Shown: positions 1-64,000 of the stretch, piece after piece
Layout of the letters: the number at the start of each line of letters is the position of its first letter
Position numbering within the stretch: position 1 is the stretch's first letter
DNA from: Phycisphaerae bacterium
Lineage (GTDB): Bacteria; Planctomycetota; Phycisphaerae; Sedimentisphaerales; SM23-30
Assembly (NCBI GenBank): GCA_016342495.1
Contig: JAEIOG010000008.1
Location: 1-64,000 of the forward strand
Direction: 5' to 3'
Length of the DNA stretch: 64,000 bases
Program-made: the position numbers and the translations under genes
Notes under the pieces: generated by a model
Told to the model about the DNA's origin: nothing
Databases searched by the model: none
The model's input: the letters and a program-made list of their open reading frames with translations, nothing else

Positions 1-69
1 TAACCCCCCAAAACAAGTGAAAAATTAGAGCTTAATTTTCTAATAGAATTGTCTCATTTTGCTTGACAA

Positions 70-771
70 TTACCGGTCATAACAAACCTGGCCACGCAGC
101 TCATGGGCTATTCTAACACCTACAACACCCAATGCCTTCCTAATCCAGCGATCATCAGTATCCCTTAATTCCAAAGCGTTCTTTATCCCACCGGCAGCTA
201 ACCGATTAGAATAACCGCGTGAAACACCCCAAATATCAGGCAGACTTGTTTTAACTAAAATCTCATCAATATTTTCACAATTAATAAGATCGACAACTCC
301 ATTGCCATGTTTAGCTAAATGGTTAGCCATCTTCGCCAGTGTTTTTGTTGGCCCAATACCAACTGAAACCGGAATCCCTGTCCATTGCCTGACTGTTCTT
401 CTAATCTGTTGGCCATAATCGCATAAATCAATGTTTGCAAGATTACTCAAATCCAGAAATGCTTCATCAATTGAATAGATTTCCATGTCATCGCAAAAGC
501 CTGCCAGAGTTTTCATAACCCGCTGAGACATATCACCGTAAAGGGCATAATTAGAAGAAAATATTGCTGTGCCATGTTTTTTAAGAAAAGGTTTTTCTTT
601 GAAATAAGGCACTCCCATCTTTATTCCTAAAGCTTTAACTTCATTGCTACGGGCCACGATACAGCCATCATTATTACTCAAAACTGCAACCGGCCTGTTT
701 TCCAAACCCGGGTTAAATACCCGTTCACAGGAAACATAAAAATTATTACAATCTACCAAGGAAAATATCAT
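70..771 (-). pseudogene. umuC: UmuC-like Y-family (translesion) DNA polymerase, N-terminal 233 aa only. It ends just after the conserved ELRG..C region, whereas full-length UmuC is about 420 aa.
   Basis: The N-terminus 'MIFSLVDCNNFYVSCERVF...VAVLSNNDGCIVARSNEVKALG' matches the UmuC/DinB palm domain. An in-frame TAA (complement of 70-72) removes the little-finger domain, and only 69 bp remain to the window edge. Confidence 0.6.
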
Positions 772-783
772 CTCTACCCTCGA

Positions 784-1209
784 TCAAAATGAATGTATCA
801 CATGCCGAACAACTCCCCAGACCGTAAAATCCATCGCATCGGAAATCTTCTGCTGTTGATATGCCTTATTTTCAGGGACAAGCCAAATCTGGCCCCGCTT
901 TATTCGCATTGTCTTGACCGTCAGTTCGCCATCAATGCAAGCAATAACCACATCGCCATCTTTGGCATTAACGGCTCTATCGACCACAAGCATATCATCA
1001 GGATGGATACCGGCATTAATCATCGATTCACCAGTAACCCGCACAAAATAAGTTGATGCCGGGTTGCTGATCAGATGCTTATTCAAGTCCAGCTTGCCTT
1101 CGATATATTCCTCAGCTGGCGAAGGAAACCCCGCCGCCACCGCCGACAAAAACAATGGCCGCAGGCATATACTACCTTGCTCAGCTTTGTAAATTGCTTC
1201 TACATTCAT
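784..1209 (-). CDS. umuD: UmuD-like S24 LexA-family self-cleaving peptidase (translesion synthesis accessory)
   Basis: 141 aa, with an S24 fold motif '...VTGESMINAGIHPDDMLVVDR...' (Ser-Lys dyad family). It lies directly upstream of umuC in the usual umuDC order. Confidence 0.8.
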   Translation of the reverse strand: MNVEAIYKAEQGSICLRPLFLSAVAAGFPSPAEEYIEGKLDLNKHLISNPASTYFVRVTGESMINAGIHPDDMLVVDRAVNAKDGDVVIACIDGELTVKTMRIKRGQIWLVPENKAYQQQKISDAMDFTVWGVVRHVIHSF

Positions 1210-1999
1210 AAAATAAGAGGCTCCAGTCCTAAAAAATAATCAAAAGGCTATTACTGCCACCAGATCTCAAATCATACCACGCTAACATATACCTAACAAG
1301 TGAATATCTTAAAATATATATATTTTTAGCTTTTTTTGCAGTGAAAAGGAGGTGGGGGGGGGCTACATAGTTAAATTTAAAAATAAATAAGCGATCAAAG
1401 CAGGATACCTCTAAGATTGATGGTACCTAAGCCCCGGGGGGTATGGTAATATCTGGGGAAATCAGGGGTTATCTTTTTTTGTGGTTCCAGCATATATCTA
1501 TTAGTCAGTTAAATTTACCGTCTTATTCATTAATTCTGGTATTTTCCCGGAATATGTGATGTTGCCATAGTCAAACAGGCCAGTATATATGCCAACACAT
1601 ACCAGCTTACCCAGTTATTTACCAAGCCCCCCTTGGTTAAAGTAGGGGGAGGACAAGGAACACGACAAAACTACAAAATAAAAAAACGATGATGCGACAA
1701 AGCCGAGATACCTTAACCCCTTATGGGACCCAACCCGGTGGGGGTGTGGTAAAGTTTCTGTTAATATCTTTCAGATGTTTTCTATCAGCTATTGGTCAAA
1801 AAACCGTGCTTTACCGATAAAATGTGTGAGCTATATCTTTCGTCAAAGTTATGTCAGTATTTTGTCAGTCATTCATATTGACGCAAGTTTAAGTCTGAAT
1901 TGCCGTTTTTAATTTAATAATGGGGTTTATTCATTAGGTAAACACTTTCGTCAGTTCTGTCGGTTACTTTTCAAGGAATTCACAAAAACACATAGCCCA

Positions 2000-2308
2000 T
2001 TATTTTTTATCCCCCAGCTTGCTGGCCAGTCTCATTCTTTCATCGGCGGGTAAGTTTTCGAGTATTACTGCCCTGCATTGTTCGTTCATACCTGCCAAGA
2101 TACTGGCTAGAAGTTCAATTTTTTCATCAGCATCAGTACCGGTTTTATTTACCTGTTGTGCATCATTTTGCAGATTATGCCCCAGATTGTGCCCTGATAG
2201 TTTTTCCGTATTTTCATAAGTCTTGTTTTGACAACTATTTACGTCACTTACTTCGAGTCCTACTGGGCCCATCATGCTGTTGGTCTTTGTAAACGCAAGG
2301 TTTAGCAA
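2000..2308 (-). CDS. small hypothetical protein (102 aa)
   Basis: ORF only, with no recognisable family. It is co-directional with the downstream operon. Confidence 0.3.
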   Translation of the reverse strand: MLNLAFTKTNSMMGPVGLEVSDVNSCQNKTYENTEKLSGHNLGHNLQNDAQQVNKTGTDADEKIELLASILAGMNEQCRAVILENLPADERMRLASKLGDKK

Positions 2309-2404
2309 TTTTTCGCAAAGCCTCGTAACTACAAGGACTTACAGCTTTTTTTATGTCGCTGTGAAGTTATGGTGTTTCTCAGGTGAAATTCTAAAAGCAT
2401 ACAA

Positions 2405-2785
2405 TTATCCGCCGGATCGTTTGGCTTTATAGCCCAGTTTATCCAGCTCATCGATGAGTTTATCCCGCTGGTCACCCTGTATTTCGATTATGCAGTCTTT
2501 GACTGTGCCACCGCAGCCACACTTATTCTTTAGCTTTTTGGCCAATTCTTTTAATTCATCCTCAGCCAGTGGCAATCCGCTGATAGTTGTTACGCCTTTA
2601 CCTTTGCGGCCTTTAGTCTGGCGGCCAACCCGCACATTGCCGTCACCTTTGATTACCTGTTGACTATCCTTACAGGCACATTTATCGACAGCTTTCGAAC
2701 ATTTCGGGCACATCTTCCCGCCATCAGTACTGAATACCAGCCCCAAATTATTGCTGTTCTTGAATATCAAAACTAAACTCTCCAA
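2405..2785 (-). CDS. yciH: SUI1/eIF1-family translation initiation factor YciH
   Basis: 'GRQTKGRKGKGVTTISGL...KLKNKCGCGGTVKDCIIEIQGDQRDKLIDELDKLGYKAKRSGG' aligns with E. coli YciH end to end. Confidence 0.85.
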   Translation of the reverse strand: MESLVLIFKNSNNLGLVFSTDGGKMCPKCSKAVDKCACKDSQQVIKGDGNVRVGRQTKGRKGKGVTTISGLPLAEDELKELAKKLKNKCGCGGTVKDCIIEIQGDQRDKLIDELDKLGYKAKRSGG

Positions 2786-2818
2786 ATTATTATTGTGTGA
2801 ACCGCAAGCTACACGAAG

Positions 2819-3718
2819 TTATAATCCTTTAGCTTCCCGCTTTTTCTGTCGGGCCAGAGCTCGGGCACGTTGATTCTTTGTGGGCTGGTTTTGACCGCTT
2901 TGTTTATCGGTATCTACTTTAGACTTATTGACAGGCTTGTAGGGACTTGCCTTTTTGACCTGACGTTTTTTTGGCGGAACAGCTTTGACCTTGTCAGGCT
3001 TTTGCATAATGAAAAGATAATTAAATCCTCTCAAAAAGAAATTGCCTTCATCGGCGGCCTTGCGATAGTTACCCATCTCCAGCGTTTTATTGTGCCGGAC
3101 CACTGCGATAATATCAACCGGAATAAAGAATTCACGTAAAATTTCAAACAGCTCAAAACCAATCGGGAAAAACCCCTTTTTGATTTCATGGGAGTCACTG
3201 ACATACAAACCCATATATTTGCCGGGCTTTAATATTCGATTAATCTCGGTAATTACCAGCCGCAAAGCATCATAATACTCATTGCAATCGGCGTGTAGTT
3301 TACCGATGCACTGGGGCGAATCGCTGTAATTGACATGGGTTGAATAGGGCGGGTCGATAAAAACAAAATCTGCTTTCTGGTCTTCCAGTGGAAGCTTACG
3401 GGCATCAACTCGAAAAATGTCATCACGGGTCGGATTAACATCATAGCCCAGAGCCCGGCGATTCAGGTCGCGGGCCACATCCAGTGTCGTACCGCTGCCG
3501 CACATCGGGTCAACTACCAGGTCTTTTTCTTTGGTATAGCGATCCAGCAGGTTCCAGATTATATAGCTGGGCGTTGCCCCGATATAATTTTGATTGCCCT
3601 GCATCTTATCGCCATAATTCTGGGATGGATAATCCCACAAAGTCGTAACCTGCCTTTGCAAGGGTGGCTTAGTCTTTTTGTATTTCATACCGGGTTTATT
3701 TGTGTTTTTCATATTCAT
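2819..3718 (-). CDS. Orphan N6-adenine/N4-cytosine DNA methyltransferase (pfam01555-like). The SAM-binding motif (DPMCGSGTT) precedes the DPPY catalytic motif, and there is a lysine/arginine-rich C-terminal tail.
   Basis: Motifs 'VVDPMCGSGTT' and 'FVFIDPPYS'. No adjacent endonuclease-like ORF, and it is embedded in a housekeeping operon. Confidence 0.75.
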   Translation of the reverse strand: MNMKNTNKPGMKYKKTKPPLQRQVTTLWDYPSQNYGDKMQGNQNYIGATPSYIIWNLLDRYTKEKDLVVDPMCGSGTTLDVARDLNRRALGYDVNPTRDDIFRVDARKLPLEDQKADFVFIDPPYSTHVNYSDSPQCIGKLHADCNEYYDALRLVITEINRILKPGKYMGLYVSDSHEIKKGFFPIGFELFEILREFFIPVDIIAVVRHNKTLEMGNYRKAADEGNFFLRGFNYLFIMQKPDKVKAVPPKKRQVKKASPYKPVNKSKVDTDKQSGQNQPTKNQRARALARQKKREAKGL

Positions 3719-3794
3719 AATATTTCAAAAGGTACGATGGGCTAAGCCCATGCAGATAAAATCTCTTCGTATTAGCGACATCAAATTAGTTTTT

Positions 3795-4676
3795 TTATGC
3801 CTGATTTATCGCCGCAGTCATATCAACCACTTCCCTGGTTTCCTTGACATCATGCACCCGCAATATCTGGCATTCTTTACTTACGCAATAGCCAACTACC
3901 GCGGCATTGCCAAATGTTCTATCCGCAGCATTTTCAATCCCCAGTATATCGCCAATAAACCGTTTTCGGCTATGGCCTATCAGCACTGGCACACCAAGTT
4001 CACTAAAGGCATCAATATGCTTAATCAGCAATAAATTATGTTCAGTTGTCTTGCCAAATCCAATACCCGGATCGATAATTATCTGTTGCTTTTTGATTCC
4101 GGATGATAAACAAAACGCTATCCGCTCGACCAAAAACTTTTTAACTTCCTCAACCACATTTTCATATTCCGGCTGTCGCTGCATGTTTTCAGGCTTACCC
4201 TGCATATGCATCAAAATGATTGGACAGCCTTGCTCTGCAATCAGGTCAGCTAACTTATCATCAAACAGCAAAGCAGAAACATCATTTACAATTGATGCTC
4301 CGGCTTCTAAAGCTGCCTTGGCAACCTCACAGCTGGTCGTGTCGATACTTATGGCCACATTACACTGGTTAGCTATCCCTTTGATCAACGGCACCACTCG
4401 TTTGATCTGCTCGGTTACACTTACCGCCTGTGAGCCGGGACGGGTCGATTCCCCGCCAACATCTATAATTTTAGCACCATCGGCGACCATTTGTAAGCCA
4501 TGGGCAACAGCAATATCAATATCTACAAAATGTCCGCCATCGCTAAATGAATCCGGCGTAGCATTTAGTATTCCCATAATCACAGGCTTATCGCCCAGAG
4601 TTAGTTCTTGCCTTTTGCATTGAATCTGATATTGCTTCATCAAATTACTCCCAGGGCCACCAACTCCCTGCGGCAC
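3795..4676 (-). CDS. folP: Dihydropteroate synthase
   Basis: 'GILNATPDSFSDGG', 'DVGGESTRPG' and 'GHSRKRFIG' are pterin-binding DHPS signatures. Confidence 0.9.
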   Translation of the reverse strand: MPQGVGGPGSNLMKQYQIQCKRQELTLGDKPVIMGILNATPDSFSDGGHFVDIDIAVAHGLQMVADGAKIIDVGGESTRPGSQAVSVTEQIKRVVPLIKGIANQCNVAISIDTTSCEVAKAALEAGASIVNDVSALLFDDKLADLIAEQGCPIILMHMQGKPENMQRQPEYENVVEEVKKFLVERIAFCLSSGIKKQQIIIDPGIGFGKTTEHNLLLIKHIDAFSELGVPVLIGHSRKRFIGDILGIENAADRTFGNAAVVGYCVSKECQILRVHDVKETREVVDMTAAINQA

Positions 4677-5248
4677 TGGTTGGCATCCTTAAATAATATC
4701 CCCGTTATCCCCAGCTTATTAGCTGACTGAATATTGGCGACACTGTCATCTATGAACACTGTCTGGCTTGCTTCAATGCCAAATCGTTCCAGAGCATAAA
4801 CATATATTGCTTCATCAGGTTTAATCATCTTAACCTCAGATGAAACAACAGCATCGTTAAACTCGCTGAAATATTCATTGCGGTCACGCAGATAATTGAA
4901 ATTATTAGTATGGATATTAGACAGGCAGAAAATCTCATTATTCTTCTTGCATTCCAGCAATAACTCCACAGTTTCAGCTTTGGTTGTCAGGCTTGCCCGA
5001 GTTGTCTCAAAAAGTTCCTCAGTTGTTTTGCTGTCAATACCGAGCCTGGCCTCAATTCGTAGGCCAGCTTCATCTTCGCTTATTTTACCACTATCCATAT
5101 CCAGCCAGTCCTGATGGCCAAATACCTCCGTTAATACTCTCTGTTGCATTCCCGGTTCATTGAATTGTTTCGCTGCGATCAATTCAGGCGACCAGTTAAT
5201 CAAAACCCCGCCCAAATCAAATATGACATTCTTTATTTTTTTATTCAT
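4640..5248 (-). CDS. HAD-superfamily hydrolase
   Basis: N-terminal 'VIFDLGGVLINW' HAD motif I (DxG). It overlaps folP and pgsA in the operon. Confidence 0.7.
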   Translation of the reverse strand: MNKKIKNVIFDLGGVLINWSPELIAAKQFNEPGMQQRVLTEVFGHQDWLDMDSGKISEDEAGLRIEARLGIDSKTTEELFETTRASLTTKAETVELLLECKKNNEIFCLSNIHTNNFNYLRDRNEYFSEFNDAVVSSEVKMIKPDEAIYVYALERFGIEASQTVFIDDSVANIQSANKLGITGILFKDANQCRRELVALGVI

Positions 5249-5870
5249 TAATTTCTCGACTGTTTTTTATCACTTGTCGTAATTTAATTGTATAATCCAC
5301 CGCGGTAAAAGCGGTAAATACCACCGCTGCCCAAATCCAGAAATTTCTGAAATAGTCCCAGAATGGATACTTGTAGAAAAATGTCATACAAAACACCGTA
5401 GTTCCTATTGCGATACTCTGCAGGATCATTTTGGTTTTGCCAGTCCAAACTGCACCGAATGCTTTGCCGTTGGCTTCCAGTATACTGCGGGCAATTGTAA
5501 TATAAACTTCCCTGGCTAAAATGACGATTACCATCCACCATTGAACGCCTGTCTGTTCATCAGGTCGCAGTGCCAGCAGAATAAATCCTCCACCGACCAG
5601 TATCTTATCGACAAACGGGTCGAACCAGCGTCCAAAAGCACTGGTGGTATTCCAGCGCCGAGCCAGCGGCCCATCGATAATATCTGTTATTGCCGCGACA
5701 ATAAATAATATAAATGACCACAGCATCATTACCGTATCAGTTTTTGTAGCCGGGCCAAATGGAGCTTCGCTTTTGAAATTCGATTTATAAAGTAAAAATA
5801 CAAATCCCGCGGCAAAAAATATGCGAGAACCGGTCAATACATTTGGAAGATGTTTTTTTATTAATGACAT
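5241..5870 (-). CDS. pgsA: CDP-alcohol phosphatidyltransferase (CDP-diacylglycerol--glycerol-3-phosphate 3-phosphatidyltransferase-like)
   Basis: 'DIIDGPLARRWNTTSAFGRWFDPFVDKI' is the CDP-OH phosphatidyltransferase signature D-G-x2-AR-x8-G-x3-D-x3-D. It is a multi-TM protein. Confidence 0.8.
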   Translation of the reverse strand: MSLIKKHLPNVLTGSRIFFAAGFVFLLYKSNFKSEAPFGPATKTDTVMMLWSFILFIVAAITDIIDGPLARRWNTTSAFGRWFDPFVDKILVGGGFILLALRPDEQTGVQWWMVIVILAREVYITIARSILEANGKAFGAVWTGKTKMILQSIAIGTTVFCMTFFYKYPFWDYFRNFWIWAAVVFTAFTAVDYTIKLRQVIKNSREINE

Positions 5871-5922
5871 AACTGCAGTCCAATAGAAAAGATTAACTCT
5901 AACTTACTTGCTTACTTTATTT

Positions 5923-7323
5923 CTAAGCAATCTCGCCCACTAAATCATAATCCAGTCGCCCAATAATCTTTATCGGTAAAATATCACCAGAGGTCAATTC
6001 CAGATCCGGATCAACCGTAATATAGCAAACGCTGTCGACTTCCGGGCCTTGCCCTTGATGGCGACCTGTTACCCAGCGATAATCCGGGTCCAGCCCCAGC
6101 TCATCAGCCTCATCATCAAAAAGGGCACTGGTTATCATGCAATCGATAGTTTTATCTGTCAGCTCATCAGCCAACTCAAAAGCGATTTCCTGTTGGGTTG
6201 TCATGATCGCATCATAACGCTTTATCTGAGTTTCTTCATCGATATGGCCAGGAAGTTTCGCCGAGGCGGTTTCCTTTTCAAAAGAATACATAAAAGCGCT
6301 GAGAGCATCAAAACGGCATTCCTTGACAAATTCCAACAACTGGGCGAAATCATCATCGGTTTCACCCGGAAAACCAACCAGCATCGTTGTCCGCAAAGTT
6401 ACATCAGGGATCTGCTTTCGTATTTTCTCAAGCAACTCAATCGTCTGGCTTTTAGTCAGCTTGCGATTCATTAATTTTAAAATATTATCGCTGATATGCT
6501 GTAGCGGTATATCGATATAAGGCACAACTTTTTCCAGTTTAGCCATCGCTTCAATTATTTTATCACTTAAAGTTGCAGGGTGCACATAAAGCACGCGTAT
6601 CCATTTTAATTTTTCAATTTTATTTAGTTCAACCAGAAGCTCCGCTAAGCCATAGCCATCATTAAGGTCCTGACCATAGCCAGATGTCTCCTGACCGATA
6701 AGATTAAGTTCCACTACTCCATCGTTAGCTAGCTCCTTAGCTTCTTCGATGACAGCATCCATTGGCTTACTGCGGAAATTACCTCTTATAAATGGTATCG
6801 TACAGAATGTGCATTTCTGGTCGCAACCTTCACTTATTCGAAGATACCCCCAGCAGCTTTCTGTAATCCTTAAGCGTCCCTGGTCATTGGCAACATCGCG
6901 AAATTCACCTTTTGTCACCTGAAGATTATTGGCCAGTCCGCTATCACTGAGCAGTTCGTTAACGATTCCGACAATCTTATCCCGCCGATCAAGGCCCAGC
7001 ACAGCATCAATCTCTGGCTGTTTTTCCAAAAGCTCCCCCTGCCAAAGCTGGGCCAGACAGCCAGTGACAATAACGATTTTGGTCTGTCCCTGTCGTTTTC
7101 GTTCAAGGACCTCTTCGATATTTTCCATGGCTTCATCGCGTGCTTCTTCGATAAATCCGCAGGTATTAATAATTGTAACATCACATGGCGTATCCGGCCC
7201 GGTCAGCATAAAGCCAGCCCCGCCTAACAGACCAAGCATTTTTTCGCTATCGACCAGGTTCTTAGCACAGCCCAGCGTTACGAAACTAACTTTTATTGGT
7301 TCATTTTCAGTATTATTATTCAT
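5923..7323 (-). CDS. rimO: Ribosomal protein S12 methylthiotransferase RimO (MiaB-family radical SAM with C-terminal TRAM domain)
   Basis: Has an N-terminal MTTase domain 'VSFVTLGCAKNLVDSE' and a radical SAM 'EGCDQKCTFCTIP' CxxxCxxC motif. At 466 aa it is RimO-sized. Confidence 0.8.
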   Translation of the reverse strand: MNNNTENEPIKVSFVTLGCAKNLVDSEKMLGLLGGAGFMLTGPDTPCDVTIINTCGFIEEARDEAMENIEEVLERKRQGQTKIVIVTGCLAQLWQGELLEKQPEIDAVLGLDRRDKIVGIVNELLSDSGLANNLQVTKGEFRDVANDQGRLRITESCWGYLRISEGCDQKCTFCTIPFIRGNFRSKPMDAVIEEAKELANDGVVELNLIGQETSGYGQDLNDGYGLAELLVELNKIEKLKWIRVLYVHPATLSDKIIEAMAKLEKVVPYIDIPLQHISDNILKLMNRKLTKSQTIELLEKIRKQIPDVTLRTTMLVGFPGETDDDFAQLLEFVKECRFDALSAFMYSFEKETASAKLPGHIDEETQIKRYDAIMTTQQEIAFELADELTDKTIDCMITSALFDDEADELGLDPDYRWVTGRHQGQGPEVDSVCYITVDPDLELTSGDILPIKIIGRLDYDLVGEIA

Positions 7324-7450
7324 TCCGGCATTCTAGCTGATAAAAGCCTGATTTGCAACCTATAATTAAAAACTAATACATGAAGGGTACTTGCCATGGC
7401 AGACTGCTTGCACCGTGATCGATACCCAAAGATATTTCATCTGAAAGCCC

Positions 7451-7493
7451 ACAAAAAAAGGTATGTTATTCCTTTTGCAAAAAATAACATACC
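7451..7493 (-). terminator. Rho-independent terminator downstream of the flotillin-like gene
   Basis: 11-bp perfect stem GGTATGTTATT / AATAACATACC with a 12-nt loop. It is followed by a T7 run on the minus strand. Confidence 0.6.
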
Positions 7494-7535
7494 TCCATTT
7501 AACTTAAAATAAAATTGGCTGGCACTACCCCAAAA

Positions 7536-9068
7536 CTATTTATTTATTTTAGGTGCAGTCGTTTCCTTTTCGCCATTGCCGAGCTTGCCGCTCAAAATAG
7601 TACCCATCAGGGCATCAGACATACCTGTTTGACTGGAACCGCCAACCATAACATCTGGGGTAATCCTGATTTCACTTTCGGCAATGAGTTTCATTATCTC
7701 GATTAATGCCGCATTATCAGAACCAATAACTTCTGAAACCAGCTTATAAGCTTTAGCTTGAGCTTCTGCGGTCAATTCGATTTTTTCAGCCTGGGCTTCA
7801 GCATCAATAATCATTTTCTTTTTGATTTCTTCAGCAATTGTCACACCATATTCAGCAGTTGCAAGTAGTTTCTCTTCTTCTGCTTCTTGTGTGGTTTTCA
7901 TTAGTTCTTTTTCTTTTTCAGCTGCTCTTTGCTGTTCTTGGAATGTTTCCTGTTCTTGCAAGGCGATTTCTCTGTCGGTCTGGGTTTTCAGCAGAGTCCC
8001 CAGACTTTCTTCATCACCAATATTTCCTATTCGCACTGCAAGGACAGTTACACCATATTCCAACAGCTCTTCATCAAGCATCTTGGCACTTTGAGATTCC
8101 TGTACCGATCTGTTTTGTACATATTCCAGTGCTTTTACTTTTTCCGCATTATTTCTGAAAATAGCTCTAACCGCCGGGGTTACCAGCTTAGACAGTACAA
8201 GATCATCATCACCGACTGTTGCAACAACCTTAGGTGTATCGTTGACATCAATTCTATAGGTAACTCTTACATCAACCGGAAAAGTAAAGCCATCTTTACT
8301 TCTTACTGTAATAGGGCGATCAGGCTGGTTGCTATCTGTCAGTTCGCCCGCTTCTTTATCGGATGTATAGCTAACCTTAACTTGTCTGATACTGACCATT
8401 GTCACTTCGTATGCATCGGTATTTCTATAATACTGGCCTTCGCCAAGCGCGGTGTCCCATATCCCACGCTGGCCTTCCTTGACAAGCCTGTCTTGGGCCT
8501 TGACACTTTCACCGACATTACTTTTTATCACTGCCGCCGATCCTGTCTTAACATCTATTACTTTGGCTGACTTAACAGTAAACAGTTTAGTGTTCAAACG
8601 ATATTTACCGGGTTTCAAAACCGTCAACTGGGGCCCTTTATAGCCTTTGCCTTCGCCCAGAAAATACTCGGCATTTATCATATCGTCTGGTTTTGTCCAT
8701 TCCGGTGCAAAAATTGTATCTTCAGGAAGACTCATTCCATCTGATGCCTGGAGAATACCAACTTCTCCTTGGCGAATTTCAGTCACTGGCACCTTAGTGA
8801 CAGTATACTGCCAGGGCCAATAGAAAAAATGCCAGCCTGGTGCCAGCGTTTTCGCCTGGATTCCATTTTCTCCATTAAAAGCTAAAATTCGTCCGCTGGG
8901 CAATTTCCCGCCGCCAAATTTCTTTTCGACAATGCCGACATCGCTGCCGCTGACATTCACCAGCGAACTGGCAATTATCGCCAGAATTAAAAGCAAAAAG
9001 ATTCCAATTGCCGCTGGAATCACTTTGGCCTTACTGAAATTTACCGGAAATTCATGTCTCTGATTCAT
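7536..9068 (-). CDS. SPFH/band-7 domain protein, flotillin-like (YqiK family), with a C-terminal E/A/K-rich coiled coil
   Basis: Has an N-terminal TM segment, an SPFH domain, and then a long 'EQETFQEQQRAAEKEKELMKTTQEAEEEKLLA' coiled-coil tail typical of flotillins. Confidence 0.75.
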   Translation of the reverse strand: MNQRHEFPVNFSKAKVIPAAIGIFLLLILAIIASSLVNVSGSDVGIVEKKFGGGKLPSGRILAFNGENGIQAKTLAPGWHFFYWPWQYTVTKVPVTEIRQGEVGILQASDGMSLPEDTIFAPEWTKPDDMINAEYFLGEGKGYKGPQLTVLKPGKYRLNTKLFTVKSAKVIDVKTGSAAVIKSNVGESVKAQDRLVKEGQRGIWDTALGEGQYYRNTDAYEVTMVSIRQVKVSYTSDKEAGELTDSNQPDRPITVRSKDGFTFPVDVRVTYRIDVNDTPKVVATVGDDDLVLSKLVTPAVRAIFRNNAEKVKALEYVQNRSVQESQSAKMLDEELLEYGVTVLAVRIGNIGDEESLGTLLKTQTDREIALQEQETFQEQQRAAEKEKELMKTTQEAEEEKLLATAEYGVTIAEEIKKKMIIDAEAQAEKIELTAEAQAKAYKLVSEVIGSDNAALIEIMKLIAESEIRITPDVMVGGSSQTGMSDALMGTILSGKLGNGEKETTAPKINK

Positions 9069-9525
9069 AATGTTCTCCTGAAAAAAATGAAAATTGTTCT
9101 TATGAGGCTATCCCGTTAGCCTTAAATAAGCTTTTGAATATTGTTTAACCACTTGTTAATACACCACACCCATTTGAGCAAAAAGCTCAACTATAAATAT
9201 TCTATCCGAATAATATTCATTTGAACAGCATTAATTTAATATTTTCTATATACCACACTCGTATTTCTGTTTATAGCCCACTATCTGCATGGTTACTCAT
9301 TCAAGCTGTAAATAGGATATACTGATAACAGTTGAATTTCACGCTTTGTCAATACCTGAGTTATTGTATTGAGGGACTTAGAACTGGCCCAGCCAGAGGG
9401 GACCATACCCTTGGGGTATAAATAATCTCACTTTTTTATTCTAATAGTTGCTGTTTCAAGTTATATTACTTAGGTGCTTTTTCCCAGCATAAAGAATTTA
9501 TATTTTTTAGCCAGAAGGACAGACG

Positions 9526-11445
9526 ATGAAAAATTTGATTTTTACTCTTATTCTCAGCATTATTTTTCTTAACAATTCTTTTAGTTTTGCCGCTTCCGAA
9601 CCAGATTTTCCCGGTAAAGTCTCCGATTTCCATGGATATGTCCGACATGACTTCCAATTCCAATCACACAATTGTATCATCGTCGAGCCCAAAACTCCAG
9701 CCGATGGCAATCCCTGGATTTGGCGGGCCCGCTTCTTTGGCCACGAACCTCAAACGGACAAATGTCTTTTGGCCCGTGGCTTCCACGTTGCTTTCATCGA
9801 TTGCCCCGACATGTTTGGCTCTCCCAATGCCGTCAAACTATGGGACGACTATTATAATTATCTGACCACCAAATTCAAATTCAATAAAAAACCCGCACTG
9901 GAGGGCATGAGCCGTGGCGGTTTATTTGTCTTTAATTGGGCCAAAGCCAACCCCGATAAGGTTTCCTGTATTTATGCCGATGCTCCCGTTTGTGATATCA
10001 GCAGTTGGCCCAGCTCTCAACGCAAAGTTTTATGGCAGGCCGCTCTCAAACAATATAATCTTACCGACCAAACCGTCGCCACCGCAAAAATTAATCCAAT
10101 AGACAATCTTGAACTCTTAGCTAAAGCTAAAGTCCCAATCCTTATCGTTGCAGGTGATGCCGACCAGGTCGTGCCTATCGAAGCTAATTCTTATATTTTC
10201 CGTGACCGTTACCAAAAACTCGATGGCCCCATCAAAATGATAGTAAAACCTGGCGTTGACCATCATCCCCATAGCCTTAAAGATCCAACCGAAATTGTAA
10301 AATTCATCGTTCAGCACACAAACGATTTAGACCGGATGTATTACATCCGTGACCAACTTCAAAACTCCCGCCTGAAATTCACCCGCGAAAAGAAGGGCAC
10401 CGTAGCCTTTCTGGGTGGCTCAATTACTTACAATCCCGGATGGCGGCCAATGGTTTGCGAATATCTTCAAAAAGAGTTTCCCGACACCGAGTTTACTTTC
10501 ATCGCTGCTGGCATCCCATCGCTTGGTTCTATCCCCGGTACCTTTCGCATGGATCGCGACATCCTTTCCAAAGGCAAAGTTGATCTGCTGTTTCAGGAAG
10601 CTGCCGTAAATGATAAAGTCAACAATCAGAATCCTGACCAGGTTACCTTCGCCATGTCCGGCATCGTTGAACATGCCCGCAGCGTCAATCCGGATATGGA
10701 CATCGTCTTTATGTACTTCGTTGATCCTGAAAAAATGAAATTTTACAATTCTGGCCAATCCTCACCGATTATCGATATTCATGAAAAAGTTGCCAGAAAA
10801 TACCATGTCAGCGGTATCAATCTGGCCCTGGAAGTTACCGACCGTATCAATACCGGCGAATTCACCTGGAAAGATGATTTTAAAAATCTCCATCCATCGC
10901 CATTTGGCCAAAAGATATATTTCAATAGCATCAAACGCTTCCTGGAACTGTGCTGGGCCAATCCCATTAAGTCATCTGACCGGATCATTGCCCATCAAAC
11001 CCCGCACACACCCAATTCATATAATCAGGCTCGGCTGGCCGATGTCCATGAAAACTGGCAGTCCGATGGTTTCAAAGTCGTCGAAAACTTCAAACCCACC
11101 GATGCCGCTACCCGCGATGGTTTTGTAAATATCCCTGTCCTGGAAGCCACTGAAACCGGCGCCGAACTTAAATACCAATTTAAAGGAAATGCCATTGGCC
11201 TGTTTGTCATTTGTGGCCCTGACGCCGGCAAAGCCCAGTATTCCATTGATGGCAAGCAATACCCCATTATCGATTTTTTTACACCATGGAGCCGTGGCCT
11301 TCATTTGCCTCGCGCCTATGTCTTAGCCGATGAACTCAGCGATGGCTCACATGAACTCATCTTAAAAATGATAGAAGACCAAAACCCAAGAAGCAAAGGC
11401 CACGCCTGCCGTATCGCTCATTTCCTGGTAAATTCCCCTAGGTAG
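9526..11445 (+). CDS. Secreted two-domain esterase with an N-terminal alpha/beta-hydrolase domain and a C-terminal SGNH/GDSL hydrolase domain (probable carbohydrate esterase)
   Basis: Signal peptide 'MKNLIFTLILSIIFLNNSFSFAASE'. 'LIVAGDADQVVP' is an alpha/beta hydrolase motif, and 'VAFLGGSITYNPGW' is the SGNH block-I GDS-like motif. Confidence 0.65.
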   Translation: MKNLIFTLILSIIFLNNSFSFAASEPDFPGKVSDFHGYVRHDFQFQSHNCIIVEPKTPADGNPWIWRARFFGHEPQTDKCLLARGFHVAFIDCPDMFGSPNAVKLWDDYYNYLTTKFKFNKKPALEGMSRGGLFVFNWAKANPDKVSCIYADAPVCDISSWPSSQRKVLWQAALKQYNLTDQTVATAKINPIDNLELLAKAKVPILIVAGDADQVVPIEANSYIFRDRYQKLDGPIKMIVKPGVDHHPHSLKDPTEIVKFIVQHTNDLDRMYYIRDQLQNSRLKFTREKKGTVAFLGGSITYNPGWRPMVCEYLQKEFPDTEFTFIAAGIPSLGSIPGTFRMDRDILSKGKVDLLFQEAAVNDKVNNQNPDQVTFAMSGIVEHARSVNPDMDIVFMYFVDPEKMKFYNSGQSSPIIDIHEKVARKYHVSGINLALEVTDRINTGEFTWKDDFKNLHPSPFGQKIYFNSIKRFLELCWANPIKSSDRIIAHQTPHTPNSYNQARLADVHENWQSDGFKVVENFKPTDAATRDGFVNIPVLEATETGAELKYQFKGNAIGLFVICGPDAGKAQYSIDGKQYPIIDFFTPWSRGLHLPRAYVLADELSDGSHELILKMIEDQNPRSKGHACRIAHFLVNSPR

Positions 11446-12022
11446 AAACAACTTCCACCATATTCATATAACACACATGTAGAGACAAGGCATGCCTTGT
11501 CTTTGACCAACCTTAAGGTGGCAAGGGTCCGCCAATAAGCGACCCCTTGGCCTGTATGCCGCCGTCAATGATGTTGTTAATCTTTCTGGATGGCTAATAA
11601 AATCTGCGCAATCCGCATGTGAGCAAGTTTATTTAGCGGCAAACCTAAAGTTATATTCGATATACACTTAACAAATGATTCATGCTAAAATTAAGTCTTC
11701 CGGGCTTGTAGTCACCAAATAACCATAAAAACCCAGCCCAACCAGTGATAATCAAAAACCAATTGCTTCAAAACAGGCTCTGCCAGCTTAAAAACCCACA
11801 AAACCATTTAAGTAATCATTAGCTCTTGCCCAATCAAATCTGCTCGATCCGTTAAAATTCGTGTCCTATTCTTATATTTTCCCCGCCACTAAAAAATCTC
11901 ACTCACATCCGCATTCTATATAAGTTATTTCACTAATTTTATACCAAATAATGCCCGATAAGAAATAATAACTATGTATCCCCGATATTTTTATCTCAGC
12001 AAATAAATGAAAGCAATTTATC

Positions 12023-14059
12023 ATGAAATCATTATCAAAAATTTTATTGTTGACTATAATTACCTTCTTATCATTTCCTGTTATTTCCCATGCTCAAAAC
12101 CGTTCCAGCTTGGAACTGATGTCCTTTGAACTTAATCGAATAGCCGGCGTTGAAACTATTAATTCAATTGCCGCCTTAGATCAGGGCCAGAAATTCCTTG
12201 ATTCACTCAATAGCAGTGAAACCTGGCTAACAGATCTGCTTGATAGCGGCCCGGTCCAAAATCCCAAACGCATACTCACAATGCTTCATCGTATCTGGCT
12301 GCAGGACAATTATATTGCCAATGATGATCTCAAACGTTCGTTTGCTACCGCATGTAGCCTGGCTATGGGTATGAATACCCGTCTGGACGAAGACTGGATG
12401 TTCAACCGTTATCAATATTTCCTCGATAGCTGGGACAATGGTCGACTCAATAAATGTTTCTCCGACCTTGCAACCTGGGAAAGGCGTTATATCGCCCGTG
12501 GCCCGCAATATTCCAGCTATTCCAGCGTAGAATCCCTGAAGTATCTCCAGCAGCGTATCTGTTTGCCTCGCAAAGATTATGTCGGGGCTTGTTGGCAGGC
12601 TCCTTATCGGGGCCATAACTGTTTTGGTGATAGCGTTCAGGGCCCCAAATATTATCAGCCTTTCCGCGGCTCCTTTTCCTGTGATCCAGAGATGGCAATT
12701 ACCGTTGGGGGTGTCTGTGGCGCTTTATCGAATCTTGGTACTGCCGCCGCTATCGCCAATGGCATTCCGGCTACTTCAATGGGCGAGCCGGGTCATTGTG
12801 CTTATGCCGTCAATACCGCCCCTGGCATTTGGACTCCCGCATATTCGCTTTCGTGGAAACGGGGCATGCATACATCTTTCTATCGTGGTACCTGGACTGA
12901 TCTTATGCTCGCCCAGGCTTGTTTTGAAAAACCCGATCTTGTCCATAAAGCCGCTAATCTCCAAAGGTTGGCCCATTGGAATGAAAGTCTGGGCAATATC
13001 AAAGATGCCGATCTTGCATTAGCTCAGGCAATTAAAACTCATCCGATGCACTATGCTATTTGGATTGACCGCGCCGAATTTGCCATCCGACATAAATTTG
13101 ATGCCAAATGGTGGAAAGCTTATCATGATGACATCCTTGAATTATTAGCTCCTGCTCATGAAGAACCCGCCTGGCATCTGCTCTCAAAGTATGTTTATGA
13201 CAATCTTACTACTAAAATGAGCAATGCCGCACGTACCGAAATATTCTTACAATATCTAAAGTCTTTTGATGATTTTGGAGCTGGCCGCTGGAATATCGAA
13301 TCTGCATGGTCCTGGATGACTGGCAAAGCTGGTGGCTCAAGCACTCAGAGAAAATTCCTTCGGCAGTTAGCCGATGCGACTATTACTTCCCCGGGACTGG
13401 GTGCTGCTTGTCTGGCCTGGGTTAAAAATTATTATGAAAAAGATGATCGGCAATGGCTGGAATTCCAGAATTGGCTTGTCGCCAGACTCGATAGTAATGG
13501 TGATGGTGCCGATAGTATCATCCGCCAACTGGGGCGTACCGCTATGCCGGCAGCCGCTAAACGTGGCGATCTTGCCTCCTATCAGGCTATTGGTAAACTT
13601 TGTTCCAGACTCTATAAGTCCACTGACACCAAAGGCATTGACCCATTTCCCGGCGAACTGCTAACCGAAGGCGGGGCGATGAATATATCTGGCATAGGTG
13701 AACATTATGATTCTCCAGAACAGCATTGGGGTGTCCTGAATATGCATGGCGGGGCATTGCACACTAATACCACAACCACACCTTGGGTCGAAGTGAAGCT
13801 TGGCAATTTTGGTCTGCTAAACGGAATTGTAATCCAGAATCGTCCTGGTGGTTTTATGTCACGTGCTAATGGTGCCCGTGTACTTGTCTCCACTGATGGT
13901 CAGGATTGGCAGCAGGTTGGCAAGCTCGAAGGGGCGAAACTTTTCTATCGCATTGACCTGAGCCAAACCAAACCTCAGGCTGGATATCTTCGCATCGAAC
14001 GCGATGGTCAATGCATGCACTTTGCCAGAATCTTAGCCTATGGCCAAAGAACCAACTAA
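12023..14059 (+). CDS. Secreted hypothetical protein with a C-terminal F5/8 type C (discoidin)-like domain; possible transglutaminase-like Cys/His core in the N-terminal half
   Basis: Signal peptide 'MKSLSKILLLTIITFLSFPVISHA'. The C-terminus 'VEVKLGNFGLLNGIVIQNRPGG...RVLVSTDGQDWQQVG' resembles discoidin. The 'GVCGALSNLG...GHCAYAV' reading is speculative. Confidence 0.5.
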   Translation: MKSLSKILLLTIITFLSFPVISHAQNRSSLELMSFELNRIAGVETINSIAALDQGQKFLDSLNSSETWLTDLLDSGPVQNPKRILTMLHRIWLQDNYIANDDLKRSFATACSLAMGMNTRLDEDWMFNRYQYFLDSWDNGRLNKCFSDLATWERRYIARGPQYSSYSSVESLKYLQQRICLPRKDYVGACWQAPYRGHNCFGDSVQGPKYYQPFRGSFSCDPEMAITVGGVCGALSNLGTAAAIANGIPATSMGEPGHCAYAVNTAPGIWTPAYSLSWKRGMHTSFYRGTWTDLMLAQACFEKPDLVHKAANLQRLAHWNESLGNIKDADLALAQAIKTHPMHYAIWIDRAEFAIRHKFDAKWWKAYHDDILELLAPAHEEPAWHLLSKYVYDNLTTKMSNAARTEIFLQYLKSFDDFGAGRWNIESAWSWMTGKAGGSSTQRKFLRQLADATITSPGLGAACLAWVKNYYEKDDRQWLEFQNWLVARLDSNGDGADSIIRQLGRTAMPAAAKRGDLASYQAIGKLCSRLYKSTDTKGIDPFPGELLTEGGAMNISGIGEHYDSPEQHWGVLNMHGGALHTNTTTTPWVEVKLGNFGLLNGIVIQNRPGGFMSRANGARVLVSTDGQDWQQVGKLEGAKLFYRIDLSQTKPQAGYLRIERDGQCMHFARILAYGQRTN

Positions 14060-14071
14060 AGGAATTGAAAT

Positions 14072-14992
14072 ATGAATAATCTCAAAAAAATTATAATACT
14101 TATCGCAATCGCTGTTTTAGCTTCAAATTCATGGGCTGGCGTATATTTCGCTAATTCTTATGAACAGGCATTTCAGGCAGCTAAAAAACATAACTCAATT
14201 GTCATTGTACTAGTCCATGGCAGCGATTGGAATGTCAAAGGCCAGAAAATCTATACCAGTTTATTTAAGACCAAAACTATCAATCGCTCTTCGGTGAAAG
14301 ATAATGTAGTTTTTACCGATGTCGATATTTTGCAATCGCCCTCGGAATTTCAAAAAACCAATAATGATCAACGTAACAAAGGTTTTAAACCTCAGGGTAT
14401 CCATTCATACCCTGCGATATGCTCTTATTTGCCTGATGGCACACTTCTAGCGGTAAAGCAGGGTCAGGACGTCCCTACTGAAGTTATAAAGGTGAACAAA
14501 ACAGTTATTACTTTAATAGAAGATTCTGCTAAATATCAAAACTTAAAAGCCACAGCCGACAAAGCTAACAAAGCTAAAGATACCAAGGCAGAACTTGCCG
14601 CTCTGACTGAATTAGCTCAATTACCGCTTAATCAACCGAAAGATATTCTCAAACGAATCAAAGAACTTGACCCGGCTGATACCGATGGCTTACAGGCGAG
14701 ATTGAGTTTTCCGCATTGGCAGAAACTTTTTGCTGATACTACCAGCAGAACTCAAAAAGGTCAGGGACCAGAAGTTGAAAAAGAACTAAATGAAATGCTG
14801 AAAAACAAAGTTTATACCAAAGAACAATTAGCTACAATTCATGTGGCTATTGGAATATGCCATCGTCATCAGGCCGGCCATGAAGCCCAGGCAGCGGTGG
14901 CATTTCAGCAGGCCGCCCAGATTGCTCCCGGTACTTTCCCGGCTGAAGTTGGGACTCGCTGCTATGAAGCTTGGTATAAGAAAACTAAATAA
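14072..14992 (+). CDS. Secreted hypothetical protein (306 aa)
   Basis: Signal peptide 'MNNLKKIIILIAIAVLASNSWA'. No family recognised. Confidence 0.45.
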   Translation: MNNLKKIIILIAIAVLASNSWAGVYFANSYEQAFQAAKKHNSIVIVLVHGSDWNVKGQKIYTSLFKTKTINRSSVKDNVVFTDVDILQSPSEFQKTNNDQRNKGFKPQGIHSYPAICSYLPDGTLLAVKQGQDVPTEVIKVNKTVITLIEDSAKYQNLKATADKANKAKDTKAELAALTELAQLPLNQPKDILKRIKELDPADTDGLQARLSFPHWQKLFADTTSRTQKGQGPEVEKELNEMLKNKVYTKEQLATIHVAIGICHRHQAGHEAQAAVAFQQAAQIAPGTFPAEVGTRCYEAWYKKTK

Positions 14993-15181
14993 TTTATGGC
15001 AATACCAAAAAAAAACATCAAGCTCCATTATCAAAGGGTTAGGATGTTTTGACGCTGGCGATTAATTTTGTGTAAATGTTGAAAAAATCGAGTCCCCAAA
15101 GTGCTCGAAAACGACATAAAATTGCACAAAATTACCGAAAATTACAAAAAATTACCAAAAAATAACATAAAAACCGAGCAA

Positions 15182-15208
15182 AAATGGGCGGTTTCGGGCC
15201 GCCCATTT
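15182..15208 (-). terminator. Bidirectional rho-independent terminator between convergent genes
   Basis: 10-bp perfect stem AAATGGGCGG / CCGCCCATTT with a 7-nt loop. It is flanked by T/A runs on both strands. Confidence 0.6.
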
Positions 15209-15222
15209 ACGTTTTTGTACTG

Positions 15223-17112
15223 TTACTTTACGGTTGGGTAAGTAATGGTTTTGCCTATGATTTTCCCATTTTGGCAGGTTACAACTTTTAGATCCTGAGC
15301 ATTTTTAGGAACGACTAAAGGCTTAGTGTACTGAGGATAAAAACCGTCAGGGTCAGCACCTTCGAAAGTGTAGTGGATAGTTAGTCCTTCTATTTCAGTA
15401 GAAAGGGTGATGATGGTTTGGTCATCTTTTTTGGTTGTCTTGAAAATGGGGTCGTAGATACTGCGGGCATACTTGATTTGACCGTAGTCCATTCGTTGGA
15501 AATGATTTTCTGCGCGGCTAACAAAATCTGGCCAGTTTTTATCTTCTTTTTGTGACCAGGCAGATTCTGCGATAGCTAAGCTTCGTGGCCAGGTCATATA
15601 TTGAGCATGTCGGAATTCAGAAATTTCTTCAGTCCATAAATTGCCTTGTATGCCCAGTATCAATTTTGCATCGATGCCATCCGGTACGGGTTCGAAATTA
15701 TAGGTATCGGTAAGTCGAGCCATATTATAAGTTTTGGGTTCGGCTGCCGGGTCACCTTGATACAGGTCAAGATAATAATAAGGTGAGGGTGTCATCACGA
15801 CTTCGTGGCCCATCTTGGCGGCTTTTATGCCACCGGCGGTGCCTCGCCATGACATGACCCGGGCGTTTGGAGCTAAGCCACCTTCGAGGATTTCGTCCCA
15901 GCCAATAAGTTTTTTGCCTTTGGAAGCAAGGATTTTTTCCATGCGTTTGATGAAGTAACTTTGCAGTTCATGTTCGTTTTTGATGTTATTATCTTTTTTG
16001 AATTGTTGACAGCGGGGGCATTTTGACCAGAAACCTTTGTGGGCTTCATCGCCACCGATATGGATATATGAATTTGGAAACAATTCTGCGATTTCGGCAA
16101 AGACATCATCGAGGAATTTATAGGTGAAGTCATTGCTGGGGCAGATAGTATTTTCGATTTGGCCATAGAATTTACTGCCTGGGTTAACGGTGAATGGTCC
16201 GCCACCGCAGGATAACTGAGGGTAAGCAGCCAGAGCGGCCATGGAATGGCCGGGAACATCGATTTCCGGAACGATAGTAATATGCCGTTTTGCTGCGTAA
16301 TCGACGATTTCACGGATTTCTTCCTGGGTATAGAAGCCACCATCGGTAGCTTTTTCATCGGGTTGGGGGGCATCAAAAGTCCACCAGTAGCCTTGGCGAG
16401 GAACACGGAAGGCGCCAATTTCGGTAAGTTTGGGATATTTTTTGATTTCGATACGCCAACCCTGGTCATCTGTTAGATGCCAGTGGAAGGTGTTGAATTT
16501 GTAGCGTGCCATCTGGTCGATGAAAGTTTTGACTTGTTCTTTTGTGTAGAAATGGCGACTGACGTCAAGCATGAGTCCGCGCCAGTCAAATCGTGGTGCA
16601 TCTGTGATCTCAACGCATGGTATGGTCCATTTTTTGTTTTTGATTATACTTTTAGATTCAATTTCCGGTGGTAAGAGCTGAAGTAAACTCTGGATAGCAT
16701 AGAAGGCACCTTGGGGGGAAGCAACTGTAATACCTATTTTTTCCGTGGAAACATCTAGTATATAGGCTTGTTCTTTTAAACTTCTTGATTGAAGTGCTAC
16801 ATTGTCCAGCAGAATAGAGTTTTTGGGAGTAGGGGTGTTATCCATGGATTTAGTGGCGATTTTGAGGTCAAAACCGGTAGCACGATTGAGTTGGCTGGCT
16901 AGATATTGGGCTTCAGAATTGAGAATTGAAGTATAGGTTAATATTTTGGTATCAGCATTAACCGTAAAAGAGCCGTTTTTTTCGCTGATAGAGTTGGGTT
17001 TAGGAATAACATTAATTTTCGCAAAAGTGCTGATAGAATTAAATAGTGACAGTGCGATAGCCGATATTATTACTGGTCGAGGAGCGAGTTTAATCATAAT
17101 TGCTTTCTCCAT
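15223..17112 (-). CDS. Beta-N-acetylhexosaminidase (glycoside hydrolase family 20), secreted
   Basis: Catalytic 'SYIHIGGDEAHKGFW' (H-x-G-G-D-E) motif of GH20. It has an N-terminal signal/TM segment and is 629 aa. Confidence 0.85.
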   Translation of the reverse strand: MEKAIMIKLAPRPVIISAIALSLFNSISTFAKINVIPKPNSISEKNGSFTVNADTKILTYTSILNSEAQYLASQLNRATGFDLKIATKSMDNTPTPKNSILLDNVALQSRSLKEQAYILDVSTEKIGITVASPQGAFYAIQSLLQLLPPEIESKSIIKNKKWTIPCVEITDAPRFDWRGLMLDVSRHFYTKEQVKTFIDQMARYKFNTFHWHLTDDQGWRIEIKKYPKLTEIGAFRVPRQGYWWTFDAPQPDEKATDGGFYTQEEIREIVDYAAKRHITIVPEIDVPGHSMAALAAYPQLSCGGGPFTVNPGSKFYGQIENTICPSNDFTYKFLDDVFAEIAELFPNSYIHIGGDEAHKGFWSKCPRCQQFKKDNNIKNEHELQSYFIKRMEKILASKGKKLIGWDEILEGGLAPNARVMSWRGTAGGIKAAKMGHEVVMTPSPYYYLDLYQGDPAAEPKTYNMARLTDTYNFEPVPDGIDAKLILGIQGNLWTEEISEFRHAQYMTWPRSLAIAESAWSQKEDKNWPDFVSRAENHFQRMDYGQIKYARSIYDPIFKTTKKDDQTIITLSTEIEGLTIHYTFEGADPDGFYPQYTKPLVVPKNAQDLKVVTCQNGKIIGKTITYPTVK

Positions 17113-17636
17113 AAAGGATTAGTGTAAATAACCTAATTTTAGTAAGGAAAGATTGATTTAAATATGAACAAAAGCATTATGGTTAAATAAAATCGCTTTT
17201 CAAGAGAAATTAATTTTATTTCGTAGAGGCTGGAAGGCCTTTAATTGCTATATATGAAAAGTAAGTTTAATAAAGACCTGGTGCTTATTGAATGAAAACT
17301 AGTTTGTGTGTATAGACGGCAAATTTTAAATATTTTTAAAAAAAATTGTAGCAGGTGCAGTCATAGTTATCTGCCTATTGTATAATTATTTACGAAAAAA
17401 TTAATTTACTACGCGAGCCAAAAATGCGAACTTTGGTACAGATGAAAATATTACTTGACGGTTGGCTAATATTGTAGTAAATTAGGCTTTAGGCCATACT
17501 CGGAGCAGAGAAACTCGCGTATGAGTTTAACTGCTTGTTGACAATGGGTTTATAGACTTGATTGAGAACCTACCTTAAGGCGGCACAACGCCGTAACTGA
17601 TGTATTAATACCACGTAGCTCTTCAGGAGAAAAAAG

Positions 17637-20600
17637 ATGTTATCTAAAAATAGTTTTATTTCCAAAAGACATTTTGCAATGGTTCTGTTGGCGTTTTTAG
17701 TGTTATTTGGCACTTTAAATGCGGAAATTACAGAAACCCAGGGTGATTGGGTAGAGCTAGGTTGGCGTTCGGCGTCAAGTGGTGGGGTGTCCTGGAATCT
17801 ATCTAACAATGCGGCAGAATCTACTATGGTATTAGGTCACGATGGTGATCCGATAGTATTTTGGGTAGAAGGTCCTGGGCAAAATGCCGGTGATAAAGGG
17901 GTAAATAAAACTCCGATTAATCAATATGCAACCTGTATTACTGAATTTGTTCAGCCATTGTATTATGAACACAGCTATGGATTTGAAGTTTATGGAATAG
18001 TAAATGCTCGTCAACATTGCGGCGACCTGGGCTGGTGGGATTTGCGAACAGGTTTGGGCGATGGTAATGGCTTGAATATATTAGGAACTCAGCTGGATGC
18101 AGCAGTGAAGCCTAATGGCGACATAGTTCTTTGTATGAAGGCAAATGGTAGTGTTGCCCAAGTTTATCTCTGGAATGGCAGCAATCTTGAGGATTTAGGA
18201 ATTGCCAGCGAAGGTGTGATAGACAGACCAAAAGTTGCAGTTGGTCCGACAGGAGAAATTTTTGTTTGCTATACAGCAATTCCCTGGGATGCACAGGGTA
18301 ATTTAGATTTTGAGCATACCGAGGTAGTAGTAAGAAAGTATACCTATAATTATACGGTAGACTCAGTGGGCGGTCCATCGGATGCGGATTTGGCCTGGGT
18401 AGAACTGCGTAATGCTGACATAGAAGATTTTACGGTTGAATGGAGCGGAGGGGTAAGTAATAGTGCGGGAGTGTCATTTGACCCTGCGATAGCAATCGAT
18501 GTTGATGGTTTGCCAGTAGTGGTTTGGACTGAAGTGGTAAGGCAGGGTAATGTCGAAGTTTTTGGTAAAAAATGGGATGGGCGTAACTGGAATGAAATCG
18601 GTTTGGGTTCAACAAGTGACCCGGATGGCGATTCAAATTTTGGTATCAGTTCTGACCCGACTCAGTCTTTGCAGCCTGATATTGCAATTACCGAAACAGG
18701 TAATTATATAGTTACATGGGTTAATTTTGGTGACTGGGCAAATAATTACTGGTCAAACCCGCAGGCAGCTGTTTATGTAAAGACTTTGTTTGTAAATTCG
18801 CAGGTTTGGGAAGAATATTCTGCTGGAAGTGCGACAGGATCAGGTATTGTTCCAGAGGGAGATACCTTAGGTGACCTTGCAGATGGTGAATTAGGTTTAG
18901 GCTGGTATTATGTTCCTGAGATAACTTTAGATAAAGATGGTTATCCATTGATTACCTTCGTCGGTTTTTGTATGCCAGAGCGTTTTGCTCATGATTTAGA
19001 TAATGATATGGTACCCGATTTTCCTGACTTGAGTTTTTATTGTATCAAGTATGATGGTGCCGGGTTCAATATGATATATGACAATCGTCGTGGTTCGGCG
19101 TCGGCTACGGTAGGTTCATCGTGGTCACCTTCGGCGATAATAAATGATAATGATGAACTTATTATTGCTTATGCAGAAGGAACGCGTCTGTTTAGTAATG
19201 AGATTTTTGTACAGAAATGGGATGCGGTAGAAGAGACCTGGATTGAACATGGTCGTGGTTCAATGAGTTTTGGTAATGATTTTGTAGGTGGCTATCCGTT
19301 TGGCGAATATCCGGTAGTTATTGGCGATCATTTCCGATATAACCCAATGTTTGATCCAGAATTCTTCATGGAAAGTAAAAGTCAGATCGCAATGGTGGAT
19401 TATAGCAATGATCCTACTGGCAAGATGGATGTATTGTTGGCAATCCCGGGTACACTGTATGAATATATGGTAGCAGATGATCCGATACCAAATGCCGGTA
19501 AGATGTATGTCTATCGTCGTGATACAGGCAAATGGAGCGATGAGCTACAAATAGATTTTGGTCGTACATTTGATCTGGTAAATTCACCGGAGAATTCATT
19601 TGAGATTGAAGGGTCGGCATTATTAGCTTATCTTGACGATGAGGATGGATTGCCATACGTTTATGAATTTCGTAATGGTGCCTGGAATTTGCTGGGTGGC
19701 GGGGCGGCAAGTGCCGATGCTGGAAATACTGAGATAGCCGGAACAGGTATCGCTACCGGTATCAGTGCACAAGTGGGACCAAATGGCCAGATATTATTAG
19801 CTTATCTGGCATCGGCTGACGCTGATACAGATGTAGTGAAGACACGTTTATGGGATCCGGGCAGTAGTTCATGGATAGATGCCGGTGATGGCGAATTGCC
19901 AAATGCGGGTGCTTTGAATGTGGCATATTATGATCATTTTGATATGCATAATTTTGGTTTATTGGATGAAGATGCTGATTTTGCAAGAGCCGATGATGTT
20001 GGTTCTATTACAGCCGGTGCGATAAATGCCCAGACAGGTGCAGAAGTTCATCCGTTTTATAGATGGGGCAATTGGGTTCAGTGGCGTAGAGGTTCACTGA
20101 TTGAAGAGCTAATTGGGGATTTGGCAGGGGCCGCAATAGTAGGTCCAGATGGAGCAAATCCACCATGGGGACCAGGAAGATATAATGAAAGCTTGATTAC
20201 AATAGAAAAAGTTGAAGGTGGTGATGATACGCAAGGGCCAGGCATGATAGGAAATGGCTGGGGTGCGGATCAGGCATTGAAAGTATCGTTTGAAATACCT
20301 GGCACTGCAGCAGGCCCTGGTCATAATATTGCAGTATCAGATGGAGCGGTATTGGCAGCGCGGATAACACGCGGTTTTAAGATGGCAGCGGAAGACCATG
20401 TAATGGTTGAGATGTGTTATGCTTTTGATACGGATGACTTTTTTACAGCGAATGGTGAGCCAGAAGAAGATGGCACTGTAGTAGTGAATAAGCGTCCACT
20501 GATTACCGGTAATTTATATATTTATGGTTTGATTGACGAAGTTGATGGCGATGTAACAACAGCAAAATGGCTGGATGGTGATCCGTCAACTCCGATAGAT

Positions 20601-23600
20601 TTTTTAGATGATAATGGTGATCTTTATGATTTTCCATATCCGGGGCTAGAGCCAATAGATTGGTGGCCAGCGTTTCATGATTCATATTATTATCATCGCA
20701 AGACATTGGATACCAGTGAAATGGGTATGGGTAAACTGGGGATTGGCGATCATACTTTGACCTTTATTCCAGCATTGATAATGGAAAGGACTGAAGATGA
20801 GCCAACCAAAGTAGATGGGCTAGTAGATTTTCTGGCAAGCGTTGGCGCAGTTACAATCACTGAATATCTTGAAGGTCGAGATGCAGATCCGGATGTCGAT
20901 GGTGATGCGGACGTAGCCGCACATGAACAGCGTGCATCTATCGCATTTGATAATATCGCAGTATATCAGCGTGTAGTTAAAACTGATATAGATAATAGTA
21001 ATGGTGCTCCAGATGAGTCGTTCTTTGATGAAGCCACAGACTTTGATAATGTTGATCCGCTAGTTGTTACTGACTGGGAAGATGATGGTGGCGACGGTGT
21101 GGCAGTTTATGATGCAGCTGAAGGCAATGATGATAATGGTTCAGTAAAGATAAGCCTGACAGATGGAGATATAAATGAGAGTCTTGTTCATACAATAAGT
21201 AAAACTATAACCGTTCCAGATGGTCATAATTATGTTGAAGTCGAGATGGCAGTTCGGGTGCTGATGACTGGCTTGGGTACAAGAGATGTAGTTCAGGTGG
21301 CAGTTGCCGAAGATGTTTATTTACAAGGCTTAGTAGGCGCTGCAGTGCAACCAGGGACTTTGGTTGACGGCAATTATGAATATCTGGAATTTAGTGGTAT
21401 AGATGCCGGGACAAATATTGATACTGATTGGCTGGAAGTAAAACTGAACAGGGTGTTTGAACTAGCACCAGGTGATCATAAGATGGACATTCTGGTAAGC
21501 CTGATGGATGTTGATTTTGTAGATGATGATGGGACTGTGGATGTATGGGTGGATGATATTAAGTTCAATTTCTATCCAGGTGTTACAACTTATGAGGCAA
21601 TGCCATATGGTAGCGATGCAAATCTAAATAATCATGTAGGTGGAAGCACTAACCTCACAACCGGCAGACCGGATTATGGTAAGAATCGTCGGGAATGTTA
21701 CCGTATTCATGTAGAACATGATGTGGCACAGCCTGCAGCGATACAATCGCTTAAGATAGCAGAAGTAGTCCAGGGCGGTAAAGGGCCAATGGCAGTAGGT
21801 TTCCGTTATAGATTAGATAGTGACAATGGTATGGCCGATGGTCTAAGTGGTATCAAGGTTAGAATCGGTGACAGAGCATATAATGTTGCTGGCGAAGATG
21901 ATTTTCTGACATTGCCAGATTGGTGGGGAGGCACAGGTCTATTCTGGAGCAATAGCGAAATTACATCTCCGCCATTCCCATTGGCATATGCATATTTTGT
22001 AATAAATCCTGAGGTAGTGGATGCCGGGACATACGATGTTTCTATTGAATTGACATTGGATGGCGGCGGTTTCGCTGACTTGTGGATTGATGATATTTTT
22101 GTCGCAAGTACCAAGAAGGGATCACCAGAGAAGATATTGGCGACATTGTCGGCGGTAACAGAAACCGGTACAGGGCAAACCAGAAGGTTTGCGATAGGTG
22201 GAACCTATAGAGCTGATGATTTCTGGTGTCATGATGATGGTTATAGAACAAGTCTTGACCAGGAAAATCCTCAAGATGATGAATTCCATCAGACAGACGG
22301 AAGACCTGATGAGAACAATGACGGTATTGCTGGTGGTGATACGACATCCGATCCTTATCCGGATGGATATTTGCGATCTCTGAGTCCTTATGTCGGTGAT
22401 GAACATAGATCAGTATGTATTTATGAGCTGATAGATAATGAATGGCAATTGTATGGTGATCGCATAGTCGAGACCATTGATGTTGATTTTCTGGGCATAA
22501 GAGTAGCGGGCAGTTATTTCCCGATGCCAAGGCCAGAGCTTCAAGCGATAGCGGGAATAACAATTGATAAATCTCAATGGTTATGGACAGCAACCCAGCA
22601 TTATACATCGGTATGGTCGCCAGATCCATTAAATGGAAATCCATTCCGTTATGCGGTTCATCCCTATCAGTTGACACCTCCGGCTCTTACAGAATTGAAT
22701 CTGGAAATATTTGGCTGGGAGCCAGTAGGTGAGATTGATCAGCTTGGCTGGGTGCCACATTGGGTAAATAAAGGATTTGAGCCTGCCGGACATAATGTAG
22801 GTGCTAATACCCGTTATCAATTTATTGATATGGCGACAACCCATGAGAATAAATTTGTATTGGGCTGGACCGAATATGATGACTGGACAGGATTTACTGA
22901 TGTTAAATTTAACTATATGCCCGATATTGCTGATAATCTAGACAATACTGATTTTGGACGTTTGTATAGCGGCAATGAAGAATTGCAAGATGCAAGATGG
23001 GATCCAACGCTGTTATCAGATATAGAGATCAAGCCGGGTGGATCGCCAATAGTATCATTCTGGATGTCCGAGATGTTGTTGCATGGAATACGCGAATTTG
23101 TTGAGTATTCAGATATGCCTTTCATGCAAGTCGAAGATGCATCCGGCAATGCGACGAACAATGTTCTTGAGCTGGGTGATAGTGTCAATGAGATTACTTA
23201 TGCAACCTTTGTGATATCAAATAAATATCCGACACAGGTTCCGCCATTGGATGATACTGAACTGGGTCAATTAGTAATATATGGCATAGAGTTTGGCGGA
23301 TTTGGCCAACTGGATGGAAGTCAGTTCGATATAATTGGCTCGCCAACATTCCCGATACGGCTAGATGGCGGAGAACGTCATACATTTACGGTTCGATTTG
23401 ATTCTAATGGAGTGCCAGCGGGTCAGTATGATGGAGCATTGGTTATTCACAGTAATTCTGTTGTGCATCCAACACATCCGTTTGGTCAGTTTTATGAATT
23501 GAATATTAGTGCGATGGTATTGAACCGCGGTATTGTTGATATGTCGGTAAATAGTCAATATGTTGAGTTTGAAGAAAAGCATGTGATAGGCAATATACCG

Positions 23601-26564
23601 GCGGCAGATGATCCTGCCCGTGAAGTCAAGCAGGTATTGGTACGTAATATTGGTACAGAAGATTTGACGATTTTCGAATGGCTCTTTAGCGGGACAGGCT
23701 TTGAAGTTCAGTCAGCTTATGTTGGAGTCAAGACCAATAATTCAGTTATATATGGCGCGGCTCTGGCGTCAACAAAGAATATTGTTGGTACGGCAGACGA
23801 TGTGGTATTGACGCCAGGTGATTATTTGAAATTGAATATTATATTCTCACCAACAGAATCAAGAGATTATAATGACACTCTGTTTATTCACAGCAGTGAC
23901 CCGGGTAATCCATATATGGCATCACGATTAAAAGGTTTGGCCTATACCGGAGCGGATATGGAGATAACCGTTGATGATGGTAATACCTCATACGGAATTG
24001 ATTTGTGGGAACCTGAGATAGACCTTGGCAGTGTGGTCAAAGGTGAAAGCAAGACAGTTACGGTAAATATTAATAATGTTGGTACCTCGTTATTAACATT
24101 AAGCGATGTGCGTAATTTGATACCAATAGATGAAGTGACATTTGATCCGGACAATATGGAAAATATAGAAATTGATCCTGGTCAGTCATTTAGCTTTGAT
24201 ATGACATTTTCTCCGGCACCAAATCATGATCCAGATGACAATTTAGTGATCGAGATGGAAAGTCTGGTTTTGGTGGCTAATGATGTTGAAGATACGGATT
24301 TGAGATTCTTGAAGATAAATGTGTTAGCTTTGGCGGTGCCGAAGATACCTGTTATCAGGATAATTGATCCTGCGACAAATGAAGAAATGACTTCTCTGGA
24401 CTTTGGAATAGTCAATGCTGAGCAATCAGTTGATAAGTCATTTTTGATTAAGAATATAGGCGGAAAGACCGCAACGATAACCGGTTGGAGATTCAGCCGT
24501 GGCACAGGAGCTTATACATTTTCACCAATTAACCCGGTAGGAGTAAATCCTGATGCTGGTATTGATGAAGATCCGGTATTGCTGCCAAATGAATCGGTAC
24601 TGGTTTCAATAACATTCTTGTGGGCAAATGCAGGAATTATTCGTGAAAATGTGATTGTAGACTATAAGCCAGGCGATAAATTTGAAGATGGTGATATGTC
24701 TAATACTCCGACAGTATTGATTTTGCGAGCTGAGGTAACTGACAGAGAATTGGCAGTTACTGATACTCAAGGGGAATCCAGCGATAATCTGATAAACTTT
24801 GGCAAGGTAGGCCAGGGCCAGAGTGCAGGCCAGAATTATTATATTACCCTGTCGAATCTGGCATTGTCACCGGTGACGGTAACAGGCTGGAGCTATACAG
24901 GCGACGCGGGTATAAATGTGATGCCTTTTAGCAATGAAGTAGTGCTGGCATATGGTGAGACTTATATGATTGAAGTCGGATTTGCACCTGAGACATTAGG
25001 TCTAATTAATGGAGCAGTCAGAATTGTATCTAATAGTCCGACCGCTACCGAACAGTCGCCATGGCTGATAACCATACGTGGCGAAGGGGTATTTCCTGGT
25101 CAGGTGAGTTTTGCACCGGCAGCTTTAGATTTTGGGCAGGTTCCACTAGGTGACAGCAGCACAGAAACGCTGGTGTTGACTAATACCGGTAATGCCAATA
25201 TATATGTTAAAGATATTGTGAGTGAATCTACTTATTTCAAGGTTAGCACTCTGGCAATTACTGATGCTAATGGATACTATGTAGTACCTGCAGGGAATTC
25301 TATCAGTTTTGATGTGAAGTTTGTGGCATCGAATCCATTTGATGCAACAGTGAATTTAAGCGTTGTAACTGACAATATTTCTGATGGAGCTGTGAACAAT
25401 CTTATTCCGATGACAGCGCAGACAAAAACAGTGATAATTGGCGACAATTTAACAGTCAATGACGGCAGTGGCCACACATTGAAGATTGTGGTTAAAGGTG
25501 GCGGTTTCGCAACAGTTGAAACAGTCAGCGCGACAAATAATGATATTGCTTCGATAGCTCTTGTCGGTACTACAATGAAGTCATCAGTTTATATCAGTGG
25601 CCCAGGTGTAGAATCCCACGTCGGCCAGATCATAGGTGGAACAATTAAGAATCTTGTTCTTAAGAAGATAACCCTTGATGGTGACATTGACAATGACGGC
25701 GTTCAAGACAGTGCTAATACAATTGAATTTGGTCATATTGATGGGACGATAACACTTGGTGATGTAGTAGACGGAGCAGACATTAATATTCTTAGTGTCA
25801 ATGCCAAGGGTACTACCATAAAGGCTGGTTCGATTGGATATGGAACAGATATGACCATCAATGGTAATATCAAGACCTTATCTTGTGACGAATTTGGTGA
25901 TGGCATGATTGAAGCATCATCGTTGAAGTCATTTAAGGTAGGCAAAGGTGATTGCCTTGCCAGTTTGAATGTTGCAGGTGATGTAGGTACAGTGTCAATA
26001 GGTGGTGGCCGTGTAGACGGTGATTATATTATTGGCGGTGAGATCAAGACATTCAATGCCAAGAAAGCTGTGTTTACGGGTATTATTAAGGCTGAAGAGA
26101 TTGGATCAGTGAGCTGTTATAATCTTGGAAGTGATGATGCTTCGGCGATGATTGCTACTGGAGGTTCTATCAAGAAGGTATCGGTAGGTAAAAATGTACA
26201 GGATAGTCATATCCTGGCAGGTTTTGACCTTGGAGCTAATAATGTGCTGGGCGGCGGCGATGATTCGCTTCGGTCAGGTGGCATTGTTAAATCAGTGAGC
26301 GTCAAAGGTAGCTTCCAGAACAGCTATGTGATGGCTGGCTTGATGACTAATGCAGCGGGCAACTTTGATGTCTTTGGCAATAATCCTCCAATGGACAGTC
26401 GCACCGGTGAAGTTGGTAAAGTTAAGCTTGGCTATGTCATTATTGACAATGCTGGTGTAGGCTTTGGTATTGGTTCACATTCTAAACTTGGCAGTGCCAA
26501 GGCAGGCCGAGATAAGTTGAGTGCTGGTGATAAACTAGGCGACTTCAGTGTTGGGCTATACTAA
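17637..26564 (+). CDS. Giant secreted protein (2975 aa), Asp/Gly/Val-rich with many predicted beta-rich repeat domains (adhesin-like)
   Basis: Signal peptide 'MLSKNSFISKRHFAMVLLAFLVLFGTLNAE' and an uninterrupted 8.9-kb ORF. The Ig-like repeated motifs read 'T..TL.I.N.G...L.I' and the C-terminus is beta-helix-like 'G.I..V.V.G'. No recognisable sorting signal. Confidence 0.7.
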   Translation: MLSKNSFISKRHFAMVLLAFLVLFGTLNAEITETQGDWVELGWRSASSGGVSWNLSNNAAESTMVLGHDGDPIVFWVEGPGQNAGDKGVNKTPINQYATCITEFVQPLYYEHSYGFEVYGIVNARQHCGDLGWWDLRTGLGDGNGLNILGTQLDAAVKPNGDIVLCMKANGSVAQVYLWNGSNLEDLGIASEGVIDRPKVAVGPTGEIFVCYTAIPWDAQGNLDFEHTEVVVRKYTYNYTVDSVGGPSDADLAWVELRNADIEDFTVEWSGGVSNSAGVSFDPAIAIDVDGLPVVVWTEVVRQGNVEVFGKKWDGRNWNEIGLGSTSDPDGDSNFGISSDPTQSLQPDIAITETGNYIVTWVNFGDWANNYWSNPQAAVYVKTLFVNSQVWEEYSAGSATGSGIVPEGDTLGDLADGELGLGWYYVPEITLDKDGYPLITFVGFCMPERFAHDLDNDMVPDFPDLSFYCIKYDGAGFNMIYDNRRGSASATVGSSWSPSAIINDNDELIIAYAEGTRLFSNEIFVQKWDAVEETWIEHGRGSMSFGNDFVGGYPFGEYPVVIGDHFRYNPMFDPEFFMESKSQIAMVDYSNDPTGKMDVLLAIPGTLYEYMVADDPIPNAGKMYVYRRDTGKWSDELQIDFGRTFDLVNSPENSFEIEGSALLAYLDDEDGLPYVYEFRNGAWNLLGGGAASADAGNTEIAGTGIATGISAQVGPNGQILLAYLASADADTDVVKTRLWDPGSSSWIDAGDGELPNAGALNVAYYDHFDMHNFGLLDEDADFARADDVGSITAGAINAQTGAEVHPFYRWGNWVQWRRGSLIEELIGDLAGAAIVGPDGANPPWGPGRYNESLITIEKVEGGDDTQGPGMIGNGWGADQALKVSFEIPGTAAGPGHNIAVSDGAVLAARITRGFKMAAEDHVMVEMCYAFDTDDFFTANGEPEEDGTVVVNKRPLITGNLYIYGLIDEVDGDVTTAKWLDGDPSTPIDFLDDNGDLYDFPYPGLEPIDWWPAFHDSYYYHRKTLDTSEMGMGKLGIGDHTLTFIPALIMERTEDEPTKVDGLVDFLASVGAVTITEYLEGRDADPDVDGDADVAAHEQRASIAFDNIAVYQRVVKTDIDNSNGAPDESFFDEATDFDNVDPLVVTDWEDDGGDGVAVYDAAEGNDDNGSVKISLTDGDINESLVHTISKTITVPDGHNYVEVEMAVRVLMTGLGTRDVVQVAVAEDVYLQGLVGAAVQPGTLVDGNYEYLEFSGIDAGTNIDTDWLEVKLNRVFELAPGDHKMDILVSLMDVDFVDDDGTVDVWVDDIKFNFYPGVTTYEAMPYGSDANLNNHVGGSTNLTTGRPDYGKNRRECYRIHVEHDVAQPAAIQSLKIAEVVQGGKGPMAVGFRYRLDSDNGMADGLSGIKVRIGDRAYNVAGEDDFLTLPDWWGGTGLFWSNSEITSPPFPLAYAYFVINPEVVDAGTYDVSIELTLDGGGFADLWIDDIFVASTKKGSPEKILATLSAVTETGTGQTRRFAIGGTYRADDFWCHDDGYRTSLDQENPQDDEFHQTDGRPDENNDGIAGGDTTSDPYPDGYLRSLSPYVGDEHRSVCIYELIDNEWQLYGDRIVETIDVDFLGIRVAGSYFPMPRPELQAIAGITIDKSQWLWTATQHYTSVWSPDPLNGNPFRYAVHPYQLTPPALTELNLEIFGWEPVGEIDQLGWVPHWVNKGFEPAGHNVGANTRYQFIDMATTHENKFVLGWTEYDDWTGFTDVKFNYMPDIADNLDNTDFGRLYSGNEELQDARWDPTLLSDIEIKPGGSPIVSFWMSEMLLHGIREFVEYSDMPFMQVEDASGNATNNVLELGDSVNEITYATFVISNKYPTQVPPLDDTELGQLVIYGIEFGGFGQLDGSQFDIIGSPTFPIRLDGGERHTFTVRFDSNGVPAGQYDGALVIHSNSVVHPTHPFGQFYELNISAMVLNRGIVDMSVNSQYVEFEEKHVIGNIPAADDPAREVKQVLVRNIGTEDLTIFEWLFSGTGFEVQSAYVGVKTNNSVIYGAALASTKNIVGTADDVVLTPGDYLKLNIIFSPTESRDYNDTLFIHSSDPGNPYMASRLKGLAYTGADMEITVDDGNTSYGIDLWEPEIDLGSVVKGESKTVTVNINNVGTSLLTLSDVRNLIPIDEVTFDPDNMENIEIDPGQSFSFDMTFSPAPNHDPDDNLVIEMESLVLVANDVEDTDLRFLKINVLALAVPKIPVIRIIDPATNEEMTSLDFGIVNAEQSVDKSFLIKNIGGKTATITGWRFSRGTGAYTFSPINPVGVNPDAGIDEDPVLLPNESVLVSITFLWANAGIIRENVIVDYKPGDKFEDGDMSNTPTVLILRAEVTDRELAVTDTQGESSDNLINFGKVGQGQSAGQNYYITLSNLALSPVTVTGWSYTGDAGINVMPFSNEVVLAYGETYMIEVGFAPETLGLINGAVRIVSNSPTATEQSPWLITIRGEGVFPGQVSFAPAALDFGQVPLGDSSTETLVLTNTGNANIYVKDIVSESTYFKVSTLAITDANGYYVVPAGNSISFDVKFVASNPFDATVNLSVVTDNISDGAVNNLIPMTAQTKTVIIGDNLTVNDGSGHTLKIVVKGGGFATVETVSATNNDIASIALVGTTMKSSVYISGPGVESHVGQIIGGTIKNLVLKKITLDGDIDNDGVQDSANTIEFGHIDGTITLGDVVDGADINILSVNAKGTTIKAGSIGYGTDMTINGNIKTLSCDEFGDGMIEASSLKSFKVGKGDCLASLNVAGDVGTVSIGGGRVDGDYIIGGEIKTFNAKKAVFTGIIKAEEIGSVSCYNLGSDDASAMIATGGSIKKVSVGKNVQDSHILAGFDLGANNVLGGGDDSLRSGGIVKSVSVKGSFQNSYVMAGLMTNAAGNFDVFGNNPPMDSRTGEVGKVKLGYVIIDNAGVGFGIGSHSKLGSAKAGRDKLSAGDKLGDFSVGLY

Positions 26565-26586
26565 AAGTAATTACTTAGATTATCAA

Positions 26587-26613
26587 GGGACGTCATTGTG
26601 GCGTCCCTTTTTT
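26587..26613 (+). terminator. Rho-independent terminator after the giant gene
   Basis: GGGACG...CGTCCC stem followed by TTTTTT. Confidence 0.6.
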
Positions 26614-26741
26614 AATAGGTGAAATATGCTTTCATTCCCTGGTGGTTTGGCTATAATAGGACTTTTACAGAAGTTTAAAACCAACAGTTAAACAGCATGG
26701 GCAGAACCCATCGGTCTGAATTTAATAAATAGGGTGTAAAT

Positions 26742-28880
26742 ATGAGAAATAATTTGGATGTATTTTTAGTGGCTATGATGATGATTGTTTTGGTATCGCC
26801 AACATGGGCGGTTAAAACTGTTTATGTCGAACAAAGCAGTGAAAAAGATTTTAAGGCAGGAGAATTTGTCGACCTGAGCATTAATAGCCAGGGCAAGATT
26901 GAGCTTTGCCATGATATTTTGACTCTGGATCCTAAAGCCGGGGATGAATGGGTTATAAATGATATGCTTTGTGGTGATGATGGTGATATTTATATAGCTA
27001 CCAGTGGTGAGGGTTTAATTTACAAACTAAAGGCCGATGGGAGCAGCTCTGTTATCTATGGCGATAAGGATGGGCAGGCAAAGCACATTTTTACATTAGC
27101 GAAATTGGGCGATGGCAGTATTTTAGCCGGTTGTTCTGGAGATGAAGCGTCACTATTGAAAATTAGAAATGATAAGGCCGAGACTATCTGGTCAGATCAG
27201 GAAATAAAATATGTCTGGGATATTGTTGTTGGGCCATCAGGTCAGATATATTTAGCAACAGGCCCTCAGGGCAAGGTTTTGACGATTGGTTCAGGCAGCA
27301 GTGAGGCGGAATTGCTTTATGAAGCGGCTGAAGATAATATTTTGGCATTGGCATTGGATAAAGATGGGGTGCTATATGCCGGTGGCGATCAGTTTGGTAT
27401 GGTATATCGGATCGAACCGGGCAGTAAGAAAACGACGGTATTATACGATACTGGCCATAAAGAGATAAGTAATTTACTTTTTGATGGAAATAATAATCTT
27501 TATATTGGTACAGCGGATGCGACAGCGGCCAAACCGGGTAATTTATTGATATTGTCAGATGATGATACCAGTATGCCAGCGGCTGAAGGTGAAAAAGATG
27601 ATTCGGTAAAAGAAACGGCAACGGCAGATAAAACCAGTCCGGCAGCTACCAAGTCTGATACAACAACACAGAAAACACCATCAAAGCCAAGTAAACCCTC
27701 GGCGGCCAACAGTGTTTATAAGATTACCCCATCGGGATATGTGACAGAGGTATTTAATAAGCCAGTTGCGATTATATCCATGGTTTTTTCCGGCAAAGAT
27801 GAGTTGCTCTTGGGGACAGGCAATGATGGTAAGTTATTGAAATTAAATGTTGTGACTTTAGAAGCTGTGGAAGTTTATGCGGCGGAACCGAGTGCCCAGA
27901 TTTCGGCTTTGGTGGTCAATGATAAGGATATATTGGCTGGCTGTGCAAATCCGGCGAAGTTAGTGAAAATCAAAGAAGATTATCGAACAAAAGGGACATA
28001 TATTTCTGATGTTATTGATGCGGGCCAACCGAGCAAATGGGGGACAATTCAAATTAGTTCTCAGTTGCCAACAGGGTGCAAGCTTATGCTCGCGACCCGA
28101 AGCGGCAATAGCAAAGATCCTAAGAAGCAGGGTTGGCAGGATTGGAGCGAACCTGAAGGGGTTAAAGATGAATTTACGATAGGGTCTGAAGTAGGGCGTT
28201 TTCTGCAATATAAATTTATATTCGAATCAGATGGCAAGGCAAGCCCGGTAGTTGAAACTATCAGGATTTCACATATGATACCGAATTTGCCACCGCTGAT
28301 TTCCGATTTAGAGGTGGTAGCCGACAAAGGTAATGCCAAAAATAAAACTGTAAGCTGGAAGGCTTCTGATGCCAATGGTGATAGTTTGGTATATGAGCTT
28401 TTTATGAAACAGAAAAACTGGGATGACTGGATCAGTATCGTTAAAGACTTGGCAACTCCGAAATATGCCTGGGTTACCACGGGGTTGCCGGATGGTCAAT
28501 ACCAGATAAAAGTTGTGGCTAATGATAAGAACAGTAATACGCCGGGCGATGAACTTGATGCAGGTCGGGTGAGCTCTGCGGTTGTTATTGATAATACTGC
28601 CCCTGTGATAAGTTCGTTGAGCGGTAGAAGTGTTGGCGGGATGATAGAAGTTGCTTTTGTCTTTGAAGATTCTATCAGTGTCGCCGGTGAAGTTCATTAT
28701 GCTATGGACAGCACGACCGAATGGGTAACTGTTTTGCCGGTTGATGGGATATTGGACAGTAGAGTAGAGAATATTAAGTTTGAGATTAAACCGGAAGAAG
28801 CGGGTAGCCATATTGTTTTGATTCGGGCATCTGATGCTTTGGGAAATATGGTGTATAGGGCTTTAAAAGTTAACAACTAA
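26742..28880 (+). CDS. Secreted protein with beta-propeller-like repeats (two-component-regulator-propeller-like), a T/S/P/K-rich linker and a C-terminal Ig/Y_Y_Y-like domain. It has no kinase domain.
   Basis: Signal peptide 'MRNNLDVFLVAMMMIVLVSPTWA'. It has repeats 'GQIYLATGPQG', 'GVLYAGGDQFGMVYRIE' and 'NNLYIGTADA', a low-complexity segment 'TATADKTSPAATKSDTTTQKTPSKPSKPS', and 'DGQYQIKVVANDKNSNT'. Confidence 0.55.
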   Translation: MRNNLDVFLVAMMMIVLVSPTWAVKTVYVEQSSEKDFKAGEFVDLSINSQGKIELCHDILTLDPKAGDEWVINDMLCGDDGDIYIATSGEGLIYKLKADGSSSVIYGDKDGQAKHIFTLAKLGDGSILAGCSGDEASLLKIRNDKAETIWSDQEIKYVWDIVVGPSGQIYLATGPQGKVLTIGSGSSEAELLYEAAEDNILALALDKDGVLYAGGDQFGMVYRIEPGSKKTTVLYDTGHKEISNLLFDGNNNLYIGTADATAAKPGNLLILSDDDTSMPAAEGEKDDSVKETATADKTSPAATKSDTTTQKTPSKPSKPSAANSVYKITPSGYVTEVFNKPVAIISMVFSGKDELLLGTGNDGKLLKLNVVTLEAVEVYAAEPSAQISALVVNDKDILAGCANPAKLVKIKEDYRTKGTYISDVIDAGQPSKWGTIQISSQLPTGCKLMLATRSGNSKDPKKQGWQDWSEPEGVKDEFTIGSEVGRFLQYKFIFESDGKASPVVETIRISHMIPNLPPLISDLEVVADKGNAKNKTVSWKASDANGDSLVYELFMKQKNWDDWISIVKDLATPKYAWVTTGLPDGQYQIKVVANDKNSNTPGDELDAGRVSSAVVIDNTAPVISSLSGRSVGGMIEVAFVFEDSISVAGEVHYAMDSTTEWVTVLPVDGILDSRVENIKFEIKPEEAGSHIVLIRASDALGNMVYRALKVNN

Positions 28881-29205
28881 CAGTTAAAAGTGAAAAGTTA
28901 GTAGTTGTAATATCGCTAATGCGATGTGGTTTTTCAGCATGGGCAGGGCTATCGGGCCGGCTGGATTCGGCGCCGTCGAGGCGGTGTCATAATTGGAATT
29001 TTAAAATTTTAATCATCATGGACGTTTTTTTTCTTGATTTTCTGAATAAAAATCAAGGTTAGCGGGTCGCTACCGCTCGCCGCTGTTTTGTTGGCGGTGT
29101 TATGACACAATGATTTAGATGTATAAGCCCTGCGTACAGTGGGGACAAGCTGGAAGCTTATCCTACTTAGGGTGAAAATATTACACTTAATCGAACAAAT
29201 AAGTT

Positions 29206-30480
29206 ATGAAATTAAATTTAAGTAGACATATAAGTGAAAAGCAGAAATATAGCTGTATCTGTTGCGGGCGGGGTTGCCGGGCTTTTCTGGTGCCGGTTGG
29301 CAAAGGTGAACGTGAGGCTATTGAGAATCTGGCATATTGGCCGGAGGAGCTTGGCACAAAGGATATTTTTGGTAAGTCATCATTGTTTGGCAAAAATATC
29401 GATGTGCTTTCTAAACGGGCCAATACTGATTGTGTTTTTCTTGACCGGCAAGATCAGCTTTGTATTATTCATAAACGATTTGGATTTGAGGCCAAGCCTT
29501 TGGCGTGCCAGTTATTTCCGGTTTTGCTGACGCCTTTTGCTGGAGAGTTGCGGGTTGGTTTGCGCTTTGATTGTCCGGGGGTTTGTAATAGCGATGGCGA
29601 AAGTATTCAGAGTTTATTGAAGGATGCCCGACGTTTGGCGACAAAGTTGATACCAGCTGGGGCATTGAAAAATGAGCCACCGGAAATATGGCCGGGTGTT
29701 AAGGTGCTGGCATCGCGTTTTGATTTGTTAAATGAGACTATGTTGGGGGTGTTGAGACGCGATGATATTGATTTGATTGTAAAGCTTCATTGGCTGAGAA
29801 GGTTTGCTGATAATTTGACAGTGGTGCGATGGGATATACTGGATGAAGAGGAGGCCTGTAAGGTGACGGCGTCGTTCAGTGAAGAAATATTGACAGAGGA
29901 ATGCGAGGCTGGTCATAGCTATCAAAATTTAGATGGCAGGGTGCGTAAGATGCTGGGTCAGATTTTCTTTTTTCTTAGTTATCCATCTGATGTGATGGCA
30001 CCATCGCGGACGATTTTTCAGAATCTGATAAATCAGATTAAGACTTCGATTAAGGCACATAAGTTGAATAGGCCCAAAGGGAAGTTATATCCGATACAAA
30101 AGGATTGGCCGAATTGTGACAAGGCGATTTTGGAATATAGTTTTGGCAGCTGGCCAGAGGATGTTAAGATGTTTATTGTTCGGTATTTGACTTGTCGAAT
30201 TAGCGGGTTGAATTATTGCGGGCAGGGTTGTTATGGATATTCGATGGCTGAGGGGATTAATCAGCTGTTACTGGCGATTGGGACGACTGGGTGGCTGATG
30301 CGAATTCATGCAGTTAAAGCGGGACGGAATGAAATTGTGCTGGCTGATGCTCATGCTGCGATAATTACGATAGATGGAAATCTTGGATATGCAAAGCCAT
30401 TAGGAATGGGGCCAGCGAAATTAAGGTTGAATTATTTATCGGGGTATCTGGAAGAGATTATTAATTGTTATTGCCTTTAG
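29206..30480 (+). CDS. YkgJ/UPF0153-family Fe-S (CxxCxxCC) domain protein, of a size and motif resembling flagellin lysine-N-methylase FliB-like proteins
   Basis: 'CICCGRGC' and then 'CVFLD...LCIIHKRFGFEAKPLACQLFP' is a PF03692-type motif. 424 aa. Confidence 0.55.
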   Translation: MKLNLSRHISEKQKYSCICCGRGCRAFLVPVGKGEREAIENLAYWPEELGTKDIFGKSSLFGKNIDVLSKRANTDCVFLDRQDQLCIIHKRFGFEAKPLACQLFPVLLTPFAGELRVGLRFDCPGVCNSDGESIQSLLKDARRLATKLIPAGALKNEPPEIWPGVKVLASRFDLLNETMLGVLRRDDIDLIVKLHWLRRFADNLTVVRWDILDEEEACKVTASFSEEILTEECEAGHSYQNLDGRVRKMLGQIFFFLSYPSDVMAPSRTIFQNLINQIKTSIKAHKLNRPKGKLYPIQKDWPNCDKAILEYSFGSWPEDVKMFIVRYLTCRISGLNYCGQGCYGYSMAEGINQLLLAIGTTGWLMRIHAVKAGRNEIVLADAHAAIITIDGNLGYAKPLGMGPAKLRLNYLSGYLEEIINCYCL

Positions 30481-30567
30481 AAGTTTAAAAACAAGATGAT
30501 CAGTATTGGAATATGAAAAAACAGCTCTCTGATTTATGTCAGAGAGCTGTTTATGTTTACGGGTTTA

Positions 30568-33234
30568 TTAGAGTTTTACTTCTATGGTGGAATCGGGGTC
30601 GATTGTCACGCCTGTGATTGTGGTTGTGGTTTTGTCGGGCTTGCCAACTTCGATGGTGTATGAACCTTCGGTAAAGACCTTGGGTTGGAAAGTATTGCCT
30701 TTAATGCGGATTGCATAAATGGGTTGTCCGGTGGCTTCATCGATAACTTTGATTACCGGGTCGGTCGCACCTTTTATTTTCAGAGTTGGCAAAAAGCCCA
30801 GTGCTTTGCGGGAGTAGTTGTCCATTTGATTAATGGTAATGGGCCACCCGGTGTATTGTTTAGCATCTTTCTTTGAAGGGTCGGTAAGCCGAGGCCAACA
30901 TTCGATGGTGATGTCACGCGTGTCGAGATTGAAACGGGTAATGCCATAGCCTGTAGCACGGTCATAAAGTCTTTCGGGTTTTAAACCGGTAAAGAGAGGA
31001 TTGGAAACGGCATGGACGGTGATTTTATTGCCAAAGCCATCTTCAAAGTCACCAGTATATTTAGGTTGGCCTTCTTTATGGTTGGCACCGGGGATGCAAG
31101 GGTACCAGCGGCGTGGCCAAACATTTGAAACTGAAGGAACGCAAAGGGCAAAGCCAGCATCATTATATTCATCGATACCATACTGGATGGTGCTGCCGAG
31201 GTGCTGGTCGCCGGCGATGTGGAAGGTGAAACCTTTGCGGATTGCTTTAAGGGCATTGTTGCGTCCAGTTTGGGGCCAACCATTAGAATCGAAGTCAGAG
31301 ACAGGCATATCATCTTCGGGATATTCACCTTCGTTAAGGATGCGCAATCTTGGCACAGCGGCATCGGACATTTCGTTAGCTGGCAGGGTAGCGACATTAG
31401 CGAAAATGGTCTGGCTAAGCAGAACTTTCATATAGACATCGCCACTCCAGTCGGTGGCCCAATCGTTAAGGAAAGTGAGCTGGCGTTCGCCGAGCAGTTT
31501 TGCTCCTGGAACATCGGCACTGGCTTTGGCGTTAAAGTCTTTGTTTTGCGGCCAACCATTGTAGATTTCGGCATCGGGCAGCAGTGGTTTGGGTGCGGAT
31601 TTGAATTTGCGGTCTTCGATCACGCCAAAGCTGACACCGCCATAATTCATATTGCAATAATAGACGTCGATGTCCTGCAGTACAGGAGTCGGGTCATAAG
31701 GGTCGGGCATGTGGCTGGTTTGGGTGCGTTGAACGGCATTGACAAGTTCGGGTGGCATTTTGTAGCCACCGGCATCCTGAGCAGCGGCTCCGCCTTTGCC
31801 GGCGGGGGTAGCTTTGCCACCAGCACCCCAGATATTTCCATGATAGACATCGTGGTCATCAGGGATGGCGATGGCAGGGATGTTGGCTAATAGGTGTTTA
31901 TAGGCCCAGCCATAGAGGTACCATTTGCGCAGGTAATCAACGGGGTCGTATTGAACGCCGTAGCCACCGACGCCTTCATAGATCTGATCGCCAGAAAAGA
32001 ACAGCAAGTCAGGATTATGGAATTCTACGCTTTTAACAAAATCATTATTAGGAAAGCCCAGATCATTATTTCCGGTGAAACTGGCAACAACGAGTTCTTT
32101 TTTATTGCGTGGGTCTTTGCGGATGGTACCGGTGAAATATTCGTTTGTTACCTTCCCGGAAGTTTGGGTGTATTCATAGCAAAGACGATAAGGTGTGTCT
32201 TTGGTGTCATTCCATTGGGGGATTCTAAAGGTGGCGGTGCGAGAAAGGGGATGAATTTGAGATTTTTCCAGAGCATGCCATTGTTTATCTTTTAGAATTT
32301 GCAATTGAACGAATTGCGATTCAGCAGGTCCGATAGGGGCCATCTGAGCGGTTAGTTTTAGAATGTTATTACTGAGAGTGTGTTGGGCGAACATGATTGG
32401 GCCAAAGGTCTGGTCGGGTTTGGCGATGATTTTTGAGCCTTTGACGGTCCAATTGCCAAACCAGAATCGGACATTGCCGCCACGTCCGGTGCCAGCTCTC
32501 ATGCCCCAGTTGCCATCGTCGATATTAGGACGTTTGGCAGGGGTGTCAAGAATTTTACCTCTTGAACAGGCCAGGGCCAGCCCGCCATTGAGCCAATCGG
32601 GGTCAATGTTTTCACGTTTGATGCCGGCGATGATTTTACCTTCTTTATAGGCAGCCATTTCGATTTTATAATTGCCATCGGTTTGGGGTTTGGCGATAAG
32701 CTTTAGTTCAATATTATTTAATGGTGTTGGGACTTGTTCGGTATTATTATCCAGGTTGCCGATGAATAGTTTACCATCGGTGGTAATGCCAATGGGGTAG
32801 CCTATGCCTCTGACGGCGCTGTCACGGTAATCGTTAAATTCACCCCGTACACCGACCTTGAAGCCTACCCAGCCTTGATCGAGTTTTGCAAGATCAGGTT
32901 CGAGTTGTCCAAGTTGGACAGAAGTGATGATTGAGCCGGCATTAGCGGTGGTTTCATGAGTGAGCAGATAAACATTACGGTCACCGCCACTGACATTGCA
33001 CTGGATTTTGCCATCGGCTAATTTCCAGTCCTGCAGCGGATTAGACCAGAATTGGGGAGCTAAGAAGTAGCGGTCGATTTCGGTGGAAATCTGGCCACTA
33101 TTGAAGGGGGGGTTAGGGGTGGAAGTTTTAAATATTTCGGTTTGACTGCAACCTGCCATAGTAATGGCAAATAATAGTGACAGGCAAATAACTATCCTGA
33201 TTTGTTTTTGAATCATGCTGATTCCTTTCCGCAT
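30568..33234 (-). CDS. Large secreted/lipoprotein PhoD-like metallophosphatase (alkaline phosphatase D family) with extra N-terminal domains
   Basis: Signal 'MIQKQIRIVICLSLLFAITMAGCSQ' is lipobox-like. 'LLFFSGDQIYEG' and 'IPDDHDVYHGNIWGAGG' are PhoD calcineurin-like motifs. Confidence 0.7.
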   Translation of the reverse strand: MRKGISMIQKQIRIVICLSLLFAITMAGCSQTEIFKTSTPNPPFNSGQISTEIDRYFLAPQFWSNPLQDWKLADGKIQCNVSGGDRNVYLLTHETTANAGSIITSVQLGQLEPDLAKLDQGWVGFKVGVRGEFNDYRDSAVRGIGYPIGITTDGKLFIGNLDNNTEQVPTPLNNIELKLIAKPQTDGNYKIEMAAYKEGKIIAGIKRENIDPDWLNGGLALACSRGKILDTPAKRPNIDDGNWGMRAGTGRGGNVRFWFGNWTVKGSKIIAKPDQTFGPIMFAQHTLSNNILKLTAQMAPIGPAESQFVQLQILKDKQWHALEKSQIHPLSRTATFRIPQWNDTKDTPYRLCYEYTQTSGKVTNEYFTGTIRKDPRNKKELVVASFTGNNDLGFPNNDFVKSVEFHNPDLLFFSGDQIYEGVGGYGVQYDPVDYLRKWYLYGWAYKHLLANIPAIAIPDDHDVYHGNIWGAGGKATPAGKGGAAAQDAGGYKMPPELVNAVQRTQTSHMPDPYDPTPVLQDIDVYYCNMNYGGVSFGVIEDRKFKSAPKPLLPDAEIYNGWPQNKDFNAKASADVPGAKLLGERQLTFLNDWATDWSGDVYMKVLLSQTIFANVATLPANEMSDAAVPRLRILNEGEYPEDDMPVSDFDSNGWPQTGRNNALKAIRKGFTFHIAGDQHLGSTIQYGIDEYNDAGFALCVPSVSNVWPRRWYPCIPGANHKEGQPKYTGDFEDGFGNKITVHAVSNPLFTGLKPERLYDRATGYGITRFNLDTRDITIECWPRLTDPSKKDAKQYTGWPITINQMDNYSRKALGFLPTLKIKGATDPVIKVIDEATGQPIYAIRIKGNTFQPKVFTEGSYTIEVGKPDKTTTTITGVTIDPDSTIEVKL

Positions 33235-33639
33235 TTAATAGAGTTATACATTTATGCAGGTGACAGTGTTATTATTGCACTGGAAAGAGAGGATGGCAAG
33301 GATAAAAGTTGAAAGTGAGTAAGTGTTCATGGGACAATTTGCGACGGGGTTTTATATTGTATGCCACAGAGAAACAGAGGACACGGAGGAAGAGTAATTC
33401 TTTTGTGTGCAGATGAAGGGTGAATTTAATTTTGAAAAGCACAATTGGTGATTTGTAAGTTTTGTATAAAGTTATTGTTTTCAGTATATTATGGTGTTTT
33501 TGCATCGTTTTTTGGGATTCTTATGTCAGTGAACTTTGGGGTGTTATTCTATTGGAATAGTGGATCCAAGAAGAAAATATTGCGAAAAAGTAGAAAAAAG
33601 TGCTGGAAAATTAAGATTATTAGTTGATAATAGACAGCA

Positions 33640-34764
33640 ATGGATACCGAACAAAAACTTAACATACTGGCCGACTCAAGCAAGTTCGATCTGGCTTGTT
33701 CATGCAAGCTGGATAATGAGCCGGGGCGAGTGCGCGGGCCCGAGGGGCGCTGGATATATCCTACGGTTTTGCCCAATGGTCAACGGATTTTTCTATTGAA
33801 AGTGCTCCAGTCTAATGAATGTCGCAATGATTGTTCTTATTGTCCGTTTAATCATAATGCTAATATTGACCGTTGCAGCCTGGGTTCAGAAGAACTGGCG
33901 GCGGTGTTTGTCAAGCTGTGGCATGGACGTAAGGTGGTTGGCTTGTTTCTATCCTCGGGGATATGCGGCAATGCAGATAGAACCATGGCAGCGATGCTAA
34001 AGACCATTGAGATATTGAGGTATCGCTACGGATTTAAGGGTTTTGTGCATTTGAAGGTTTTGCCGGGAGCCAGTGACAATGCCATCTTGCGAGCGGTTCA
34101 GCTGGCGACCAGGGTTTCGGTTAATATTGAGGTGCCCAATGCAAAGCGGATGGCGATACTCAGTAAGGGCAAGGATTTTCAAAATGGAATTATTCGCACA
34201 ATTGACAGGATAAAATATTATACTGAAAATGTGCCAGGGGCATGTAGGGGGCAAACGACACAGTTTGTGGTGGGGGCCGCTGATGAATCGGATAAGGAAA
34301 TAGTTAGTTCGACGGCGGCATTGTATAATGACAAGGGGCTGGACAGGGTGTATTTTTCAGCTTATCAGCCGGTTGGTGATCTGTCAGCTAGCGAAGGTGA
34401 GGGGAGTTTCATCCGTGAGCATAGATTGTATCAGGTTGATTATCTGTTGCGGAAATATAGCTTCAGCAAAGATGAGATTATCTTTGATGCCGAAGACAGG
34501 CTTTCGCTGACAAAAGACCCTAAGGAAGCGTGGGCCCATCAGCATCCGGAGTTTTTCCCGATAGATATTAATACCGCTGACCGGGAAGAGATCTTGCGGG
34601 TGCCGGGTATTGGATTAGTTAGTGTCAAAAAGATTATAAAAGCCCGGCGGGCCAGGAAGTTTTTGTATATAAGTCAATTGCAGGATCTGGGTGTGTCAGT
34701 TAAGAAAGCCCGGCAATATCTAAAGTTGCGGGACAATCAGCTAGTGCAGTTGACTTTGTGGTAA
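33640..34764 (+). CDS. Radical SAM protein with C-terminal helix-hairpin-helix, of the 'putative DNA modification/repair radical SAM' type that is normally paired with a family-4 UDG
   Basis: 'NECRNDCSYCPFN' is a CxxxCxxC cluster motif. The C-terminus 'ADREEILRVPGIGLVSVKKIIKARR' is an HhH. Confidence 0.65.
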   Translation: MDTEQKLNILADSSKFDLACSCKLDNEPGRVRGPEGRWIYPTVLPNGQRIFLLKVLQSNECRNDCSYCPFNHNANIDRCSLGSEELAAVFVKLWHGRKVVGLFLSSGICGNADRTMAAMLKTIEILRYRYGFKGFVHLKVLPGASDNAILRAVQLATRVSVNIEVPNAKRMAILSKGKDFQNGIIRTIDRIKYYTENVPGACRGQTTQFVVGAADESDKEIVSSTAALYNDKGLDRVYFSAYQPVGDLSASEGEGSFIREHRLYQVDYLLRKYSFSKDEIIFDAEDRLSLTKDPKEAWAHQHPEFFPIDINTADREEILRVPGIGLVSVKKIIKARRARKFLYISQLQDLGVSVKKARQYLKLRDNQLVQLTLW

Positions 34765-34949
34765 CTGCTAAGGGCGGGGTTCACTTTATATAATGAGTAA
34801 TATTTTGGCTATATGAAGCAATATAGAACGAAGCGGCAGCGCCGTGCTAAGGCGTTATGCCACATTACATAATGCTTAAAGCAATTTCGGTGTAAAACCA
34901 CAATTTACGTTTTTTAGCTGGGCGCTACCGCTACCAGCTGTTTGTTGGC

Positions 34950-35300
34950 TAATAAATGCTGGTATTGTAATTGACCAGTGTTATCGCTTAGGCATCCGTC
35001 GGTATGCAGAGACGTTGCATGCAAAGTCTCTGCAGTTGTGTCCAGCACAATAGACATCCGACAGCGCGGGCATGGCCCACCCTGCAAAACTGGTAACTGG
35101 TAATTAGTTATCGCTAATGGGATAAGAGACAAGCAGGATGCTTGTCCTACAGATGGGTCCCTCGCCAGCTACATCCAGACGGTCCAAGGCGGCAACGACG
35201 CCGGTACATCCACCAACCAATGATGCTTATGTAAGTTATGTCCAGCTTCAAGCTGGTAGGGTAGAGACGTTGCATGCAACGTCTCTACTACAGTATTGTG
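34950..35300. repeat. Copy A of a composite palindrome-rich repeat element, in the same orientation as copy C at 57590-58065 and inverted relative to copy B at 55305-55830
   Basis: Shared blocks with copy C are 'gctggtatt..ttgac', 'gacaagcaggatgcttg', 'ggcggcaacg.cgccgg...ccaacca.tgat.cttatgtaag' and 'CCAGCTTCAAGCTGG'. The hairpin 'tagagacgttgcatgcaacgtctcta' is shared with copy B. Confidence 0.7.
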
Positions 35301-35461
35301 TTCAGGGAAATAAACACCCTGCAACATGGCATAGGCCATAATCAGCGTGGGATACTTGGTTTAGGGCCAGCTTCTGGCAGAGCCGACTCAGGGCAATCGC
35401 ATGAAATTTTCATCCCTGTTTGTGGGTTAAAATCGATGCTAAATCAAAAAAGTTGACCTTG

Positions 35462-35543
35462 TCATCCCCGCGCAGGCGGGGATCCAGGAGATGCAAGCCA
35501 TGATTTTAGCTCGAAAACTGGATTCCCGCCTGCGTGGGAATGA
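35462..35543. promoter_or_regulatory. Pair of GC-rich hairpins in mutually inverted orientation, located between repeat copy A and the LRR gene
   Basis: 'CCCCGCGCAGGCGGGG' and 'TTCCCGCCTGCGTGGGAA' are separated by about 40 nt. Confidence 0.4.
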
Positions 35544-35645
35544 CACAATGAAATTTCATGCGTTAGCCCTGGAGCCGACTTGCAAGCCCTTGACATAGTC
35601 CTAATTAACCAGTACAATAACCCTATCGGACGTTAAAACCATAAA

Positions 35646-36326
35646 TTGAAAGGACAAAAACCAATGAAAAAAATCTTAGGGATTATCTTAATATCCATCA
35701 TAGCTTTGTTTGTACTAGATCATATTTTAGTCTATTATTTTGTGTATGACGCCACAGGTGGTTCCCTATCGAATACCGATCCCGGCCAACAAGCCGCTTA
35801 TGACAAGGCCCTAACCTTAATCGAGAAGGCCAAAGCCGACAATGACATCTCGCTGAGCCTTAGTCATTCAGGTTTGACCCAAGTACCGCCAGAGATAGGT
35901 GAGCTTACTTCTATGGAATGGCTGGACCTTAGCAATAATGCTCTAACTGCTTTGCCACCGGAGATAGGTGAGCTTGATTCGCTGAAATACCTGTATCTAT
36001 ATGATAATGCCATAACCAGCTTCCCGACAGATATCAGTGAGCTTACTTCCCTGGTAATGCTTGTTCTGCATGAGAATGAACTTACCAGCCTGCCAGAAGA
36101 AATGGCCAACCTTACTTCACTCAACCAGCTGTACCTCAATGACAATAAGCTGAAAGTTTTGCCCCAGTGGATTACCCAGCTGGATATGGAAATAGTCTGG
36201 GAAGATAAATCTTATAGAGGTAAAGGCATCAATGTCTATGGCAACCCTTTAGAAGAACCACCAATCGAAGTCGTCAAGCAAGGCAAAGCCGCTATTAAAG
36301 CCTGGTTCGATGAGAAGAATAAGTAA
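35646..36326 (+). CDS. Leucine-rich-repeat protein, single module: an N-terminal TM/signal, 'AAYDKAL' helix, about six LRRs (LxxLxLxxNxLtxLPxEIgxLtsL) and a conserved C-terminal cap 'WITQLDMEIVWE..GINVYGNPLEEPPIEVVKQGKAAIKAWF'
   Basis: LRR consensus repeats 'LEWLDLSNNALTALPPEIGELDSLKYLYLYDNAITSFPTDISELTSLVMLVLHENELTSLPEEMANLTSLNQLYLNDNKLKVLP'. Confidence 0.8.
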   Translation: MKGQKPMKKILGIILISIIALFVLDHILVYYFVYDATGGSLSNTDPGQQAAYDKALTLIEKAKADNDISLSLSHSGLTQVPPEIGELTSMEWLDLSNNALTALPPEIGELDSLKYLYLYDNAITSFPTDISELTSLVMLVLHENELTSLPEEMANLTSLNQLYLNDNKLKVLPQWITQLDMEIVWEDKSYRGKGINVYGNPLEEPPIEVVKQGKAAIKAWFDEKNK

Positions 36327-36500
36327 CCGCCGAGGGCAGCGGTTAACTGTTTATCGGGGCAAGGGGGATTATATGGGATTGAACAGATGGTATAGGCTTA
36401 AAAGTGAAGCCCCCAGCGTGAGAGCTGAGGGCTTGCTATTGACGGGAACTCTACAATCGCTGGGCGGTGAGGCACAGCTTTGCATTTCCTTGTTTCTGCT

Positions 36501-37514
36501 TTAGTAGGCATTGCCTATTTTTCTGGCCCGGACGGGTTTGTCCAGGTCGATATTAAGTTCTATACCGACTTCTACCAGGATATTCCAGCCGGCAGCCAGC
36601 ATGACATAGGTGGTCAGGGCTTCGGCATCTTTGACTTTGATGGTGGGGAAGATGGTGTCTTTCGTTGAGATAGCGATAACAGTCAGGCCAACGCCATCAG
36701 CTAAGGTGGTCTTGATCTTTTCCAGTTCGGCTTCATATGGATCAATCAGGATGACAACATCATTGGCGTTCATGACTTCTTCGATGCCATGGACAGCATA
36801 GGTGCCTTCGAGGTAGTCGCTCTTCTTGCGGGTGATTTCGTTGGTCTTGAGGGTAAGTTCTTCAGCTACTCCATCATTGCGGCCAGCAAAATAGATAGTG
36901 CCGGCATTGGCGATGGCTTTGGTGATAGTCGGGTCGATTTCCATGGTTAGAGCATCTTCGATGCCATCGGCCATCAGGTCTTTGAGGTATGGTTTGCAGA
37001 AGCCTGACATATTGCAAAGGATCGATTGATAGAAAAGAGCCTGTTCGGCTACGCTTTTAGTAGCGGCGACAGCGTTTTCTTTGCCACATTTAAGGACAAA
37101 AGCCTGCTTTGACATTTCCTGGAGCTTGGTACCGGCATTGGCGGTCAGGCCATAAAGTTTGTCATTGCCTGCTTGCTTTTGGGTATCGAACAGGCAGATG
37201 AGTTCTTTGGTCTGGCCACTGTTTGAAGCACCGAAGATGACCCAGTCTTTGAGGTCATATTCAGCGGCCTGGCGTGAGCCTTCGGTATCCAGTTCAAGAT
37301 TCATGCCCAGGCCACGAGCAAAGCGGATGGCATTTTTGGCTGGGAAGATACGGCTGGAGCCTTCACCGGTTAAGAAAAGCTTGCCAGCAGTTGTGATCGC
37401 TTCGGATACCGCTTCGATATTGTTGTTGGCTGATGAGAATTCGCGGATGATTCCGGGGGTTTCAAGCATTTCTTTGCAAAGTGCGTATTTTGAGTATTTT
37501 TCGCTATTATTCAT
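36501..37514 (-). CDS. Tandem-SIS-domain sugar-phosphate isomerase/deaminase (AgaS / GlmS C-terminal-like)
   Basis: 'LFLTGEGSSRIFPA' and 'IYFAGRNDGVAEELTLKTNEITRKKS' are SIS motifs. 337 aa. Confidence 0.65.
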   Translation of the reverse strand: MNNSEKYSKYALCKEMLETPGIIREFSSANNNIEAVSEAITTAGKLFLTGEGSSRIFPAKNAIRFARGLGMNLELDTEGSRQAAEYDLKDWVIFGASNSGQTKELICLFDTQKQAGNDKLYGLTANAGTKLQEMSKQAFVLKCGKENAVAATKSVAEQALFYQSILCNMSGFCKPYLKDLMADGIEDALTMEIDPTITKAIANAGTIYFAGRNDGVAEELTLKTNEITRKKSDYLEGTYAVHGIEEVMNANDVVILIDPYEAELEKIKTTLADGVGLTVIAISTKDTIFPTIKVKDAEALTTYVMLAAGWNILVEVGIELNIDLDKPVRARKIGNAY

Positions 37515-37612
37515 TTATATAGTCTCCAAATTAGCGTTAATAATGATCAGGGGATAAGTATTGTAATGGTAAATAATGGTTTTGGCAAGGGGCAAATCGG
37601 TGACAGAATGTG

Positions 37613-38377
37613 CTATTTTTTCTGTGGTATAGGCATATTAAGTTCTTTTAGAACGCTTTTCATGTCCTGCCAGACCTTTAATCGGGTATCCTGGGTGTAG
37701 TTGCGGAGTAGATAGGCAGGGTGGTAAGTAGCGATTAGTTTTATGGGGTTGGCGTTTTGGCCCGGTAGATATTGGTGGGTTTTGCCGCGTAGCTGGCCTA
37801 TTGGGGTGGTAGTATCTAGTAAGGTATGGGCGGCATGAGAGCCTAAGGCGACGATGATTTCCGGGTTGATGATTTGTAATTGCTGGTGCAGGTAGTCAAT
37901 ACAGTGCATGATTTCATCTGGTTTGGGGTCGCGGTTTTGCGGTGGGCGGCATTTAAGGATGTTGGCGATATAGATGTCATTGCGTTGGAAGCCCATGGCG
38001 TTAATAATATTGGTGAGCAGCTTGCCAGCATTGCCGATGAAAGCTAAGCCTTGCTGGTCCTCCTGCTGTCCGGGAGCTTCGCCAACAAAGACGATGCGAC
38101 TATTGGGGTTGCCCTGGCCTGGGACGATATTGAGGCGGGTTTGACCCAATGGACATTTCTGGCATTGACTGATTAAGGCATATAGTTCGTGGAGCTGTTG
38201 GCCTTTATCAATTTCAGCTTTCTGGACAGAGGGGTCATTGGGGATTATTTTAGCCATTGATTGAGGTTCCGGGGTGCTTTTGTCGACAGGCAACCATGAG
38301 CCACCCAGAAATTGATCGCACAAAAACTGGGCTTCGATATCGTGCATGAGTTGTTTGTTGGGATTGTTGATTGCCAT
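37613..38377 (-). CDS. Uracil-DNA glycosylase family 4-like protein, of the subfamily usually found adjacent to the DNA-repair radical SAM protein
   Basis: Motif A 'FVGEAPGQQEDQQGLAFIGNAGKLL' and motif B 'ATYHPAYLLRN'. 254 aa. Confidence 0.75.
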   Translation of the reverse strand: MAINNPNKQLMHDIEAQFLCDQFLGGSWLPVDKSTPEPQSMAKIIPNDPSVQKAEIDKGQQLHELYALISQCQKCPLGQTRLNIVPGQGNPNSRIVFVGEAPGQQEDQQGLAFIGNAGKLLTNIINAMGFQRNDIYIANILKCRPPQNRDPKPDEIMHCIDYLHQQLQIINPEIIVALGSHAAHTLLDTTTPIGQLRGKTHQYLPGQNANPIKLIATYHPAYLLRNYTQDTRLKVWQDMKSVLKELNMPIPQKK

Positions 38378-38380
38378 AAG

Positions 38381-40513
38381 TTATTCTTCCTGATGGCCAA
38401 ATTGCATATTGTATAAGGTTTTATATAGTTCACATTCTTTGAGTAGCTGTTGGTGTTTGCCGGCGGCAATGATTTGGCCCTGATCCATAACGACGATTTT
38501 GTCGGCGCCGATGACTGTGCTGAGCCGATGGGCAATAACAAAAGAAGTTCTGGTTTTGGAGAATTCTTCCAGGGCTTTCTGGATTTTAACTTCGCTGTCA
38601 GAATCGATCTGGCTGGTCGCTTCATCGAAAATAAGGATAGCCGGGTCGCTGAGGATAGCCCGGGCGATAGCCATCCTTTGTAATTGGCCACCAGAGAGGG
38701 TAGAGCCTGATTCGCCGACGATGGTATCATAGCCATTGGCGGTATTGGCGATGAATTCATGGGCGAAAGCCTGTTTAGCAGCTTCGATGATTTGTTCGTC
38801 GGTTGCGTTGGGAACACCATAAGAAAGATTAGTTTTTATGGTCTCATTAAACACAATGGTTTGCTGGGTAACGATACCAATTTGACTACGCAGAGATGTA
38901 AGGGCGACATCAGCTGTGTTAGTGCCATCGATAATAACCTGACCAGAATCCGGGACGAAAAAACGGGGGATAAGGCTAAGTAAGGTGGTTTTGCCGGAGC
39001 CATTTGGCCCAACGATAGCGATGGTTTGGCCGGCTTGGACTTTGAGGTTGATATTTGTCAGGTTCTGGACTGGGCTGCCTTGATAAGTGAAATTGATGTC
39101 TTTGAATTCAAGAGAGCTTTGTAGTTTAGTCATTGGTTTAGCCTGTGGCTGGTATTTTTCCTGTGGGGCATCATGAAGTTCAAAAACCCGTTGAGCAGAA
39201 GCATTAGCGGTTTGAATTTTCGGGAAGACAGATCCGAGTTTACGTCCAGCTTCAGCCATCGAGCCCAGGAGAATCGAAATTGTGAAAAATGAACTTGGGT
39301 CCATTTTTCCCGAAGCGATCCAGTCGGCGGCAAAAATCATACCTACGCAAGCTCCAGATATTGCGACGCATTCCAGCAAAGGTCCGCTACCGGCATCGAC
39401 CCGGGCCATTCTTAACTGTTGTTTTACAAGATTATCATTTATGTTGAGAAAATTTCTACTTTCATTGTCTTCCTGACAATATCCCTTTACCACCCTTATT
39501 CCCATGAAAGTGTCATGTAGTTTTGAAAGCAGTTTTGACCAGTTTTCTAATGTGCGTTTGGTTGCCTTTTTCATTTTTTTACCAAGTCTGTTCATGGCAA
39601 AACCAGCGATGGGGACACAAGTAATGACGATTAGAGTCATCTGGGCGTCAATCAGGAAAGCCCCGATAGCCATAGTGAGGATGGTGAAAGGTTCGCGGAT
39701 ACATTTGCCTAACAATACAGTAATGCCGCTTTGGATTTTGTTGGTATCCTGGATATATCTGCTCATGGTATCACTGACACCTTCATTACTGAAAAATGAA
39801 AGAGGTAGTCTTATGGTATTTCTGTAGGTTTCCTGACGGATTTCCTGGAGGGTTTTGAATGTGATAATACGAACGAGGTATTCCTGAATGAAACGTAAAA
39901 GGCAACGCAGGATTGTGGCAATGAGCATCATAATGATAAGGGCGACCATGCACTTTCGTTTGAATTCGACGCTGTTTTCATGAGGCAATTTAGCCAGTAT
40001 GTTTTTTGCTAATGGGGCATAGAACGGTTTATCACCGGGGTTAAGGTTAAGCGTAGAGATAGAATTGTCACTATGTTCGATTTTAAGTTGCGGGTTTTGT
40101 GCCCAGGCTAACTTATCAAGTTCGGCTAAGAAATTAGATGTGGTTTGCACATCGCCATTATCGTCGGTCCATGAAACAGCTAAAAGTTTATCGCCAATTT
40201 TCAGGCCTGCAATATCCGAAGGAGATTTATCCTTGATTTTGCTAATGATAAGGAATTTTTCAATTTTGGCGGTTTGCTGGCTGAAATTATTTAATTCTGA
40301 TTCGGAAAAAGACAGTCCGGAGCTGCTTTTGATGACACTTCGATTGACCCAGCCAGCCATACCTTCATCTGTAATAATGATTTTCATCAGTGGCAGCATA
40401 GCTGTAAGACTGGCTGCAAAGAGAGTAGCTGTGCCTAAAGCGCATATAATTGAGATGATGACAAGTTTATAATGCTTAAAAACATATTTGAGTACGCGAT
40501 TCAAATGTTCCAT
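38381..40513 (-). CDS. ABC exporter with fused permease and ATPase (MsbA-like), carrying a roughly 170-aa periplasmic insertion after TM1 that contains a PDZ-like motif
   Basis: Walker A 'GPNGSGKTT', signature 'LSGGQLQRMAIARAIL' and Walker B 'ILIFDEATS'. The PDZ-like motif is 'GLKIGDKLLAVSW'. Its stop is 3 nt from the UDG start. Confidence 0.75.
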   Translation of the reverse strand: MEHLNRVLKYVFKHYKLVIISIICALGTATLFAASLTAMLPLMKIIITDEGMAGWVNRSVIKSSSGLSFSESELNNFSQQTAKIEKFLIISKIKDKSPSDIAGLKIGDKLLAVSWTDDNGDVQTTSNFLAELDKLAWAQNPQLKIEHSDNSISTLNLNPGDKPFYAPLAKNILAKLPHENSVEFKRKCMVALIIMMLIATILRCLLRFIQEYLVRIITFKTLQEIRQETYRNTIRLPLSFFSNEGVSDTMSRYIQDTNKIQSGITVLLGKCIREPFTILTMAIGAFLIDAQMTLIVITCVPIAGFAMNRLGKKMKKATKRTLENWSKLLSKLHDTFMGIRVVKGYCQEDNESRNFLNINDNLVKQQLRMARVDAGSGPLLECVAISGACVGMIFAADWIASGKMDPSSFFTISILLGSMAEAGRKLGSVFPKIQTANASAQRVFELHDAPQEKYQPQAKPMTKLQSSLEFKDINFTYQGSPVQNLTNINLKVQAGQTIAIVGPNGSGKTTLLSLIPRFFVPDSGQVIIDGTNTADVALTSLRSQIGIVTQQTIVFNETIKTNLSYGVPNATDEQIIEAAKQAFAHEFIANTANGYDTIVGESGSTLSGGQLQRMAIARAILSDPAILIFDEATSQIDSDSEVKIQKALEEFSKTRTSFVIAHRLSTVIGADKIVVMDQGQIIAAGKHQQLLKECELYKTLYNMQFGHQEE

Positions 40514-40896
40514 TTTTGGTCCTGAGAGTGCACGCCGGTCTGGTATGACCAGTCTAAAGTCCTATAATTGTTTATCTGATAATATCTTACAGATGCGGAT
40601 TATAACACTAACTAGTCCATTGTTAAATAAAAATAAAGGTTAATTCACATGAGAATCATTATTGCTGACATAATAAAATTTATCTATAATGGCGGATCCT
40701 TAAGATGTGTGGCATTGGGTTTGAGGTGACCTTATAGATGATTTAAAGCAGATGATGTGCAAATATTTTTGTTTGCTATAGTAATCAGGAATAATTGACG
40801 ATATTGTAATTGTATGTTGTAATGTTATGATATGTAATGATTTATATCTTAAAAGTCGGTTTTTCGACGTAAAATAATTATAGAAAGAGGAAAAAA

Positions 40897-42018
40897 ATGA
40901 GAAGTATTGGATTGTCCGCACCGGATATCAGCCAGGCAGAAATTGATGCTGTGGTTGCGGTTATGAAGACTAATTCTTTGAGTCTTGGGCCGAAATTACC
41001 GGAATTCGAGCAGAATTTTGCGGATTATGTGGGTCGAAAGTATGCTGTGGCAGTAAATAGTGGTACAAGCGCTATGTTTTTAGTGATGGCGGCTATGGGC
41101 GTTGGTCCTGGCGATGAAGTAATTACTACGCCCTTTAGTTTTATCACAACTACTAATGTAATATTAATGGTAGGGGCGACACCAGTATTTGTTGATATTG
41201 ATCCAGAGACATACAATATAGATGTTAATAAGATCGAGGCTGCAATAACAGATAAGACGAAGGCAATAATCCCGGTTGAAGTTTTTGGCAATCCTAAAGA
41301 TCTGGATAAGGTTTATGAAATAGCGTTAGAGCATGGCTTGTATTGTCTAGAGGATTCTTGTGAAGCTCTGGGCAGTGAAGTTAATGGTAAGAAATGCGGT
41401 ACGCTGGGCCATGCAAGTACATTTGCTTTTTATCCCAATAAACAGATGACTACTGGTGAAGGGGGTATTGTCTTAACCGATGATAAAAAAATAGCTGATA
41501 TGTGCAATTCGCTGCGTAATCAAGGCCGTGACCCTGATGCTGGATGGCTGGCTCATGCGAGATTGGGCTATAATTATCGCTTGTCAGATATAAATTGCGC
41601 AATGGGTGTCGAACAACTTAAACGTATCGATGGATTTATTGGGAAACGTCGCCATGTGGCGGCACTTTATAATGAAGCATTTGCCGGTGAGGATAGATTG
41701 GTTTTGCCAAAAGATCCGGAAAATTGCCTGGTTGACTGGTTCGTATATGTTGTTCGGTTAGCTGAAAAGTATACTCAGCAGGATCGTGATAAAGTTCTTG
41801 AAGTGTTGCGTAGCAAAAATATCGGATGTAATAATTACTTTACGCCTATTCATTTGCAACCATTTATAGCTGAAATGTTAGGCTGTAAAGAAGGTGATTA
41901 CCCGATAACAGAAAAAGTGGCACAGCGTACAATTGCATTGCCTTTCCACAATAATCTTCCTAAAGAAGATGTTGAATATGTGGTGGCGGAATTACGCGGC
42001 ATTTTGGATAGTTTATAA
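40897..42018 (+). CDS. DegT/DnrJ/EryC1/StrS-family PLP-dependent sugar aminotransferase
   Basis: 'NSGTSAMFLVMAAMGVGPGDEVITTPFSF' and 'YDNAITSFP...' are typical of ArnB/PglE/WecE-like enzymes. 373 aa. Confidence 0.85.
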   Translation: MRSIGLSAPDISQAEIDAVVAVMKTNSLSLGPKLPEFEQNFADYVGRKYAVAVNSGTSAMFLVMAAMGVGPGDEVITTPFSFITTTNVILMVGATPVFVDIDPETYNIDVNKIEAAITDKTKAIIPVEVFGNPKDLDKVYEIALEHGLYCLEDSCEALGSEVNGKKCGTLGHASTFAFYPNKQMTTGEGGIVLTDDKKIADMCNSLRNQGRDPDAGWLAHARLGYNYRLSDINCAMGVEQLKRIDGFIGKRRHVAALYNEAFAGEDRLVLPKDPENCLVDWFVYVVRLAEKYTQQDRDKVLEVLRSKNIGCNNYFTPIHLQPFIAEMLGCKEGDYPITEKVAQRTIALPFHNNLPKEDVEYVVAELRGILDSL

Positions 42019-42186
42019 TTAAAACTGACCGAAAGTCAGTTTTAAAGTTAAAAGTTGAGGTGTTTACCTGCGGTAAATGCTATTAAAAAAACACTTAAGT
42101 TTTTTAAGTTTGAGCTTATAGTTAAAATTATAGTGTCTTTTGCTGATTTCGTAATAGATACTGAAGTTGTTAGAAAAGGTAAATTG

Positions 42187-43494
42187 ATGAGAAGAAATAT
42201 TGTACATGAAGGTTCCGGTCAGCTTAAATATGAGATTCGCGAGATCGTAGCTGTCGCTGATGAATTGCATAAGCTGGGCCGTGAGATAATCTGGGAAAAC
42301 ATTGGCGATCCATTGGCCAAAGGCGAGCCTATGCCAACATGGATTAAAGATATTATTGGCGAGCTGGTCAAAGAGGATAAGACCTATGGCTATGTCGCAA
42401 CCCAAGGGGTGCTGGAAGCTCGTGAATTTATCGCCAAAGAAGTTAATGCACGGGGTGGCTGTCAGATTGCATCTGACGATATTCTGTTCTTTAATGGCCT
42501 GGGCGATGCTGTTGCTAAAGTGTATGGTTTTTTGAGGCGTGAAGCCCGGGTGCTGGGCCCATCGCCAGCGTATTCGACGCATAGTTCAGCGGAAGCAGCT
42601 CATTCAGGTTATGAACATTTAACTTATGAACTGGATGCTAATAATAACTGGCTACCAGATTTGGAAGATATTGAAAATAAGATCAAGTATAATGATTCTA
42701 TTGCAGGATTGATTTTGATTAATCCTGATAATCCTACCGGTGCCGTTTACCCCAAAGAAATATTGGAAGAAATTGTTGATATTTGCCGTCGTTATGGCGT
42801 ATTTATTATCTGTGATGAGATTTATGCCAATATTGTTTATAAAGAAAATGGTCAACATGCTTATTTGAGCGAAGTAATTGGTGATGATGTAGCTGGCCTG
42901 GCATTAAGAGGTATAAGTAAAGAATATCCATGGCCGGGTGGACGGTGTGGCTGGGTGGAAGTTTATAATAAAGATAAATATCCCCAGTTTAAGACTTATT
43001 TTAATACTCTGTTGAGTTCTAAGATGGTTGAGGTTTGTTCGACTTCGCTGCCTCAATATTCAATACCAAAAGTTATGGGTGACCCACGTTACGCAGTTCA
43101 TTTGAAAGAACGTGCCGCTATGTTCGGCAGACGCGCAAAAGAAGCATGGGAAACCCTTTCCAAGGTGCCGGGTATTACTGTTAATAAGCCAGAAGGCGCA
43201 TTTTATATGTCAATTTTGTTTGATGAAGGAGTGCTGAATTCCAAACAGAAGCTTGATATCGATAATGAAGAAATCAAACGTTATATTGAAGCTAAGGTTC
43301 ATGGCGTAGCCGACGATAAACGATTTGTATATTATTTATTGGCTGCATACGGGATATGTGTTGTGCCTATGACAGGTTTCTGTTGTGCAAAGAAAGGTTT
43401 TAGAGTAACATTGCTGGAATGTAATGATGAAAAAAGGCTTTACACCTGGGATACAATTGCCAAGGCTATTACTGATTATTTAGGCTCTGTCTAA
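42187..43494 (+). CDS. Class I/II PLP-dependent aminotransferase (alanine-aminotransferase-like)
   Basis: 'ISKEYPWPGGRCGWVEV' is the PLP-lysine region. The start was moved to the internal ATG at 42187 preceded by AAAGG; the full ORF begins at 42055. Confidence 0.65.
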   Translation: MRRNIVHEGSGQLKYEIREIVAVADELHKLGREIIWENIGDPLAKGEPMPTWIKDIIGELVKEDKTYGYVATQGVLEAREFIAKEVNARGGCQIASDDILFFNGLGDAVAKVYGFLRREARVLGPSPAYSTHSSAEAAHSGYEHLTYELDANNNWLPDLEDIENKIKYNDSIAGLILINPDNPTGAVYPKEILEEIVDICRRYGVFIICDEIYANIVYKENGQHAYLSEVIGDDVAGLALRGISKEYPWPGGRCGWVEVYNKDKYPQFKTYFNTLLSSKMVEVCSTSLPQYSIPKVMGDPRYAVHLKERAAMFGRRAKEAWETLSKVPGITVNKPEGAFYMSILFDEGVLNSKQKLDIDNEEIKRYIEAKVHGVADDKRFVYYLLAAYGICVVPMTGFCCAKKGFRVTLLECNDEKRLYTWDTIAKAITDYLGSV

Positions 43495-43590
43495 TAAAAT
43501 TGATTGTGATTTGATAGATTAATCATGCTCTCTGGCTTGCTGGGGGGCATTTTTTATATAGGCTGTTTAATATTAGTTCAGGATAATATT

Positions 43591-45057
43591 ATGAAGACTT
43601 ATTTGCCATGGGTGTTTCCTATAATTCTAATTTTAATTTCTGGCTGCTCAATGACATTTGATGGCATGGACAATCAGCAGTTGATTTTATTACTGGATAA
43701 CAAAAGCCAAAGTCGGCAGTTTGCGATAATGGATGAGCTATTGAAACGTCAATTGTCTGATACTCAATATCAAGATCTGGCAGGCAAAATGCCTGAGATT
43801 CTAGAGGTGCCATCACAGGTTTTAGTTAAGCAGAAGGCTTTAGAGCTGGCATTGCAGAAATATCCCGATAAAGCCGAGACCTGGTTATGCAATGCTTTAT
43901 TAAATGAGAGACTTGATGTCAATGTTCAAAAAATGTATGTAGATACTTTGGCAGAAATGCATAGCGTCGATTCGTTGGGGGCCTTAATTTATTGCGGTTA
44001 TCCGGGCAGGCTACATTTTCAGTATCAAGGGGATTTTGTGCCACCAATTCAAGCTGATTATTCGCATGCAATTGAAAAAATATCTGGACGACCATTAGAT
44101 ACTTTTCTTTTGGATGTTGTTGGCGGTGGGGAAATGTCAGAAACATCCGGGCAAAAAATGAATTTGCAGAGTAATAAGGTCAGGCTTTGTGCTTTGTATT
44201 GGCTTGTTCAAAGGCAGGGCCGGGGAATGGTTGCTACAAGGCTGAAAAAACAGAGTGGTAATATTGACAAAGAACTTATGGTTTTGTGGTATTGGCTGGA
44301 TCATTTTGATTATTTGCCTTCTAATTTTAGTCAATATTGTAATATGGCGCAGATGCTTGATGAGTTGGCTCAAGAAGATTTAGTGAAATTAAAATCGATT
44401 TATAATGATTTAAAATTAAAAGGTTATATGTTCGAAATATGCGATTCGTGGTTTATATTAAACTTTAAGGATCAGATATTAGCTTCTGATAGAAATATGC
44501 TAATTAATAGTATAAACGTTAAATTGCAAAATATAGGTCATAGTAAAAGACGGCCAACGCATAGAGGTGCCAGCGACGATTATCTGGAAAATTTTGAAAG
44601 CCAGATAGATAGCTTAAGCCTTGTTGATCTGGAAAGAATAAGGATGCTGATTGGTTGGCTTGAAAAAAGAGATAATCGAGAGATATTAGCCAACATACTT
44701 AAAGAAGATTTGTATAATGAAAATACTGAACTTGGTGGCTTATGCATGATTGAAGATGGACAGCTGAAATTTAAGGTTTATATGTCAGGCAATGCTATCA
44801 GTGATCATGCATACGTTGAAAATGATAAACTTTGGGATGATGCAGTTAAGTGTTTTAGCCGTTGGCATTGTCATGCTGGTGCAAGCCAGGACAATTTGCC
44901 GGGGCCCGGTATAGATGATATGCGGTATGTTACTTATGTGAAAACACCAAATTTGATAATTACTTTACTAAATGATATGAATGGTTTAGAATTCAATATT
45001 GACTATATTAATCCATCTGGAAAAGTAATTGATATAGGTGTTTATGGCAGCAAATAG
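43591..45057 (+). CDS. Hypothetical lipoprotein
   Basis: Likely start 'MKTYLPWVFPIILILISGCSM' with an L-I-S-G-C lipobox; the longer ORF begins at 43525. No family recognised. Confidence 0.4.
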   Translation: MKTYLPWVFPIILILISGCSMTFDGMDNQQLILLLDNKSQSRQFAIMDELLKRQLSDTQYQDLAGKMPEILEVPSQVLVKQKALELALQKYPDKAETWLCNALLNERLDVNVQKMYVDTLAEMHSVDSLGALIYCGYPGRLHFQYQGDFVPPIQADYSHAIEKISGRPLDTFLLDVVGGGEMSETSGQKMNLQSNKVRLCALYWLVQRQGRGMVATRLKKQSGNIDKELMVLWYWLDHFDYLPSNFSQYCNMAQMLDELAQEDLVKLKSIYNDLKLKGYMFEICDSWFILNFKDQILASDRNMLINSINVKLQNIGHSKRRPTHRGASDDYLENFESQIDSLSLVDLERIRMLIGWLEKRDNREILANILKEDLYNENTELGGLCMIEDGQLKFKVYMSGNAISDHAYVENDKLWDDAVKCFSRWHCHAGASQDNLPGPGIDDMRYVTYVKTPNLIITLLNDMNGLEFNIDYINPSGKVIDIGVYGSK

Positions 45058-45156
45058 ATTATGCTATAAAAAAAATACAAAATTATGCTACCATAAGTAT
45101 TCTATTTCGGGCATAATCTTCTGGTGGCAAATATGATTTTTTAGGAAAGTGGTGTT

Positions 45157-46488
45157 ATGAGTGATTTGAATAGTTTGATGCAGGCAAATGCCGAACAGTT
45201 ATCCAGAGATGGCAGCGTGACCAAAGAAGCGGTGCCGGCTTTAATGGGAAAATTTGTTGAAAAACTGCAAAGTTATAGTGCAATTGAGAATTGGGCAGTA
45301 TTTTTAGCCCATGCTATTGCCGTAATATTATTGCTATTACTGGCACTGTTGGCTAACTATATCGCCAAACGTTTTATTCTCAAAATTATCAAAAAGGTGG
45401 TCAGTAAAACAAGCAATAAATGGGATGATTTGCTATTGAAACGGAAGGTTCTCGATAAGCTTTCGCATTTAGCCCCGGCTTTGGTGATTTACTATCTGGT
45501 TCCGGAGGTTTTTTCGCAATATGGTGATGTGTCAGCGACCATTGAGGTGATTTCTAAGATTTATATGATTATGGTGGGTTTATTAGTAGTAGATTCGCTA
45601 TTGAATTGTGCGGTAGATATCTATCGGACATTTACATTTTCACGAAGTTTGCCGATACGAGGATTTGTTCAGGTAGTAAAGATAGTGCTGTATTTTGCTG
45701 TTGGGATTTCGATTTTGTCGATGGCATTAGGCAAGAACCCAAGTTATTTTCTGGGTGGCATGGGTGCGATGACTGCTATTTTATTGCTGGTGTTTAAGGA
45801 TTCGATCTTGAATTTTGTTGCGGGGATACAATTATCCAGTAATCAAATGGTCAGGATTGGCGATTGGGTTGAGATGTCTGCTTTTGGAGCTGATGGCGAT
45901 GTTATTGATATTTCGCTGACAGCGGTTAAAATACAAAACTGGGATAAAACTATTTCGACTATTCCACCTTATGCAATGGTAACGAATTCTTTTAAGAATT
46001 GGCGGGGCATGAGCGAATCTGGTGGACGTCGGATAAAGCGTTCGCTTTGTATTGATGTTACCAGTATCAAATTTTGCGATGAAGAGATTTTGGGAAAATT
46101 CAGGAAAATCCATTACCTTTCCGAGTATATTGATGGCAAACTAAGTGATATCGCTCGATATAATAAGGAAAATGGTATAGATGAATCTTTAATTGTCAAT
46201 GGACGTCATCTGACCAATGTTGGGACATTCAGGGCATATGTGGAAGCATATTTGAAGAATAATCCTAAGATTCACAAAGATATGACATTTCTGGTTCGGC
46301 AGTTGCCTGCTACGGAAAAAGGTTTGCCGATTGAAATATATGTGTTTTGTAACGATCAGGTTTGGGCAAATTATGAAGCCATTCAGGCGGATATTTTCGA
46401 TCACTTTTTTGCGATTTTGCCAGAGTTTGGTTTGAGAGTTTATCAGCTACCAACGGGTAATGATTTGCAAATGCTTGGTGTGAAGTAA
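45157..46488 (+). CDS. Mechanosensitive ion channel, MscS family
   Basis: Has TM helices and then 'IGDWVEMSAFGADGDVIDISLTAVKIQNWDKTISTIPPYAMVTNSFKNW', the MscS beta-domain signature. Confidence 0.8.
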   Translation: MSDLNSLMQANAEQLSRDGSVTKEAVPALMGKFVEKLQSYSAIENWAVFLAHAIAVILLLLLALLANYIAKRFILKIIKKVVSKTSNKWDDLLLKRKVLDKLSHLAPALVIYYLVPEVFSQYGDVSATIEVISKIYMIMVGLLVVDSLLNCAVDIYRTFTFSRSLPIRGFVQVVKIVLYFAVGISILSMALGKNPSYFLGGMGAMTAILLLVFKDSILNFVAGIQLSSNQMVRIGDWVEMSAFGADGDVIDISLTAVKIQNWDKTISTIPPYAMVTNSFKNWRGMSESGGRRIKRSLCIDVTSIKFCDEEILGKFRKIHYLSEYIDGKLSDIARYNKENGIDESLIVNGRHLTNVGTFRAYVEAYLKNNPKIHKDMTFLVRQLPATEKGLPIEIYVFCNDQVWANYEAIQADIFDHFFAILPEFGLRVYQLPTGNDLQMLGVK

Positions 46489-46522
46489 TTGCAATAGGGC
46501 AATCTAAAAATATACACTTAGT

Positions 46523-46558
46523 AAAAAAGCCGACCAGATTGGGTTCTGGTCGGCTTTC
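46523..46558. terminator. Bidirectional rho-independent terminator between the convergent MscS and EF-G genes
   Basis: AAAAAA-GCCGACCAG-attgggtt-CTGGTCGGC-TTT, a 9-bp perfect stem with A/T runs on both sides. Confidence 0.7.
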
Positions 46559-46712
46559 AGGGTTTTAGAAACTGTTTCTTTTGCAGGTGCAGAATGTTTT
46601 CGGAGGAACATGAAATATTCTGCTGGGCATTTTCCTGCTGAAACAAGTTCAAGCTCCCGAATAAACGGGAGTTTCAAAAAGGAGAAAATTACAAAATTTA
46701 ATGTTTAGAAGC

Positions 46713-48809
46713 TTACTTTTTGTTTTTAGCTTCCTGCTGTTCTTTACGAGCAGCGATAATTTCCTGGGCAATGCTTTCAGGCACGCGAGCGTATTTGGCC
46801 ATCTCCATGGTGAAGGTAGCCATCCCTTTGCTCAAGGAACGCAAAACAGTCGCATAGCCAAACATGTTAGCCAGTGGCACTTCAGCGTTAATTACAGAAT
46901 ACTGCTCTTTAGCTTCGGTGCTGTAAACCATGCCACGTCGGCTGTTAAGGTCGCCAACAACGGCACCCTGATATTCAGGTGGAGTTTCGATTTCCAATGC
47001 CATCAGTGGTTCCTGCAGGCAGGGTTTGGATTTCAGGAAAGCTTGCTTGAAAGCATCTCTACCGGCGATACGGAAAGCCATTTCGCTGGAATCGACTGTG
47101 TGGTATGTACCATCATCCAGAACCATTTTGCAGTTGACGATTTCATAGCCAGCAACAGGGCCTTTGGCCATTGCTTCCTGGAACCCTTTATTAACGGCAG
47201 GGATGTATTCACGAGGAATGCGGCCCTGGGTAACATTATCTTCAAATTCATAGGTGACTTTAGTGTCATCAGGTAATGGGACAAGTTTGCCGACAACATG
47301 ACCATACTGGCCAGAACCACCGGATTGTTTTCTGTGTTTATAATCGAAATCAGCTTCTTTGGTAGGTGCTTCACGATAAGAAACATTAGGAGCGCCAACG
47401 GTAACATCGGCGTTATATTCACGTTTCATACGTTCGACATAAACGTCAAGATGTAATTCGCCCATGCCAGCAATGATAGTTTCACCGGTTTCAGGGTCAC
47501 TTGAAACGCGGAAGGTAGGGTCTTCTTTCATAAAACGAGAAAGAGCTTTACCCATACGCTGTTGGGCATTGTTATCCTTTGGATGGATTGACAATGAAAT
47601 AACAGGTTCTGCGACAAAAATGGATTCCAGAGAGTAGTTTACGCCATCGCCACAGACGGTATCGCCTGAAGCACAGTCAAGTCCCATCAAAGCTACGATA
47701 TCGCCAGGGCCTGCTTCAGGTATATCTTCGCGGTCATTGGCGTGCATCTTCAAAATTCGGCCAATACGCATTTTTCTATTTGTACGAACATTGCGATATT
47801 GCTGGCCTTTAGTAATGCGTCCCTGATAAACACGTGTATAGCTAAGCTGGCCAAAAGTTTCGTCGGCTATTTTAAATATCATTGCAACTAATGAACCATC
47901 GGGGTCACAGCTTAAAGGTGTTTCAGCACCTTCATTGTCGTGATCGCGAGCAAAGCTCATGCGGTCCATTGGGCTGGGCAGATATGCACAGACTGCGTCA
48001 AGTAAGGTTTGGACGCCTTTATTTTTGAAAGCTGTTCCCATCATCATCGGGACGATGTCGCGGTTGATAGTTGCTTCGCGGATAGTGTCAATAATCATTG
48101 ACACTGGAATTTCTTTATCTTCGAGCATTAGTTCCATAATATCGTCATTGAACATGCTGATTTTGTCAAGCATTTCAGTATATGCGGTTTGAGCTTGTTC
48201 TTTGTATTGCTCAGAAATTTCGCTTAATACGATGTTTTCTCCACTGGGGCCTTCGTATTTTATTTCTTTCATATTGACCAGGTCGATGATACCGGCAAAA
48301 TCTTCGCCAGTTCCCATATTCAGTTGAATCGGCACGACATTAAGGCCAAGTTTTTCGATGATTTCGGTTTTTACTCGTTCGGGGTCGGCGCCTGTTCGAT
48401 CCATTTTATTAATGAAAGCAATACGAGGAACACGATATCTTTTCATTTGACGGTCAACGGTAACCGATTGGGATTGTACACCGCCGACAGAGCAAAGAAC
48501 CATAACAGCGCCATCGAGTACGCGAAGGGACCGTTCAACTTCCACAGTGAAGTCAACATGGCCGGGAGTATCAATAATATTGATGATATTATCCTGCCAG
48601 TCAATTTGGGTAGCGGCAGATGCGATTGTGATGCCACGTTCGCGTTCGAGTTCCATGAAATCCATTGTAGCACCGCCATCGTTGCCACGAACTTCCTGCA
48701 TTCTATGGATACGACCTGAATAATACAACATGCGTTCGCTTAACGTAGTTTTTCCAGAATCGATATGAGCCGATATTCCAATGTTTCTGATTTTACTGAT
48801 TCTTTTCAT
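46713..48809 (-). CDS. Elongation factor G paralog (translational GTPase), standalone outside any str-operon context
   Basis: G1 'AHIDSGKTT', 'DTPGHVDF' and 'NKMDR'. 698 aa across the five EF-G domains. Confidence 0.85.
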   Translation of the reverse strand: MKRISKIRNIGISAHIDSGKTTLSERMLYYSGRIHRMQEVRGNDGGATMDFMELERERGITIASAATQIDWQDNIINIIDTPGHVDFTVEVERSLRVLDGAVMVLCSVGGVQSQSVTVDRQMKRYRVPRIAFINKMDRTGADPERVKTEIIEKLGLNVVPIQLNMGTGEDFAGIIDLVNMKEIKYEGPSGENIVLSEISEQYKEQAQTAYTEMLDKISMFNDDIMELMLEDKEIPVSMIIDTIREATINRDIVPMMMGTAFKNKGVQTLLDAVCAYLPSPMDRMSFARDHDNEGAETPLSCDPDGSLVAMIFKIADETFGQLSYTRVYQGRITKGQQYRNVRTNRKMRIGRILKMHANDREDIPEAGPGDIVALMGLDCASGDTVCGDGVNYSLESIFVAEPVISLSIHPKDNNAQQRMGKALSRFMKEDPTFRVSSDPETGETIIAGMGELHLDVYVERMKREYNADVTVGAPNVSYREAPTKEADFDYKHRKQSGGSGQYGHVVGKLVPLPDDTKVTYEFEDNVTQGRIPREYIPAVNKGFQEAMAKGPVAGYEIVNCKMVLDDGTYHTVDSSEMAFRIAGRDAFKQAFLKSKPCLQEPLMALEIETPPEYQGAVVGDLNSRRGMVYSTEAKEQYSVINAEVPLANMFGYATVLRSLSKGMATFTMEMAKYARVPESIAQEIIAARKEQQEAKNKK

Positions 48810-49429
48810 AATTCTTTCGCTTATGTATAAAAAATTTAAGTTTTATTTTATCTCAGCTATTGTACTAGCGAGATTCAGTTAAAACACATTCTAGTGTTTG
48901 TTTATGATTCAATCACGGTATTGTGCCCTGGGCATTGTCGCTGTGATTCGTATGCAAAATATCAGGATTATAATAAATTCCTGTTTGCAAAGCTGGATAT
49001 ATACCCTTACAGTCTGCGATCTATGGCAAGCTTTCGTCGCAGCCGATGTCACTAGCAGTGAGGGCCACTGCTTTAACTTGGTGTTAATCCCTATAGCCTT
49101 ATGTAAAAGGCGAAAGCAAGTGTGAACACGATCACTAATATACTACAACGATCAGTTAAATACAAGCGTTAATTTAAAAATATTTATCCATGTTCCACAA
49201 GTTTAGCGGGCTAGGCATAAGTAGTTGTTAATTAGTGACTTATATGGGTTAATAAGGATGGTTTTTATCATGAATTAACAGGGTAAATCAAAGATATTCA
49301 TAGGGTCAGATAGTTTTTTGATAAGTTTTTATCAGCACTTGCAACTTTTGTGACACTTTGAGGTTGTTATTTTCATCAGATAATATAAACTATATATCTT
49401 GAAATTTTATAGTAATCACGAGTATATAC

Positions 49430-50386
49430 ATGGCCAAAGACATAAATAGTAAATCACCCAGAAATCAGACCATATTTCTTGATGAACAAGATTTACATAT
49501 CTATAAAAATGGTATTACCGAAGTTGTTGGCCCAGTTGAACTGGCCGACATAATTGATAAGACTATCTGTCAGGACAGTTTTAAGATACTGGATTATATG
49601 CCCAGAGATTCTGTTGACCTGCTTATTGCTGACCCACCTTATAATCTGACCATGAAGTTTAATGAAGCCAGCTTCAAGGCTTGCGATATGGGGCAATATC
49701 AAAATTGGCTTGAAAGTTGGATTCGTAAACTGGTTCGCATTATCAAATCTGATGGTAGTTTGTATTTTTGCGGTGATTGGCGGAGTTCGCCGGCTTTGTT
49801 TTTTGTTTTACAGAAATATTTTAATGTGCGCAATCGCATAACCTGGGAACGAGAAAAAGGACGTGGTTCAAAAACTAATTGGAAAAATTCCCATGAAGAT
49901 ATCTGGTTTTGCACGATGGGTGATAAGTATACATTTAATGTCGATGCGGTGAAGCTTAAACGCAAAGTAATAGCACCTTATAAAGATAATGGTCAGCCGA
50001 AAGACTGGGCGCATGACAAAGATGGTAAGTTTAGACTTACCCATCCATCGAATATGTGGACAGATATATCGGTGCCGTTCTGGTCGATGCCGGAAAATAC
50101 CGAGCATCCCACCCAAAAGCCTGAAAAACTGATAGCTAAACTGATATTGGCCAGCAGCAATGCGAATGATATTGTTTTTGATCCGTTTTTAGGCTCTGGC
50201 ACAACAAGTGTTGTTGCCAGGAAGCTCAAAAGGCATTATATTGGTGTCGATATTGATGAGAAGTTTTGCTTATTAGCAGAAAAACGTTTGGCAATGGCCG
50301 AACCAAGTCCTGATATTCAGGGGTATTCTGGTGGTGTGTTTTGGGAACGAAATAGTGGTAATAACATTAAACGTGCAGCTGATTGA
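49430..50386 (+). CDS. Beta-class N6-adenine/N4-cytosine DNA methyltransferase (CcrM/M.HinfI-like) with no visible cognate endonuclease
   Basis: 'LLIADPPYN', 'HPTQKPEKL' and 'VFDPFLGSGTT' in beta-class order. It ends 36 bp before the radical SAM gene. Confidence 0.8.
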   Translation: MAKDINSKSPRNQTIFLDEQDLHIYKNGITEVVGPVELADIIDKTICQDSFKILDYMPRDSVDLLIADPPYNLTMKFNEASFKACDMGQYQNWLESWIRKLVRIIKSDGSLYFCGDWRSSPALFFVLQKYFNVRNRITWEREKGRGSKTNWKNSHEDIWFCTMGDKYTFNVDAVKLKRKVIAPYKDNGQPKDWAHDKDGKFRLTHPSNMWTDISVPFWSMPENTEHPTQKPEKLIAKLILASSNANDIVFDPFLGSGTTSVVARKLKRHYIGVDIDEKFCLLAEKRLAMAEPSPDIQGYSGGVFWERNSGNNIKRAAD

Positions 50387-50422
50387 CAGGTGTAAGCTTT
50401 TGGAATTAGGACAGGAAAACAG

Positions 50423-51538
50423 ATGAGACCATTTTCGTTATTGATAAAACCGGCTGGTCCGGATTGTAATATAGATTGTAAGTATTGCTTTTATTCACGT
50501 AAAAGCGAGATGTTTGGGCCGGGTCGTCATCGTATGACTGATGATGTGCTGGAGAAGCTGGTCAAGGATTTTCTGGAATTGGGTTTTCCGGTAAACAGCT
50601 TTGCCTTTCAGGGGGGTGAGCCTTCGCTGATGGGTTTGGAGTTTTATCAGAAGCTGGTAGATTTACAGAAAAAGTATGGCTCTGATGGCCAGGTAATAAC
50701 CAATGCCCTGCAGACCAATGGTACATTATTGGATCAGCAGTGGTGCGAGTTTTTACATGAATATAAATTTTTGGTTGGCATTAGCTTAGATGGCCCGCAA
50801 AAGTATCATGATCATTTTCGCATCGACCATGCTGGCAAACCAACCTGGCAACGGGTAATGGATGGCATAAGGAATTGCAAAAAATATAATGTTGAATATA
50901 ATATTCTGGTTTTGCTCAATAGTTTCAATGTTGACTATCCTGATGAATTATTTGATTTCTTTATCGAGAATAAATTCAAGTTTTTACAGTTTATTCAATG
51001 TGTAGAACTGGACCAGGGAACTGGAGATATTTCCACTTTCAGTATTACGCCCAGGCAATATGGTGATTTTCTCTGCCGGGTATTTGACCGCTGGCTGAAA
51101 TATGGGCCAACAAAAATGAGTATTCGTACATTCGACAGTATTTTGAGCTATCTTCTGGAAGGTCGCCATACCGAATGTACCCTGGGGCCGCGCTGTAATG
51201 ATTATGTTGTAGTTGAACATGATGGCGGGGTTTATTGCTGCGACTTCTTTGTTGATAATGAATGGAAACTCGGCAACTTAATGGATGAAAATATTGGTGA
51301 TCTTGCCAATTCCCCATTGAAAAGTAAGTTTTCCAAACGCAAAAGAGATGTACCTAATAAATGTAGCTTATGTCGCTATTTGCATATATGTCGCGGGGGC
51401 TGTCCCAAGGATAGAGTTGTGACTCAAGGCAATAAGCCTATTAGCTACTTCTGTGAATCCTACCAGCAACTATTTGGGCATACTTTACCAAAACTGGAGG
51501 AATTTGCAGCGATGCTGCGGAGTCAAAATGGACAATAA
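50423..51538 (+). CDS. Anaerobic sulfatase-maturating enzyme (radical SAM/SPASM, AslB/anSME family)
   Basis: 'LLIKPAGPDCNIDCKYCFY' is the CxxxCxxC motif. 'FAFQGGEPSLMGLEFYQKL', 'LQTNGTLLD' and the C-terminal SPASM 'CSLCRYLHICRGGCPKDR' are collinear with characterised anSMEs. Confidence 0.8.
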   Translation: MRPFSLLIKPAGPDCNIDCKYCFYSRKSEMFGPGRHRMTDDVLEKLVKDFLELGFPVNSFAFQGGEPSLMGLEFYQKLVDLQKKYGSDGQVITNALQTNGTLLDQQWCEFLHEYKFLVGISLDGPQKYHDHFRIDHAGKPTWQRVMDGIRNCKKYNVEYNILVLLNSFNVDYPDELFDFFIENKFKFLQFIQCVELDQGTGDISTFSITPRQYGDFLCRVFDRWLKYGPTKMSIRTFDSILSYLLEGRHTECTLGPRCNDYVVVEHDGGVYCCDFFVDNEWKLGNLMDENIGDLANSPLKSKFSKRKRDVPNKCSLCRYLHICRGGCPKDRVVTQGNKPISYFCESYQQLFGHTLPKLEEFAAMLRSQNGQ

Positions 51539-51701
51539 TCATTTTATGGGTTTATTGTCTGGATTTGATCTGTTGGTAATTTTATTGTTTTTTATGGCGA
51601 TACTATATATAATAACAGCTTGTATGCAGCTTGAGCAGAAGACTGAGCCATCTGACTCACACTGGCATTGGACATGTTTATTTGATTCAAATTATTTCTA
51701 A
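51528..51701 (+). CDS. Small hydrophobic peptide (57 aa) with a C-terminal 'SHWHWTCLFDSNYF'. It is translationally coupled to the anSME stop and 30 nt upstream of the tryptophanase-like gene.
   Basis: ATG at 51528 overlaps the anSME 3' end in another frame. It has a predicted TM segment 'GLLSGFDLLVILLFFMAILYIITAC'. Confidence 0.3.
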   Translation: MDNNHFMGLLSGFDLLVILLFFMAILYIITACMQLEQKTEPSDSHWHWTCLFDSNYF

Positions 51702-51731
51702 TCGGCTCAATAGAAAAAGAAAGAAAGCACC

Positions 51732-53180
51732 ATGGCAAATATCAAATATTTTTTGGGTGAACAAATCCCTCTTGAAATGCATAAAGTACGAGTAGTTCAG
51801 AGGTTAGACCTGGTTCCTATCGAAAGGCGACTGGAAGCCATCAAAGAGGGCGGTAATAATACTTTTCTACTTTTCAATAAAGATATTTATCTTGATATGC
51901 TCACCGACAGTGGCGTAAATGCCATGAGTGATAAGCAGATAGCTTCAATGATGGTAGCTGATGACAGCTATGCCGGCTCGGCGACATTTACCCGCCTTGA
52001 GAGTAAGCTTGCTGAAATATTTGATAAAAAGTTTTTCCTGCCTGTCCATCAGGGCCGTGCATGTGAAAATCTTCTTTCTCAGATGCTGGTCAAAGAAGGC
52101 AGTCTTGTGCCTATGAATTATCACTTTACCACTACCAAAGCCCATATTGGTGTTAATGGCGGTAAGGTTTTGGAATTATACAAGGCCGAAGCTCTTAACC
52201 CGATCAGCAGCGACCCTTTTAAAGGTGATATGGATATTGATGCGTTAAATGCATTGATTGCTAAAGAAGGTCCTGACAAAATTGCCTTTATCAGAATTGA
52301 AGCAGGAACTAACCTGATCGGCGGCCAACCGGTTTCTCTGGCAAACTATGAAATTGTAAGTAAAATTTCCCGTGATAATGGGATACCTTTTATTGTTGAT
52401 GCCAGTTTGCTGGCTGATAATCTGCATTTTATCAAGCAGCGTGAAGATGCCTGCAAGGAAATGTCGATTCGTGAAATCACTAAGCGGATTTCGGATGCTT
52501 CTGATATCATTTACTTCTCTGCCCGCAAGCTTGGCCATGTCAGAGGCGGGGGGATTATCACTAATGATGAAAAGACATTTAAGACTTTGTTGGAAATGCT
52601 ACCGCTTTATGAAGGTTTTTCGACTTATGGCGGGATGTCCGTGCGTGAAATGGAAGCTATGACCGTTGGTTTGGAAGAGACCATGGATGAAGAGATGATT
52701 AATCAGGGTCCGGTCTTTATTGAGTTTATGGTTAATGAGTTGACTCGTCTGGGGATACCGGTTATCACACCTCCCGGCGGTTTGGGTGCCCATCTGGACG
52801 CTATGGCATTCCTTGATCATGTCCCTCGTGGGGAATATCGCGCCGGAGCTTTAGCTTCTGCTCTCTATATCGCCAGTGGCGTAAGAGGAATGGAAAGAGG
52901 AACGATCTCCGAAGAGCGTGAAGCCGACGGCAGCGATCACCTGGCCGCTGTTGAACTTTTGAGACTGGCTCTGCCTCGTCGGGTTTTTACTCTTTCACAG
53001 ATCAAATACACTATCGACCGCATCGCCTGGCTGTATGAAAATCGCAAATTGATCGGTGGTTTGAAGTTCTATGAAGAACCTAAGGTGCTGCGATTCTTCT
53101 TTGGTAAGCTGGAGCCGACTTCTAACTGGCAGGAGAAACTTATTGCCAAGTTCAAAGCAGATTTCGGCGAGAGTCTATAA
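51732..53180 (+). CDS. Tryptophanase / tyrosine phenol-lyase family (PLP beta-eliminating lyase)
   Basis: 'NTFLLFNKDIYLDMLTDSGVNAMSDKQ' aligns with TnaA '[25 protein letters not shown]'. It is 482 aa, with an 'SARKLG' PLP-lysine region. Confidence 0.75.
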   Translation: MANIKYFLGEQIPLEMHKVRVVQRLDLVPIERRLEAIKEGGNNTFLLFNKDIYLDMLTDSGVNAMSDKQIASMMVADDSYAGSATFTRLESKLAEIFDKKFFLPVHQGRACENLLSQMLVKEGSLVPMNYHFTTTKAHIGVNGGKVLELYKAEALNPISSDPFKGDMDIDALNALIAKEGPDKIAFIRIEAGTNLIGGQPVSLANYEIVSKISRDNGIPFIVDASLLADNLHFIKQREDACKEMSIREITKRISDASDIIYFSARKLGHVRGGGIITNDEKTFKTLLEMLPLYEGFSTYGGMSVREMEAMTVGLEETMDEEMINQGPVFIEFMVNELTRLGIPVITPPGGLGAHLDAMAFLDHVPRGEYRAGALASALYIASGVRGMERGTISEEREADGSDHLAAVELLRLALPRRVFTLSQIKYTIDRIAWLYENRKLIGGLKFYEEPKVLRFFFGKLEPTSNWQEKLIAKFKADFGESL

Positions 53181-53353
53181 TTATCAGCGAATATATATCG
53201 GCATCCTGATCATTTTGGTTGGGATGCTTTTTCCCCAGAGAGTATCTTTTCTTTAATTTCAGGATAAGCCAGATAAATAATAAAAAAAATCCGGCTGCAA
53301 CCTTGCCTGGCTCAGCCGGATAATTATCTATTGATTTAACTAATAGCTGTCCA

Positions 53354-55207
53354 TCATTTCTCCGCGGCTAAATAAAGCTTGACCCGGCAGTCAATAAGAT
53401 TATCTTTGGCCTTCACTGATTTATCAGTGATATTAAACTGCCAGCCGGCTTTGCCATCAGTCAGCATAACCACGGTATTTAACGTGATAAGGGCTACCAG
53501 CGGCTTATCGGTTTCGGCCAGCACCTTCATAATGGTCGGGCGCGGGTCAGCAGCACCGGTAAGACCCAGGAATTCGGCTGCCCGAACCTTCACCAGCTCA
53601 TTATCATCCTTTTCAGCGATGGCTTTGGCCTTATCATAGAAGTCCGCTGCCTGATTGCCAAAACAGCTGCACACGATTAAGGCCCAGTAACGCTTGAATG
53701 GATCCTTATCTGCCAGTGCCCGGTCAATACCAGCTTTGGCCTTGTCATAATCTTCCAATGCCAGGTCCGCCACATCGATTAATTCGGCGATACGTCCCTT
53801 ATTTTTTATTCCAAAGGCGATCGGATCGCCAAAGGCATGCTCACAGAGATAACTTTCCGGGAAGAAACTCAAATCCGGCAATGCCTTAGCCTGATTTTGC
53901 AGTTTGCCGCGTAGCTGAGCTAACACATCTCGATAAGCCGGATCCTTAGCGAGGTTCTTAACTTCATAGGGATCCTTAACCACATCGAATAAAGTCTCCG
54001 GATCACGGCCCAAAAAGAACTGGCTTTGCACTTCATTGAGTTTACCAGCTTTATAAAGCTCTCTCCATTCCTGATAAGCGATCATTTTATAGCGATAATT
54101 ATTCTGCAGGGCATCGAAATTAAAACCCTGATAGTTGCGATGATACTTAAATTGACCCTTCCGGACAGTTCGCACCATATCATACTTTTCATCAAAGCGG
54201 TCAGCGATCCCATAAGCTTCATCCTGCCGAGCAACAGCTTTGATATCGACCTTAGGTCCCAGGAAAGGCTTGCCATCAGCTAACTCAGGAATCTTAACAC
54301 CGGCCAGATTCAATGCCGTTGGGGCCATATCGATAAAATTGACAAAGCCATCGAATCTTGTACCTGCCTTTAAGTCGATCAGATGCCTGAAATTAGCCGG
54401 GATCCGCATGACCATCGGCACATGCAGCCCGGTTTCATAGAGATAACCCTTGCTGCGTGGGGTAACTCCGCCATGATCGCCAAAATAAAAGATGAAAGTA
54501 TCTTCCAGAACGCCCTGAGCCTCTAATTTAGCGACCATTTCACCAATTTGCTCATCGAGAATCTCATGATGCTTGTAATATTGATTATAAGTCTTGCGGA
54601 AAACCTCGGTGTCAGGGTAATGAGGGGGAAGTTTAATATCTTTATTGTCGATACCGGTCTTGCCGGCCTTTTGCAGCGGTCCTTCATGGGTAATAGCGAA
54701 CTGATGTTGATGGAAAAACGGCTGGCCGGGCTGCCGGCCTTGCCAGGTTTTATTGGAGTCAAAGACATCTTTGCCCCAGTTAAAGTTAAAATCGGTCTTA
54801 CGAAAATAAGAAGTATAATAACCGGCCTGCTTCAGATAAGCCGGAAAGGGCTTTAGGCCATCGGGCAGCTCAACTGGCTGATATTTACGGTGATAATGGA
54901 TCGCCAGCTTATTAGGATAGCAGCCAGTGATCAAGGTAGACCTTGCCGCCGAGCAGACCGGGCAATTGGAAAAGGCATGGTCAAAGATAACACCCTTGCC
55001 GGCGAGCTTATTGACATTGGGCATATCCACACCATCTCTATTATAGATATTGCAGAAGTGTTGGGAATTATCTTCGGATATCAGCCAGACTATATTAGGC
55101 CTTTTACCCTTGATCGGGCTCTGGCTGAAGCAATTATCAGAGCCCAGTAGAACGGCACCCAGGCTCAAACCGGCCATTTTAATGAATTGACGACGACTAT
55201 TTGGCAT
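53354..55207 (-). CDS. Cys-type sulfatase (arylsulfatase family) with a Tat-like signal and a C-terminal HEAT/ARM-like extension
   Basis: 'MPNSRRQFIKMAGLSLGAVLL' and 'PNIVWLISEDNS...CPVCSAARSTLITG' give a C-x-A-x-R FGly motif variant. 617 aa. Confidence 0.75.
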   Translation of the reverse strand: MPNSRRQFIKMAGLSLGAVLLGSDNCFSQSPIKGKRPNIVWLISEDNSQHFCNIYNRDGVDMPNVNKLAGKGVIFDHAFSNCPVCSAARSTLITGCYPNKLAIHYHRKYQPVELPDGLKPFPAYLKQAGYYTSYFRKTDFNFNWGKDVFDSNKTWQGRQPGQPFFHQHQFAITHEGPLQKAGKTGIDNKDIKLPPHYPDTEVFRKTYNQYYKHHEILDEQIGEMVAKLEAQGVLEDTFIFYFGDHGGVTPRSKGYLYETGLHVPMVMRIPANFRHLIDLKAGTRFDGFVNFIDMAPTALNLAGVKIPELADGKPFLGPKVDIKAVARQDEAYGIADRFDEKYDMVRTVRKGQFKYHRNYQGFNFDALQNNYRYKMIAYQEWRELYKAGKLNEVQSQFFLGRDPETLFDVVKDPYEVKNLAKDPAYRDVLAQLRGKLQNQAKALPDLSFFPESYLCEHAFGDPIAFGIKNKGRIAELIDVADLALEDYDKAKAGIDRALADKDPFKRYWALIVCSCFGNQAADFYDKAKAIAEKDDNELVKVRAAEFLGLTGAADPRPTIMKVLAETDKPLVALITLNTVVMLTDGKAGWQFNITDKSVKAKDNLIDCRVKLYLAAEK

Positions 55208-55304
55208 ATTTTACTCCTTTAACGGTGAAAAAGTGGCTTCGATATAGAGGATATTTCTCCAAAGACCCCAATTTGCCCAAAAATCCCCTCAAAATTAATA
55301 ATAA

Positions 55305-55830
55305 TCCAGCTTAAAGCTGGACATAACTTACATAAGGATCATTGGTCGCCAGCTTGAAGCTGGACACAGCTTACATAAGGATCATGGTCGGTGGGTACTC
55401 CCGCTTCCGTTGGTCGCTGCATCAGCCAGAACGTCATAAGCGGGGGACAAATGTTGATGCGGCCGTGACACATTTTGTAGAGAGTTTGCATGCAACGTCT
55501 CCACCCCCGGCCAGATGCCAGTCGCCAGAAACACCGGTCAAATACAATACCGGCATTATGAATCATTCAATATGTAGGACAAGCATCTTGCTTGTCATTT
55601 ATCCCCAGGCACCAGCACAATGAAACCAATATCAAGCAGGATGCTCGACCTACTTTGCCCAATGCAGGTTGAACCTGCTTACAACTTACATAAGGATCAT
55701 GGTCGGTGGGAGCTCCCGCTTCCGTTGGTCGCTGCTGCCGGCAGAACGTCACAGGCGGGGGACAAATGTTGATGCGGCCGTGACATATTTGTAGAGACAA
55801 GGCACCCCTTGTCTCAGCTTCCGGCTAAAT
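55305..55830. repeat. Copy B of the composite palindrome-rich repeat element (about 1.4 tandem units), inverted relative to copies A and C and directly 5' of the minus-strand sulfatase gene
   Basis: A 120-bp block 'cttacataaggatcatggtcggtggg..ctcccgcttccgttggtcgctgc...gcgggggacaaatgttgatgcggccgtgaca.attttgtagaga' occurs at 55371 and 55685. The palindromes are CCAGCTTAAAGCTGG and CCAGCTTGAAGCTGG. The reverse complement aligns with 57700-58060. Confidence 0.75.
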
Positions 55831-56043
55831 GTCAGGCAACTTAAGATAAAAGCAGGGGCGCAGAAGGTATAAGTTAATCCATTTAAAATAGAAATCTCCC
55901 ACCAACTGACAAATTCGGCTTTGCTAAGGCACAGATTTGGCGGATTTAATACTTGAAAACATCAAAGTGAGGAGTTAGTATTGATAAACCAGTTAAGAAT
56001 AAGTCAACCGTTGAGCAGTTTGGCTTAACAAAGGAACAAAGCT

Positions 56044-56670
56044 ATGGGAATAACGGAATCAAACATTTACCTAATATTCACTTTCATACTAGTTATCCTG
56101 ACAGCTAACATCAAATCCTTCAAGGATTGTTCGCTAGAGCCTGTCCGTTGGTATGATCTGACTGTATCGTCATGGATAATAGTGGCTATTATGTGCCTGC
56201 CACATAATATGCCCGGACATTTCACTTTCGTTGTCTGCTTTATGGTGGTGATGTATTTGTTATCCCTGCTTTTATGGCGATTTATGTTGCTATTTACCAA
56301 TGATCGTTCGCTTCAACGTCGCTGTTTGCCTTTACTTCGCATAATCAGCAGTGTTTTCATTTTTATCATAATGGTTTTATGGTCACAGCTGGCTTTTGCC
56401 GATGCCAAAGACTTCGCCGATGCCACTGCCCGAGAGCTTCAGGCTCAGATAGAAACTCAAGGCAGCTGTCCGGAGACTATCGATGGCTGGCAATCGGATT
56501 TAGGAAACCACCTTATCGCCTGGCATGGCAGCTATGGAATCAAATACCCTGTAAGATGCTTCTTGGATGACAGCGAAGACAGCTTCACAATCTTTATCAG
56601 TCAACATTTTGGCGAGAAATATATAATAACCGGCGGACTAAACAACAAATTATACTATGCCACCGAGTGA
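56044..56670 (+). CDS. Hypothetical membrane protein, paralog 1 (208 aa), with N-terminal TM helices and a conserved C-terminal 'AFADAKDFADATARELQAQIETQGSCPETIDGWQSD' domain
   Basis: It is 55-60% identical to the adjacent ORF, and the upstream 40 bp including the RBS region is also duplicated. Confidence 0.6.
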   Translation: MGITESNIYLIFTFILVILTANIKSFKDCSLEPVRWYDLTVSSWIIVAIMCLPHNMPGHFTFVVCFMVVMYLLSLLLWRFMLLFTNDRSLQRRCLPLLRIISSVFIFIIMVLWSQLAFADAKDFADATARELQAQIETQGSCPETIDGWQSDLGNHLIAWHGSYGIKYPVRCFLDDSEDSFTIFISQHFGEKYIITGGLNNKLYYATE

Positions 56671-56757
56671 GTGGATTAATTAAAAGCAAAGTTATCCGCA
56701 GATATACGCAGAATATGTCAACCGTTGATTATTTTGGCTTAACAAAGGAGTTTAGCT

Positions 56758-57384
56758 ATGGATATAATGGAAGTATCATTTTACATATTAATATTTTTTG
56801 TGTTAGTTATTCTGGTATTTTACATAAGATCAATCAAAAATCACCAGCAGGAGCCCATCGGCTTGCTTCATCTGACAATACCAACTTTGCTAATACTCGC
56901 TTTCATTGGGCTTCCGCATAATATGCCTGGACTTTGGATTTTCGCAGGTTACTTCTTGGCTGTAATGTGGGTGCTTTCCCTGCTGCTGATGCGTTGGGTG
57001 CGGTCTTTAACTGATGCTCGCCCACTTCTGCGGCGCCATATTTCCTCTGTTCATGCGTTTATGAGCATTTTAATCTTTATCATAATGCTCTTATGGGCGC
57101 AGCTGGCTTATGCCGATGCCAAAGACTTCGCCGATGCCACCGCCCGGAAGATACAAGCTCAGATAGAAACCGAAGGCAGCTGCCCGGAGACTATCGATGG
57201 CTGGCAATCGGATTCAGGGGGATTCCTTAGCACCTGGCATGGCCGCTATGGAATAAAATTCCCTGTAAACTACACCTTAAACGAAAGCAAAGACTGCTTC
57301 ACAATCAGCATCGTACCCCATATTGCCCAACGCTATACAATAACCGGCGGCCCGAACCGCAAATTACATTATGCCACCGAGTAA
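56758..57384 (+). CDS. Hypothetical membrane protein, paralog 2 (208 aa)
   Basis: Tandem duplicate of 56044-56670. The motif 'TTATCCGCAGA' follows both genes. Confidence 0.6.
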   Translation: MDIMEVSFYILIFFVLVILVFYIRSIKNHQQEPIGLLHLTIPTLLILAFIGLPHNMPGLWIFAGYFLAVMWVLSLLLMRWVRSLTDARPLLRRHISSVHAFMSILIFIIMLLWAQLAYADAKDFADATARKIQAQIETEGSCPETIDGWQSDSGGFLSTWHGRYGIKFPVNYTLNESKDCFTISIVPHIAQRYTITGGPNRKLHYATE

Positions 57385-57589
57385 GTGGATTAATTAAAAA
57401 CAAATATTATCCGCAGACTGGCATAGCCAGCTTTACAAAGGGCATAGCCAGCTTTACTGAGACACAGATAAGACATCGGCGACCGCCGCTGAAATACGAA
57501 AATATATAAAATTCATCTTCGCTGCTGTTAAGCAGCTCTTATCTGCGTTCATCTGCGGATAAAAGTAATGATTTAATTAAAGACCCTGT

Positions 57590-58065
57590 CCCCCGCATCC
57601 GACGTTCAGCCGGATGCAGGCGGCAACGCCGCCGGTGGCACTTGCCAACCAGTGATTCTTATGTAAGGAGGGTGCAGGCTCAGCCTGTTGTGTGCAGGTT
57701 CAAGCTGGAGGGTGCAGGCTCAGCCTGCATTGGGCCAAGTAGGTCGAGCATCCTGCTTGACATTGGTTTTATTGTGCTGTTGCCTGGGGAAAAATGACAA
57801 GCAGGATGCTTGCGCTACTTATTGAATGAATCATAACGCTGGTATTCTATTTGACATTTGTCTCTGGTGCTCGACATCTGGCCGGATGCCCAGACAAGGG
57901 GTGCCTTGTCTCTACCAAATATGTCACGGGCGAATTAATATTTTCCCTCGGCCTGCGACGTTCTGGCTGATGCAGGCGGCAACGCCGCCGATAGCACTTG
58001 CCAACCAGTGATTCTTATGTAAGGAGGGTGCAGGCTCAGCCTGTTGTGTGCAGGCTCAGCCTGGT
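57590..58065. repeat. Copy C of the composite repeat element (about 1.35 tandem units), upstream of the triple-module LRR gene
   Basis: 'ccggatgcaggcggcaacgccgccg.t.gcacttgccaaccagtgattcttatgtaaggagggtgcaggctcagcctg' occurs at 57610 and 57960. The CAGGCTCAGCCTG palindrome occurs three times, along with the hairpin 'agacaaggggtgccttgtct'. Confidence 0.75.
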
Positions 58066-58072
58066 TGGGTTA

Positions 58073-58198
58073 AAAGTGAACTTGATTCTGGCAAAAGTGA
58101 ATTCAATTCTGTCAAAAGTGAGTTCAATTATGTTAGAAGTGAATTCAATTCTGTCGAAAGTGAACTTGATTCTGTCAGAAGTGAACTTGATTATTACT
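58073..58198. repeat. Six tandem copies of a 21-bp unit (consensus AAAGTGAAYTYRATTCTGTCR), with no spacers
   Basis: The units begin at 58073, 58094, 58115, 58136, 58157 and 58178, with 2-5 mismatches each. Confidence 0.8.
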
Positions 58199-58487
58199 CT
58201 TTTAAGCATGATTTTGCCTGTTTCGAAGGGGGAAATGGCTGTTTTACGCTGAAATCCGGCTTTTATTTATCGGTCCGGGCCGCTGGCGGGGGCATTGGCG
58301 GCTCTTTGACGCTGATTTGTGGCTGACTTTAAGATATTATTGAAGATTCCTGCTGGGCCGGCCTTGATTGTGGCGGTTGGGCAGGGTTGATCGTACCAGT
58401 TTTTTTCTATTGCATAGCAGTATGGCCCGGTTTATAATCTCCCTGCGGCAGAAATGAAGCTTAACGGCCCCCAGCGGAGATCAAACC

Positions 58488-60557
58488 ATGACCAAATATG
58501 TAAGCCAAAGCATAATAGCGATTATCGCAGCAACAATCATGCTCGCCTTAACCTCCTGTGACAGTAAAAGCGAACCCTTCAATATCAGCTCATCGGAAGA
58601 TGTTGCTCAAAAAAATGATACAATGACACTTAGGCAACAGGCGGCTTATGATAAAGCCCTGCTTATGATTAAGCAGGCAAAAGTCAATAAAGCTAACATG
58701 CTCAACATTTTTTCTATAGACCTTACAAAAGTGCCGAACGAGATATCCCAGCTCTATGAACTAAAGGAACTATATATTTCCTGTAATCCATTATTAAGTT
58801 TACCACTTGAGATCGGCAATTTAACAGCATTGAGATCTTGTTTTATTACTTATAACGATCTGATAGCCTTACCTCCTGAGATTGGCCAGCTTAGTAACCT
58901 CGAAGAATTAAGTTTTACCGGTAATAGCTTAAATTATCTTCCTGCTGAGATCGGTGAGTTATCCAATCTGGAATTTTTATATCTTGATGATAATAATCTA
59001 ACCAGCCTACCCGAGGAAATCAGGCAGTTAACTAACCTTAGAATTCTGGATCTTAGTAATAATAAACTTACAATCCTGCCTCGCTGGATTACTGAAATGG
59101 ATATGAATATTCGCTGGGGGACTGGCTTTGTAGTTAAAGGCATCAACCTCTACGGCAACCCTCTTCAAGAGCCGCCGATAGATATTGTGATGCAGGGCAA
59201 GGAAGCGATTAAGCAGTATTTTGCGGATAAGGAAGCAACCGCAAAAGCTGGTGATGATGTTAAAGAAGCTAAGATGATCGCCGAAGAGCGTGCGGCCTAT
59301 GATAAAGCTCTCAGCGAGATTAAAAAGGCTAAAGATGAAAATGCCATTTATCTGTGGCTGCATGAAATACCTCTTAGCAAGTTACCGCCGGAGATTGGTG
59401 AACTTATCTGGCTGGAGAAATTGTTTATTTTTAAAACTGAGCTATCCAGTTTACCGCCAGAAATCGGGCAATTGACTGCATTGAAGCAGCTTGCTGTTCA
59501 TGACAATCAGCTGACTGGTTTACCGAAGGAGATTGGCCAGCTTAATCGCCTTGAAATCTTCTCTGTGGAAGATAATCGTCTGACTTGTCTGCCGGCTGAG
59601 ATCGGAAAGTTGACTGCTCTGCAAGAGTTGAGGCTTTGCAATAATAAACTAAACAGCATTCCCGATCAAATCAGCCAGCTGGCTAACCTTAGATGTCTTG
59701 ATCTTAGGGGTAATGAGCTTAAGAGTTTACCTGGCTGGATTACGGAAATGGATATGAAGATTCTCTGGGGAGAACATGGGAATTTTAAAGGCATAAACCT
59801 CTACGGCAACCCTCTTCAAGAGCCACCGATTGAGATTGTCAAACAGGGCAGGGCCGCTATAAAGCAATATTTTGGAATTGATGATGCAGGTTTTCCAGCA
59901 AGCATTGTCCAGAGAAAAGCTAAGATAGCAGCTAAACAGCAAATGGCCTATGATAAAGCTCTCAAGAAGATTAAAAAGGCCAAGGCTGAAAATGTCACAA
60001 CACTATATCTATCTGGAATGGACCTGATAAAGTTGCCGGCCGAGATTGGTGAGCTCACCGAGCTGGAAAAGCTGGTTATTTTTAAAACTGAGTTATCCAG
60101 TTTACCGCCTCAGATCGGTAAGTTGACTGCATTGAAAAACCTTGATGTCAGTTTCAACCAGCTGACTTGTTTACCGCCAGAGATTGGTCAGCTCAGCAAC
60201 CTTGAAACCTTGTTTGTTGAAGATAGTAATCTGACTTGTCTGCCGGCTGAGATCGAAAAGTTGTCTAACCTGCAAGAATTGATGCTTAGTAATAATAAAC
60301 TAACCAGTCTTCCCGAGGAAATTACCCGGTTGACTAACCTTAAACGCGTACATCTGTTAAATAATAAACTCAAAACCCTGCCGGTCTGGATTACCGAAAT
60401 GGATATGGCGATCATCTGGGATAAATCCGATGCATCTGAAGCCATTTTCCTCTACGGCAACCCGCTGGAAGAACCGCCGATTGAGATTGTCAAACAGGGC
60501 AATGCCGCTATTAGGCGGTATTTTGAGGATAAGGGCGAGGGAAAGCCTCGGGAGTAA
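58488..60557 (+). CDS. Leucine-rich-repeat protein built of three tandem copies of the module found in the 226-aa LRR protein. Each copy has the AAYDKAL helix, about six LRRs and a WITEMDM...GINLYGNPLQEPPIEIVKQG..AIKQYF cap.
   Basis: The module boundaries lie near residues 45, 260 and 470. The LRR consensus 'L..L.L..N.L..LP.EIGQL..L' occurs more than 18 times. The N-terminus 'MTKYVSQSIIAIIAATIMLALTSCD' is lipoprotein-like. Confidence 0.8.
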   Translation: MTKYVSQSIIAIIAATIMLALTSCDSKSEPFNISSSEDVAQKNDTMTLRQQAAYDKALLMIKQAKVNKANMLNIFSIDLTKVPNEISQLYELKELYISCNPLLSLPLEIGNLTALRSCFITYNDLIALPPEIGQLSNLEELSFTGNSLNYLPAEIGELSNLEFLYLDDNNLTSLPEEIRQLTNLRILDLSNNKLTILPRWITEMDMNIRWGTGFVVKGINLYGNPLQEPPIDIVMQGKEAIKQYFADKEATAKAGDDVKEAKMIAEERAAYDKALSEIKKAKDENAIYLWLHEIPLSKLPPEIGELIWLEKLFIFKTELSSLPPEIGQLTALKQLAVHDNQLTGLPKEIGQLNRLEIFSVEDNRLTCLPAEIGKLTALQELRLCNNKLNSIPDQISQLANLRCLDLRGNELKSLPGWITEMDMKILWGEHGNFKGINLYGNPLQEPPIEIVKQGRAAIKQYFGIDDAGFPASIVQRKAKIAAKQQMAYDKALKKIKKAKAENVTTLYLSGMDLIKLPAEIGELTELEKLVIFKTELSSLPPQIGKLTALKNLDVSFNQLTCLPPEIGQLSNLETLFVEDSNLTCLPAEIEKLSNLQELMLSNNKLTSLPEEITRLTNLKRVHLLNNKLKTLPVWITEMDMAIIWDKSDASEAIFLYGNPLEEPPIEIVKQGNAAIRRYFEDKGEGKPRE

Positions 60558-60688
60558 TTGATAATTGACAATTGATAATTGACAGCTGATATCAAAAAGC
60601 CGCTGAAATTGATTTGCGTTAGCGTTTTTATGCAAAATAACCGATATGGTTATAGTTGTAACTGTTTGCATAGAATAGATCTAGACGT

Positions 60689-62140
60689 ATGTGTAAGGAA
60701 TTGTTTGTGAAGATAGCTCTTATTAACCCATCCTGGCTGTTTCGTAATAACGCTGATGTTGTCCTGTCACAGAATCTTGGATTGGGGTATTTAGCCAGTT
60801 ATCTTCGTCAGCATGGCCATCAAATACAGATAATCGACTCATTAGCCGAAGGCTTTAAACAGCGGGGAAAAATGCCCAATGGCTCTTTGCGGGTGGGTTT
60901 GCTGGATTGTCAGGTAGTCGATCTTCTAAGTAACAGGCTCGATTTGATTGGGATTACAATTCCATTTTCACATATGTATGAGGTAGCAGAAAGTTTATGC
61001 TGTGCAATTAAAGAGGGGTATCAAGATATCCCAGTCGTAATGGGAGGGGTGCACCCATCAACCTGTCCGCAAGATTATATGACAAGCAAAGCTGATTATT
61101 GGCTGGTAGGCGAAGGCGAAATAGCCATGCGTCAGTTGGCTGATGGCCTGGAACCTGACCAAATTGAGGGGCTGTTGTCTGCTTCAAAGCCTCAGTTGCT
61201 TCCAGGTGAGAAGACTCAACAGATCATGGATTTAGATTTGATTCCAGAGCCGGCCAGAGATTTGTTGCCCATGGATTTATATAAAAATCTTTCGCCGCGG
61301 CGGATATCACACAAGCCAACAGCTAGCATTTTTACCAGTAGAGGCTGTCCCTGGGATTGTCAATTTTGTTCAGTACATCCGATCAATGGATATAAATGGC
61401 GAATGAGTTCGGCAGCTAAGGTTTTGCAGGAAATAAGACATCTAGTCAAAGACTATGGCATAAGACAATTAGAATTTGAAGATGATAACCTGACAGTCAA
61501 TTACGACAGGGCTATGGAAATATTTGATGGAATATACCAACTCCGAAAGCAATTGGGCATAGAGTTGACCTGGGGGACACCTAATGGCGTTCGGGCAGAT
61601 AATGGCATAGACCGGGCGATGTTGGAGATGATGAAGAAAAGTGGTTGTGTCAGGCTTACCTTTGCCCTGGAGCATGGCGACCAGGAAATTAGAAAGATAA
61701 TGGACAAACATCTCAATATGGATAAATTCGAGCAGGCATTGCGTGATGCGATAGATATGGGAATTTATACTGAAGTGTTTACAATGGTTGGCTATCCGGG
61801 CGAGACAGCAGAGCGATTCGAAAATGGCCGTGCATATTATCGAAAATTAGCTGATTGGGGTGTGAATTTAATACATTTCTTCTATCCTCAGCCTTATCCC
61901 GGGACGAAATTATATAGTTTTTGCAAGGAAAAGGGCTATCTTGTATCTGACAATTATTCGCTTCTGCCTGAAATTAAGATTGAAACGGAAGATTTTGATA
62001 CCAGGGAAGTCTTACGAAGGAGAGAAGTGCTGTTGTGTGAGCATGATCCCGCCTATAAAATCCGCCAGAAAGCTAAGGCAATACTTCCAGATAGATTGAT
62101 TTCATTTATTAATCGACTTTTGCCCCGTAAACAGATGTGA
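60689..62140 (+). CDS. B12-binding-domain radical SAM protein (class B rSAM)
   Basis: 'RGCPWDCQFCSV' is the CxxxCxxC motif. The N-terminus 'IALINPSW' and the 'MGGVHPS' region are cobalamin-binding-like. An alternative GTG start lies at 60707. Confidence 0.65.
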   Translation: MCKELFVKIALINPSWLFRNNADVVLSQNLGLGYLASYLRQHGHQIQIIDSLAEGFKQRGKMPNGSLRVGLLDCQVVDLLSNRLDLIGITIPFSHMYEVAESLCCAIKEGYQDIPVVMGGVHPSTCPQDYMTSKADYWLVGEGEIAMRQLADGLEPDQIEGLLSASKPQLLPGEKTQQIMDLDLIPEPARDLLPMDLYKNLSPRRISHKPTASIFTSRGCPWDCQFCSVHPINGYKWRMSSAAKVLQEIRHLVKDYGIRQLEFEDDNLTVNYDRAMEIFDGIYQLRKQLGIELTWGTPNGVRADNGIDRAMLEMMKKSGCVRLTFALEHGDQEIRKIMDKHLNMDKFEQALRDAIDMGIYTEVFTMVGYPGETAERFENGRAYYRKLADWGVNLIHFFYPQPYPGTKLYSFCKEKGYLVSDNYSLLPEIKIETEDFDTREVLRRREVLLCEHDPAYKIRQKAKAILPDRLISFINRLLPRKQM

Positions 62141-62360
62141 TTGTAAGCCAGGCATTGATATTTGACTGATTTGTTAGTTGTTTTATACTCTCCAATATCT
62201 TGAAACAGTGAAAAAGCCTGTTTTTAAGCCATATCAACCTTGACTATTTGTTTTTAATCGTAGATAATTGCTCAATTAGGTTGATTTGACCTTTTGGATA
62301 AGCTTCCTGGCAGTAACTCACTGGCGGGTTAGTAATATTGATAAGTAATTATAAGTAGCT

Positions 62361-63608
62361 GTGCAAGCGAAACTTATAACGGAAACTATGACAAGCAGGT
62401 ATGATATGCAAACAAATGAAATAATTCAGCAATTTGAGAAATATGTGATTTCAAACTATGGGCGACTGCCTTTTGTTATCACCAAAGGGGCCGGTTCGAT
62501 TATAACTGACAGCGAAGGCAAGGAATATCTTGATATGTTTCCGGGCTGGGCAGTCAGCGGGATTGGCCATTGCCATCCGAAAGTAGTTGATGCTATTCAG
62601 CAACAGGCCGGGCAGTTAATCCACATGGATAATACCTTTTATAATGCTCAGCAGGGCCAATTAGCTCAGATGCTAAGTGAGAGATCTTTTGGCGGCAAGG
62701 TGTTTTTCTGCAATAGTGGTGCCGAAGCGGTCGAGGCGGCTTTGAAACTGTCCCGTATTCATACAGCTAAGAATAAATATAAAATCATATCGGTGGAAGG
62801 CAGTTTCCATGGCCGAACCACAGGGGCCGTTGCCGCTACCGCTCAGCCCAAATACCATAAAGGTTTTCTGCCATTGATGCCGGGCTTTGTCTATATTGCT
62901 CATAATGATATTGATGGGCTCAAGGCTGCTTTCGATGATGATGTAGCTGCGGTGATTATTGAACCTATACAGGGTGAAGGGGGCGTACGTCTGGCCTCTG
63001 TGGAGTTTTTGCAGACTATTCGCGACCTTTGCGATGAAAATGAGGCGATAGCGATCTGGGATGAAGTCCAATGCGGCATGGGCCGAACCGGTAAATGGTT
63101 TGGCTATCAGAATTATGGAATAGAACCGGATATTATGACTTTGGCCAAAGCTTTAGGTGGCGGGACATCAATAGGTGCGATCGTGGCAAGGGCAGAAATA
63201 GCCGATTCGCTGGTGCCGGGTACTCATGCATCGACTTTTGGCGGAAATCCTCTGGTTTGTGCCGCCGGCATTGCAACTATAGAAGCTATCGAAGAAGAAA
63301 ATTTGTTGGAAAATGCCAATGAAATGGGCCGTTATGCCCAGGCTAAACTTAATGAATTGAAAGATAAGCATAATTGTATCAATCTGGTGCGGGGTTTTGG
63401 CTTGATGATCGGTATAGTTCTAAATGAACCCGGTGCTGAAATTGTAGCGAAGTGCTGGGAGAAAGGTCTGCGGATCAATTGCACCCAGGGTAATATCCTG
63501 CGATTTATGCCAGCGATGAATGTGACCCAGGAATTGCTGGATAAAGCCATAGCAATTTTTGATGAAACCCTGACAGAGCTCAGCGGGACAACTTCGGCCG
63601 AAGAATAA
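62361..63608 (+). CDS. argD: Acetylornithine aminotransferase (class III PLP aminotransferase)
   Basis: 'FFCNSGAEAVEAALKL' and 'DEVQCGMGRTGKWF', with the 'LAKALGGG' PLP-lysine region. The true start is probably an internal ATG at 62388 or 62406. Confidence 0.8.
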   Translation: MQAKLITETMTSRYDMQTNEIIQQFEKYVISNYGRLPFVITKGAGSIITDSEGKEYLDMFPGWAVSGIGHCHPKVVDAIQQQAGQLIHMDNTFYNAQQGQLAQMLSERSFGGKVFFCNSGAEAVEAALKLSRIHTAKNKYKIISVEGSFHGRTTGAVAATAQPKYHKGFLPLMPGFVYIAHNDIDGLKAAFDDDVAAVIIEPIQGEGGVRLASVEFLQTIRDLCDENEAIAIWDEVQCGMGRTGKWFGYQNYGIEPDIMTLAKALGGGTSIGAIVARAEIADSLVPGTHASTFGGNPLVCAAGIATIEAIEEENLLENANEMGRYAQAKLNELKDKHNCINLVRGFGLMIGIVLNEPGAEIVAKCWEKGLRINCTQGNILRFMPAMNVTQELLDKAIAIFDETLTELSGTTSAEE

Positions 63609-63632
63609 AAAAAAGTTTTGAGGAATATAAAA

Positions 63633-64000
63633 ATGGTAAACCATTTTCTAACAATAGCGGATTACTCCAGTGAAAAACTGCATGAGTTACTTTATCAGGC
63701 AATCGAGCTTAAAAAACTTTATAAAGATGGTGGACGCGACCTTTGCGCAGCGGGTAAGACAATAGCCATCTTCTTTGAAAAACCCAGTTGTCGTACAAGA
63801 GTCAGCTTTGAAACCCTGGCCAATCAGCTGGGAGCTGCTACGATTTACCTGAAACCCGAAGATGTAGGATCTCTGGGGCAGCGTGAACCCATTAAAGACC
63901 TGATGCGGGTTATGAATGGTATGGTTGACATGTTCGTCGGGCGGGTGTTTAAGCATAGCGATCTGGTCGAACTAGCGAAATGGGCCACGATTCCGGTGGT
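63633..64000 (+). CDS. argF: Ornithine carbamoyltransferase, N-terminal part (continues beyond the window)
   Basis: 'IFFEKPSCRTRVSFE' is the STRTR carbamoyl-phosphate-binding motif. Confidence 0.8.
   Translation, partial: MVNHFLTIADYSSEKLHELLYQAIELKKLYKDGGRDLCAAGKTIAIFFEKPSCRTRVSFETLANQLGAATIYLKPEDVGSLGQREPIKDLMRVMNGMVDMFVGRVFKHSDLVELAKWATIPV

Follow-up and report, generated by a model that had tools for sequence, protein, structure and literature searches.

An origin-type strand-composition switch in Phycisphaerae DNA: rearrangement junction or replication origin

Gene content and layout of the locus

The window analysed here is a 64,000-nucleotide stretch of DNA from a Phycisphaerae bacterium, in which two arms of opposite strand composition meet across a short series of genes and AT-rich spacers (Table 1). 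The right arm opens with a gene for a protein of 2975 amino acids bearing Ig-like repeats, and its coding length lies mostly on the plus strand. On the left and on the right of the switch, the G-rich strand is the one that bears most of the genes.

Table 1. Features of the two arms and of the interval between them (skew values refer to GC skew; GC3, third codon positions on the coding strand).
Feature	Coordinates	Strand	Remarks
Left arm	1-11445		Plus strand C-rich, skew -0.16; 9 of 10 genes on the minus strand
Left-arm minus-strand genes	1-11445	-	Include umuDC, methylase, folP, HAD, pgsA, rimO and Band7
S9/GDSL hydrolase gene	9526-11445	+	Sole plus-strand gene of the left arm; lagging-type GC3 skew, -0.53
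577-bp non-coding spacer	11446-12022		GC 38%, skew -0.28, left-arm composition; no DnaA box
Discoidin (F5/8 type C) domain protein, 678 aa	12023-14059	+	First module gene; total skew -0.03
306-aa protein	14072-14992	+	Second module gene; weak thioredoxin-like match; neutral skew
230-bp spacer between convergent genes	14993-15222		GC 35%, own skew approximately 0; contains the change point at 15,180
Phased A-tract array	15108-15180	+	Eight A-tracts, 10-11 bp phasing
Hairpin	15182-15208		12-bp stem with an A-run and a T-run on its flanks
GH20 beta-N-acetylhexosaminidase, 629 aa	15223-17112	-	Right-arm, lagging-type composition
524-bp AT-rich spacer between divergent genes	17113-17636		GC 32%, skew +0.22
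Right arm	17637-47000		Plus strand G-rich, +0.22 overall, up to +0.33 (500-bp windows)

The discoidin gene and its downstream neighbour form a conserved, portable two-gene module that is neutral in skew and sits exactly at the switch. The same two genes adjoin each other in Anaerohalosphaera lusitana and in GCA_028282905.1, where the flanks of the module are entirely different and no skew switch is present. Its non-coding flanks show no conservation in relatives, with only the two-gene module being kept. The best relatives of the GH20 protein belong to the Chitinophagaceae (47-57% identity), and a scan of genome contigs matched only homologues of Bacteroidota type. The loci of these homologues have no neighbouring genes in common with the window.

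The spacers on either side of the GH20 gene had been described in the original prediction as AT-rich and without obvious genes, and both are, at 35% and 32% GC with no plausible gene in either. The A-tract array in the shorter of the two has the core AAAATTAC at 15128, 15138 and 15148, and is reported by Tandem Repeats Finder with a period of 10 and 5.8 copies. No other run of at least four phased A-tracts occurs within the 64 kb, and the array was not found downstream of the module in relatives. The adjacent hairpin looks like a bidirectional intrinsic terminator serving both convergent genes. A permissive scan placed a CrcZ-like RNA over the A-rich array and the terminator at 18.9 bits, below the gathering score of 95, and this match is regarded as chance. 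The 577-bp spacer carries a perfect 20-nt palindrome (11483-11502) and a 25-nt direct repeat with copies at 11591 and 11827.

Size, position and polarity of the switch

The strand-composition switch at this locus is real and sharp. In 2-kb windows, the GC skew of the plus strand ranges from -0.07 to -0.21 across 1-12 kb, is approximately 0 at 12-15 kb and reaches +0.16 to +0.31 at 15-31 kb, remaining positive until approximately 52 kb. Base counts give a skew of -0.16 for positions 1-11,445 (G 2047, C 2829; z = -11.2), -0.06 for 11,446-15,222 and +0.22 for 15,223-47,000 (G 8278, C 5285; z = +25.7). The non-coding DNA also changes sign, from -0.28 (11446-12022) to +0.22 (17113-17636). Patches of atypical skew occur elsewhere in the window at 2.8-3.7 kb, 35.6-36.3 kb and 51.7-57.4 kb.

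The flip in sign of the plus-strand composition was predicted correctly (-0.16 on the left, +0.22 on the right). Its predicted interval, 14,992-17,637, was not upheld, as the sign change lies instead within 11,446-15,222. A likelihood change-point fit places a single switch at 15,180, and a fit with two change points places them at 12,300 and 15,300, separated by a plateau of skew -0.009. The cumulative G-C minimum falls at 14,673. As the GH20 gene and the spacer at 17.1-17.6 kb are already of right-arm composition, the switch lies to the left of most of the predicted interval. The 524-bp spacer was ruled out as the switch point by its own skew of +0.22, which is of right-arm type.

Third codon positions show what the skew is tied to. 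Read on the plus strand, the GC3 skew of left-arm genes is negative whichever way they are transcribed, and that of right-arm genes is positive, again in both orientations. The plus-strand genes of 9.5-15.0 kb had been called C3-rich, which is true of the S9/GDSL hydrolase gene (-0.53), mildly so of the discoidin gene (-0.20) and barely so of the 306-aa gene (-0.08). The expected G3-richness of the minus-strand genes at 0-9 kb holds to a varying degree, with coding-strand values from 0.00 to +0.29. To the right, the GH20 gene is C3-rich as stated (-0.53 on its coding strand, equal to +0.53 on the plus strand), and the giant gene (17637-26564) is G3- and T3-rich as stated (GC3 skew +0.23; T3 exceeds A3, AT3 skew -0.22). 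Six right-arm minus-strand genes have GC3 skews of +0.37 to +0.58 when oriented to the plus strand. Across both arms, lagging-strand genes lie between -0.37 and -0.58 and leading-strand genes mostly between +0.1 and +0.67, values that match those of relatives.

As the sign of GC3 skew is common to both orientations within each arm, the skew is tied to the DNA strand and not to transcription or gene orientation. A skew driven by transcription or codon usage is essentially refuted by this independence. The first codon positions of the giant gene and its neighbour are very G-rich (+0.52 and +0.57, respectively), which inflates the total skew. The polarity of the switch, from negative to positive, is that of an origin on the premise that the leading strand is the one with G>C. 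This origin-type polarity, claimed in the original prediction, was borne out, and the switch is linked to the replication strand.

Both arms carry one genome signature. Strand-symmetrised tetranucleotide frequencies of the left arm correlate with those of right-arm segments at r = 0.84-0.95, compared with 0.83-0.92 among the right-arm segments themselves. The right arm is matched far better by the left arm in reverse complement (0.78-0.87) than by the left arm as it stands (0.36-0.71).

Search for origin hallmarks and comparison with relatives

DnaA boxes were searched for in strict form, in relaxed form and with up to two mismatches. No TTATCCACA box, the motif of E. coli type, was found with at most one mismatch in the spacers at 9069-9525, 11446-12022, 14993-15222 and 17113-17636, the last two of which had been put forward as the places to look. 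Two-mismatch matches to TTATCCACA in the candidate spacers occur at the chance-level density of the background. The relaxed box TTWTNCACA occurs three times in the 64 kb against 8.2 expected, with none within 8 kb of the switch. Neither dnaA nor dnaN, whose location had been proposed as a check, was found among the 34 non-overlapping open reading frames (ORFs) of at least 150 aa (Pfam and NCBIfam scans), covering 15 kb to the left and 49 kb to the right. No parS site was found at up to three mismatches, and RNA searches gave no tRNA and no Rfam family at gathering thresholds. The densities of GATC and GANTC, and the over-represented k-mers of the four spacers, were negative or at chance level.

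The candidate spacers are AT-rich (32-38% GC), and in a nearest-neighbour ranking their stability is no lower than that of many other promoter regions of the window. The A-tract array falls outside the 12 least stable windows of 60 nt or 100 nt. A cluster of TTATCCGCA/TGCGGATAA boxes with 21-bp tandem repeats at 56.7-58.2 kb was considered as an alternative origin. There is no sign change of skew there, and the boxes track duplicated genes, so the cluster was rejected. The literature searched yielded no description of an oriC or DnaA box of the Planctomycetota.

The surroundings of rimO in three complete relatives (ENA ERZ21862267 contig_9, ERZ21862665 ctg8816c and ERZ21862645 ctg38569c) show no usable synteny with the window and no skew switch within 10 kb, a weak test of conserved position since the relatives are distant (RimO 50-76% identical). 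In the closest relative found (RimO 76% identical), a different gene lies immediately upstream of rimO, on a contig of only 2.8 kb. A RimO search of JGI data returned no relative closer than 56% identity. The orientation-independent GC3 pattern is also present in three relatives. As the relatives share a very strong skew of replication type, skew can be read within the clade as a dependable indicator of replication. In relative L082, rimO is part of a 20-kb block on the C-rich strand, and the skew of this block is fully equilibrated (GC3 -0.35 to -0.73). The G-rich strand instead carries rimO, together with the neighbours that share its orientation, in L081 and L083. This difference is evidence that block inversions persist in the clade.

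Possible causes of the switch

The most likely cause, put forward tentatively, is a rearrangement or inversion junction. Such a junction would join two stretches of one chromosome that had long been replicated in opposite directions, with the DNA left of approximately 12 kb retaining the composition of a leftward fork and that right of approximately 15.2 kb the composition of a rightward fork. A block of at least 12 kb could have been inverted or translocated, with the junction marking one of its ends. The surroundings would be variable and made up of accessory genes, the portable two-gene module would now lie at the join, and on this reading the locus would be something other than the chromosomal origin. 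The original prediction had offered an origin or an inversion breakpoint, and the breakpoint is at least as likely as the origin. Of that prediction, the switch, its link to the strand and its polarity stand; the search it proposed for DnaA boxes was negative, no dnaA or dnaN was found, and the 524-bp spacer is excluded as the site.

Evidence counted for a rearrangement is that the strand-linked switch is strong on both arms and that the arms share a genome signature. The neighbourhood is counted as variable on four grounds: the Bacteroidota affinity of GH20, the differing flanks of the module, the differing gene upstream of rimO, and the lack of synteny or a switch near rimO in the three complete relatives. 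The locus resembles junctions of inversions or rearrangements within a replichore, which appear in complete genomes as local reversals of skew (Chen et al. 2020, PMC7111523), in its abrupt change of polarity, its lack of origin hallmarks and its variable accessory setting, and the clade tolerates inverted blocks, as in L082. It differs from them in having no flanking inverted repeat, IS element or rRNA operon, in that neither arm shows signs of partial re-equilibration, and in that no partner junction lies in the 64 kb.

Several observations count against a rearrangement. No IS element, transposase, integrase, tRNA or long repeat was found at the junction, where all repeats are 25 nt or shorter, and the only dispersed repeat nearby is a palindrome of 20-25 nt. 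As both arms are equilibrium-like and match relatives, an inversion could only have happened very recently, measured against the time that skew takes to re-equilibrate. A true origin, in contrast, predicts such arms without any assumption of recency. The partner breakpoint, with the terminus polarity expected of it, does not occur in the window.

It has been noted that origin inflection points typically hold a small repeat array and often lie near dnaA (Chen et al. 2020, PMC7111523). The small repeat array at the inflection point here is origin-typical in this sense and counts against rearrangement. In Omnitrophota, a related PVC phylum, dnaA lies at the origin defined by skew in complete genomes (bioRxiv 10.1101/2023.11.21.568195).

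A non-canonical oriC of a Phycisphaerae lineage, lying within 11,446-15,222 and sending out diverging forks, is possible but doubtful. The site would most plausibly be the 230-bp spacer, where the phased AAAATTAC array lies, or else the 577-bp spacer, and it would be unlinked to dnaA and devoid of E. coli-type DnaA boxes. Such an origin would account for the polarity, for the strong, equilibrium-like skew that both arms keep up to the junction, for the preference of genes for the G-rich strand on either side and for the flip of the non-coding DNA from -0.28 to +0.22. No other phased A-tract or tandem array of this kind exists in the window, and this one lies at the best change point. Relatives have the same very strong replication-type skew. 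In these respects the locus is like the DnaA-dependent oriC of E. coli, B. subtilis and Caulobacter, where the top-strand skew passes from negative to positive, genes show a divergent leading-strand preference, and the inflection lies in AT-rich, non-coding sequence bearing a small repeat array.

Unlike such an oriC, the locus has no DnaA-box cluster, indicator gene, parS site or outstanding unwinding element, and its spacer lies between convergent genes. Several findings were counted against an origin: the candidate spacers lack a DnaA box at up to one mismatch and TTWTNCACA is absent within 8 kb; dnaA, dnaN and parS were not found in the window; the spacers are not the least stable DNA of the window; and the best change point falls between convergent gene ends, in a spacer that carries a terminator. 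In addition, the flanking genes are accessory, partly foreign and unconserved in relatives, and a random 64-kb window would hold oriC approximately 1-2% of the time, assuming a genome of approximately 4 Mb.

Some origins are poor in recognisable DnaA boxes, including those of Borrelia, some cyanobacteria and endosymbionts. The evidence for these came from whole replicons or from experiments, and in many cases dnaA or dnaN is still adjacent. The present locus is like them in being inferred from skew alone and in having no canonical boxes, and is known here from a 64-kb fragment. A more specific version, namely a dnaA-unlinked origin of Sedimentisphaerales-like Phycisphaerae without canonical boxes, whose core would be the 10-bp-phased AAAATTAC array between the convergent genes, is unlikely. 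In that version the array is described as intrinsically bent, AT-rich DNA.

It is improbable that the switch is a misassembly in which two regions of one genome were joined in the wrong relative orientation. The source is a short contig (76,045 bp) of an uncultured metagenome-assembled genome (MAG), and the shared signature of the arms fits a join within one genome. Skew inversions inside a replichore can mark misassemblies, RefSeq genomes included, and these occur at long perfect inverted repeats (Chen et al. 2020, PMC7111523), whereas no repeat longer than approximately 25 nt exists at 11.4-15.3 kb. Moreover, every gene in the interval is intact, the pair formed by the discoidin and 306-aa genes is a natural unit in other genomes, and there are two compositional boundaries (approximately 12.3 and 15.3 kb) in place of a single abrupt join. 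A switch without replication meaning, as a by-product of gene orientation, codon usage or the amino-acid composition of a few large genes such as the giant gene, together with horizontally acquired patches, would fit the G-rich first positions of the giant gene and its neighbour and the atypical patches elsewhere, but is very improbable in view of the GC3 sign common to both orientations (right minus-strand genes +0.37 to +0.58, left plus-strand gene -0.53), the same signs in non-coding spacers and the same pattern in three relatives.

The locus is a polarity junction of an ordinary kind, and a GC-skew polarity switch is in itself textbook. Were it an origin, the Planctomycetota, in which replication and division are little understood, would offer a rare case of a bacterial oriC that has neither recognisable DnaA boxes nor linkage to dnaA. 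An origin unlinked to dnaA would imply unusual initiator recognition or unwinding in the Planctomycetota. Should the preferred rearrangement, or a misjoin, be the cause, the practical value of the switch would be to flag a point of the contig to check against the reads. The very strong strand skew of the clade (0.2-0.3) makes such junctions detectable even on short contigs.

Size and position of the composition switch

The GC skew of the plus strand is -0.07 to -0.21 by window over 1-12 kb, approximately 0 over 12-15 kb and +0.16 to +0.31 over 15-31 kb, with positive values persisting to ~52 kb. The original prediction had read such a sign change by eye, and it is upheld by base counts, third-codon-position (GC3) skew and non-coding spacers. 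Oriented to the plus strand, the GC3 skew of left-arm genes is 0.00 to -0.29 on the minus strand and -0.53 for the plus-strand S9/GDSL hydrolase gene. On the right arm it is +0.37 to +0.58 for minus-strand genes (n = 6) and +0.13 to +0.67 for most plus-strand genes. As the sign is the same for both gene orientations on each arm, the bias depends on the DNA strand rather than on transcription, and an artefact of gene orientation or codon usage is refuted. Spacer skew is -0.28 at 11446-12022 and +0.22 at 17113-17636; farther right, most spacers fall between +0.16 and +0.52. Most genes sit on the G-rich strand on both sides of the switch and, given G>C on the leading strand, its polarity is that of diverging forks.

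A single-switch likelihood fit places the change point at 15,180, inside the 230-bp spacer 14993-15222. When two change points are fitted, they fall at 12,300 and 15,300, separated by a level stretch (skew -0.009); the cumulative G-C minimum lies at 14,673. The S9/GDSL gene (9526-11445, +) and the GH20 gene (15223-17112, -) each have a coding-strand GC3 skew of -0.53, fully “lagging”, though they face each other. These values, together with the left-arm composition of spacer 11446-12022 and the right-arm composition of spacer 17113-17636, confine the switch to 11,446-15,222. Thus, of the proposed interval 14992-17637, the 230-bp spacer is retained, while the 525-bp spacer (17113-17636) is excluded as switch point by its already right-arm composition. 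The switch is thereby upheld and narrowed to 11.4-15.2 kb, with the 230-bp spacer at its centre.

Compositional segments and features of the window
Feature	Position	Strand	Properties
Left arm	1-11,445		skew -0.16, z -11.2 (base counts)
Switch interval	11,446-15,222		skew -0.06, z -2.5 (base counts)
Right arm	15,223-47,000		skew +0.22, z +25.7 (base counts)
Discoidin/F5-8 type C protein	12023-14059	+	678 aa, GC3 skew -0.20
306-aa protein	14072-14992	+	weak thioredoxin-like match, GC3 skew -0.08
Phased A-tract array	15108-15180		eight A-tracts, 10-11 bp phase, core AAAATTAC x3
43-nt duplication	55306-55390
Inverted repeats, ~294 nt	55385-55678 and 57714-58007		78% complementary
Tandem paralogous genes	56044-56670 and 56758-57384		208 aa each, flanked by the ~294-nt inverted repeats
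21-bp tandem array	58069-58194		six copies

The discoidin module and its surroundings

The switch interval holds a two-gene module, neutral in skew in both genes, whose discoidin protein is identical to MBI9016104.1. The same pair, at the same spacing, is found in Anaerohalosphaera lusitana CP019791.1 (64% and 46% identity) and in GCA_028282905.1 (66% and 53%); in both, the flanking genes are wholly different and no skew switch occurs at the module. The module is therefore a portable unit, with a composition equilibrated to neither arm. With 64-66% identity, the discoidin protein is better conserved than RimO, a housekeeping protein that reaches at most 60% in every relative found except one; this suggests lateral spread of the discoidin protein among PVC bacteria. 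The conserved unit of Sedimentisphaerales spans 12023-14992 here, and 10001-12991 and 10001-12994 at the loci L084 and L085, with a second protein of ~306-310 aa. A homologue of the discoidin protein, 58% identical, occurs in a Kiritimatiellae MAG.

The neighbourhood is of accessory type and includes the GH20 gene, a 2975-aa Ig-repeat protein and a bifunctional hydrolase. Among 185,000 species genomes, the best relatives of the GH20 beta-N-acetylhexosaminidase are in Chitinophagaceae and other Bacteroidota (47-57% identity), not Planctomycetota, suggesting that the gene crossed between phyla long ago. At the third codon position, its skew is fully adapted to the local strand. RimO (5923-7323) is 100% identical to MBI9016101.1, which lies on the same 76,045-bp contig as MBI9016104.1. 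For the nearest relatives, those whose RimO exceeds 60% identity, the only sequences are contigs of 2.8-4.7 kb, and RimO of complete-genome relatives is only 50-53% identical. The closest relative carries a different gene upstream of rimO, and no skew switch lies within 10 kb of rimO in three complete relatives. Judged from these loci, the neighbourhood appears not to be conserved.

A near-identical 18-nt motif, ACC[A/T]ACCTTAAGG[T/C]GGCA, occurs in direct orientation at 11505-11522 and 17567-17584. The two copies hold the only two CCTTAAGG sites of the window and bracket a 6-kb block of the module and GH20; the pair may be coincidental, represent a site of shared regulation, or be the scar of an insertion. 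Intergenic DNA also holds three dispersed copies of a 20-25-nt palindrome (AGACAAGGCATGCCTTGTCT and variants; 11483-11502, 55790-55814, 57892-57918), which resembles a REP element or terminator.

Other features of the window

The region 55200-58500, a patch of near-zero skew, has a complex repeat structure that includes 20-nt GTGCAGGCTCAGCCTG repeats. Its 208-aa paralogues have no Pfam match and each is followed after ~22 nt by TTATCCGCA. The region may be a mobile or invertible cassette; it was rejected as an origin candidate because the skew sign does not change there. The C-rich, lagging strand also encodes a full-length member of the EF-G family (46713-48809), whose skew is equilibrated (coding GC3 -0.37). 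Highly expressed translation factors are not usually found there, so this gene is probably a second EF-G paralogue. At the left edge, a umuD-umuC pair (70-1209) includes a umuC ORF of just 233 aa, which may be truncated. Two N6/N4 DNA-methylase genes (2819-3718 and 49430-50386) lack an obvious restriction partner; the former, with a skew of zero, may have arrived recently.

Origin or rearrangement

Studies have reported that dnaA lies at the skew-defined origin in complete genomes of Omnitrophota, a related PVC phylum (bioRxiv 10.1101/2023.11.21.568195), and that the origin inflection is often near dnaA, typically with a small repeat array (Chen et al. 2020, PMC7111523). Proximity to dnaA fails here, and only the phased A-tract array could count as the repeat array. 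Neither dnaA nor dnaN, whose location the original prediction had named as a check, nor parAB or other indicator genes are among the annotated genes of the window. A DnaA-box search of 14992-15223 and 17113-17637 had been proposed as well. TTATCCACA with ≤1 mismatch is absent from all four spacers of 9-17.7 kb (9069-9525, 11446-12022, 14993-15222, 17113-17636), and two-mismatch matches are at background density. Only three matches to the relaxed consensus TTWTNCACA lie in the window, at 23.4, 23.9 and 39.3 kb, where 8.2 would be expected. A search of the window found no parS-like site, the spacers have no over-represented k-mers except the A-tract repeat, and other DNA in the window is less stable than the candidate spacers.

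The module and GH20 converge on the 230-bp spacer with their 3′ ends. The A-tract array of this spacer is the sole one of its kind in the 64 kb, and relatives lack it downstream of their copies of the module. After the array comes a hairpin (12-bp stem and T-runs) that looks like a bidirectional terminator. A sub-threshold Rfam match of 15126-15218 to the CrcZ sRNA (18.9 bits, E = 0.07, gathering score 95) is probably chance. The array might nevertheless work as RNA and not as DNA, either in the form of an A-rich 3′ UTR or as a protein-sponge sRNA.

The dual reading of the switch as origin or inversion breakpoint is only partly supported, since the switch is real but every origin-specific test that was run came out negative. 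A chromosomal rearrangement junction has a little under an even chance, and part of the total probability is given to none of the named explanations. Rearrangement is plausible in this clade. In one complete relative (L082, 1-21557; ENA ERZ21862665 ctg8816c), rimO belongs to a 20-kb block that occupies the C-rich strand, shows fully equilibrated GC3 skew (-0.35 to -0.73) and looks like an old block inversion. The rimO loci of two other relatives, L081 and L083, have this gene and the neighbours that share its orientation on the G-rich strand. Nonetheless, the junction has no IS element, tRNA or integrase, and fresh within-replichore inversions are presumably rarer per genome than a single origin. 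As both arms have equilibrium-like skew, only a recent inversion would fit, while a true origin would account for the pattern with no further assumption.

This full equilibrium may favour a non-canonical oriC two- to three-fold, yet such an origin remains unlikely. A bacterial oriC lacking both dnaA linkage and DnaA boxes has a joint probability of roughly 5-10% from general oriC architecture. A misjoin within one genome is quite improbable, as the junction has none of the long inverted repeats from which such errors arise. A chimera between genomes is unlikely: strand-symmetrised tetranucleotide correlations between the left arm and right-arm segments (r = 0.84-0.95) resemble those among right-arm segments (0.83-0.92), and turning the left arm into its reverse complement greatly improves its match to the right arm.

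A GC-skew switch is a known kind of genomic feature, described here in a new genome. The strand skew of this clade, 0.2-0.3, is at the high end of values reported for bacteria. The same very strong skew, independent of gene orientation, is seen in three relatives; it characterizes the clade and is well suited to marking the direction of replication.

Follow-up and report, generated by a model that had tools for sequence, protein, structure and literature searches.

The 64-kb stretch of Phycisphaerae DNA that we analyzed (the window) holds two oppositely oriented copies of a composite repeat, which bracket about 1.7 kb of DNA. Copy B (55305-55838, minus strand) comprises about 1.7 units of 315 nt, and copy C (57575-58065, plus strand) about 1.35 units of 356 nt; both have the makeup of a REP cluster. 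REPs are small elements that form hairpins, an established class of intergenic DNA that is selfish or has been domesticated. Read on the minus strand, B turns its palindrome end toward the start of a sulfatase gene at 55207, while the palindrome end of C faces an LRR gene at 58488, and B is placed between divergently transcribed genes. The segment between them carries two plus-strand genes, the first (56044-56670) encoding an orphan 208-aa protein with four predicted transmembrane helices and a small beta domain, and the second (56758-57384) a protein 54% identical to it. With 72% nucleotide identity over 711 nt and a duplication unit of about 714 bp, the two are tandem paralogues, as the first-pass annotation had proposed. 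A third copy of the repeat, A (34950-35300, plus strand), has its modules rearranged. It is intergenic and unpaired, 20 kb from B and C and upstream of an LRR gene at 35646.

The inverted similarity between B and C, also noticed in the first-pass annotation, is real. A blastn search of 55281-55850 against the window aligned the copies as reverse complements over 310 nt at 78% identity (55370-55678 versus 58023-57714, E 2e-68), with a second inverted alignment of 171 nt at 75%. A repeat search returned the arm pair 55385-55678 and 57714-58007 (294 nt, 78% complementary), and a MAFFT pairwise alignment was also made. The sequence that had been quoted from C starts at 57714, about 17 nt from the coordinate first given for it. 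Each copy had been described as a partial tandem array of about 1.4 units, and partial arrays they are: B repeats with a period of 315 nt (55350-55475 versus 55665-55790, 88% identity) and C with a period of 356 nt (57590-57708 versus 57946-58064, 90-93%). Identity within one locus (88-93%) is higher than identity between B and C (75-78%). Because each copy carries its own local tandem duplication, B and C are separate copies of long standing and do not form a pair of ends belonging to a single unit.

Inverted repeats that bracket two membrane-protein genes could in principle support inversion, and the 1.7-kb segment might be phase variable, flipping by homologous recombination at B and C or through a site-specific recombinase encoded elsewhere. 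We consider this very unlikely. The arms are 22-25% diverged, and their longest identical run is 24 nt. Given what RecA substrates and mismatch-repair barriers demand, identity of that length does not exceed the minimal efficient processing segment, and known invertons have short, near-perfect inverted repeats, usually with the recombinase adjacent. No serine or tyrosine recombinase was found in the 64 kb, and none is adjacent to the repeats among the large open reading frames (ORFs) scanned. The earlier statement that neither a recombinase nor a transposase is encoded nearby in fact extends to the whole window, as judged by Pfam searches of nearly all large ORFs and a six-frame RayT profile search. 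Furthermore, it is not obvious how flipping the segment could join a promoter to the genes or part it from them, since the region upstream of the two genes would be carried along with them.

The same symmetry invites another reading, in which B, the two genes and C would move as one unit resembling a composite transposon or a cassette, and the inverted clusters would form the ends of that unit. The Y palindromes described below lie at the outward ends, the truncated unit ends point inward, and the cargo genes are orphans: among 5.8 billion proteins, the only homologue was the deposited copy of paralogue 1. The structure predicted for the cargo protein had low to moderate confidence (pLDDT 67), and a fold search of the PDB with it yielded no match below an E value of 0.28. 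Yet the features that define a composite transposon or MITE are missing. There is no transposase, no target-site duplication or other direct repeat at the outer junctions (55305 and 58065), and the ends are only 78% identical. In GC content, the inner segment (42.3%) matches the average of the window (42.9%), and copy A occurs singly. A 29-nt pattern for the core of the repeat, which matches all six copies in the window, turned up no related copy when 596 Gb of genomes were scanned, where a single match on a Peptococcaceae contig was at chance level, and no match in JGI metagenomes. For these reasons, we regard mobility of the whole arrangement as highly improbable. The locus of the best sulfatase homologue (64% identical) has neither synteny nor the repeat.

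Each unit, whether about 315 or 356 nt long, is a mosaic of three hairpin modules, which we call X, R, and Y. The window contains six X, five R, and nine Y copies at four loci, all of them intergenic. As in BIMEs, module order and copy number differ among A, B, and C, and the modules behave independently of one another: a lone X lies at 11.5 kb, R is shifted in copy A, and two types of X (X1 and X2) are swapped at one site in adjacent tandem copies. Perfect hairpins with a stem of at least 7 number 38 in the window compared with 18.6 ± 4.0 in shuffles, and 11 of the 17 that are intergenic fall in A, B, or C. The first-pass annotation was correct about the abundance of palindromes, although the perfect 22-mer GAGACGTTGCATGCAACGTCTC is confined to copy A (35264-35285) and has two mismatches in B (55480-55501). 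Short ORFs run through B and C (e.g., 55339-55566 and 57826-58011), and we rejected them as coding. The X1/X2 swap falls inside the frame, which has been kept only because indels are few.

Module X has the form GTAG-AGAC…GTCT-CTAC and a length of 28 nt. The copy of X1 in A (35261-35288, GTAGAGACGTTGCATGCAACGTCTCTAC) is a perfect 28-nt double-foot hairpin with a DNA fold z-score of -6.9, while X1 in B (55477-55504, plus strand, GTAGAGAGTTTGCATGCAACGTCTCCAC) is decayed, with two stem mismatches, and barely folds. X2 in B (55791-55814, plus strand, GTAG-AGACAAGGCACCCCTTGTCT) occupies the unit position that X1 holds in the neighboring tandem copy, and X2 in C (57892-57915, minus strand) is its exact 24-nt reverse complement. 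A lone X2-type copy (11479-11506, plus strand, GTAG-AGACAAGGCATGCCTTGTCT) sits outside any composite unit, 34 nt downstream of the gene at 9526-11445. The 5' GTAG stands at the foot of the stem in five of the six X copies. Intact copies of X (28 nt) and R (23 nt) fold as DNA with z-scores of -2.4 to -6.9 and fall within the 20-40 bp range of the imperfect, stem-loop-forming palindromes that define REPs.

A link to a known class of elements comes from relatives of X in metagenomes. Scanning with a degenerate X pattern that covers 256 sequence variants recovered at least 120 loci with unrelated flanks, on contigs with a GC content of 27-67%. Almost all of the matches listed were fully palindromic, with the GTTG/CAAC form accounting for 119 and the AAGG/CCTT form for 87 when both strands are counted. 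Among the listed loci, 92 of 138 X copies lay outside crude ORF calls, and X was found between convergent ORFs (19) more often than between divergent ones (6). In 13 of the 120 listed loci, X forms an in-frame part of a RayT-type gene about 200 aa long, where it separates the HUH motif (MPNHIHGI) from WQxRF[YH]DHIIR. The X-bearing proteins match NF047646 (REP-associated tyrosine transposase; E 1e-16), though short of the curated cut-off, and PF01797 weakly. A profile search gathered at least 7999 relatives, named RayT by JGI, and about 35 of the 40 that were fetched contained VETLHATSL, the peptide that X encodes, or a close variant of it. The X-bearing genes also show the signature of subclass 2.4, that is, NH[IFV]H, WQ, YIxNNP, and a length of about 194 aa. 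X is a bona fide REP and belongs to the "double-foot" type that has been tied to RayT/TnpA_REP subclass 2.4. Neither 22-mers of X nor the peptides that it encodes were found in papers of the literature searched. Within the 64-kb window, RayT itself was not detected by the six-frame profile search (best E 0.026) or by Pfam on large ORFs. The possibility that the unit is a decayed RayT gene was rejected on the negative outcome of the six-frame search.

Module R is a 23-nt hairpin with GTAG at the foot of the stem in all five copies, visible in the window as two doublets and one singlet. The doublet in B (55574-55653) consists of two GTAG-footed hairpins in inverted orientation with their feet outward (DNA fold z -2.3); in the doublet of C (57739-57818), which also has its feet outward, 28-nt arms that are 86% complementary flank a 28-nt spacer (z -5.8). 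The doublets are laid out head-to-head in the manner of REPINs and fold far better than shuffles. The single R of copy A (35128-35150, minus strand) lies at a unit position that differs from the one in B and C. No match to R was found in 764 kb of X-bearing metagenome loci or in the viral contigs scanned. Adjoining copy A is a second type of REP, a CGTC/dRS3-like head-to-head dimer, so that several REP families are present in this genome.

Module Y is a 15-nt palindrome that occurs in arrays. Two repeats of the palindrome (CCAGCTTNAAGCTGG) together with the CTTATGTAAG core occupy the outer end of B with a period of 43 nt (55306-55390, minus strand), and a two-Y array lies at the outer end of C (58028-58064, plus strand). 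A three-Y array (57672-57728, plus strand) of the GTGCAGGCTCAGCCTG type has a 20-nt period, and its middle member is a hybrid of two Y types. Compensatory changes affect three of the seven stem pairs, and 94.6% of cells in the Y alignment are paired compared with 82% in shuffles. The foot of Y is GTGC, GTCC, or GTAA and departs from the canonical GT[AG]G, which counts against the interpretation of the repeat as a REP cluster.

These arrays, or the clusters as wholes, may serve the outward-facing genes, which encode the sulfatase and LRR lipoproteins, in a cis-regulatory or structural capacity. They could act as operator-like protein-binding arrays, as transcript hairpins that insulate or stabilize, or as sites for nucleoid proteins. 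In all copies, the CTTATGTAAG core and Y palindromes are proximal to the next gene start (A to 35646, B to 55207, and C to 58488). In B, the sulfatase ATG follows the Y palindromes at a distance of about 100-155 bp, and the 20-nt period of the Y array corresponds to about two helical turns. Roles of this sort are credited to REPs and BIMEs of E. coli (Di Nocera et al. 2013, PMC3733652). That A, B, and C share one orientation with respect to the gene that follows could hint at function, but such shared polarity has a chance probability of about 0.25, or roughly 1 in 4. Moreover, the spacing between repeat end and start codon is not constant (about 100 to about 420 bp), copy A does not include the consensus promoter of the LRR gene at 35646, and no regulator is encoded nearby. 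The half-sites of Y differ by compensatory changes, so that what is conserved is the hairpin, not a protein-recognition sequence. In scans for promoters and terminators, the hairpins had no T-runs apart from weak cases. We consider a role of this kind unlikely; it would in any event be a domesticated function, compatible with an origin from REPs.

About two-thirds of each unit is nonpalindromic, consisting of the CTTATGTAAG core, a 115-nt "tail," and an 80-nt "mid" segment. These segments are conserved among A, B, and C, which simple insertion of REPs does not explain and which weighs against a REP interpretation. In the collections searched, the window was the sole place where unit segments other than X, R, and Y were detected. 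One might instead suppose that the units, about 330 nt each, encode a structured noncoding RNA or form a long structured leader, given that the units fold better than shuffles (z -4.8, -3.2, and -2.6) and that local stems are conserved. However, this excess stability can be attributed to the local palindromes. Predicted global folds differ among A, B, and C, the order of modules differs in A, X1 and X2 are interchangeable, and homologous positions of B and C carry different stems (CCCGCTT/AAGCGGG versus GGCGGC/GCCGCC). Searches of the window against Rfam produced no match at gathering thresholds, and at E values up to 10 only chance miRNA-like matches to the hairpins. The structured RNA suggested in the first-pass annotation, at least as a single conserved structure, is not supported, and we judge an RNA gene or leader to be extremely unlikely.

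Taken together, our results suggest that B and C are probably diverged, oppositely oriented, BIME-like clusters of REP-type hairpins that spread in trans, and that their inverted arrangement is incidental. Of the options raised in the first-pass annotation, which also named a recombination hotspot and a protein-binding array, mobilization in trans is the one we favor, given the relatives of X inside genes for RayT-type Y1 transposases and the GTAG foot and head-to-head doublets of R; the invertible segment and the composite transposon lack their defining parts. The hairpins would be nonautonomous elements, and a RayT-type Y1 (HUH) transposase whose gene lies elsewhere in the genome would cut and paste them in the form of single-stranded DNA. 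REP hairpins may have accumulated at the same intergenic sites, after which each cluster would have grown through local tandem duplication. The inversion around two orphan genes would then simply reflect that each cluster came to lie in the intergenic space beside an outward-facing gene. Effects on the cell, through transcript hairpins or protein binding, would be secondary, as for the REPs and BIMEs of E. coli. Set against such a history is the position of B between divergent genes, an unusual place for REPs, which usually lie downstream of genes (PMC3733652). We also entertain a more far-reaching scenario, which we rate as quite unlikely. The unit of about 330 nt could be an undescribed nonautonomous element with interchangeable REP cargo and a fixed polarity upstream of secreted-protein genes, or the inverted pair of clusters could allow the two-gene cassette to be flipped or moved, whether by a RayT-type enzyme or through recombination.

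If spread of REP clusters in trans is the right interpretation, the locus represents ordinary, though elaborate, intergenic DNA of the REP/BIME type in a poorly sampled lineage, and it places a double-foot REP of RayT subclass 2.4 in a Phycisphaerae MAG. The replacement of X1 and X2 by one another at one site in adjacent tandem copies bears on the turnover of REPs, and REPs belonging to different classes are stacked within a single composite repeat. The locus would gain greater importance only if the enclosed cassette were to invert or move.

Several known systems resemble parts of this arrangement. Invertons likewise have inverted repeats around a segment, here of about 1.7 kb, but the window has no recombinase, and its arms, instead of being short and near-perfect, are long and diverged. 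The BIMEs of E. coli and the NIMEs of Neisseria are also mosaic intergenic arrays in which palindromic units alternate with conserved motifs in varying number and order. There is no sequence relationship with them, however, and the unit described here is much longer (315-356 nt), with large nonpalindromic conserved segments. Closer in form to X are the double-foot REPs of RayT/TnpA_REP subclass 2.4 (Quentin et al. 2018, PMC6006769; group 4 of Bertels), which have a 5' GTAG and a 3' CTAC around a long perfect stem. That subclass is reported chiefly from Cyanobacteria and Bacteroidetes, with a "scattered" presence among further phyla (PMC6006769). Unlike those REPs, X is one of several modules inside a larger lineage-specific repeat, in a window without a cognate RayT. 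Module R has its counterpart in GTAG-tagged REPs and their head-to-head (HH) dimers (PMC3733652) and in REPINs (Bertels and Rainey 2011), in which GTAG-footed hairpins are likewise paired head-to-head and form a long hairpin. HH dimers of REPs lie 20-100 bp apart (PMC3733652), and the 23-nt hairpins of R are separated by a 28-nt spacer; B differs from GTAG-tagged REPs in lying between divergent genes and not downstream of genes. Several REP families coexist in this genome, as they do in the planctomycete R. baltica (PMC3733652). Finally, the clusters that we report here are like the REP clusters of PMC3733652, in which dimers are repeated in tandem along with DNA that flanks them.

The inverted similarity proposed in the first-pass annotation was recovered by both blastn and a repeat search of the window. 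Copy B (55305-55838) and its counterpart C (57575-58065) bracket a two-gene segment and are reverse complements: one alignment covers 310 nt (78% identity, E 2e-68), a second covers another 171 nt (75%), and the repeat search returned an arm pair of 294 nt that is 78% complementary. The earlier description of each copy as tandemly built also held: both are partial tandem arrays, B with a period of 315 and internal copies that are 88% identical, and C with a period of 356 and internal copies that are 90-93% identical. Because identity within a locus (88-93%) exceeds that between B and C (75-78%), we regard B and C as old copies that expanded separately. An assembly artefact was ruled out, since the copies are diverged and nonidentical. 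A third copy, A (34950-35300), contains the same modules in a changed order. The palindromes noted previously are present, but the perfect 22-mer GAGACGTTGCATGCAACGTCTC occurs in the window only in A, while the version in B has two mismatches.

Such an arrangement might be read as an invertible switch that flips the two-gene segment. This is quite improbable, given that the ORFs scanned across the window include no recombinase, that divergence between the arms reaches 22-25% and their longest identical run is 24 bases, and that both genes would travel with their own upstream DNA. We consider it very improbable that B, the genes, and C together form a composite transposon or cassette: neither a transposase nor a target-site duplication was found, the interior GC equals that of the window, and copy A has no partner. 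In agreement with the earlier remark that no recombinase or transposase lies nearby, a scan of ORFs across the window revealed no recombinase, transposase, or Y1 transposase domain, and a six-frame profile search of the window recovered no gene for RayT, the REP-associated Y1 (HUH) transposase.

The bracketed genes are, as described, tandem paralogs: two 208-aa ORFs with 54% amino acid identity, arising from a duplication unit of ~714 bp at 72% nucleotide identity. Paralog 1 is identical to a deposited protein of the Phycisphaerae MAG (locus tag JEZ07_02580). Among 5.8 billion proteins, this deposited copy was the sole match to paralog 2, and no other homolog of either gene was found. Neither contains a Pfam domain, and an AlphaFold model, whose confidence is low to moderate (pLDDT 67), comprises four long helices plus a small beta domain and had no fold match in the PDB. 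Conservation along the paralogs (56044-57384) is very uneven, with a ~90-aa C-terminal domain at ~80% nucleotide identity and a far more diverged N-terminal membrane part. On the 3' side of paralog 2 there is a ~190-bp insert (57390-57580) with inverted ends (TTAATTAA…TTATCCGCAGA / TCTGCGGATAA…TTAATTAA), to which an inverted-repeat pair (56692-56712 / 57542-57562) relates; the matching spot after paralog 1 has only the left end. The insert resembles either a small MITE-like insertion or a long hairpin of a terminator.

When oriented as in C, the repeat unit runs from an R doublet through a mid segment (~80 nt), the X palindrome, and a tail (~115 nt) that terminates in the invariant core CTTATGTAAG, and Y palindromes, between one and three in number, complete it. 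Module X reads GTAG-AGAC-nnnn-CATG/CACC-nnnn-GTCT-CTAC; its inner stem is either GTTG/CAAC (X1) or AAGG/CCTT (X2), so that 4 bp are swapped with full compensation. An isolated X2 (11479-11506) lies just 3' of a gene and is not part of any unit. Module R reads GTAG-GACAAGCA-TCC-TGCTTGTC; in both B and C two inverted copies, spaced 28 nt apart with their GTAG feet pointing outward, make one long hairpin (DNA fold z of -5.8 for the doublet in C and -2.3 for that in B), whereas A has a singlet at another place in the unit. Module Y, a palindrome of 15 nt that has no canonical REP foot, comes in three versions, with one Y being a hybrid of two of them. Its eight distinct copies display compensatory changes at 3 of 7 stem pairs, and 94.6% of Y cells are paired versus 82% in shuffles. 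The tandem copies of B have flanks that are 88% identical, yet the same site holds a decayed X1 in one and X2 in the other. Likewise, the tail stem is CCCGCTT/AAGCGGG in B versus GGCGGC/GCCGCC at the same place in C and A. The X1/X2 swap and the differing tail stems thus reveal that what is conserved is local palindromy rather than a single global fold, and our comparison shows that the modules act independently of one another. That the unit is a structured RNA is highly doubtful, as Rfam returned no match and both global folds and module order vary among copies.

The clusters could also serve the outward genes in a regulatory or structural capacity, a possibility that is compatible with a REP origin. 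B is next to a minus-strand sulfatase gene (start 55207) and C to a lipoprotein-like gene of the leucine-rich-repeat (LRR) type (58488); other neighbors are radical-SAM enzymes, a beta-eliminating lyase, and a DNA methylase. Polarity toward the next gene is common to A, B, and C, and Y arrays repeat every 20 nt. Against this, the common polarity has a chance probability of ~1 in 4, distances to genes differ, and variation in Y keeps hairpins rather than half-site sequences, which together make such a role unlikely. At the locus of the closest sulfatase homolog (64% identical), both synteny and the repeat are absent. Several other repeats occur nearby. At 35382-35580, adjoining A, is a second REP type, in which two GTCATYCCCRCGCAGGCGGGRATCCAG copies (35461-35487 and 35518-35544) form a head-to-head dimer that resembles the CGTC-1/dRS3 class and is nested in a longer inverted repeat (35389-35409 / 35551-35571) that is 90% complementary. 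A 21-bp tandem repeat (58069-58194; ~5.5-6 copies, 81% matches, consensus AAAAGTGAACTCAATTCTGTC, 31% GC), located ~300 bp upstream of the LRR gene, begins directly behind C's final Y palindrome. One of its frames would read as a heptad peptide repeat (VKSEFNS) in a GTG-start ORF (58048-58326), and the repeat may be either coding or a binding array. The LRR gene itself (58488-60557) contains three copies of a 651-bp internal repeat, 70-86% identical, which is an LRR module triplicated inside one ORF.

Outside the window, a degenerate X pattern that allowed 256 sequence variants matched at least 120 loci in JGI metagenomes and 35 viral (IMG/VR) contigs. Nearly all matches listed are perfect palindromes, with the GTTG/CAAC form found 119 times and the AAGG/CCTT form 87 times (both strands summed), and a few more are other fully compensated forms. 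Among the loci listed, flanks are unrelated, contigs vary in GC between 27 and 67%, and X is mostly intergenic, in 19 convergent versus 6 divergent ORF gaps. The 28-nt palindromes GTAGAGACGTTGCATGCAACGTCTCTAC and GTAGAGACAAGGCATGCCTTGTCTCTAC (35261-35288 and 11479-11506) recur as identical sequence among the metagenomic (L005-L124) and viral (L125-L159) loci, and bases flanking X frequently lengthen the palindrome by 4-6 bp (e.g., L012, L078, and L096), as though X had come to lie within preexisting hairpins such as terminators. One metagenome contig ends in a tandem array of five X1 copies (L056:3950-4266), 73-74 nt apart, in which two flanks alternate with a period of ~147. None of R, Y, core, or tail was present in 764 kb of X-bearing loci, and scans of genome and metagenome collections with the core pattern turned up no related copy. 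As far as these searches show, R, Y, core, and tail are lineage specific.

Clustering of ORFs from the X loci listed yielded one recurrent ~200-aa family, at 13 loci, with X inside the gene in most and just outside it in two. In the aligned family, X falls between the HUH motif MPNHIHGI and SYKS…WQxRF[YH]DHIIR…YIxNNP. The family matches NCBIfam NF047646 ("REP-associated tyrosine transposase") at E 1e-16, which falls short of the curated cut-off, and weakly PF01797. A profile search recovered at least 7999 relatives, named "REP element-mobilizing transposase RayT" by JGI, from Bacteroidota, Cyanobacteria, and other hosts; the peptide encoded by X, VETLHATSL, or a near variant of it occurs in ~35 of the 40 relatives fetched. 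Proteins of TnpA_Y1 subclass 2.4 are ~194 aa long and bear the signature NH[IFV]H, WQ, YIxNNP (Quentin et al. 2018, PMC6006769), and the arrangement of X within RayT is already published there. In genes of this subclass (L016:3879-4562, L035:4991-5590, L045:3079-3783, and L104:580-1302; proteins P0123, P0135, P0147, and P0153), the REP arm is in part tandemly duplicated (VETLHVETLHVETLHATSL, VETLQVKTLQVKTLHATSL) within the linker around the embedded REP, which also contains short low-complexity repeats; this pattern suggests repeated slippage or cleavage-rejoining at the REP site. Short repeats in this variable insertion were noted previously (Quentin et al. 2018, PMC6006769).

Taken together, B and C are probably BIME-like clusters of REP-type hairpins set in a lineage-specific repeat. 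A RayT-type enzyme encoded elsewhere may mobilize the hairpins in trans, and clusters would enlarge by repeated same-site insertion and local tandem duplication, with the inverted arrangement of B and C perhaps incidental. Mobilization in trans had been among the initial interpretations and is the one we favor, while inverton and transposon readings were unsupported. Still, REP insertion alone fails to account for the roughly two thirds of the unit that is nonpalindromic and conserved between loci 20 kb apart, and B sits between divergent genes, an atypical location for REPs. On this reading, our findings place REP/BIME-type clusters in a Phycisphaerae MAG. GTAG-tagged REPs are known from Planctomycetes and other PVC bacteria, as are head-to-head REP dimers 20-100 bp apart (Di Nocera et al. 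2013, PMC3733652), and several features of these REPs match those of the unit described here: our analysis shows that X belongs to a known REP class, and R bears defining REP and REPIN-like features.

What the first reader, a model, noticed from the sequence alone, without database searches (positions are those of the whole stretch)
56044..57565. Tandemly duplicated membrane-protein genes with co-duplicated upstream and downstream signals
ORFs 56044-56670 and 56758-57384 are both 208 aa with the same architecture. Each has about 3 TM helices and then a conserved soluble domain 'AFADAKDFADATAR.LQAQIETQGSCPETIDGWQSD.G..L..WHG.YGIK.PV'. The duplicated unit includes about 45 bp upstream ('aaccgttga..a.tttggcttaacaaagga...agctatgg') and the downstream 'TTATCCGCAGA' motif. 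That motif recurs as an inverted pair (57408 / 57552) next to a 17-bp direct repeat, GGCATAGCCAGCTTTAC x2. The N-terminal halves have diverged more than the C-terminal halves. This diversifying paralog pair sits inside the inverted-repeat-bounded segment, consistent with a variable surface or immunity-like cassette.
Basis: seen in the sequence. Interest (0 to 1): 0.55.

Follow-up and report, generated by a model that had tools for sequence, protein, structure and literature searches.

The report
Tandem pair of pilin-headed membrane proteins
Two adjacent genes in a Phycisphaerae (Planctomycetota) genome are real duplicates of an unnamed membrane-protein family whose outward-facing domain is predicted to fold like a type IV pilin; this is an ordinary local duplication, not a variable or immunity cassette.

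Summary
ORFs 56044-56670 and 56758-57384 are gapless 208-aa paralogues (54% identity, E 6e-81). They lie in a 714-bp tandem duplication that also carries a 32-nt leader and the 3' TTATCCGCAGA motif.

- **Selection:** the pair is under purifying selection (dN/dS 0.3-0.6), not diversifying selection.
- **Uneven divergence:** the 3' half has much lower synonymous divergence (dS 0.36 against 1.1; p about 0.001). That points to partial gene conversion.
- **Family:** an exhaustive HMMER search found 95 distant relatives (17-26% identity among the 35 aligned), most 170-240 aa. None matches Pfam.
- **Distribution:** the six genome loci found come from Planctomycetota (five) and Omnitrophota (one). Each of 20 loci holds one copy, next to housekeeping genes that differ by lineage.
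- **No mobile or defence signal:** there are no phage, plasmid, viral-contig or PADLOC hits.
- **Inverted repeat:** the bounding repeats are copies of an interspersed intergenic repeat that also occurs at 34955-35290.

Function remains inferred. Interest is modest.

The parts
55996..56043 (+). Leader of copy A. It holds the conserved 32-nt motif at 56004-56035 (TCAAC-C-GTTGA inverted repeat, then TTTGGCTTAACAAAGGA with an AGGA Shine-Dalgarno-like core).
   Evidence: 90% identical to 56710-56749. The motif occurs exactly twice in the window against 0 expected.
56044..56670 (+). Paralogue A, 208 aa: four TM helices followed by an extracytoplasmic pilin-like head.
   Evidence: Identical to NCBI 'MAG: hypothetical protein JEZ07_02580 [Phycisphaerae bacterium]'.
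56671..56702 (+). Conserved 3' flank of copy A (GTGGATTAATTAAAAGCAAAGTTATCCGCAGA). The 21-nt stretch 56692-56712, which runs 10 nt past this flank, is 90% complementary to 57542-57562.
   Evidence: (I11, D14).
56710..56757 (+). Leader of copy B, the duplicated copy of 55996-56043. No terminator-like hairpin lies between the two genes.
56758..57384 (+). Paralogue B, 208 aa, same architecture as A. A 107-aa truncated gene call of it exists in public data (P0002).
57385..57417 (+). Conserved 3' flank of copy B, including TTATCCGCAGA (left arm of the long hairpin).
   Evidence: 91% identical to 56671-56702.
57420..57457 (+). Two exact copies of GGCATAGCCAGCTTTAC, 21 nt apart start to start, inside the long hairpin.
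   Evidence: (D17).
57385..57600 (+). Strongly folding 3' region. TTATCCGCAGA (57407) pairs with TCTGCGGATAA (57552), and TTAATTAAA pairs with TTTAATTAA. A GC hairpin with a T-rich tail lies at 57521-57536. This is the likely transcript end of the pair.
   Evidence: MFE -64.5 kcal/mol, z -6.0, 0 of 200 shuffles fold as well. Terminator-like site reported.
55306..55840 (+). Left array (about 1.6 units, 315-nt period) of an interspersed multi-hairpin intergenic repeat, about 100 nt upstream of the sulfatase gene start (55207, minus strand).
   Evidence: (D3, D6, I1, I2).
57590..58064 (-). Right array (about 1.3 units, 356-nt period) of the same repeat, inverted relative to the left array and upstream of LRR gene 58488-60557.
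   Evidence: (D5, I1-I6).
34955..35290 (-). Third copy of the same repeat, in the same orientation as the right array and upstream of another LRR gene (35646-36326).

Best explanation
**Shown**
- The two ORFs are real, expressed-type genes that arose by a lineage-specific 714-bp tandem duplication. The duplicated unit carried one gene with its leader/RBS and the left arm of its 3' hairpin.
- They are divergent members of an uncharacterised family of about 170-240-aa proteins. The six genome loci recovered come from Planctomycetota and Omnitrophota. The family has no Pfam model.
- Elsewhere the family is single-copy and lies next to housekeeping genes.
- Both copies are under purifying selection.
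- The 3' half of the gene and the short flanks are far less diverged than the 5' half, at synonymous sites too.

**Inferred**
- After an older duplication, the 3' half and flanks were homogenised by gene conversion, or the 5' half was replaced by recombination.
- The pair is probably co-transcribed. The only promoter-like site lies upstream of copy A, no terminator lies between the genes, and a large hairpin follows copy B.

**Predicted structure and proposed mechanism**
- Three N-terminal TM helices are followed by a fourth TM helix. That helix continues as a long amphipathic helix packed on a five-strand antiparallel sheet, which is a type IV pilin-like module.
- Topology by the positive-inside rule is N-out, loops 1 and 3 in, head in the periplasm.
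- There is no prepilin cleavage site and the module is covalently tied to a polytopic anchor. I therefore propose a non-polymerising, membrane-retained pilin-fold protein that presents a periplasmic binding or docking surface, possibly acting as an A/B heteromer.
- It is not a filament subunit and not an immunity determinant. The mechanistic part is the weakest step.
For: **Duplication and signals**
-.

**Real family**
- A profile of the pair finds 95 representatives at E<=1e-3, and 20 at E<=1e-10. Most matches span much of the profile, often from about positions 8-40 to about 204.
- The alignment shows shared motifs: PPL, IRPxL, SAD.YA, CP..I.GW, YG.YGTKY, GGV.K.L.
- No Pfam family for any of 37 members. 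In NCBIfam one unnamed family (LVIS_2131) matched 2 of the 37 and was not followed up.

**Distribution and copy number**
- The six GTDB genome loci are three Pirellulales, one Sedimentisphaerales, one other Planctomycetota and one Omnitrophota. Fourteen more loci come from metagenomes.
- There is exactly one family ORF per locus in all 20 loci. By my count from the coordinates, about 8 distinct loci have at least 750 bp on both sides.
- Neighbours vary and are housekeeping genes: argC/argJ/rpsI/CN-hydrolase, MiaA/HflX, HypD/HypF, OrnDC/ADH/CinA.

**Selection and mosaic history**
- dN/dS is 0.28-0.63. dS is 1.11 for residues 1-115 and 0.36 for residues 116-208.
- Codon identity at conserved residues is 22/44 against 53/62 (Fisher p 1.7e-4). 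Stratified by codon degeneracy, the CMH test gives p 0.0013.

**Structure**
- The full-length model has pLDDT 83. The model of residues 92-208 has pLDDT 92.6.
- For the C-terminal model the 17 best hits are all type IV pilins or T2SS pseudopilins.

**Topology and transcription**
- Charge bias.
- Promoter, terminator and fold scans.

**Against a mobile or defence role**
-.
Against: - Foldseek of the same C-terminal model against the PDB found nothing significant. The best hit has E 0.25 and none of the 50 listed hits is a pilin.
- No type IV pilus or T2SS gene was seen among the window ORFs scanned or among the neighbours scanned in other loci.
- The window pair has lost residues that are conserved in the rest of the family: D of the IPxD loop, the first Cys of the C-x5-C pair, and DE of HNIDE. 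Its function may therefore differ from the family's or be decaying.
- Gene conversion needs at least two separate tracts (leader, and 3' half plus 3' flank). Nucleotide-level constraint on these segments is not excluded.
- Co-transcription is inferred only from consensus scans, which are not tuned to Planctomycetota.
Confidence: 0.6

Rival explanations
1. One reading: a diversifying paralogue pair forming a variable surface or immunity-like cassette inside an inverted-repeat-bounded (mobile or invertible) segment.
For: - The head domain is predicted to be extracytoplasmic.
- The pair is bracketed by 294-nt arms that are 78% complementary.
- The pair is very divergent from the rest of the family (17-26% identity among the members aligned).
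- It has no close relative in the JGI metagenome scan, and the only hit at E<=1e-30 among the cluster representatives of about 15 billion proteins is a truncated call of copy B itself.
Against: - dN/dS is below 1 everywhere, and the asymmetry is also synonymous.
- There are no PADLOC, phage, plasmid or IMG/VR hits.
- No recombinase or transposase ORF lies in 55208-58487, and there is no GC anomaly.
- The inverted repeat consists of an interspersed repeat with a third copy at 34955-35290. All three copies lie upstream of outward-facing genes.
- Relatives are single-copy in housekeeping contexts.
Confidence: 0.07
2. The pilin resemblance is coincidental. On this view the family is an unrelated periplasm-facing sensor, anchor or small enzyme that uses the conserved S-A-D, Y-G-T-K-Y and H-N-I-D-E residues. 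The window pair, which lacks several of these residues, would be a degenerating or neofunctionalised offshoot.
For: - Foldseek and the sequence searches give no pilin signal.
- The family has conserved polar motifs that are not typical of pilins.
- No T4P or T2SS neighbours were found.
- The window copies lack the D, DE and first-Cys residues.
Against: - The full-length model independently gives the same top hit.
- Purifying selection on both window copies argues against decay.
Confidence: 0.25
3. The proteins are unusual pilin precursors. The three N-terminal TM helices would act as a very long leader that is cleaved before TM4 to release a polymerising pilin.
For: TM4 plus the head matches the full pilin layout: hydrophobic alpha-1N, amphipathic alpha-1C, then a beta-sheet.
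Against: - None of the 94 family proteins of 400 aa or less has a G-1/F+1...E+5 type motif.
- The conserved junction is [RK]-[LF]-[IV]-R-P-x-L, with no Gly or Glu.
- The N-terminal TM region carries its own conserved motifs (KN, RW, PPL, IPxD), which is unlike a disposable leader.
- No prepilin peptidase gene is nearby.
Confidence: 0.04

Closest known systems
Type IV pilins and T2SS pseudopilins (e.g. Shewanella oneidensis pilin PDB 4d40, P. aeruginosa PilE 4noa, Thermus PilA4 6xxd, EpsI 2ret, GspI/GspK 3ci0)
   Same: - The predicted C-terminal module has the same layout: a hydrophobic helix in the membrane that continues as an amphipathic helix packed on a 4-5-strand antiparallel sheet.
- The head is predicted to be periplasmic.
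   Different: - There is no class III signal peptide, no Gly-1 and no Glu+5.
- Three additional conserved TM helices lie upstream, so the module is tethered.
- There is no C-terminal disulfide-bonded D-region. The family instead has a C-x5-C pair in the alpha-beta loop, of which the window pair keeps one Cys.
- No sequence similarity was found and there is no Foldseek support.
- There is no pilus or secretion gene neighbourhood.
Ordinary lineage-specific tandem gene duplicates with partial gene conversion
   Same: - The two copies lie head to tail with a 714-bp period, including the regulatory flanks.
- Each copy is the other's closest relative (54% identity, against 17-26% to the other aligned members).
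- Divergence is mosaic, with a homogenised 3' half.
   Different: Nothing unusual. The only notable point is that the duplicated gene belongs to an undescribed family.
REP/BIME- or MITE-like interspersed intergenic repeats (for the flanking inverted repeats)
   Same: The repeats are non-coding, rich in hairpins, occur in several intergenic copies in both orientations, and form partial tandem arrays.
   Different: - The units are long (315-356 nt).
- No terminal inverted repeats or target-site duplications were identified.
- Only three sites could be examined, and all lie upstream of gene starts. The elements could be shared 5' regulatory elements rather than mobile DNA.

Membership tests
Unnamed 4-TM / pilin-like-head family (Planctomycetota, Omnitrophota; no Pfam model) | Significant homology spanning both the TM region and the head | tested here: met
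   A profile of the window pair hits P0003-P0035 at E 1e-18 to 1e-7. Matches typically span from about profile positions 8-40 to about 204. A family HMM scores the window ORFs at 1.5e-56 and 2e-58, but the window sequences were part of that HMM.
Unnamed 4-TM / pilin-like-head family (Planctomycetota, Omnitrophota; no Pfam model) | Four TM helices with loops 1 and 3 positively charged, and a C-terminal head of about 90 aa | tested here: met
   AF2 helices are 3-24, 33-50, 57-85 and 90-139, followed by 5-6 strands. Mean K+R is 3.1 in loop 1, 0.3 in loop 2 and 5.0 in loop 3.
Unnamed 4-TM / pilin-like-head family (Planctomycetota, Omnitrophota; no Pfam model) | Family signature residues (IPxD loop, C-x5-C-P, YGTKY, HNIDE, GGVxK) | tested here: inconclusive
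   The window pair keeps CP..I.GW, YG.K[YF], H, GG..K.L and A121. It has LPHNMPG in place of IPxD, lacks the first Cys, and lacks DE of HNIDE. It is a divergent member.
Type IV pilin / pseudopilin superfamily | Class III (prepilin) signal peptide: short basic leader, Gly-1, hydrophobic +1, Glu+5, cleaved by a prepilin peptidase | tested here: not met
   A regex scan of 94 family proteins found no match. The conserved junction is [RK][LF][IV]RPxL. About 90 residues with 3 TM helices precede the module.
Type IV pilin / pseudopilin superfamily | Alpha-1 helix (hydrophobic N-half, amphipathic C-half) packed on an antiparallel beta-sheet | tested here: met
Type IV pilin / pseudopilin superfamily | Genomic association with assembly genes (PilB/GspE ATPase, PilC/GspF platform, PilD peptidase) | tested here: not met
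   None was found among the 28 large window ORFs scanned with Pfam, nor among the neighbours scanned in L001-L016. The rest of the genome was not available.
Type IV pilin / pseudopilin superfamily | Polymerisation into a filament | not testable with these tools
   This needs experiments or multimer modelling.
Anti-phage defence / immunity systems | Match to a known defence or immunity protein model, or residence in a defence island or mobile element | tested here: not met
   PADLOC gave 0 hits. PHROGs gave only E 0.028 on a TM stretch. There were no phage, plasmid or IMG/VR relatives. Flanking genes are a sulfatase, a beta-eliminating lyase, an LRR protein and radical SAM enzymes.
Composite transposon / invertible DNA segment | Terminal inverted repeats plus a transposase or site-specific recombinase | tested here: not met
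   Inverted repeats are present. They are 78% complementary copies of an interspersed repeat that also occurs at 34955-35290. The only ORFs of at least 150 aa between 55208 and 58487 are the two paralogues. Target-site duplications were not examined.

The most novel reading that the evidence does not exclude
The family would be a previously undescribed class of uncleaved pilin-fold proteins that are permanently tethered to the inner membrane by a polytopic anchor. On this reading it works with type IV filament or T2SS-like machinery in Planctomycetota and Omnitrophota, for example as a pilus-base docking or priming element or an assembly regulator. In this genome it would have duplicated into a heteromeric A/B pair.
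Probability: 0.15. Interest if true: 0.6.

Novelty: new variant of a known kind. Interest (0 to 1): 0.3.

Why it matters
The duplication itself is ordinary genome evolution. The modest value lies in the family.
- It is a conserved protein, single-copy at every locus sampled, found in Planctomycetota and Omnitrophota genomes, with no Pfam entry.
- Its predicted architecture, a pilin-like module fused behind three TM helices with no prepilin signal, matched no Pfam model, and my two literature searches turned up no description of it.
- If the pilin likeness is real, it would add a membrane-retained branch to the type IV filament protein repertoire. Planctomycetota are already known, from my own background knowledge, for a large expansion of pseudopilin-like proteins.
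- If the likeness is not real, this is simply one more uncharacterised membrane protein.

Tried and rejected
- **Word-indexed homology search:** the single protein returned only itself, and the 37-member profile returned only 3 proteins. The exhaustive HMMER search was needed.
- **Two long repetitive hits in that search:** P0036 and P0085 are low-complexity artefacts, not fusions.
- **N-terminally extended members:** P0018, P0071 and P0083 add only more TM helices or a zinc ribbon, so they give no functional clue.
- **The search for related loci with the 37-member alignment:** it failed because there was no conserved stretch. A 10-member subgroup worked.
- **Close relatives of the window pair:** a scan of JGI metagenomes found none, so copy-number variation across near relatives could not be assessed.
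- **The look-up of encoding contigs for P0001:** not on record.
- **Rfam on 54500-59000:** only chance-level miRNA and IRES matches below the gathering scores.
- **Foldseek against the PDB:** nothing significant.
- **AFDB fold libraries:** unavailable.
- **PDB sequence profile search:** nothing.
- **Literature:** two searches found no description of such an architecture.
- **Promoter-like site at 56739-56768 (11 of 12 matches):** I do not treat it as a promoter for copy B, because its -10 box lies inside the coding start.
- **NCBIfam LVIS_2131_fam:** it matched 2 of 37 members at 2.7e-6 and was not followed up. It is itself a family with no stated function.
Full report
**1. Observation**

ORFs 56044-56670 and 56758-57384 (+ strand) both encode 208 aa. 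They align without gaps at 54% identity (113/208, E 6e-81).

At the DNA level the repeated unit is 55996-56702 against 56710-57417. The period is 714 nt and identity is 72%.

- The 32-nt leader TCAACCGTTGAnnAnTTTGGCTTAACAAAGGA occurs exactly twice, against 0 expected.
- TTATCCGCAGA occurs three times: after each gene, and inverted at 57552. The expectation is 0.01.
- GGCATAGCCAGCTTTAC occurs twice, 21 nt apart.

The N-terminal halves are 43% identical and the C-terminal halves 69%. The segment is bracketed by inverted repeats, with 294-nt arms that are 78% complementary.

Two corrections apply:
- There are four hydrophobic helices, not about three.
- The inverted repeats are arrays of an interspersed repeat (section 6).

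**2. Are they genes, and of what family?**

The window proteins match nothing in Pfam, NCBIfam, PADLOC or PHROGs above noise. The word-indexed search returned only the protein itself, 'MAG: hypothetical protein JEZ07_02580 [Phycisphaerae bacterium]'.

An exhaustive HMMER search used a profile of the pair against 1.84 billion cluster representatives. It found 95 proteins at E<=1e-3 and 20 at E<=1e-10. Most are 170-240 aa, and many match much of the profile. The best hit, P0002, is a 107-aa truncated call of copy B.

A 37-member alignment shows identities of 16-25% to copy A (17-26% across both window copies), with shared motifs in both the membrane part and the head:
- Membrane part: KN..RW, PPL, IPxD, IRPxL.
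- Head: SAD.YA, C-x5-CP..I.GW, YG.YGTKY, HNIDE, GGV.K.L.

None of the 37 members matches a Pfam family, and NCBIfam gives only a 2-of-37 match to LVIS_2131_fam, itself of unknown function. The ten clusters inspected are singletons, mostly from metagenomes.

The window pair is a divergent offshoot. It has LPHNMPG instead of IPxD, lacks the first Cys, and lacks the DE of HNIDE.

**3. Distribution and context**

Six loci were recovered from species-representative genomes: three Pirellulales, one Sedimentisphaerales, one other Planctomycetota and one Omnitrophota. Fourteen more came from JGI metagenomes.

A six-frame HMM scan finds exactly one family ORF in every one of the 20 loci, and only the two known copies in the 64-kb window. 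By my count from the coordinates, about eight distinct loci have at least 750 bp on both sides of the gene, so an adjacent tandem copy would have been seen.

Neighbours differ between lineages and are housekeeping genes:
- argC, argJ, rpsI and a CN-hydrolase.
- MiaA and HflX.
- HypD and HypF.
- Ornithine decarboxylase, ADH and CinA.

There are no relatives in plasmids, phages or IMG/VR contigs.

In the window the flanking genes are a beta-eliminating lyase, a sulfatase, an LRR protein and radical SAM enzymes. The remaining ORFs scanned are ordinary chromosomal genes, including EF-G, folP and a MiaB-like enzyme. GC content is unremarkable.

**4. Evolution of the pair**

dN/dS is 0.28-0.63 in every segment, which indicates purifying selection.

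The N/C asymmetry is not only a matter of protein constraint:
- dS is 1.11 for residues 1-115, 0.27 for residues 116-170 and 0.36 for residues 116-208.
- At residues conserved between the copies, identical codons are used in 22/44 cases in the N-terminal half and 53/62 in the C-terminal half (Fisher p 1.7e-4).
- The difference survives stratification by codon degeneracy (CMH p 0.0013).
- The non-coding leader (90% identical) and 3' flank (91%) are also far more similar than the 5' coding half (61%).

The simplest reading is an older duplication followed by partial homogenisation through gene conversion. Alternatively, one 5' half was replaced by recombination. Nucleotide-level constraint on these segments is not excluded.

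This is the opposite of a 'diversifying' signature.

**5. Structure**

AlphaFold2 with the 37-sequence alignment gives pLDDT 83 and pTM 0.75. It predicts helices at 3-24, 33-50, 57-85 and 90-139, followed by 5-6 beta-strands. A model of residues 92-208 gives pLDDT 92.6.

The positive-inside rule puts loops 1 and 3 in the cytoplasm and the head outside. Across the family, mean K+R is 3.1 in loop 1, 5.0 in loop 3, 0.3 in loop 2 and 0.2 in the N-terminal tail.

- For the C-terminal model the 17 best hits are all type IV pilins or T2SS pseudopilins. They include PilE, PilA4, PAO1 PilA, gonococcal pilin, EpsI, GspI, GspK and ComP.

Counter-evidence:
- Foldseek against the PDB found nothing significant. 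The best hit has E 0.25 and no pilin appears among the 50 listed hits.
- The profile-versus-PDB sequence search was empty.
- None of the 94 family proteins checked carries a prepilin-type G|F...E5 motif. The conserved junction before TM4 is [RK][LF][IV]RPxL.
- No pilus or T2SS gene was found nearby.

The proteins therefore look like a pilin module tethered behind three conserved TM helices. They fail the defining tests for membership of the pilin superfamily: signal peptide, Glu5 and gene neighbourhood.

**6. Flanks**

The region 57385-57600 after copy B folds strongly (MFE -64.5 kcal/mol, z -6.0).
- The two TTATCCGCAGA arms form a long hairpin that encloses the 17-bp direct repeats.
- A GC hairpin with a T-rich tail lies at 57521-57536.

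Copy A is followed only by the left arm. The 21-nt stretch 56692-56712 is 90% complementary to 57542-57562 (I11). No terminator-like structure lies between the genes.

The only upstream promoter-like site, at 55953-55981, lies outside the duplicated unit. Co-transcription of A and B is therefore likely, but it is inferred.

The 'bounding' inverted repeats are arrays of a multi-hairpin repeat with a 315-356-nt unit:
- 55306-55840.
- 57590-58064, inverted relative to the first.
- A third copy at 34955-35290.

At all three sites the repeat lies upstream of a gene start and in the same orientation relative to it:
- The sulfatase gene (start 55207, minus strand).
- LRR gene 58488-60557.
- LRR gene 35646-36326.

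The inverted arrangement is thus explained by two outward-facing neighbours, each carrying the element. It does not mark a mobile or invertible cassette. No recombinase or transposase ORF lies in the interval.

**7. Verdict**

The 'diversifying, immunity-like, inverted-repeat-bounded cassette' part is not supported.

This is a lineage-specific, partly homogenised tandem duplicate of an uncharacterised inner-membrane protein family with a predicted periplasmic pilin-like head.

I propose, with low confidence in the mechanism, a non-polymerising, membrane-retained pilin-fold protein that provides a periplasmic docking surface.

Novelty is at the level of a new architectural variant of pilin-fold proteins. 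Interest is modest (0.3).

Noticed in passing
window 55306-55840, 57590-58064, 34955-35290: An interspersed, hairpin-rich intergenic repeat with a 315-356-nt unit and the core CTTACATAAGnATCAnTGGTnGG...GAACGTC...GGGGGACAAAT. At all three sites it lies upstream of a gene start and in the same orientation relative to it: one sulfatase gene and two LRR-protein genes. It may be a shared 5' regulatory or leader element, or a MITE-like repeat. It has no Rfam match.
   Followed up: partly
window 58048-58215: About eight tandem copies of a 21-nt unit (GTCAAAAGTGAATTCAATTCT, 67-81% identity to the reference copy) lie between the right repeat array and the LRR gene. They read through as a heptad-like ORF (58048-58326, 92 aa) of doubtful coding status.
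   Followed up: no
window 58488-60557: The 689-aa leucine-rich-repeat protein is internally repeated with a period of about 651 nt. Its translation shows the AAYDKAL...KKAK linker three times. A second, shorter LRR gene at 35646-36326 has the same upstream repeat.
   Followed up: no
window 50423-51538 and 53354-55207: A radical SAM/SPASM enzyme lies near a sulfatase. This looks like an anaerobic sulfatase-maturating enzyme with its substrate sulfatase. A beta-eliminating lyase (51732-53180) lies between them.
   Followed up: no
window 56739-56768: This is the best sigma-70-like match in the region (TTAACA-18-TATAAT, 11 of 12). It overlaps the start codon of copy B, so its -10 box is inside the ORF. 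A second in-frame ATG at 56767 (M4) could be an alternative start.
   Followed up: no
family alignment A3 (loci L001-L020; P0003-P0086): Many family members carry a short C-terminal tail ending in a conserved [IV]-P-[IL]-[DE]-like motif (e.g. KNIPID, EIPIS, PLPLDYYK). Both window copies lack it. NCBIfam LVIS_2131_fam matched 2 of 37 members at 2.7e-6.
   Followed up: no
window 2819-3718 and 49430-50386: Two N6/N4 DNA methylase genes lie in the window. No adjacent restriction enzyme was identified among the ORFs scanned.
   Followed up: no

Follow-up and report, generated by a model that had tools for sequence, protein, structure and literature searches.

A tandem array of six 21-bp units upstream of an LRR lipoprotein gene in Phycisphaerae, tentatively read as an old minisatellite

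Six 21-bp units lie head to tail at 58072-58197, with no spacers and no indels, directly upstream of the gene for a repeat-rich LRR lipoprotein in the 64-kb window (the whole stretch of DNA analyzed). The units differ from one another at about one position in five, no second copy of the array is present in the window, and neither a coding nor an RNA signal was found in it. Our leading reading, which we hold tentatively, is that the array is an old minisatellite, now fixed; we infer that it arose by slippage and serves no dedicated function. As it stands this means very little: a single metagenome-assembled genome has yielded a further intergenic minisatellite. If a bound operator array were proven, it would open a first way into how transcription of a repeat-rich LRR surface lipoprotein gene is controlled in Phycisphaerae, where hardly any promoter or regulator has been characterized. 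The neighboring dispersed repeat, with its covarying hairpins, is arguably more interesting than the array.

The array and its surroundings

A first-pass annotation of this DNA had described a six-copy tandem array here, and the array proved to be real. Tandem Repeats Finder gave a period of 21 bp over 58072-58187 (5.5 copies, 81% matches, score 134) and a second period of 63 bp over 58069-58194; a separate repeat search returned the identical 21-bp register. The consensus, AAAGTGAAYTYRATTCTGTCR, matched five units at three or fewer mismatches, where 0.01 matches are expected, and at least five matches were seen in 0 of 100 shuffles. On a matrix built from the six units, the units themselves score 27-33 bits, and the best match elsewhere in the window scores 10.9. 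The array is thus far above chance. The annotation was also right that this is not a CRISPR array, the units being contiguous and without spacers, that one unit spans two helical turns (period, 21 bp), and that the array sits between a copy of the dispersed repeat, ending at 58064, and the LRR gene, whose ATG is at 58488.

Eleven columns of the unit are invariant: AAGTGA (columns 3 to 8), T11, ATT (14 to 16), and T18. The units fall into two subtypes, CTTGA (units 1, 5, and 6) and TTCAA (units 2, 3, and 4), which are defined by three covarying columns. Mean pairwise identity is ∼78%; the closest pairs are units 1 and 5 (19/21) and units 2 and 4 (20/21), adjacent units have 14 to 18 of 21 bases in common, and unit 6 is the most diverged of the six. 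With a GC content of 32%, against 54% and 50% in its flanks, the array forms a sharp AT-rich island, the only AT-rich stretch found when the flanks were checked for a DNA-unwinding element. At its edges the array may fade into degenerate units (Table 1), although the level of in-register matching that these candidates reach is also attained by 7.6% of random 21-mers. The 63-nt copy at 58153-58215 shares 67% identity with the reference copy.

Along this stretch come, in order, a sulfatase gene, the repeat copies L1/L2, two 208-aa open reading frames (ORFs), the repeat copies R1/R2, the array, 290 bp of unique DNA, the LRR gene, and a radical SAM gene. The LRR gene contains three internal 651-bp repeats and has a GGAG 8 nt ahead of its ATG. 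Its best candidate promoter falls below the −35 threshold of the promoter scan and is to be taken as predicted. The window as a whole is chromosomal, with genes for EF-G, dihydropteroate synthase (FolP), a MiaB-like enzyme, glycoside hydrolases, and sulfatases. A Pfam scan covered 36 ORFs (34 of the 43 ORFs of at least 150 aa, taken as the plausible genes, plus two short ORFs over the array), and among these there was no gene for Rep, Par, a relaxase, an integrase, a transposase, a phage protein, an HTH regulator, or a LytTR protein or other response regulator.

Table 1 Features of the array and its neighborhood, with positions in the window
Feature	Position	Strand	Remarks
Repeat copy M (fifth copy)	34940-35290	+	Upstream of the second LRR gene (LRR-226)
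Sulfatase gene	53354-55207	-	First in the local feature order
Repeat copies L1 and L2	55303-55870	-	Tandem, hairpin-rich, ∼315 bp
208-aa ORFs	56044-56670 and 56758-57384		Paralogous, multi-pass membrane, 54% identical
9-mer TTATCCGCA	56692, 57407, 57554 (-), 59222 (-)		Differs from the DnaA box at one position; all four copies within 2.6 kb around the array
Repeat copy R1 (full unit)	57577-57945	+	Three hairpin-B units at 57672-57727
Repeat copy R2	57946-58064	+	90% identical to R1 (57590-57708)
Possible degenerate 5' edge unit	58051-58071		Overlaps last hairpin-B copy of R2; 12/21 allowed in-register matches; weak
Array units 1 to 5, in order			AAAAGTGAACTTGATTCTGGC, AAAAGTGAATTCAATTCTGTC, AAAAGTGAGTTCAATTATGTT, AGAAGTGAATTCAATTCTGTC, GAAAGTGAACTTGATTCTGTC
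Array unit 6	58177-58197		AGAAGTGAACTTGATTATTAC; 26.9 bits on the unit matrix
Possible degenerate 3' edge unit	58198-58218		TCTTTTAAGCATGATTTTGCC; 12/21 allowed in-register matches; weak
Second promoter-like site	58306-58335	+	TTGACG-18-TAAGAT; 9/12 consensus match only; 108 bp past the array
Best candidate LRR promoter	58410-58438	+	TTGCAT-17-TATAAT; by eye from the sequence; 212 bp past the array
LRR lipoprotein gene (LRR-689)	58488-60557	+	689 aa; Pfam LRR_14/LRR_4/LRR_8

The dispersed, hairpin-rich repeat (∼315 to 356 bp) occurs in five copies at three loci and in each case points at the downstream gene (LRR-226, the sulfatase gene, or LRR-689). At its end stand an invariant CTTATGTAAG and, after it, a short hairpin with a covarying stem (CAGCTTCAAGCTG, CAGGTTCAACCTG, and CAGGCTCAGCCTG) and a conserved TCA center. 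The RNA of R1 plus R2 folds much better than shuffled sequences (z = −5.3), and Rfam gave no match to the repeat; it may be a structured leader or an element of the REP/MITE type. Of two motif patterns from the repeat, one had no match and the other had nine in viral contigs, none in the loci fetched; by our estimate nine matches to the 17-mer are about the chance level. No homology between the array unit and the 20-bp hairpin-B unit of the repeat was detectable, alignment scores being equal to those of permuted units (p = 0.45). Between L1 and the sulfatase ATG, at 55210-55300, A/T tracts are phased at 10 to 11 bp; for A/T phasing this stretch ranks in the window's top 0.2%, for predicted bend it ranks fourth, and it is placed with respect to the dispersed repeat just as the 21-bp array is.

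Inverted arms of 294 nt (55385-55678 and 57714-58007), formed by the dispersed repeats and 78% complementary, bracket the two 208-aa membrane ORFs in the manner of a cassette; no recombinase gene was seen nearby. The first of these ORFs is 100% identical to a protein annotated as hypothetical protein JEZ07_02580 of a Phycisphaerae bacterium MAG, and the second is annotated by NCBI as a 107-aa fragment. Neither belongs to a family in Pfam, NCBIfam, or PHROG; a word-indexed search with a 208-aa ORF returned only itself, and a full HMMER profile search returned 95 distant relatives of ∼200 to 230 aa. Just past the stop codon of the second ORF, at 57420-57461, is an unrelated tandem of 21-bp period, GGCATAGCCAGCTTTAC twice, perfect over 17 nt. 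Farther away, a 24-nt GC-rich palindromic element, TCATCCCCGCGCAGGCGGGGATCC, occurs as an inverted pair (35462-35485 and 35520-35543) upstream of the 226-aa LRR gene. This element looks REPIN-like, and we take its sequence to resemble type I-E CRISPR repeats; it forms no array and has no further copy in the window.

The first-pass annotation had named further genomic occurrences of the 21-mer as a test. The unit matrix found none on either strand of the window, and no homologous array came to light in public collections. A two-unit pattern run against 185,579 species genomes, the JGI metagenomes, and IMG/VR, collections to which the source genome does not belong, gave chance matches only (part of a coding sequence, an AT-rich repeat in two copies in Thioglobus-like contigs, and an 84-bp duplication without relation to the array), and the plasmid and phage collections gave no match. 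Exact look-ups of the window's proteins in the collections found no second sequence of the locus. The radical SAM gene downstream has its nearest orthologues at ∼60% amino acid identity, with different gene neighbors and no synteny. In the three closest-relative assemblies (ENA contigs), the contig stops within the gene that directly precedes the radical SAM orthologue; a repeat-rich gene there, such as an LRR gene, would explain these assembly breaks. A literature search on intergenic repeats of Planctomycetes, or on 21-bp tandem repeats located upstream of promoters, brought up no relevant work.

Duplication history and the minisatellite reading

All nine direct-repeat families of at least 40 nt in the window touch 55.3-60.5 kb, which marks this stretch as a local duplication hot spot. 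R1 and R2 are 90% identical, L1 and L2 88%, the L and R copies 78%, and the two 208-aa genes 80%, and the divergence of the long repeat families (70 to 90% identity) brackets that of the array units. R2 is truncated after two 20-bp hairpin-B units (58028-58063), and the array starts 7 bp beyond its end.

We suggest that a 21-bp segment beside the truncated R2 end was amplified head to tail, by replication slippage or unequal recombination, and that this would have been part of the same duplications that shaped the hot spot as a whole, namely R1/R2, L1/L2, the 208-aa paralogues, and the three 651-bp repeats of the LRR gene. The units would then have diverged by ∼20%. Any present effect would probably be passive: DNA that is AT rich, moderately bent, and partly dyad symmetric extends over 126 bp at a point ∼210 bp upstream of the predicted LRR promoter, and a protein could bind there.

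Several lines of evidence favor this reading. The start of the array, so close to the end of the R1/R2 homology, coincides with a duplication junction. The divergence of the units, with a mean identity of 78% and best pairs at 90 to 95%, is within the range of the neighboring duplicates. The outer units (unit 6 and, if they are units at all, the weak edge candidates) may be the more diverged ones, as expected under unequal exchange. Finally, there is no coding or RNA signal, no second copy in the window, and no Rep, Par, transposase, or HTH gene among the scanned ORFs, and the invariant columns are as many as chance would leave. By our own calculation, ∼13 random substitutions over 21 columns should leave ∼11 columns unchanged, and 11 were seen, which argues that no position-specific constraint acts on the array.

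Some observations sit less easily with a minisatellite. Dyad symmetry at the level described below (p ∼0.01) need not occur in a purely neutral array, the 21-bp register has stayed exact through ∼20% substitution, and the array forms a sharp island of AT-rich DNA. Bacteria tend to delete useless DNA, so the persistence of the array hints at some use.

Other accounts of the array

The main rival account, which we judge less likely than the minisatellite, makes the array a phased operator or enhancer-like platform. Each unit would be a putative site for a dimeric protein, a regulator or else a nucleoid-associated protein, whose gene lies elsewhere; dimers would bind cooperatively on one face of the DNA, given the two-turn spacing, and would modulate the LRR promoter ∼210 bp downstream by looping or spreading. 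The exact 21-bp period without indels would suit such a platform, as would the invariant AAGTGA core with ATT.T and the placement of an AT-rich island directly upstream of a surface lipoprotein gene. The first-pass annotation had proposed an iteron-like site for a dimeric regulator or replication initiator, and the dimer part of this proposal is mildly favored by the symmetry of the array. Self-complementarity across the array is 65%, against 51 ± 5% in column-permuted arrays (p ∼0.01), an excess that stems from the near-palindromic subtype-2 units (AGAAgTGAA|TTCAaTTCT). The subtype-1 units, however, are poor palindromes, the number of invariant columns is the random expectation, and the candidate promoters are far from the array. 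No regulator gene was present among the Pfam-scanned ORFs of the window, and no further copy of the site was found in the window or in the collections scanned.

Direct-repeat operators with a 21-bp period are established for the LytTR response regulators, whose sites consist of 9- to 10-bp direct repeats separated by 11- to 12-bp spacers (PMC2766830). Against [TA][AC][CA]GTTN[AG][TG], taken here as the consensus of the family, the best in-phase score of the array was 37/48, which 45% of column-permuted arrays equaled (p = 0.45); the match is at the chance level, and a LytTR operator was rejected. Intrinsic curvature was treated in the same way. A wedge model predicted that the 126 bp bend by 85 degrees, a value reached by only the top 3% of window tiles. 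An equal bend was found for 25% of column-permuted 21-bp arrays, however, and by model-free A/T phasing the array is only in the top 9% of the window. Curvature beyond that of any 21-bp array was rejected on these grounds.

A broader form of the operator account is doubtful: the array would be the docking platform of a new dimeric Phycisphaerae protein and, together with the dispersed repeat, would make up a new modular upstream control region for exported-protein genes of this uncultured lineage. It draws on the orientation of the dispersed repeat, which always points at a downstream gene (two LRR lipoprotein genes and the sulfatase gene).

The first-pass annotation also raised slipped-strand contingency, in which gain or loss of units would alter promoter geometry and so switch or tune LRR expression in a population. 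We consider this improbable. A head-to-tail array upstream of a repeat-rich surface-protein gene is a suitable setting, and a 21-bp unit keeps helical phase when the copy number changes. High-frequency slippage needs near-perfect repeats, however, and the units here are only ∼78% identical, with adjacent pairs never above 18/21. The array also lies neither between a −35 and a −10 element nor within an ORF, but ∼210 bp upstream of the best −35/−10 candidate, the promoters being predicted only. The contingency claim is thus disfavored.

It is very improbable that the array is coding sequence. It would then form part of a 92-aa ORF (58048-58326) with six coiled-coil-like heptads (KSELDSV/KSEFNSV), possibly the precursor of a repeat-bearing peptide. 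The frame is open, L/F and V occupy a/d-like heptad positions, a B12-radical SAM gene lies 2.5 kb downstream, and there is a weak PHROG match (E = 0.0044). On the other hand, two further frames are equally open across the array, and substitutions between units are spread 4/3/3 over the codon positions, which indicates no coding signal. The ORF has neither a methionine nor a Shine-Dalgarno sequence, its sole start being a GTG inside hairpin B, and it has no homologue among 5.8e9 proteins, no Pfam match, and no paralogue in the window. The radical SAM orthologues, moreover, sit in unrelated gene contexts.

We give very little credence to the view that the array belongs to a plasmid, phage, or secondary replicon that has integrated, its units serving as origin iterons or as a partition centromere to which a Rep or a ParR/ParB-type protein binds. 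Unit length, number, and phasing are typical of iterons, which are several direct repeats of ∼17 to 22 bp in helical phase; the six units, at exactly 21 bp, have this form, and the array is AT-rich. In addition, TTATCCGCA, a DnaA-box-like 9-mer with one mismatch, occurs four times, all at 56.7-59.2 kb, where we estimate ∼0.5 occurrences for the whole window. Three of these four copies, however, are in the duplicated or inverted flanks of the 208-aa genes. The perfect DnaA box, TTATCCACA, is absent from the window, and one-mismatch boxes number 22 against 19.7 expected, a count at the chance level. The scanned ORFs of the window include housekeeping genes (EF-G, FolP, and MiaB-like) and no Rep, Par, relaxase, integrase, or phage gene; the array has no match in the plasmid and phage collections; and the sole GC-skew switch is at ∼12-15 kb. 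The initiator part of the first-pass proposal is not supported, and neither is a partition centromere, no parA/parM-parB/parR operon being found directly downstream of the array.

The skew switch is a feature of its own. GC skew changes sign once in the window, ∼44 kb from the array, and reaches up to 0.3 afterward. The strongest bend predicted anywhere in the window falls on A tracts repeated in tandem every 10 bp, which lie between convergent genes at 15114-15172. The region 12000-15200 may be origin or terminus proximal, or may simply be where the strand bias of the genes switches.

The idea of a structured RNA, or of a 5' leader that includes the array and is transcribed from the dispersed repeat immediately upstream, is scarcely credible: that repeat folds well and its hairpins covary, but the array itself folds no better than shuffled sequences on its two strands (z = −0.44 and −1.24), and Rfam gave no match at the gathering score and chance-level miRNA-type hairpins below it. 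A Tn7/Mu-like transposon end was rejected, as no inverted partner site was found on either strand of the window (10.9 against 27-33 bits) and no transposase gene is among the scanned ORFs.

Comparison with known systems

Although its build is similar to that of iterons, LytTR operators, and parC-type centromeres, the array fails the testable defining features of each. Iterons of plasmids and phages, such as the seven 22-bp repeats of R6K and the four dyad-symmetric 19-bp repeats of the lambda origin, resemble the array in being 5 to 7 direct repeats of ∼20 bp in helical phase, in being AT rich, and, in lambda, in having dyad units. The array differs in having no Rep/O-type gene among the scanned ORFs of the window, no replicon context, a window-wide number of one-mismatch DnaA boxes at the chance level, and no similarity to plasmids or phages. 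The type II partition centromeres, pSK41 parC and R1 parC, are contiguous direct repeats of ∼10 to 20 bp coated cooperatively by dimers, and like the array they have no spacers; they lie directly upstream of plasmid parMR/parAB operons, whereas the neighbors of the array are the 208-aa membrane ORFs and the LRR lipoprotein gene. ParR/centromere complexes are discussed in PMC3074162.

LytTR sites share with the array a short core (AAGTGA in the array) recurring every 21 bp, with a less conserved AT-rich spacer. Known sites, however, are pairs just upstream of a −35 element with the cognate regulator nearby, whereas the array has six units, is more than 100 bp from any promoter-like site and ∼210 bp from the best one, and has no LytTR gene among the scanned ORFs of the window. 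Phase-variable tandem-repeat tracts likewise occur upstream of surface-protein genes. Contingency tracts are near-perfect repeats of 1 to 9 bp within promoters or ORFs, and the units here are long, diverged, and far from the promoter.

Since the defining features of the other families fail, the array is filed only as a minisatellite. Bacterial intergenic minisatellites, the VNTR loci used in MLVA typing, are head-to-tail arrays of units of tens of base pairs in intergenic, duplication-rich stretches, and their outer units are the more diverged; in the array, unit 6 is the most diverged of the six, and the candidate edge units reach 12/21, a level shared by 7.6% of random 21-mers. Loci that vary actively have less diverged units than those seen here (∼78% identity), and polymorphism is the hallmark of a VNTR. 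With its non-coding units arranged head to tail, and a unit length within the ∼10 to 100 bp of the class, the array has the form of a minisatellite.
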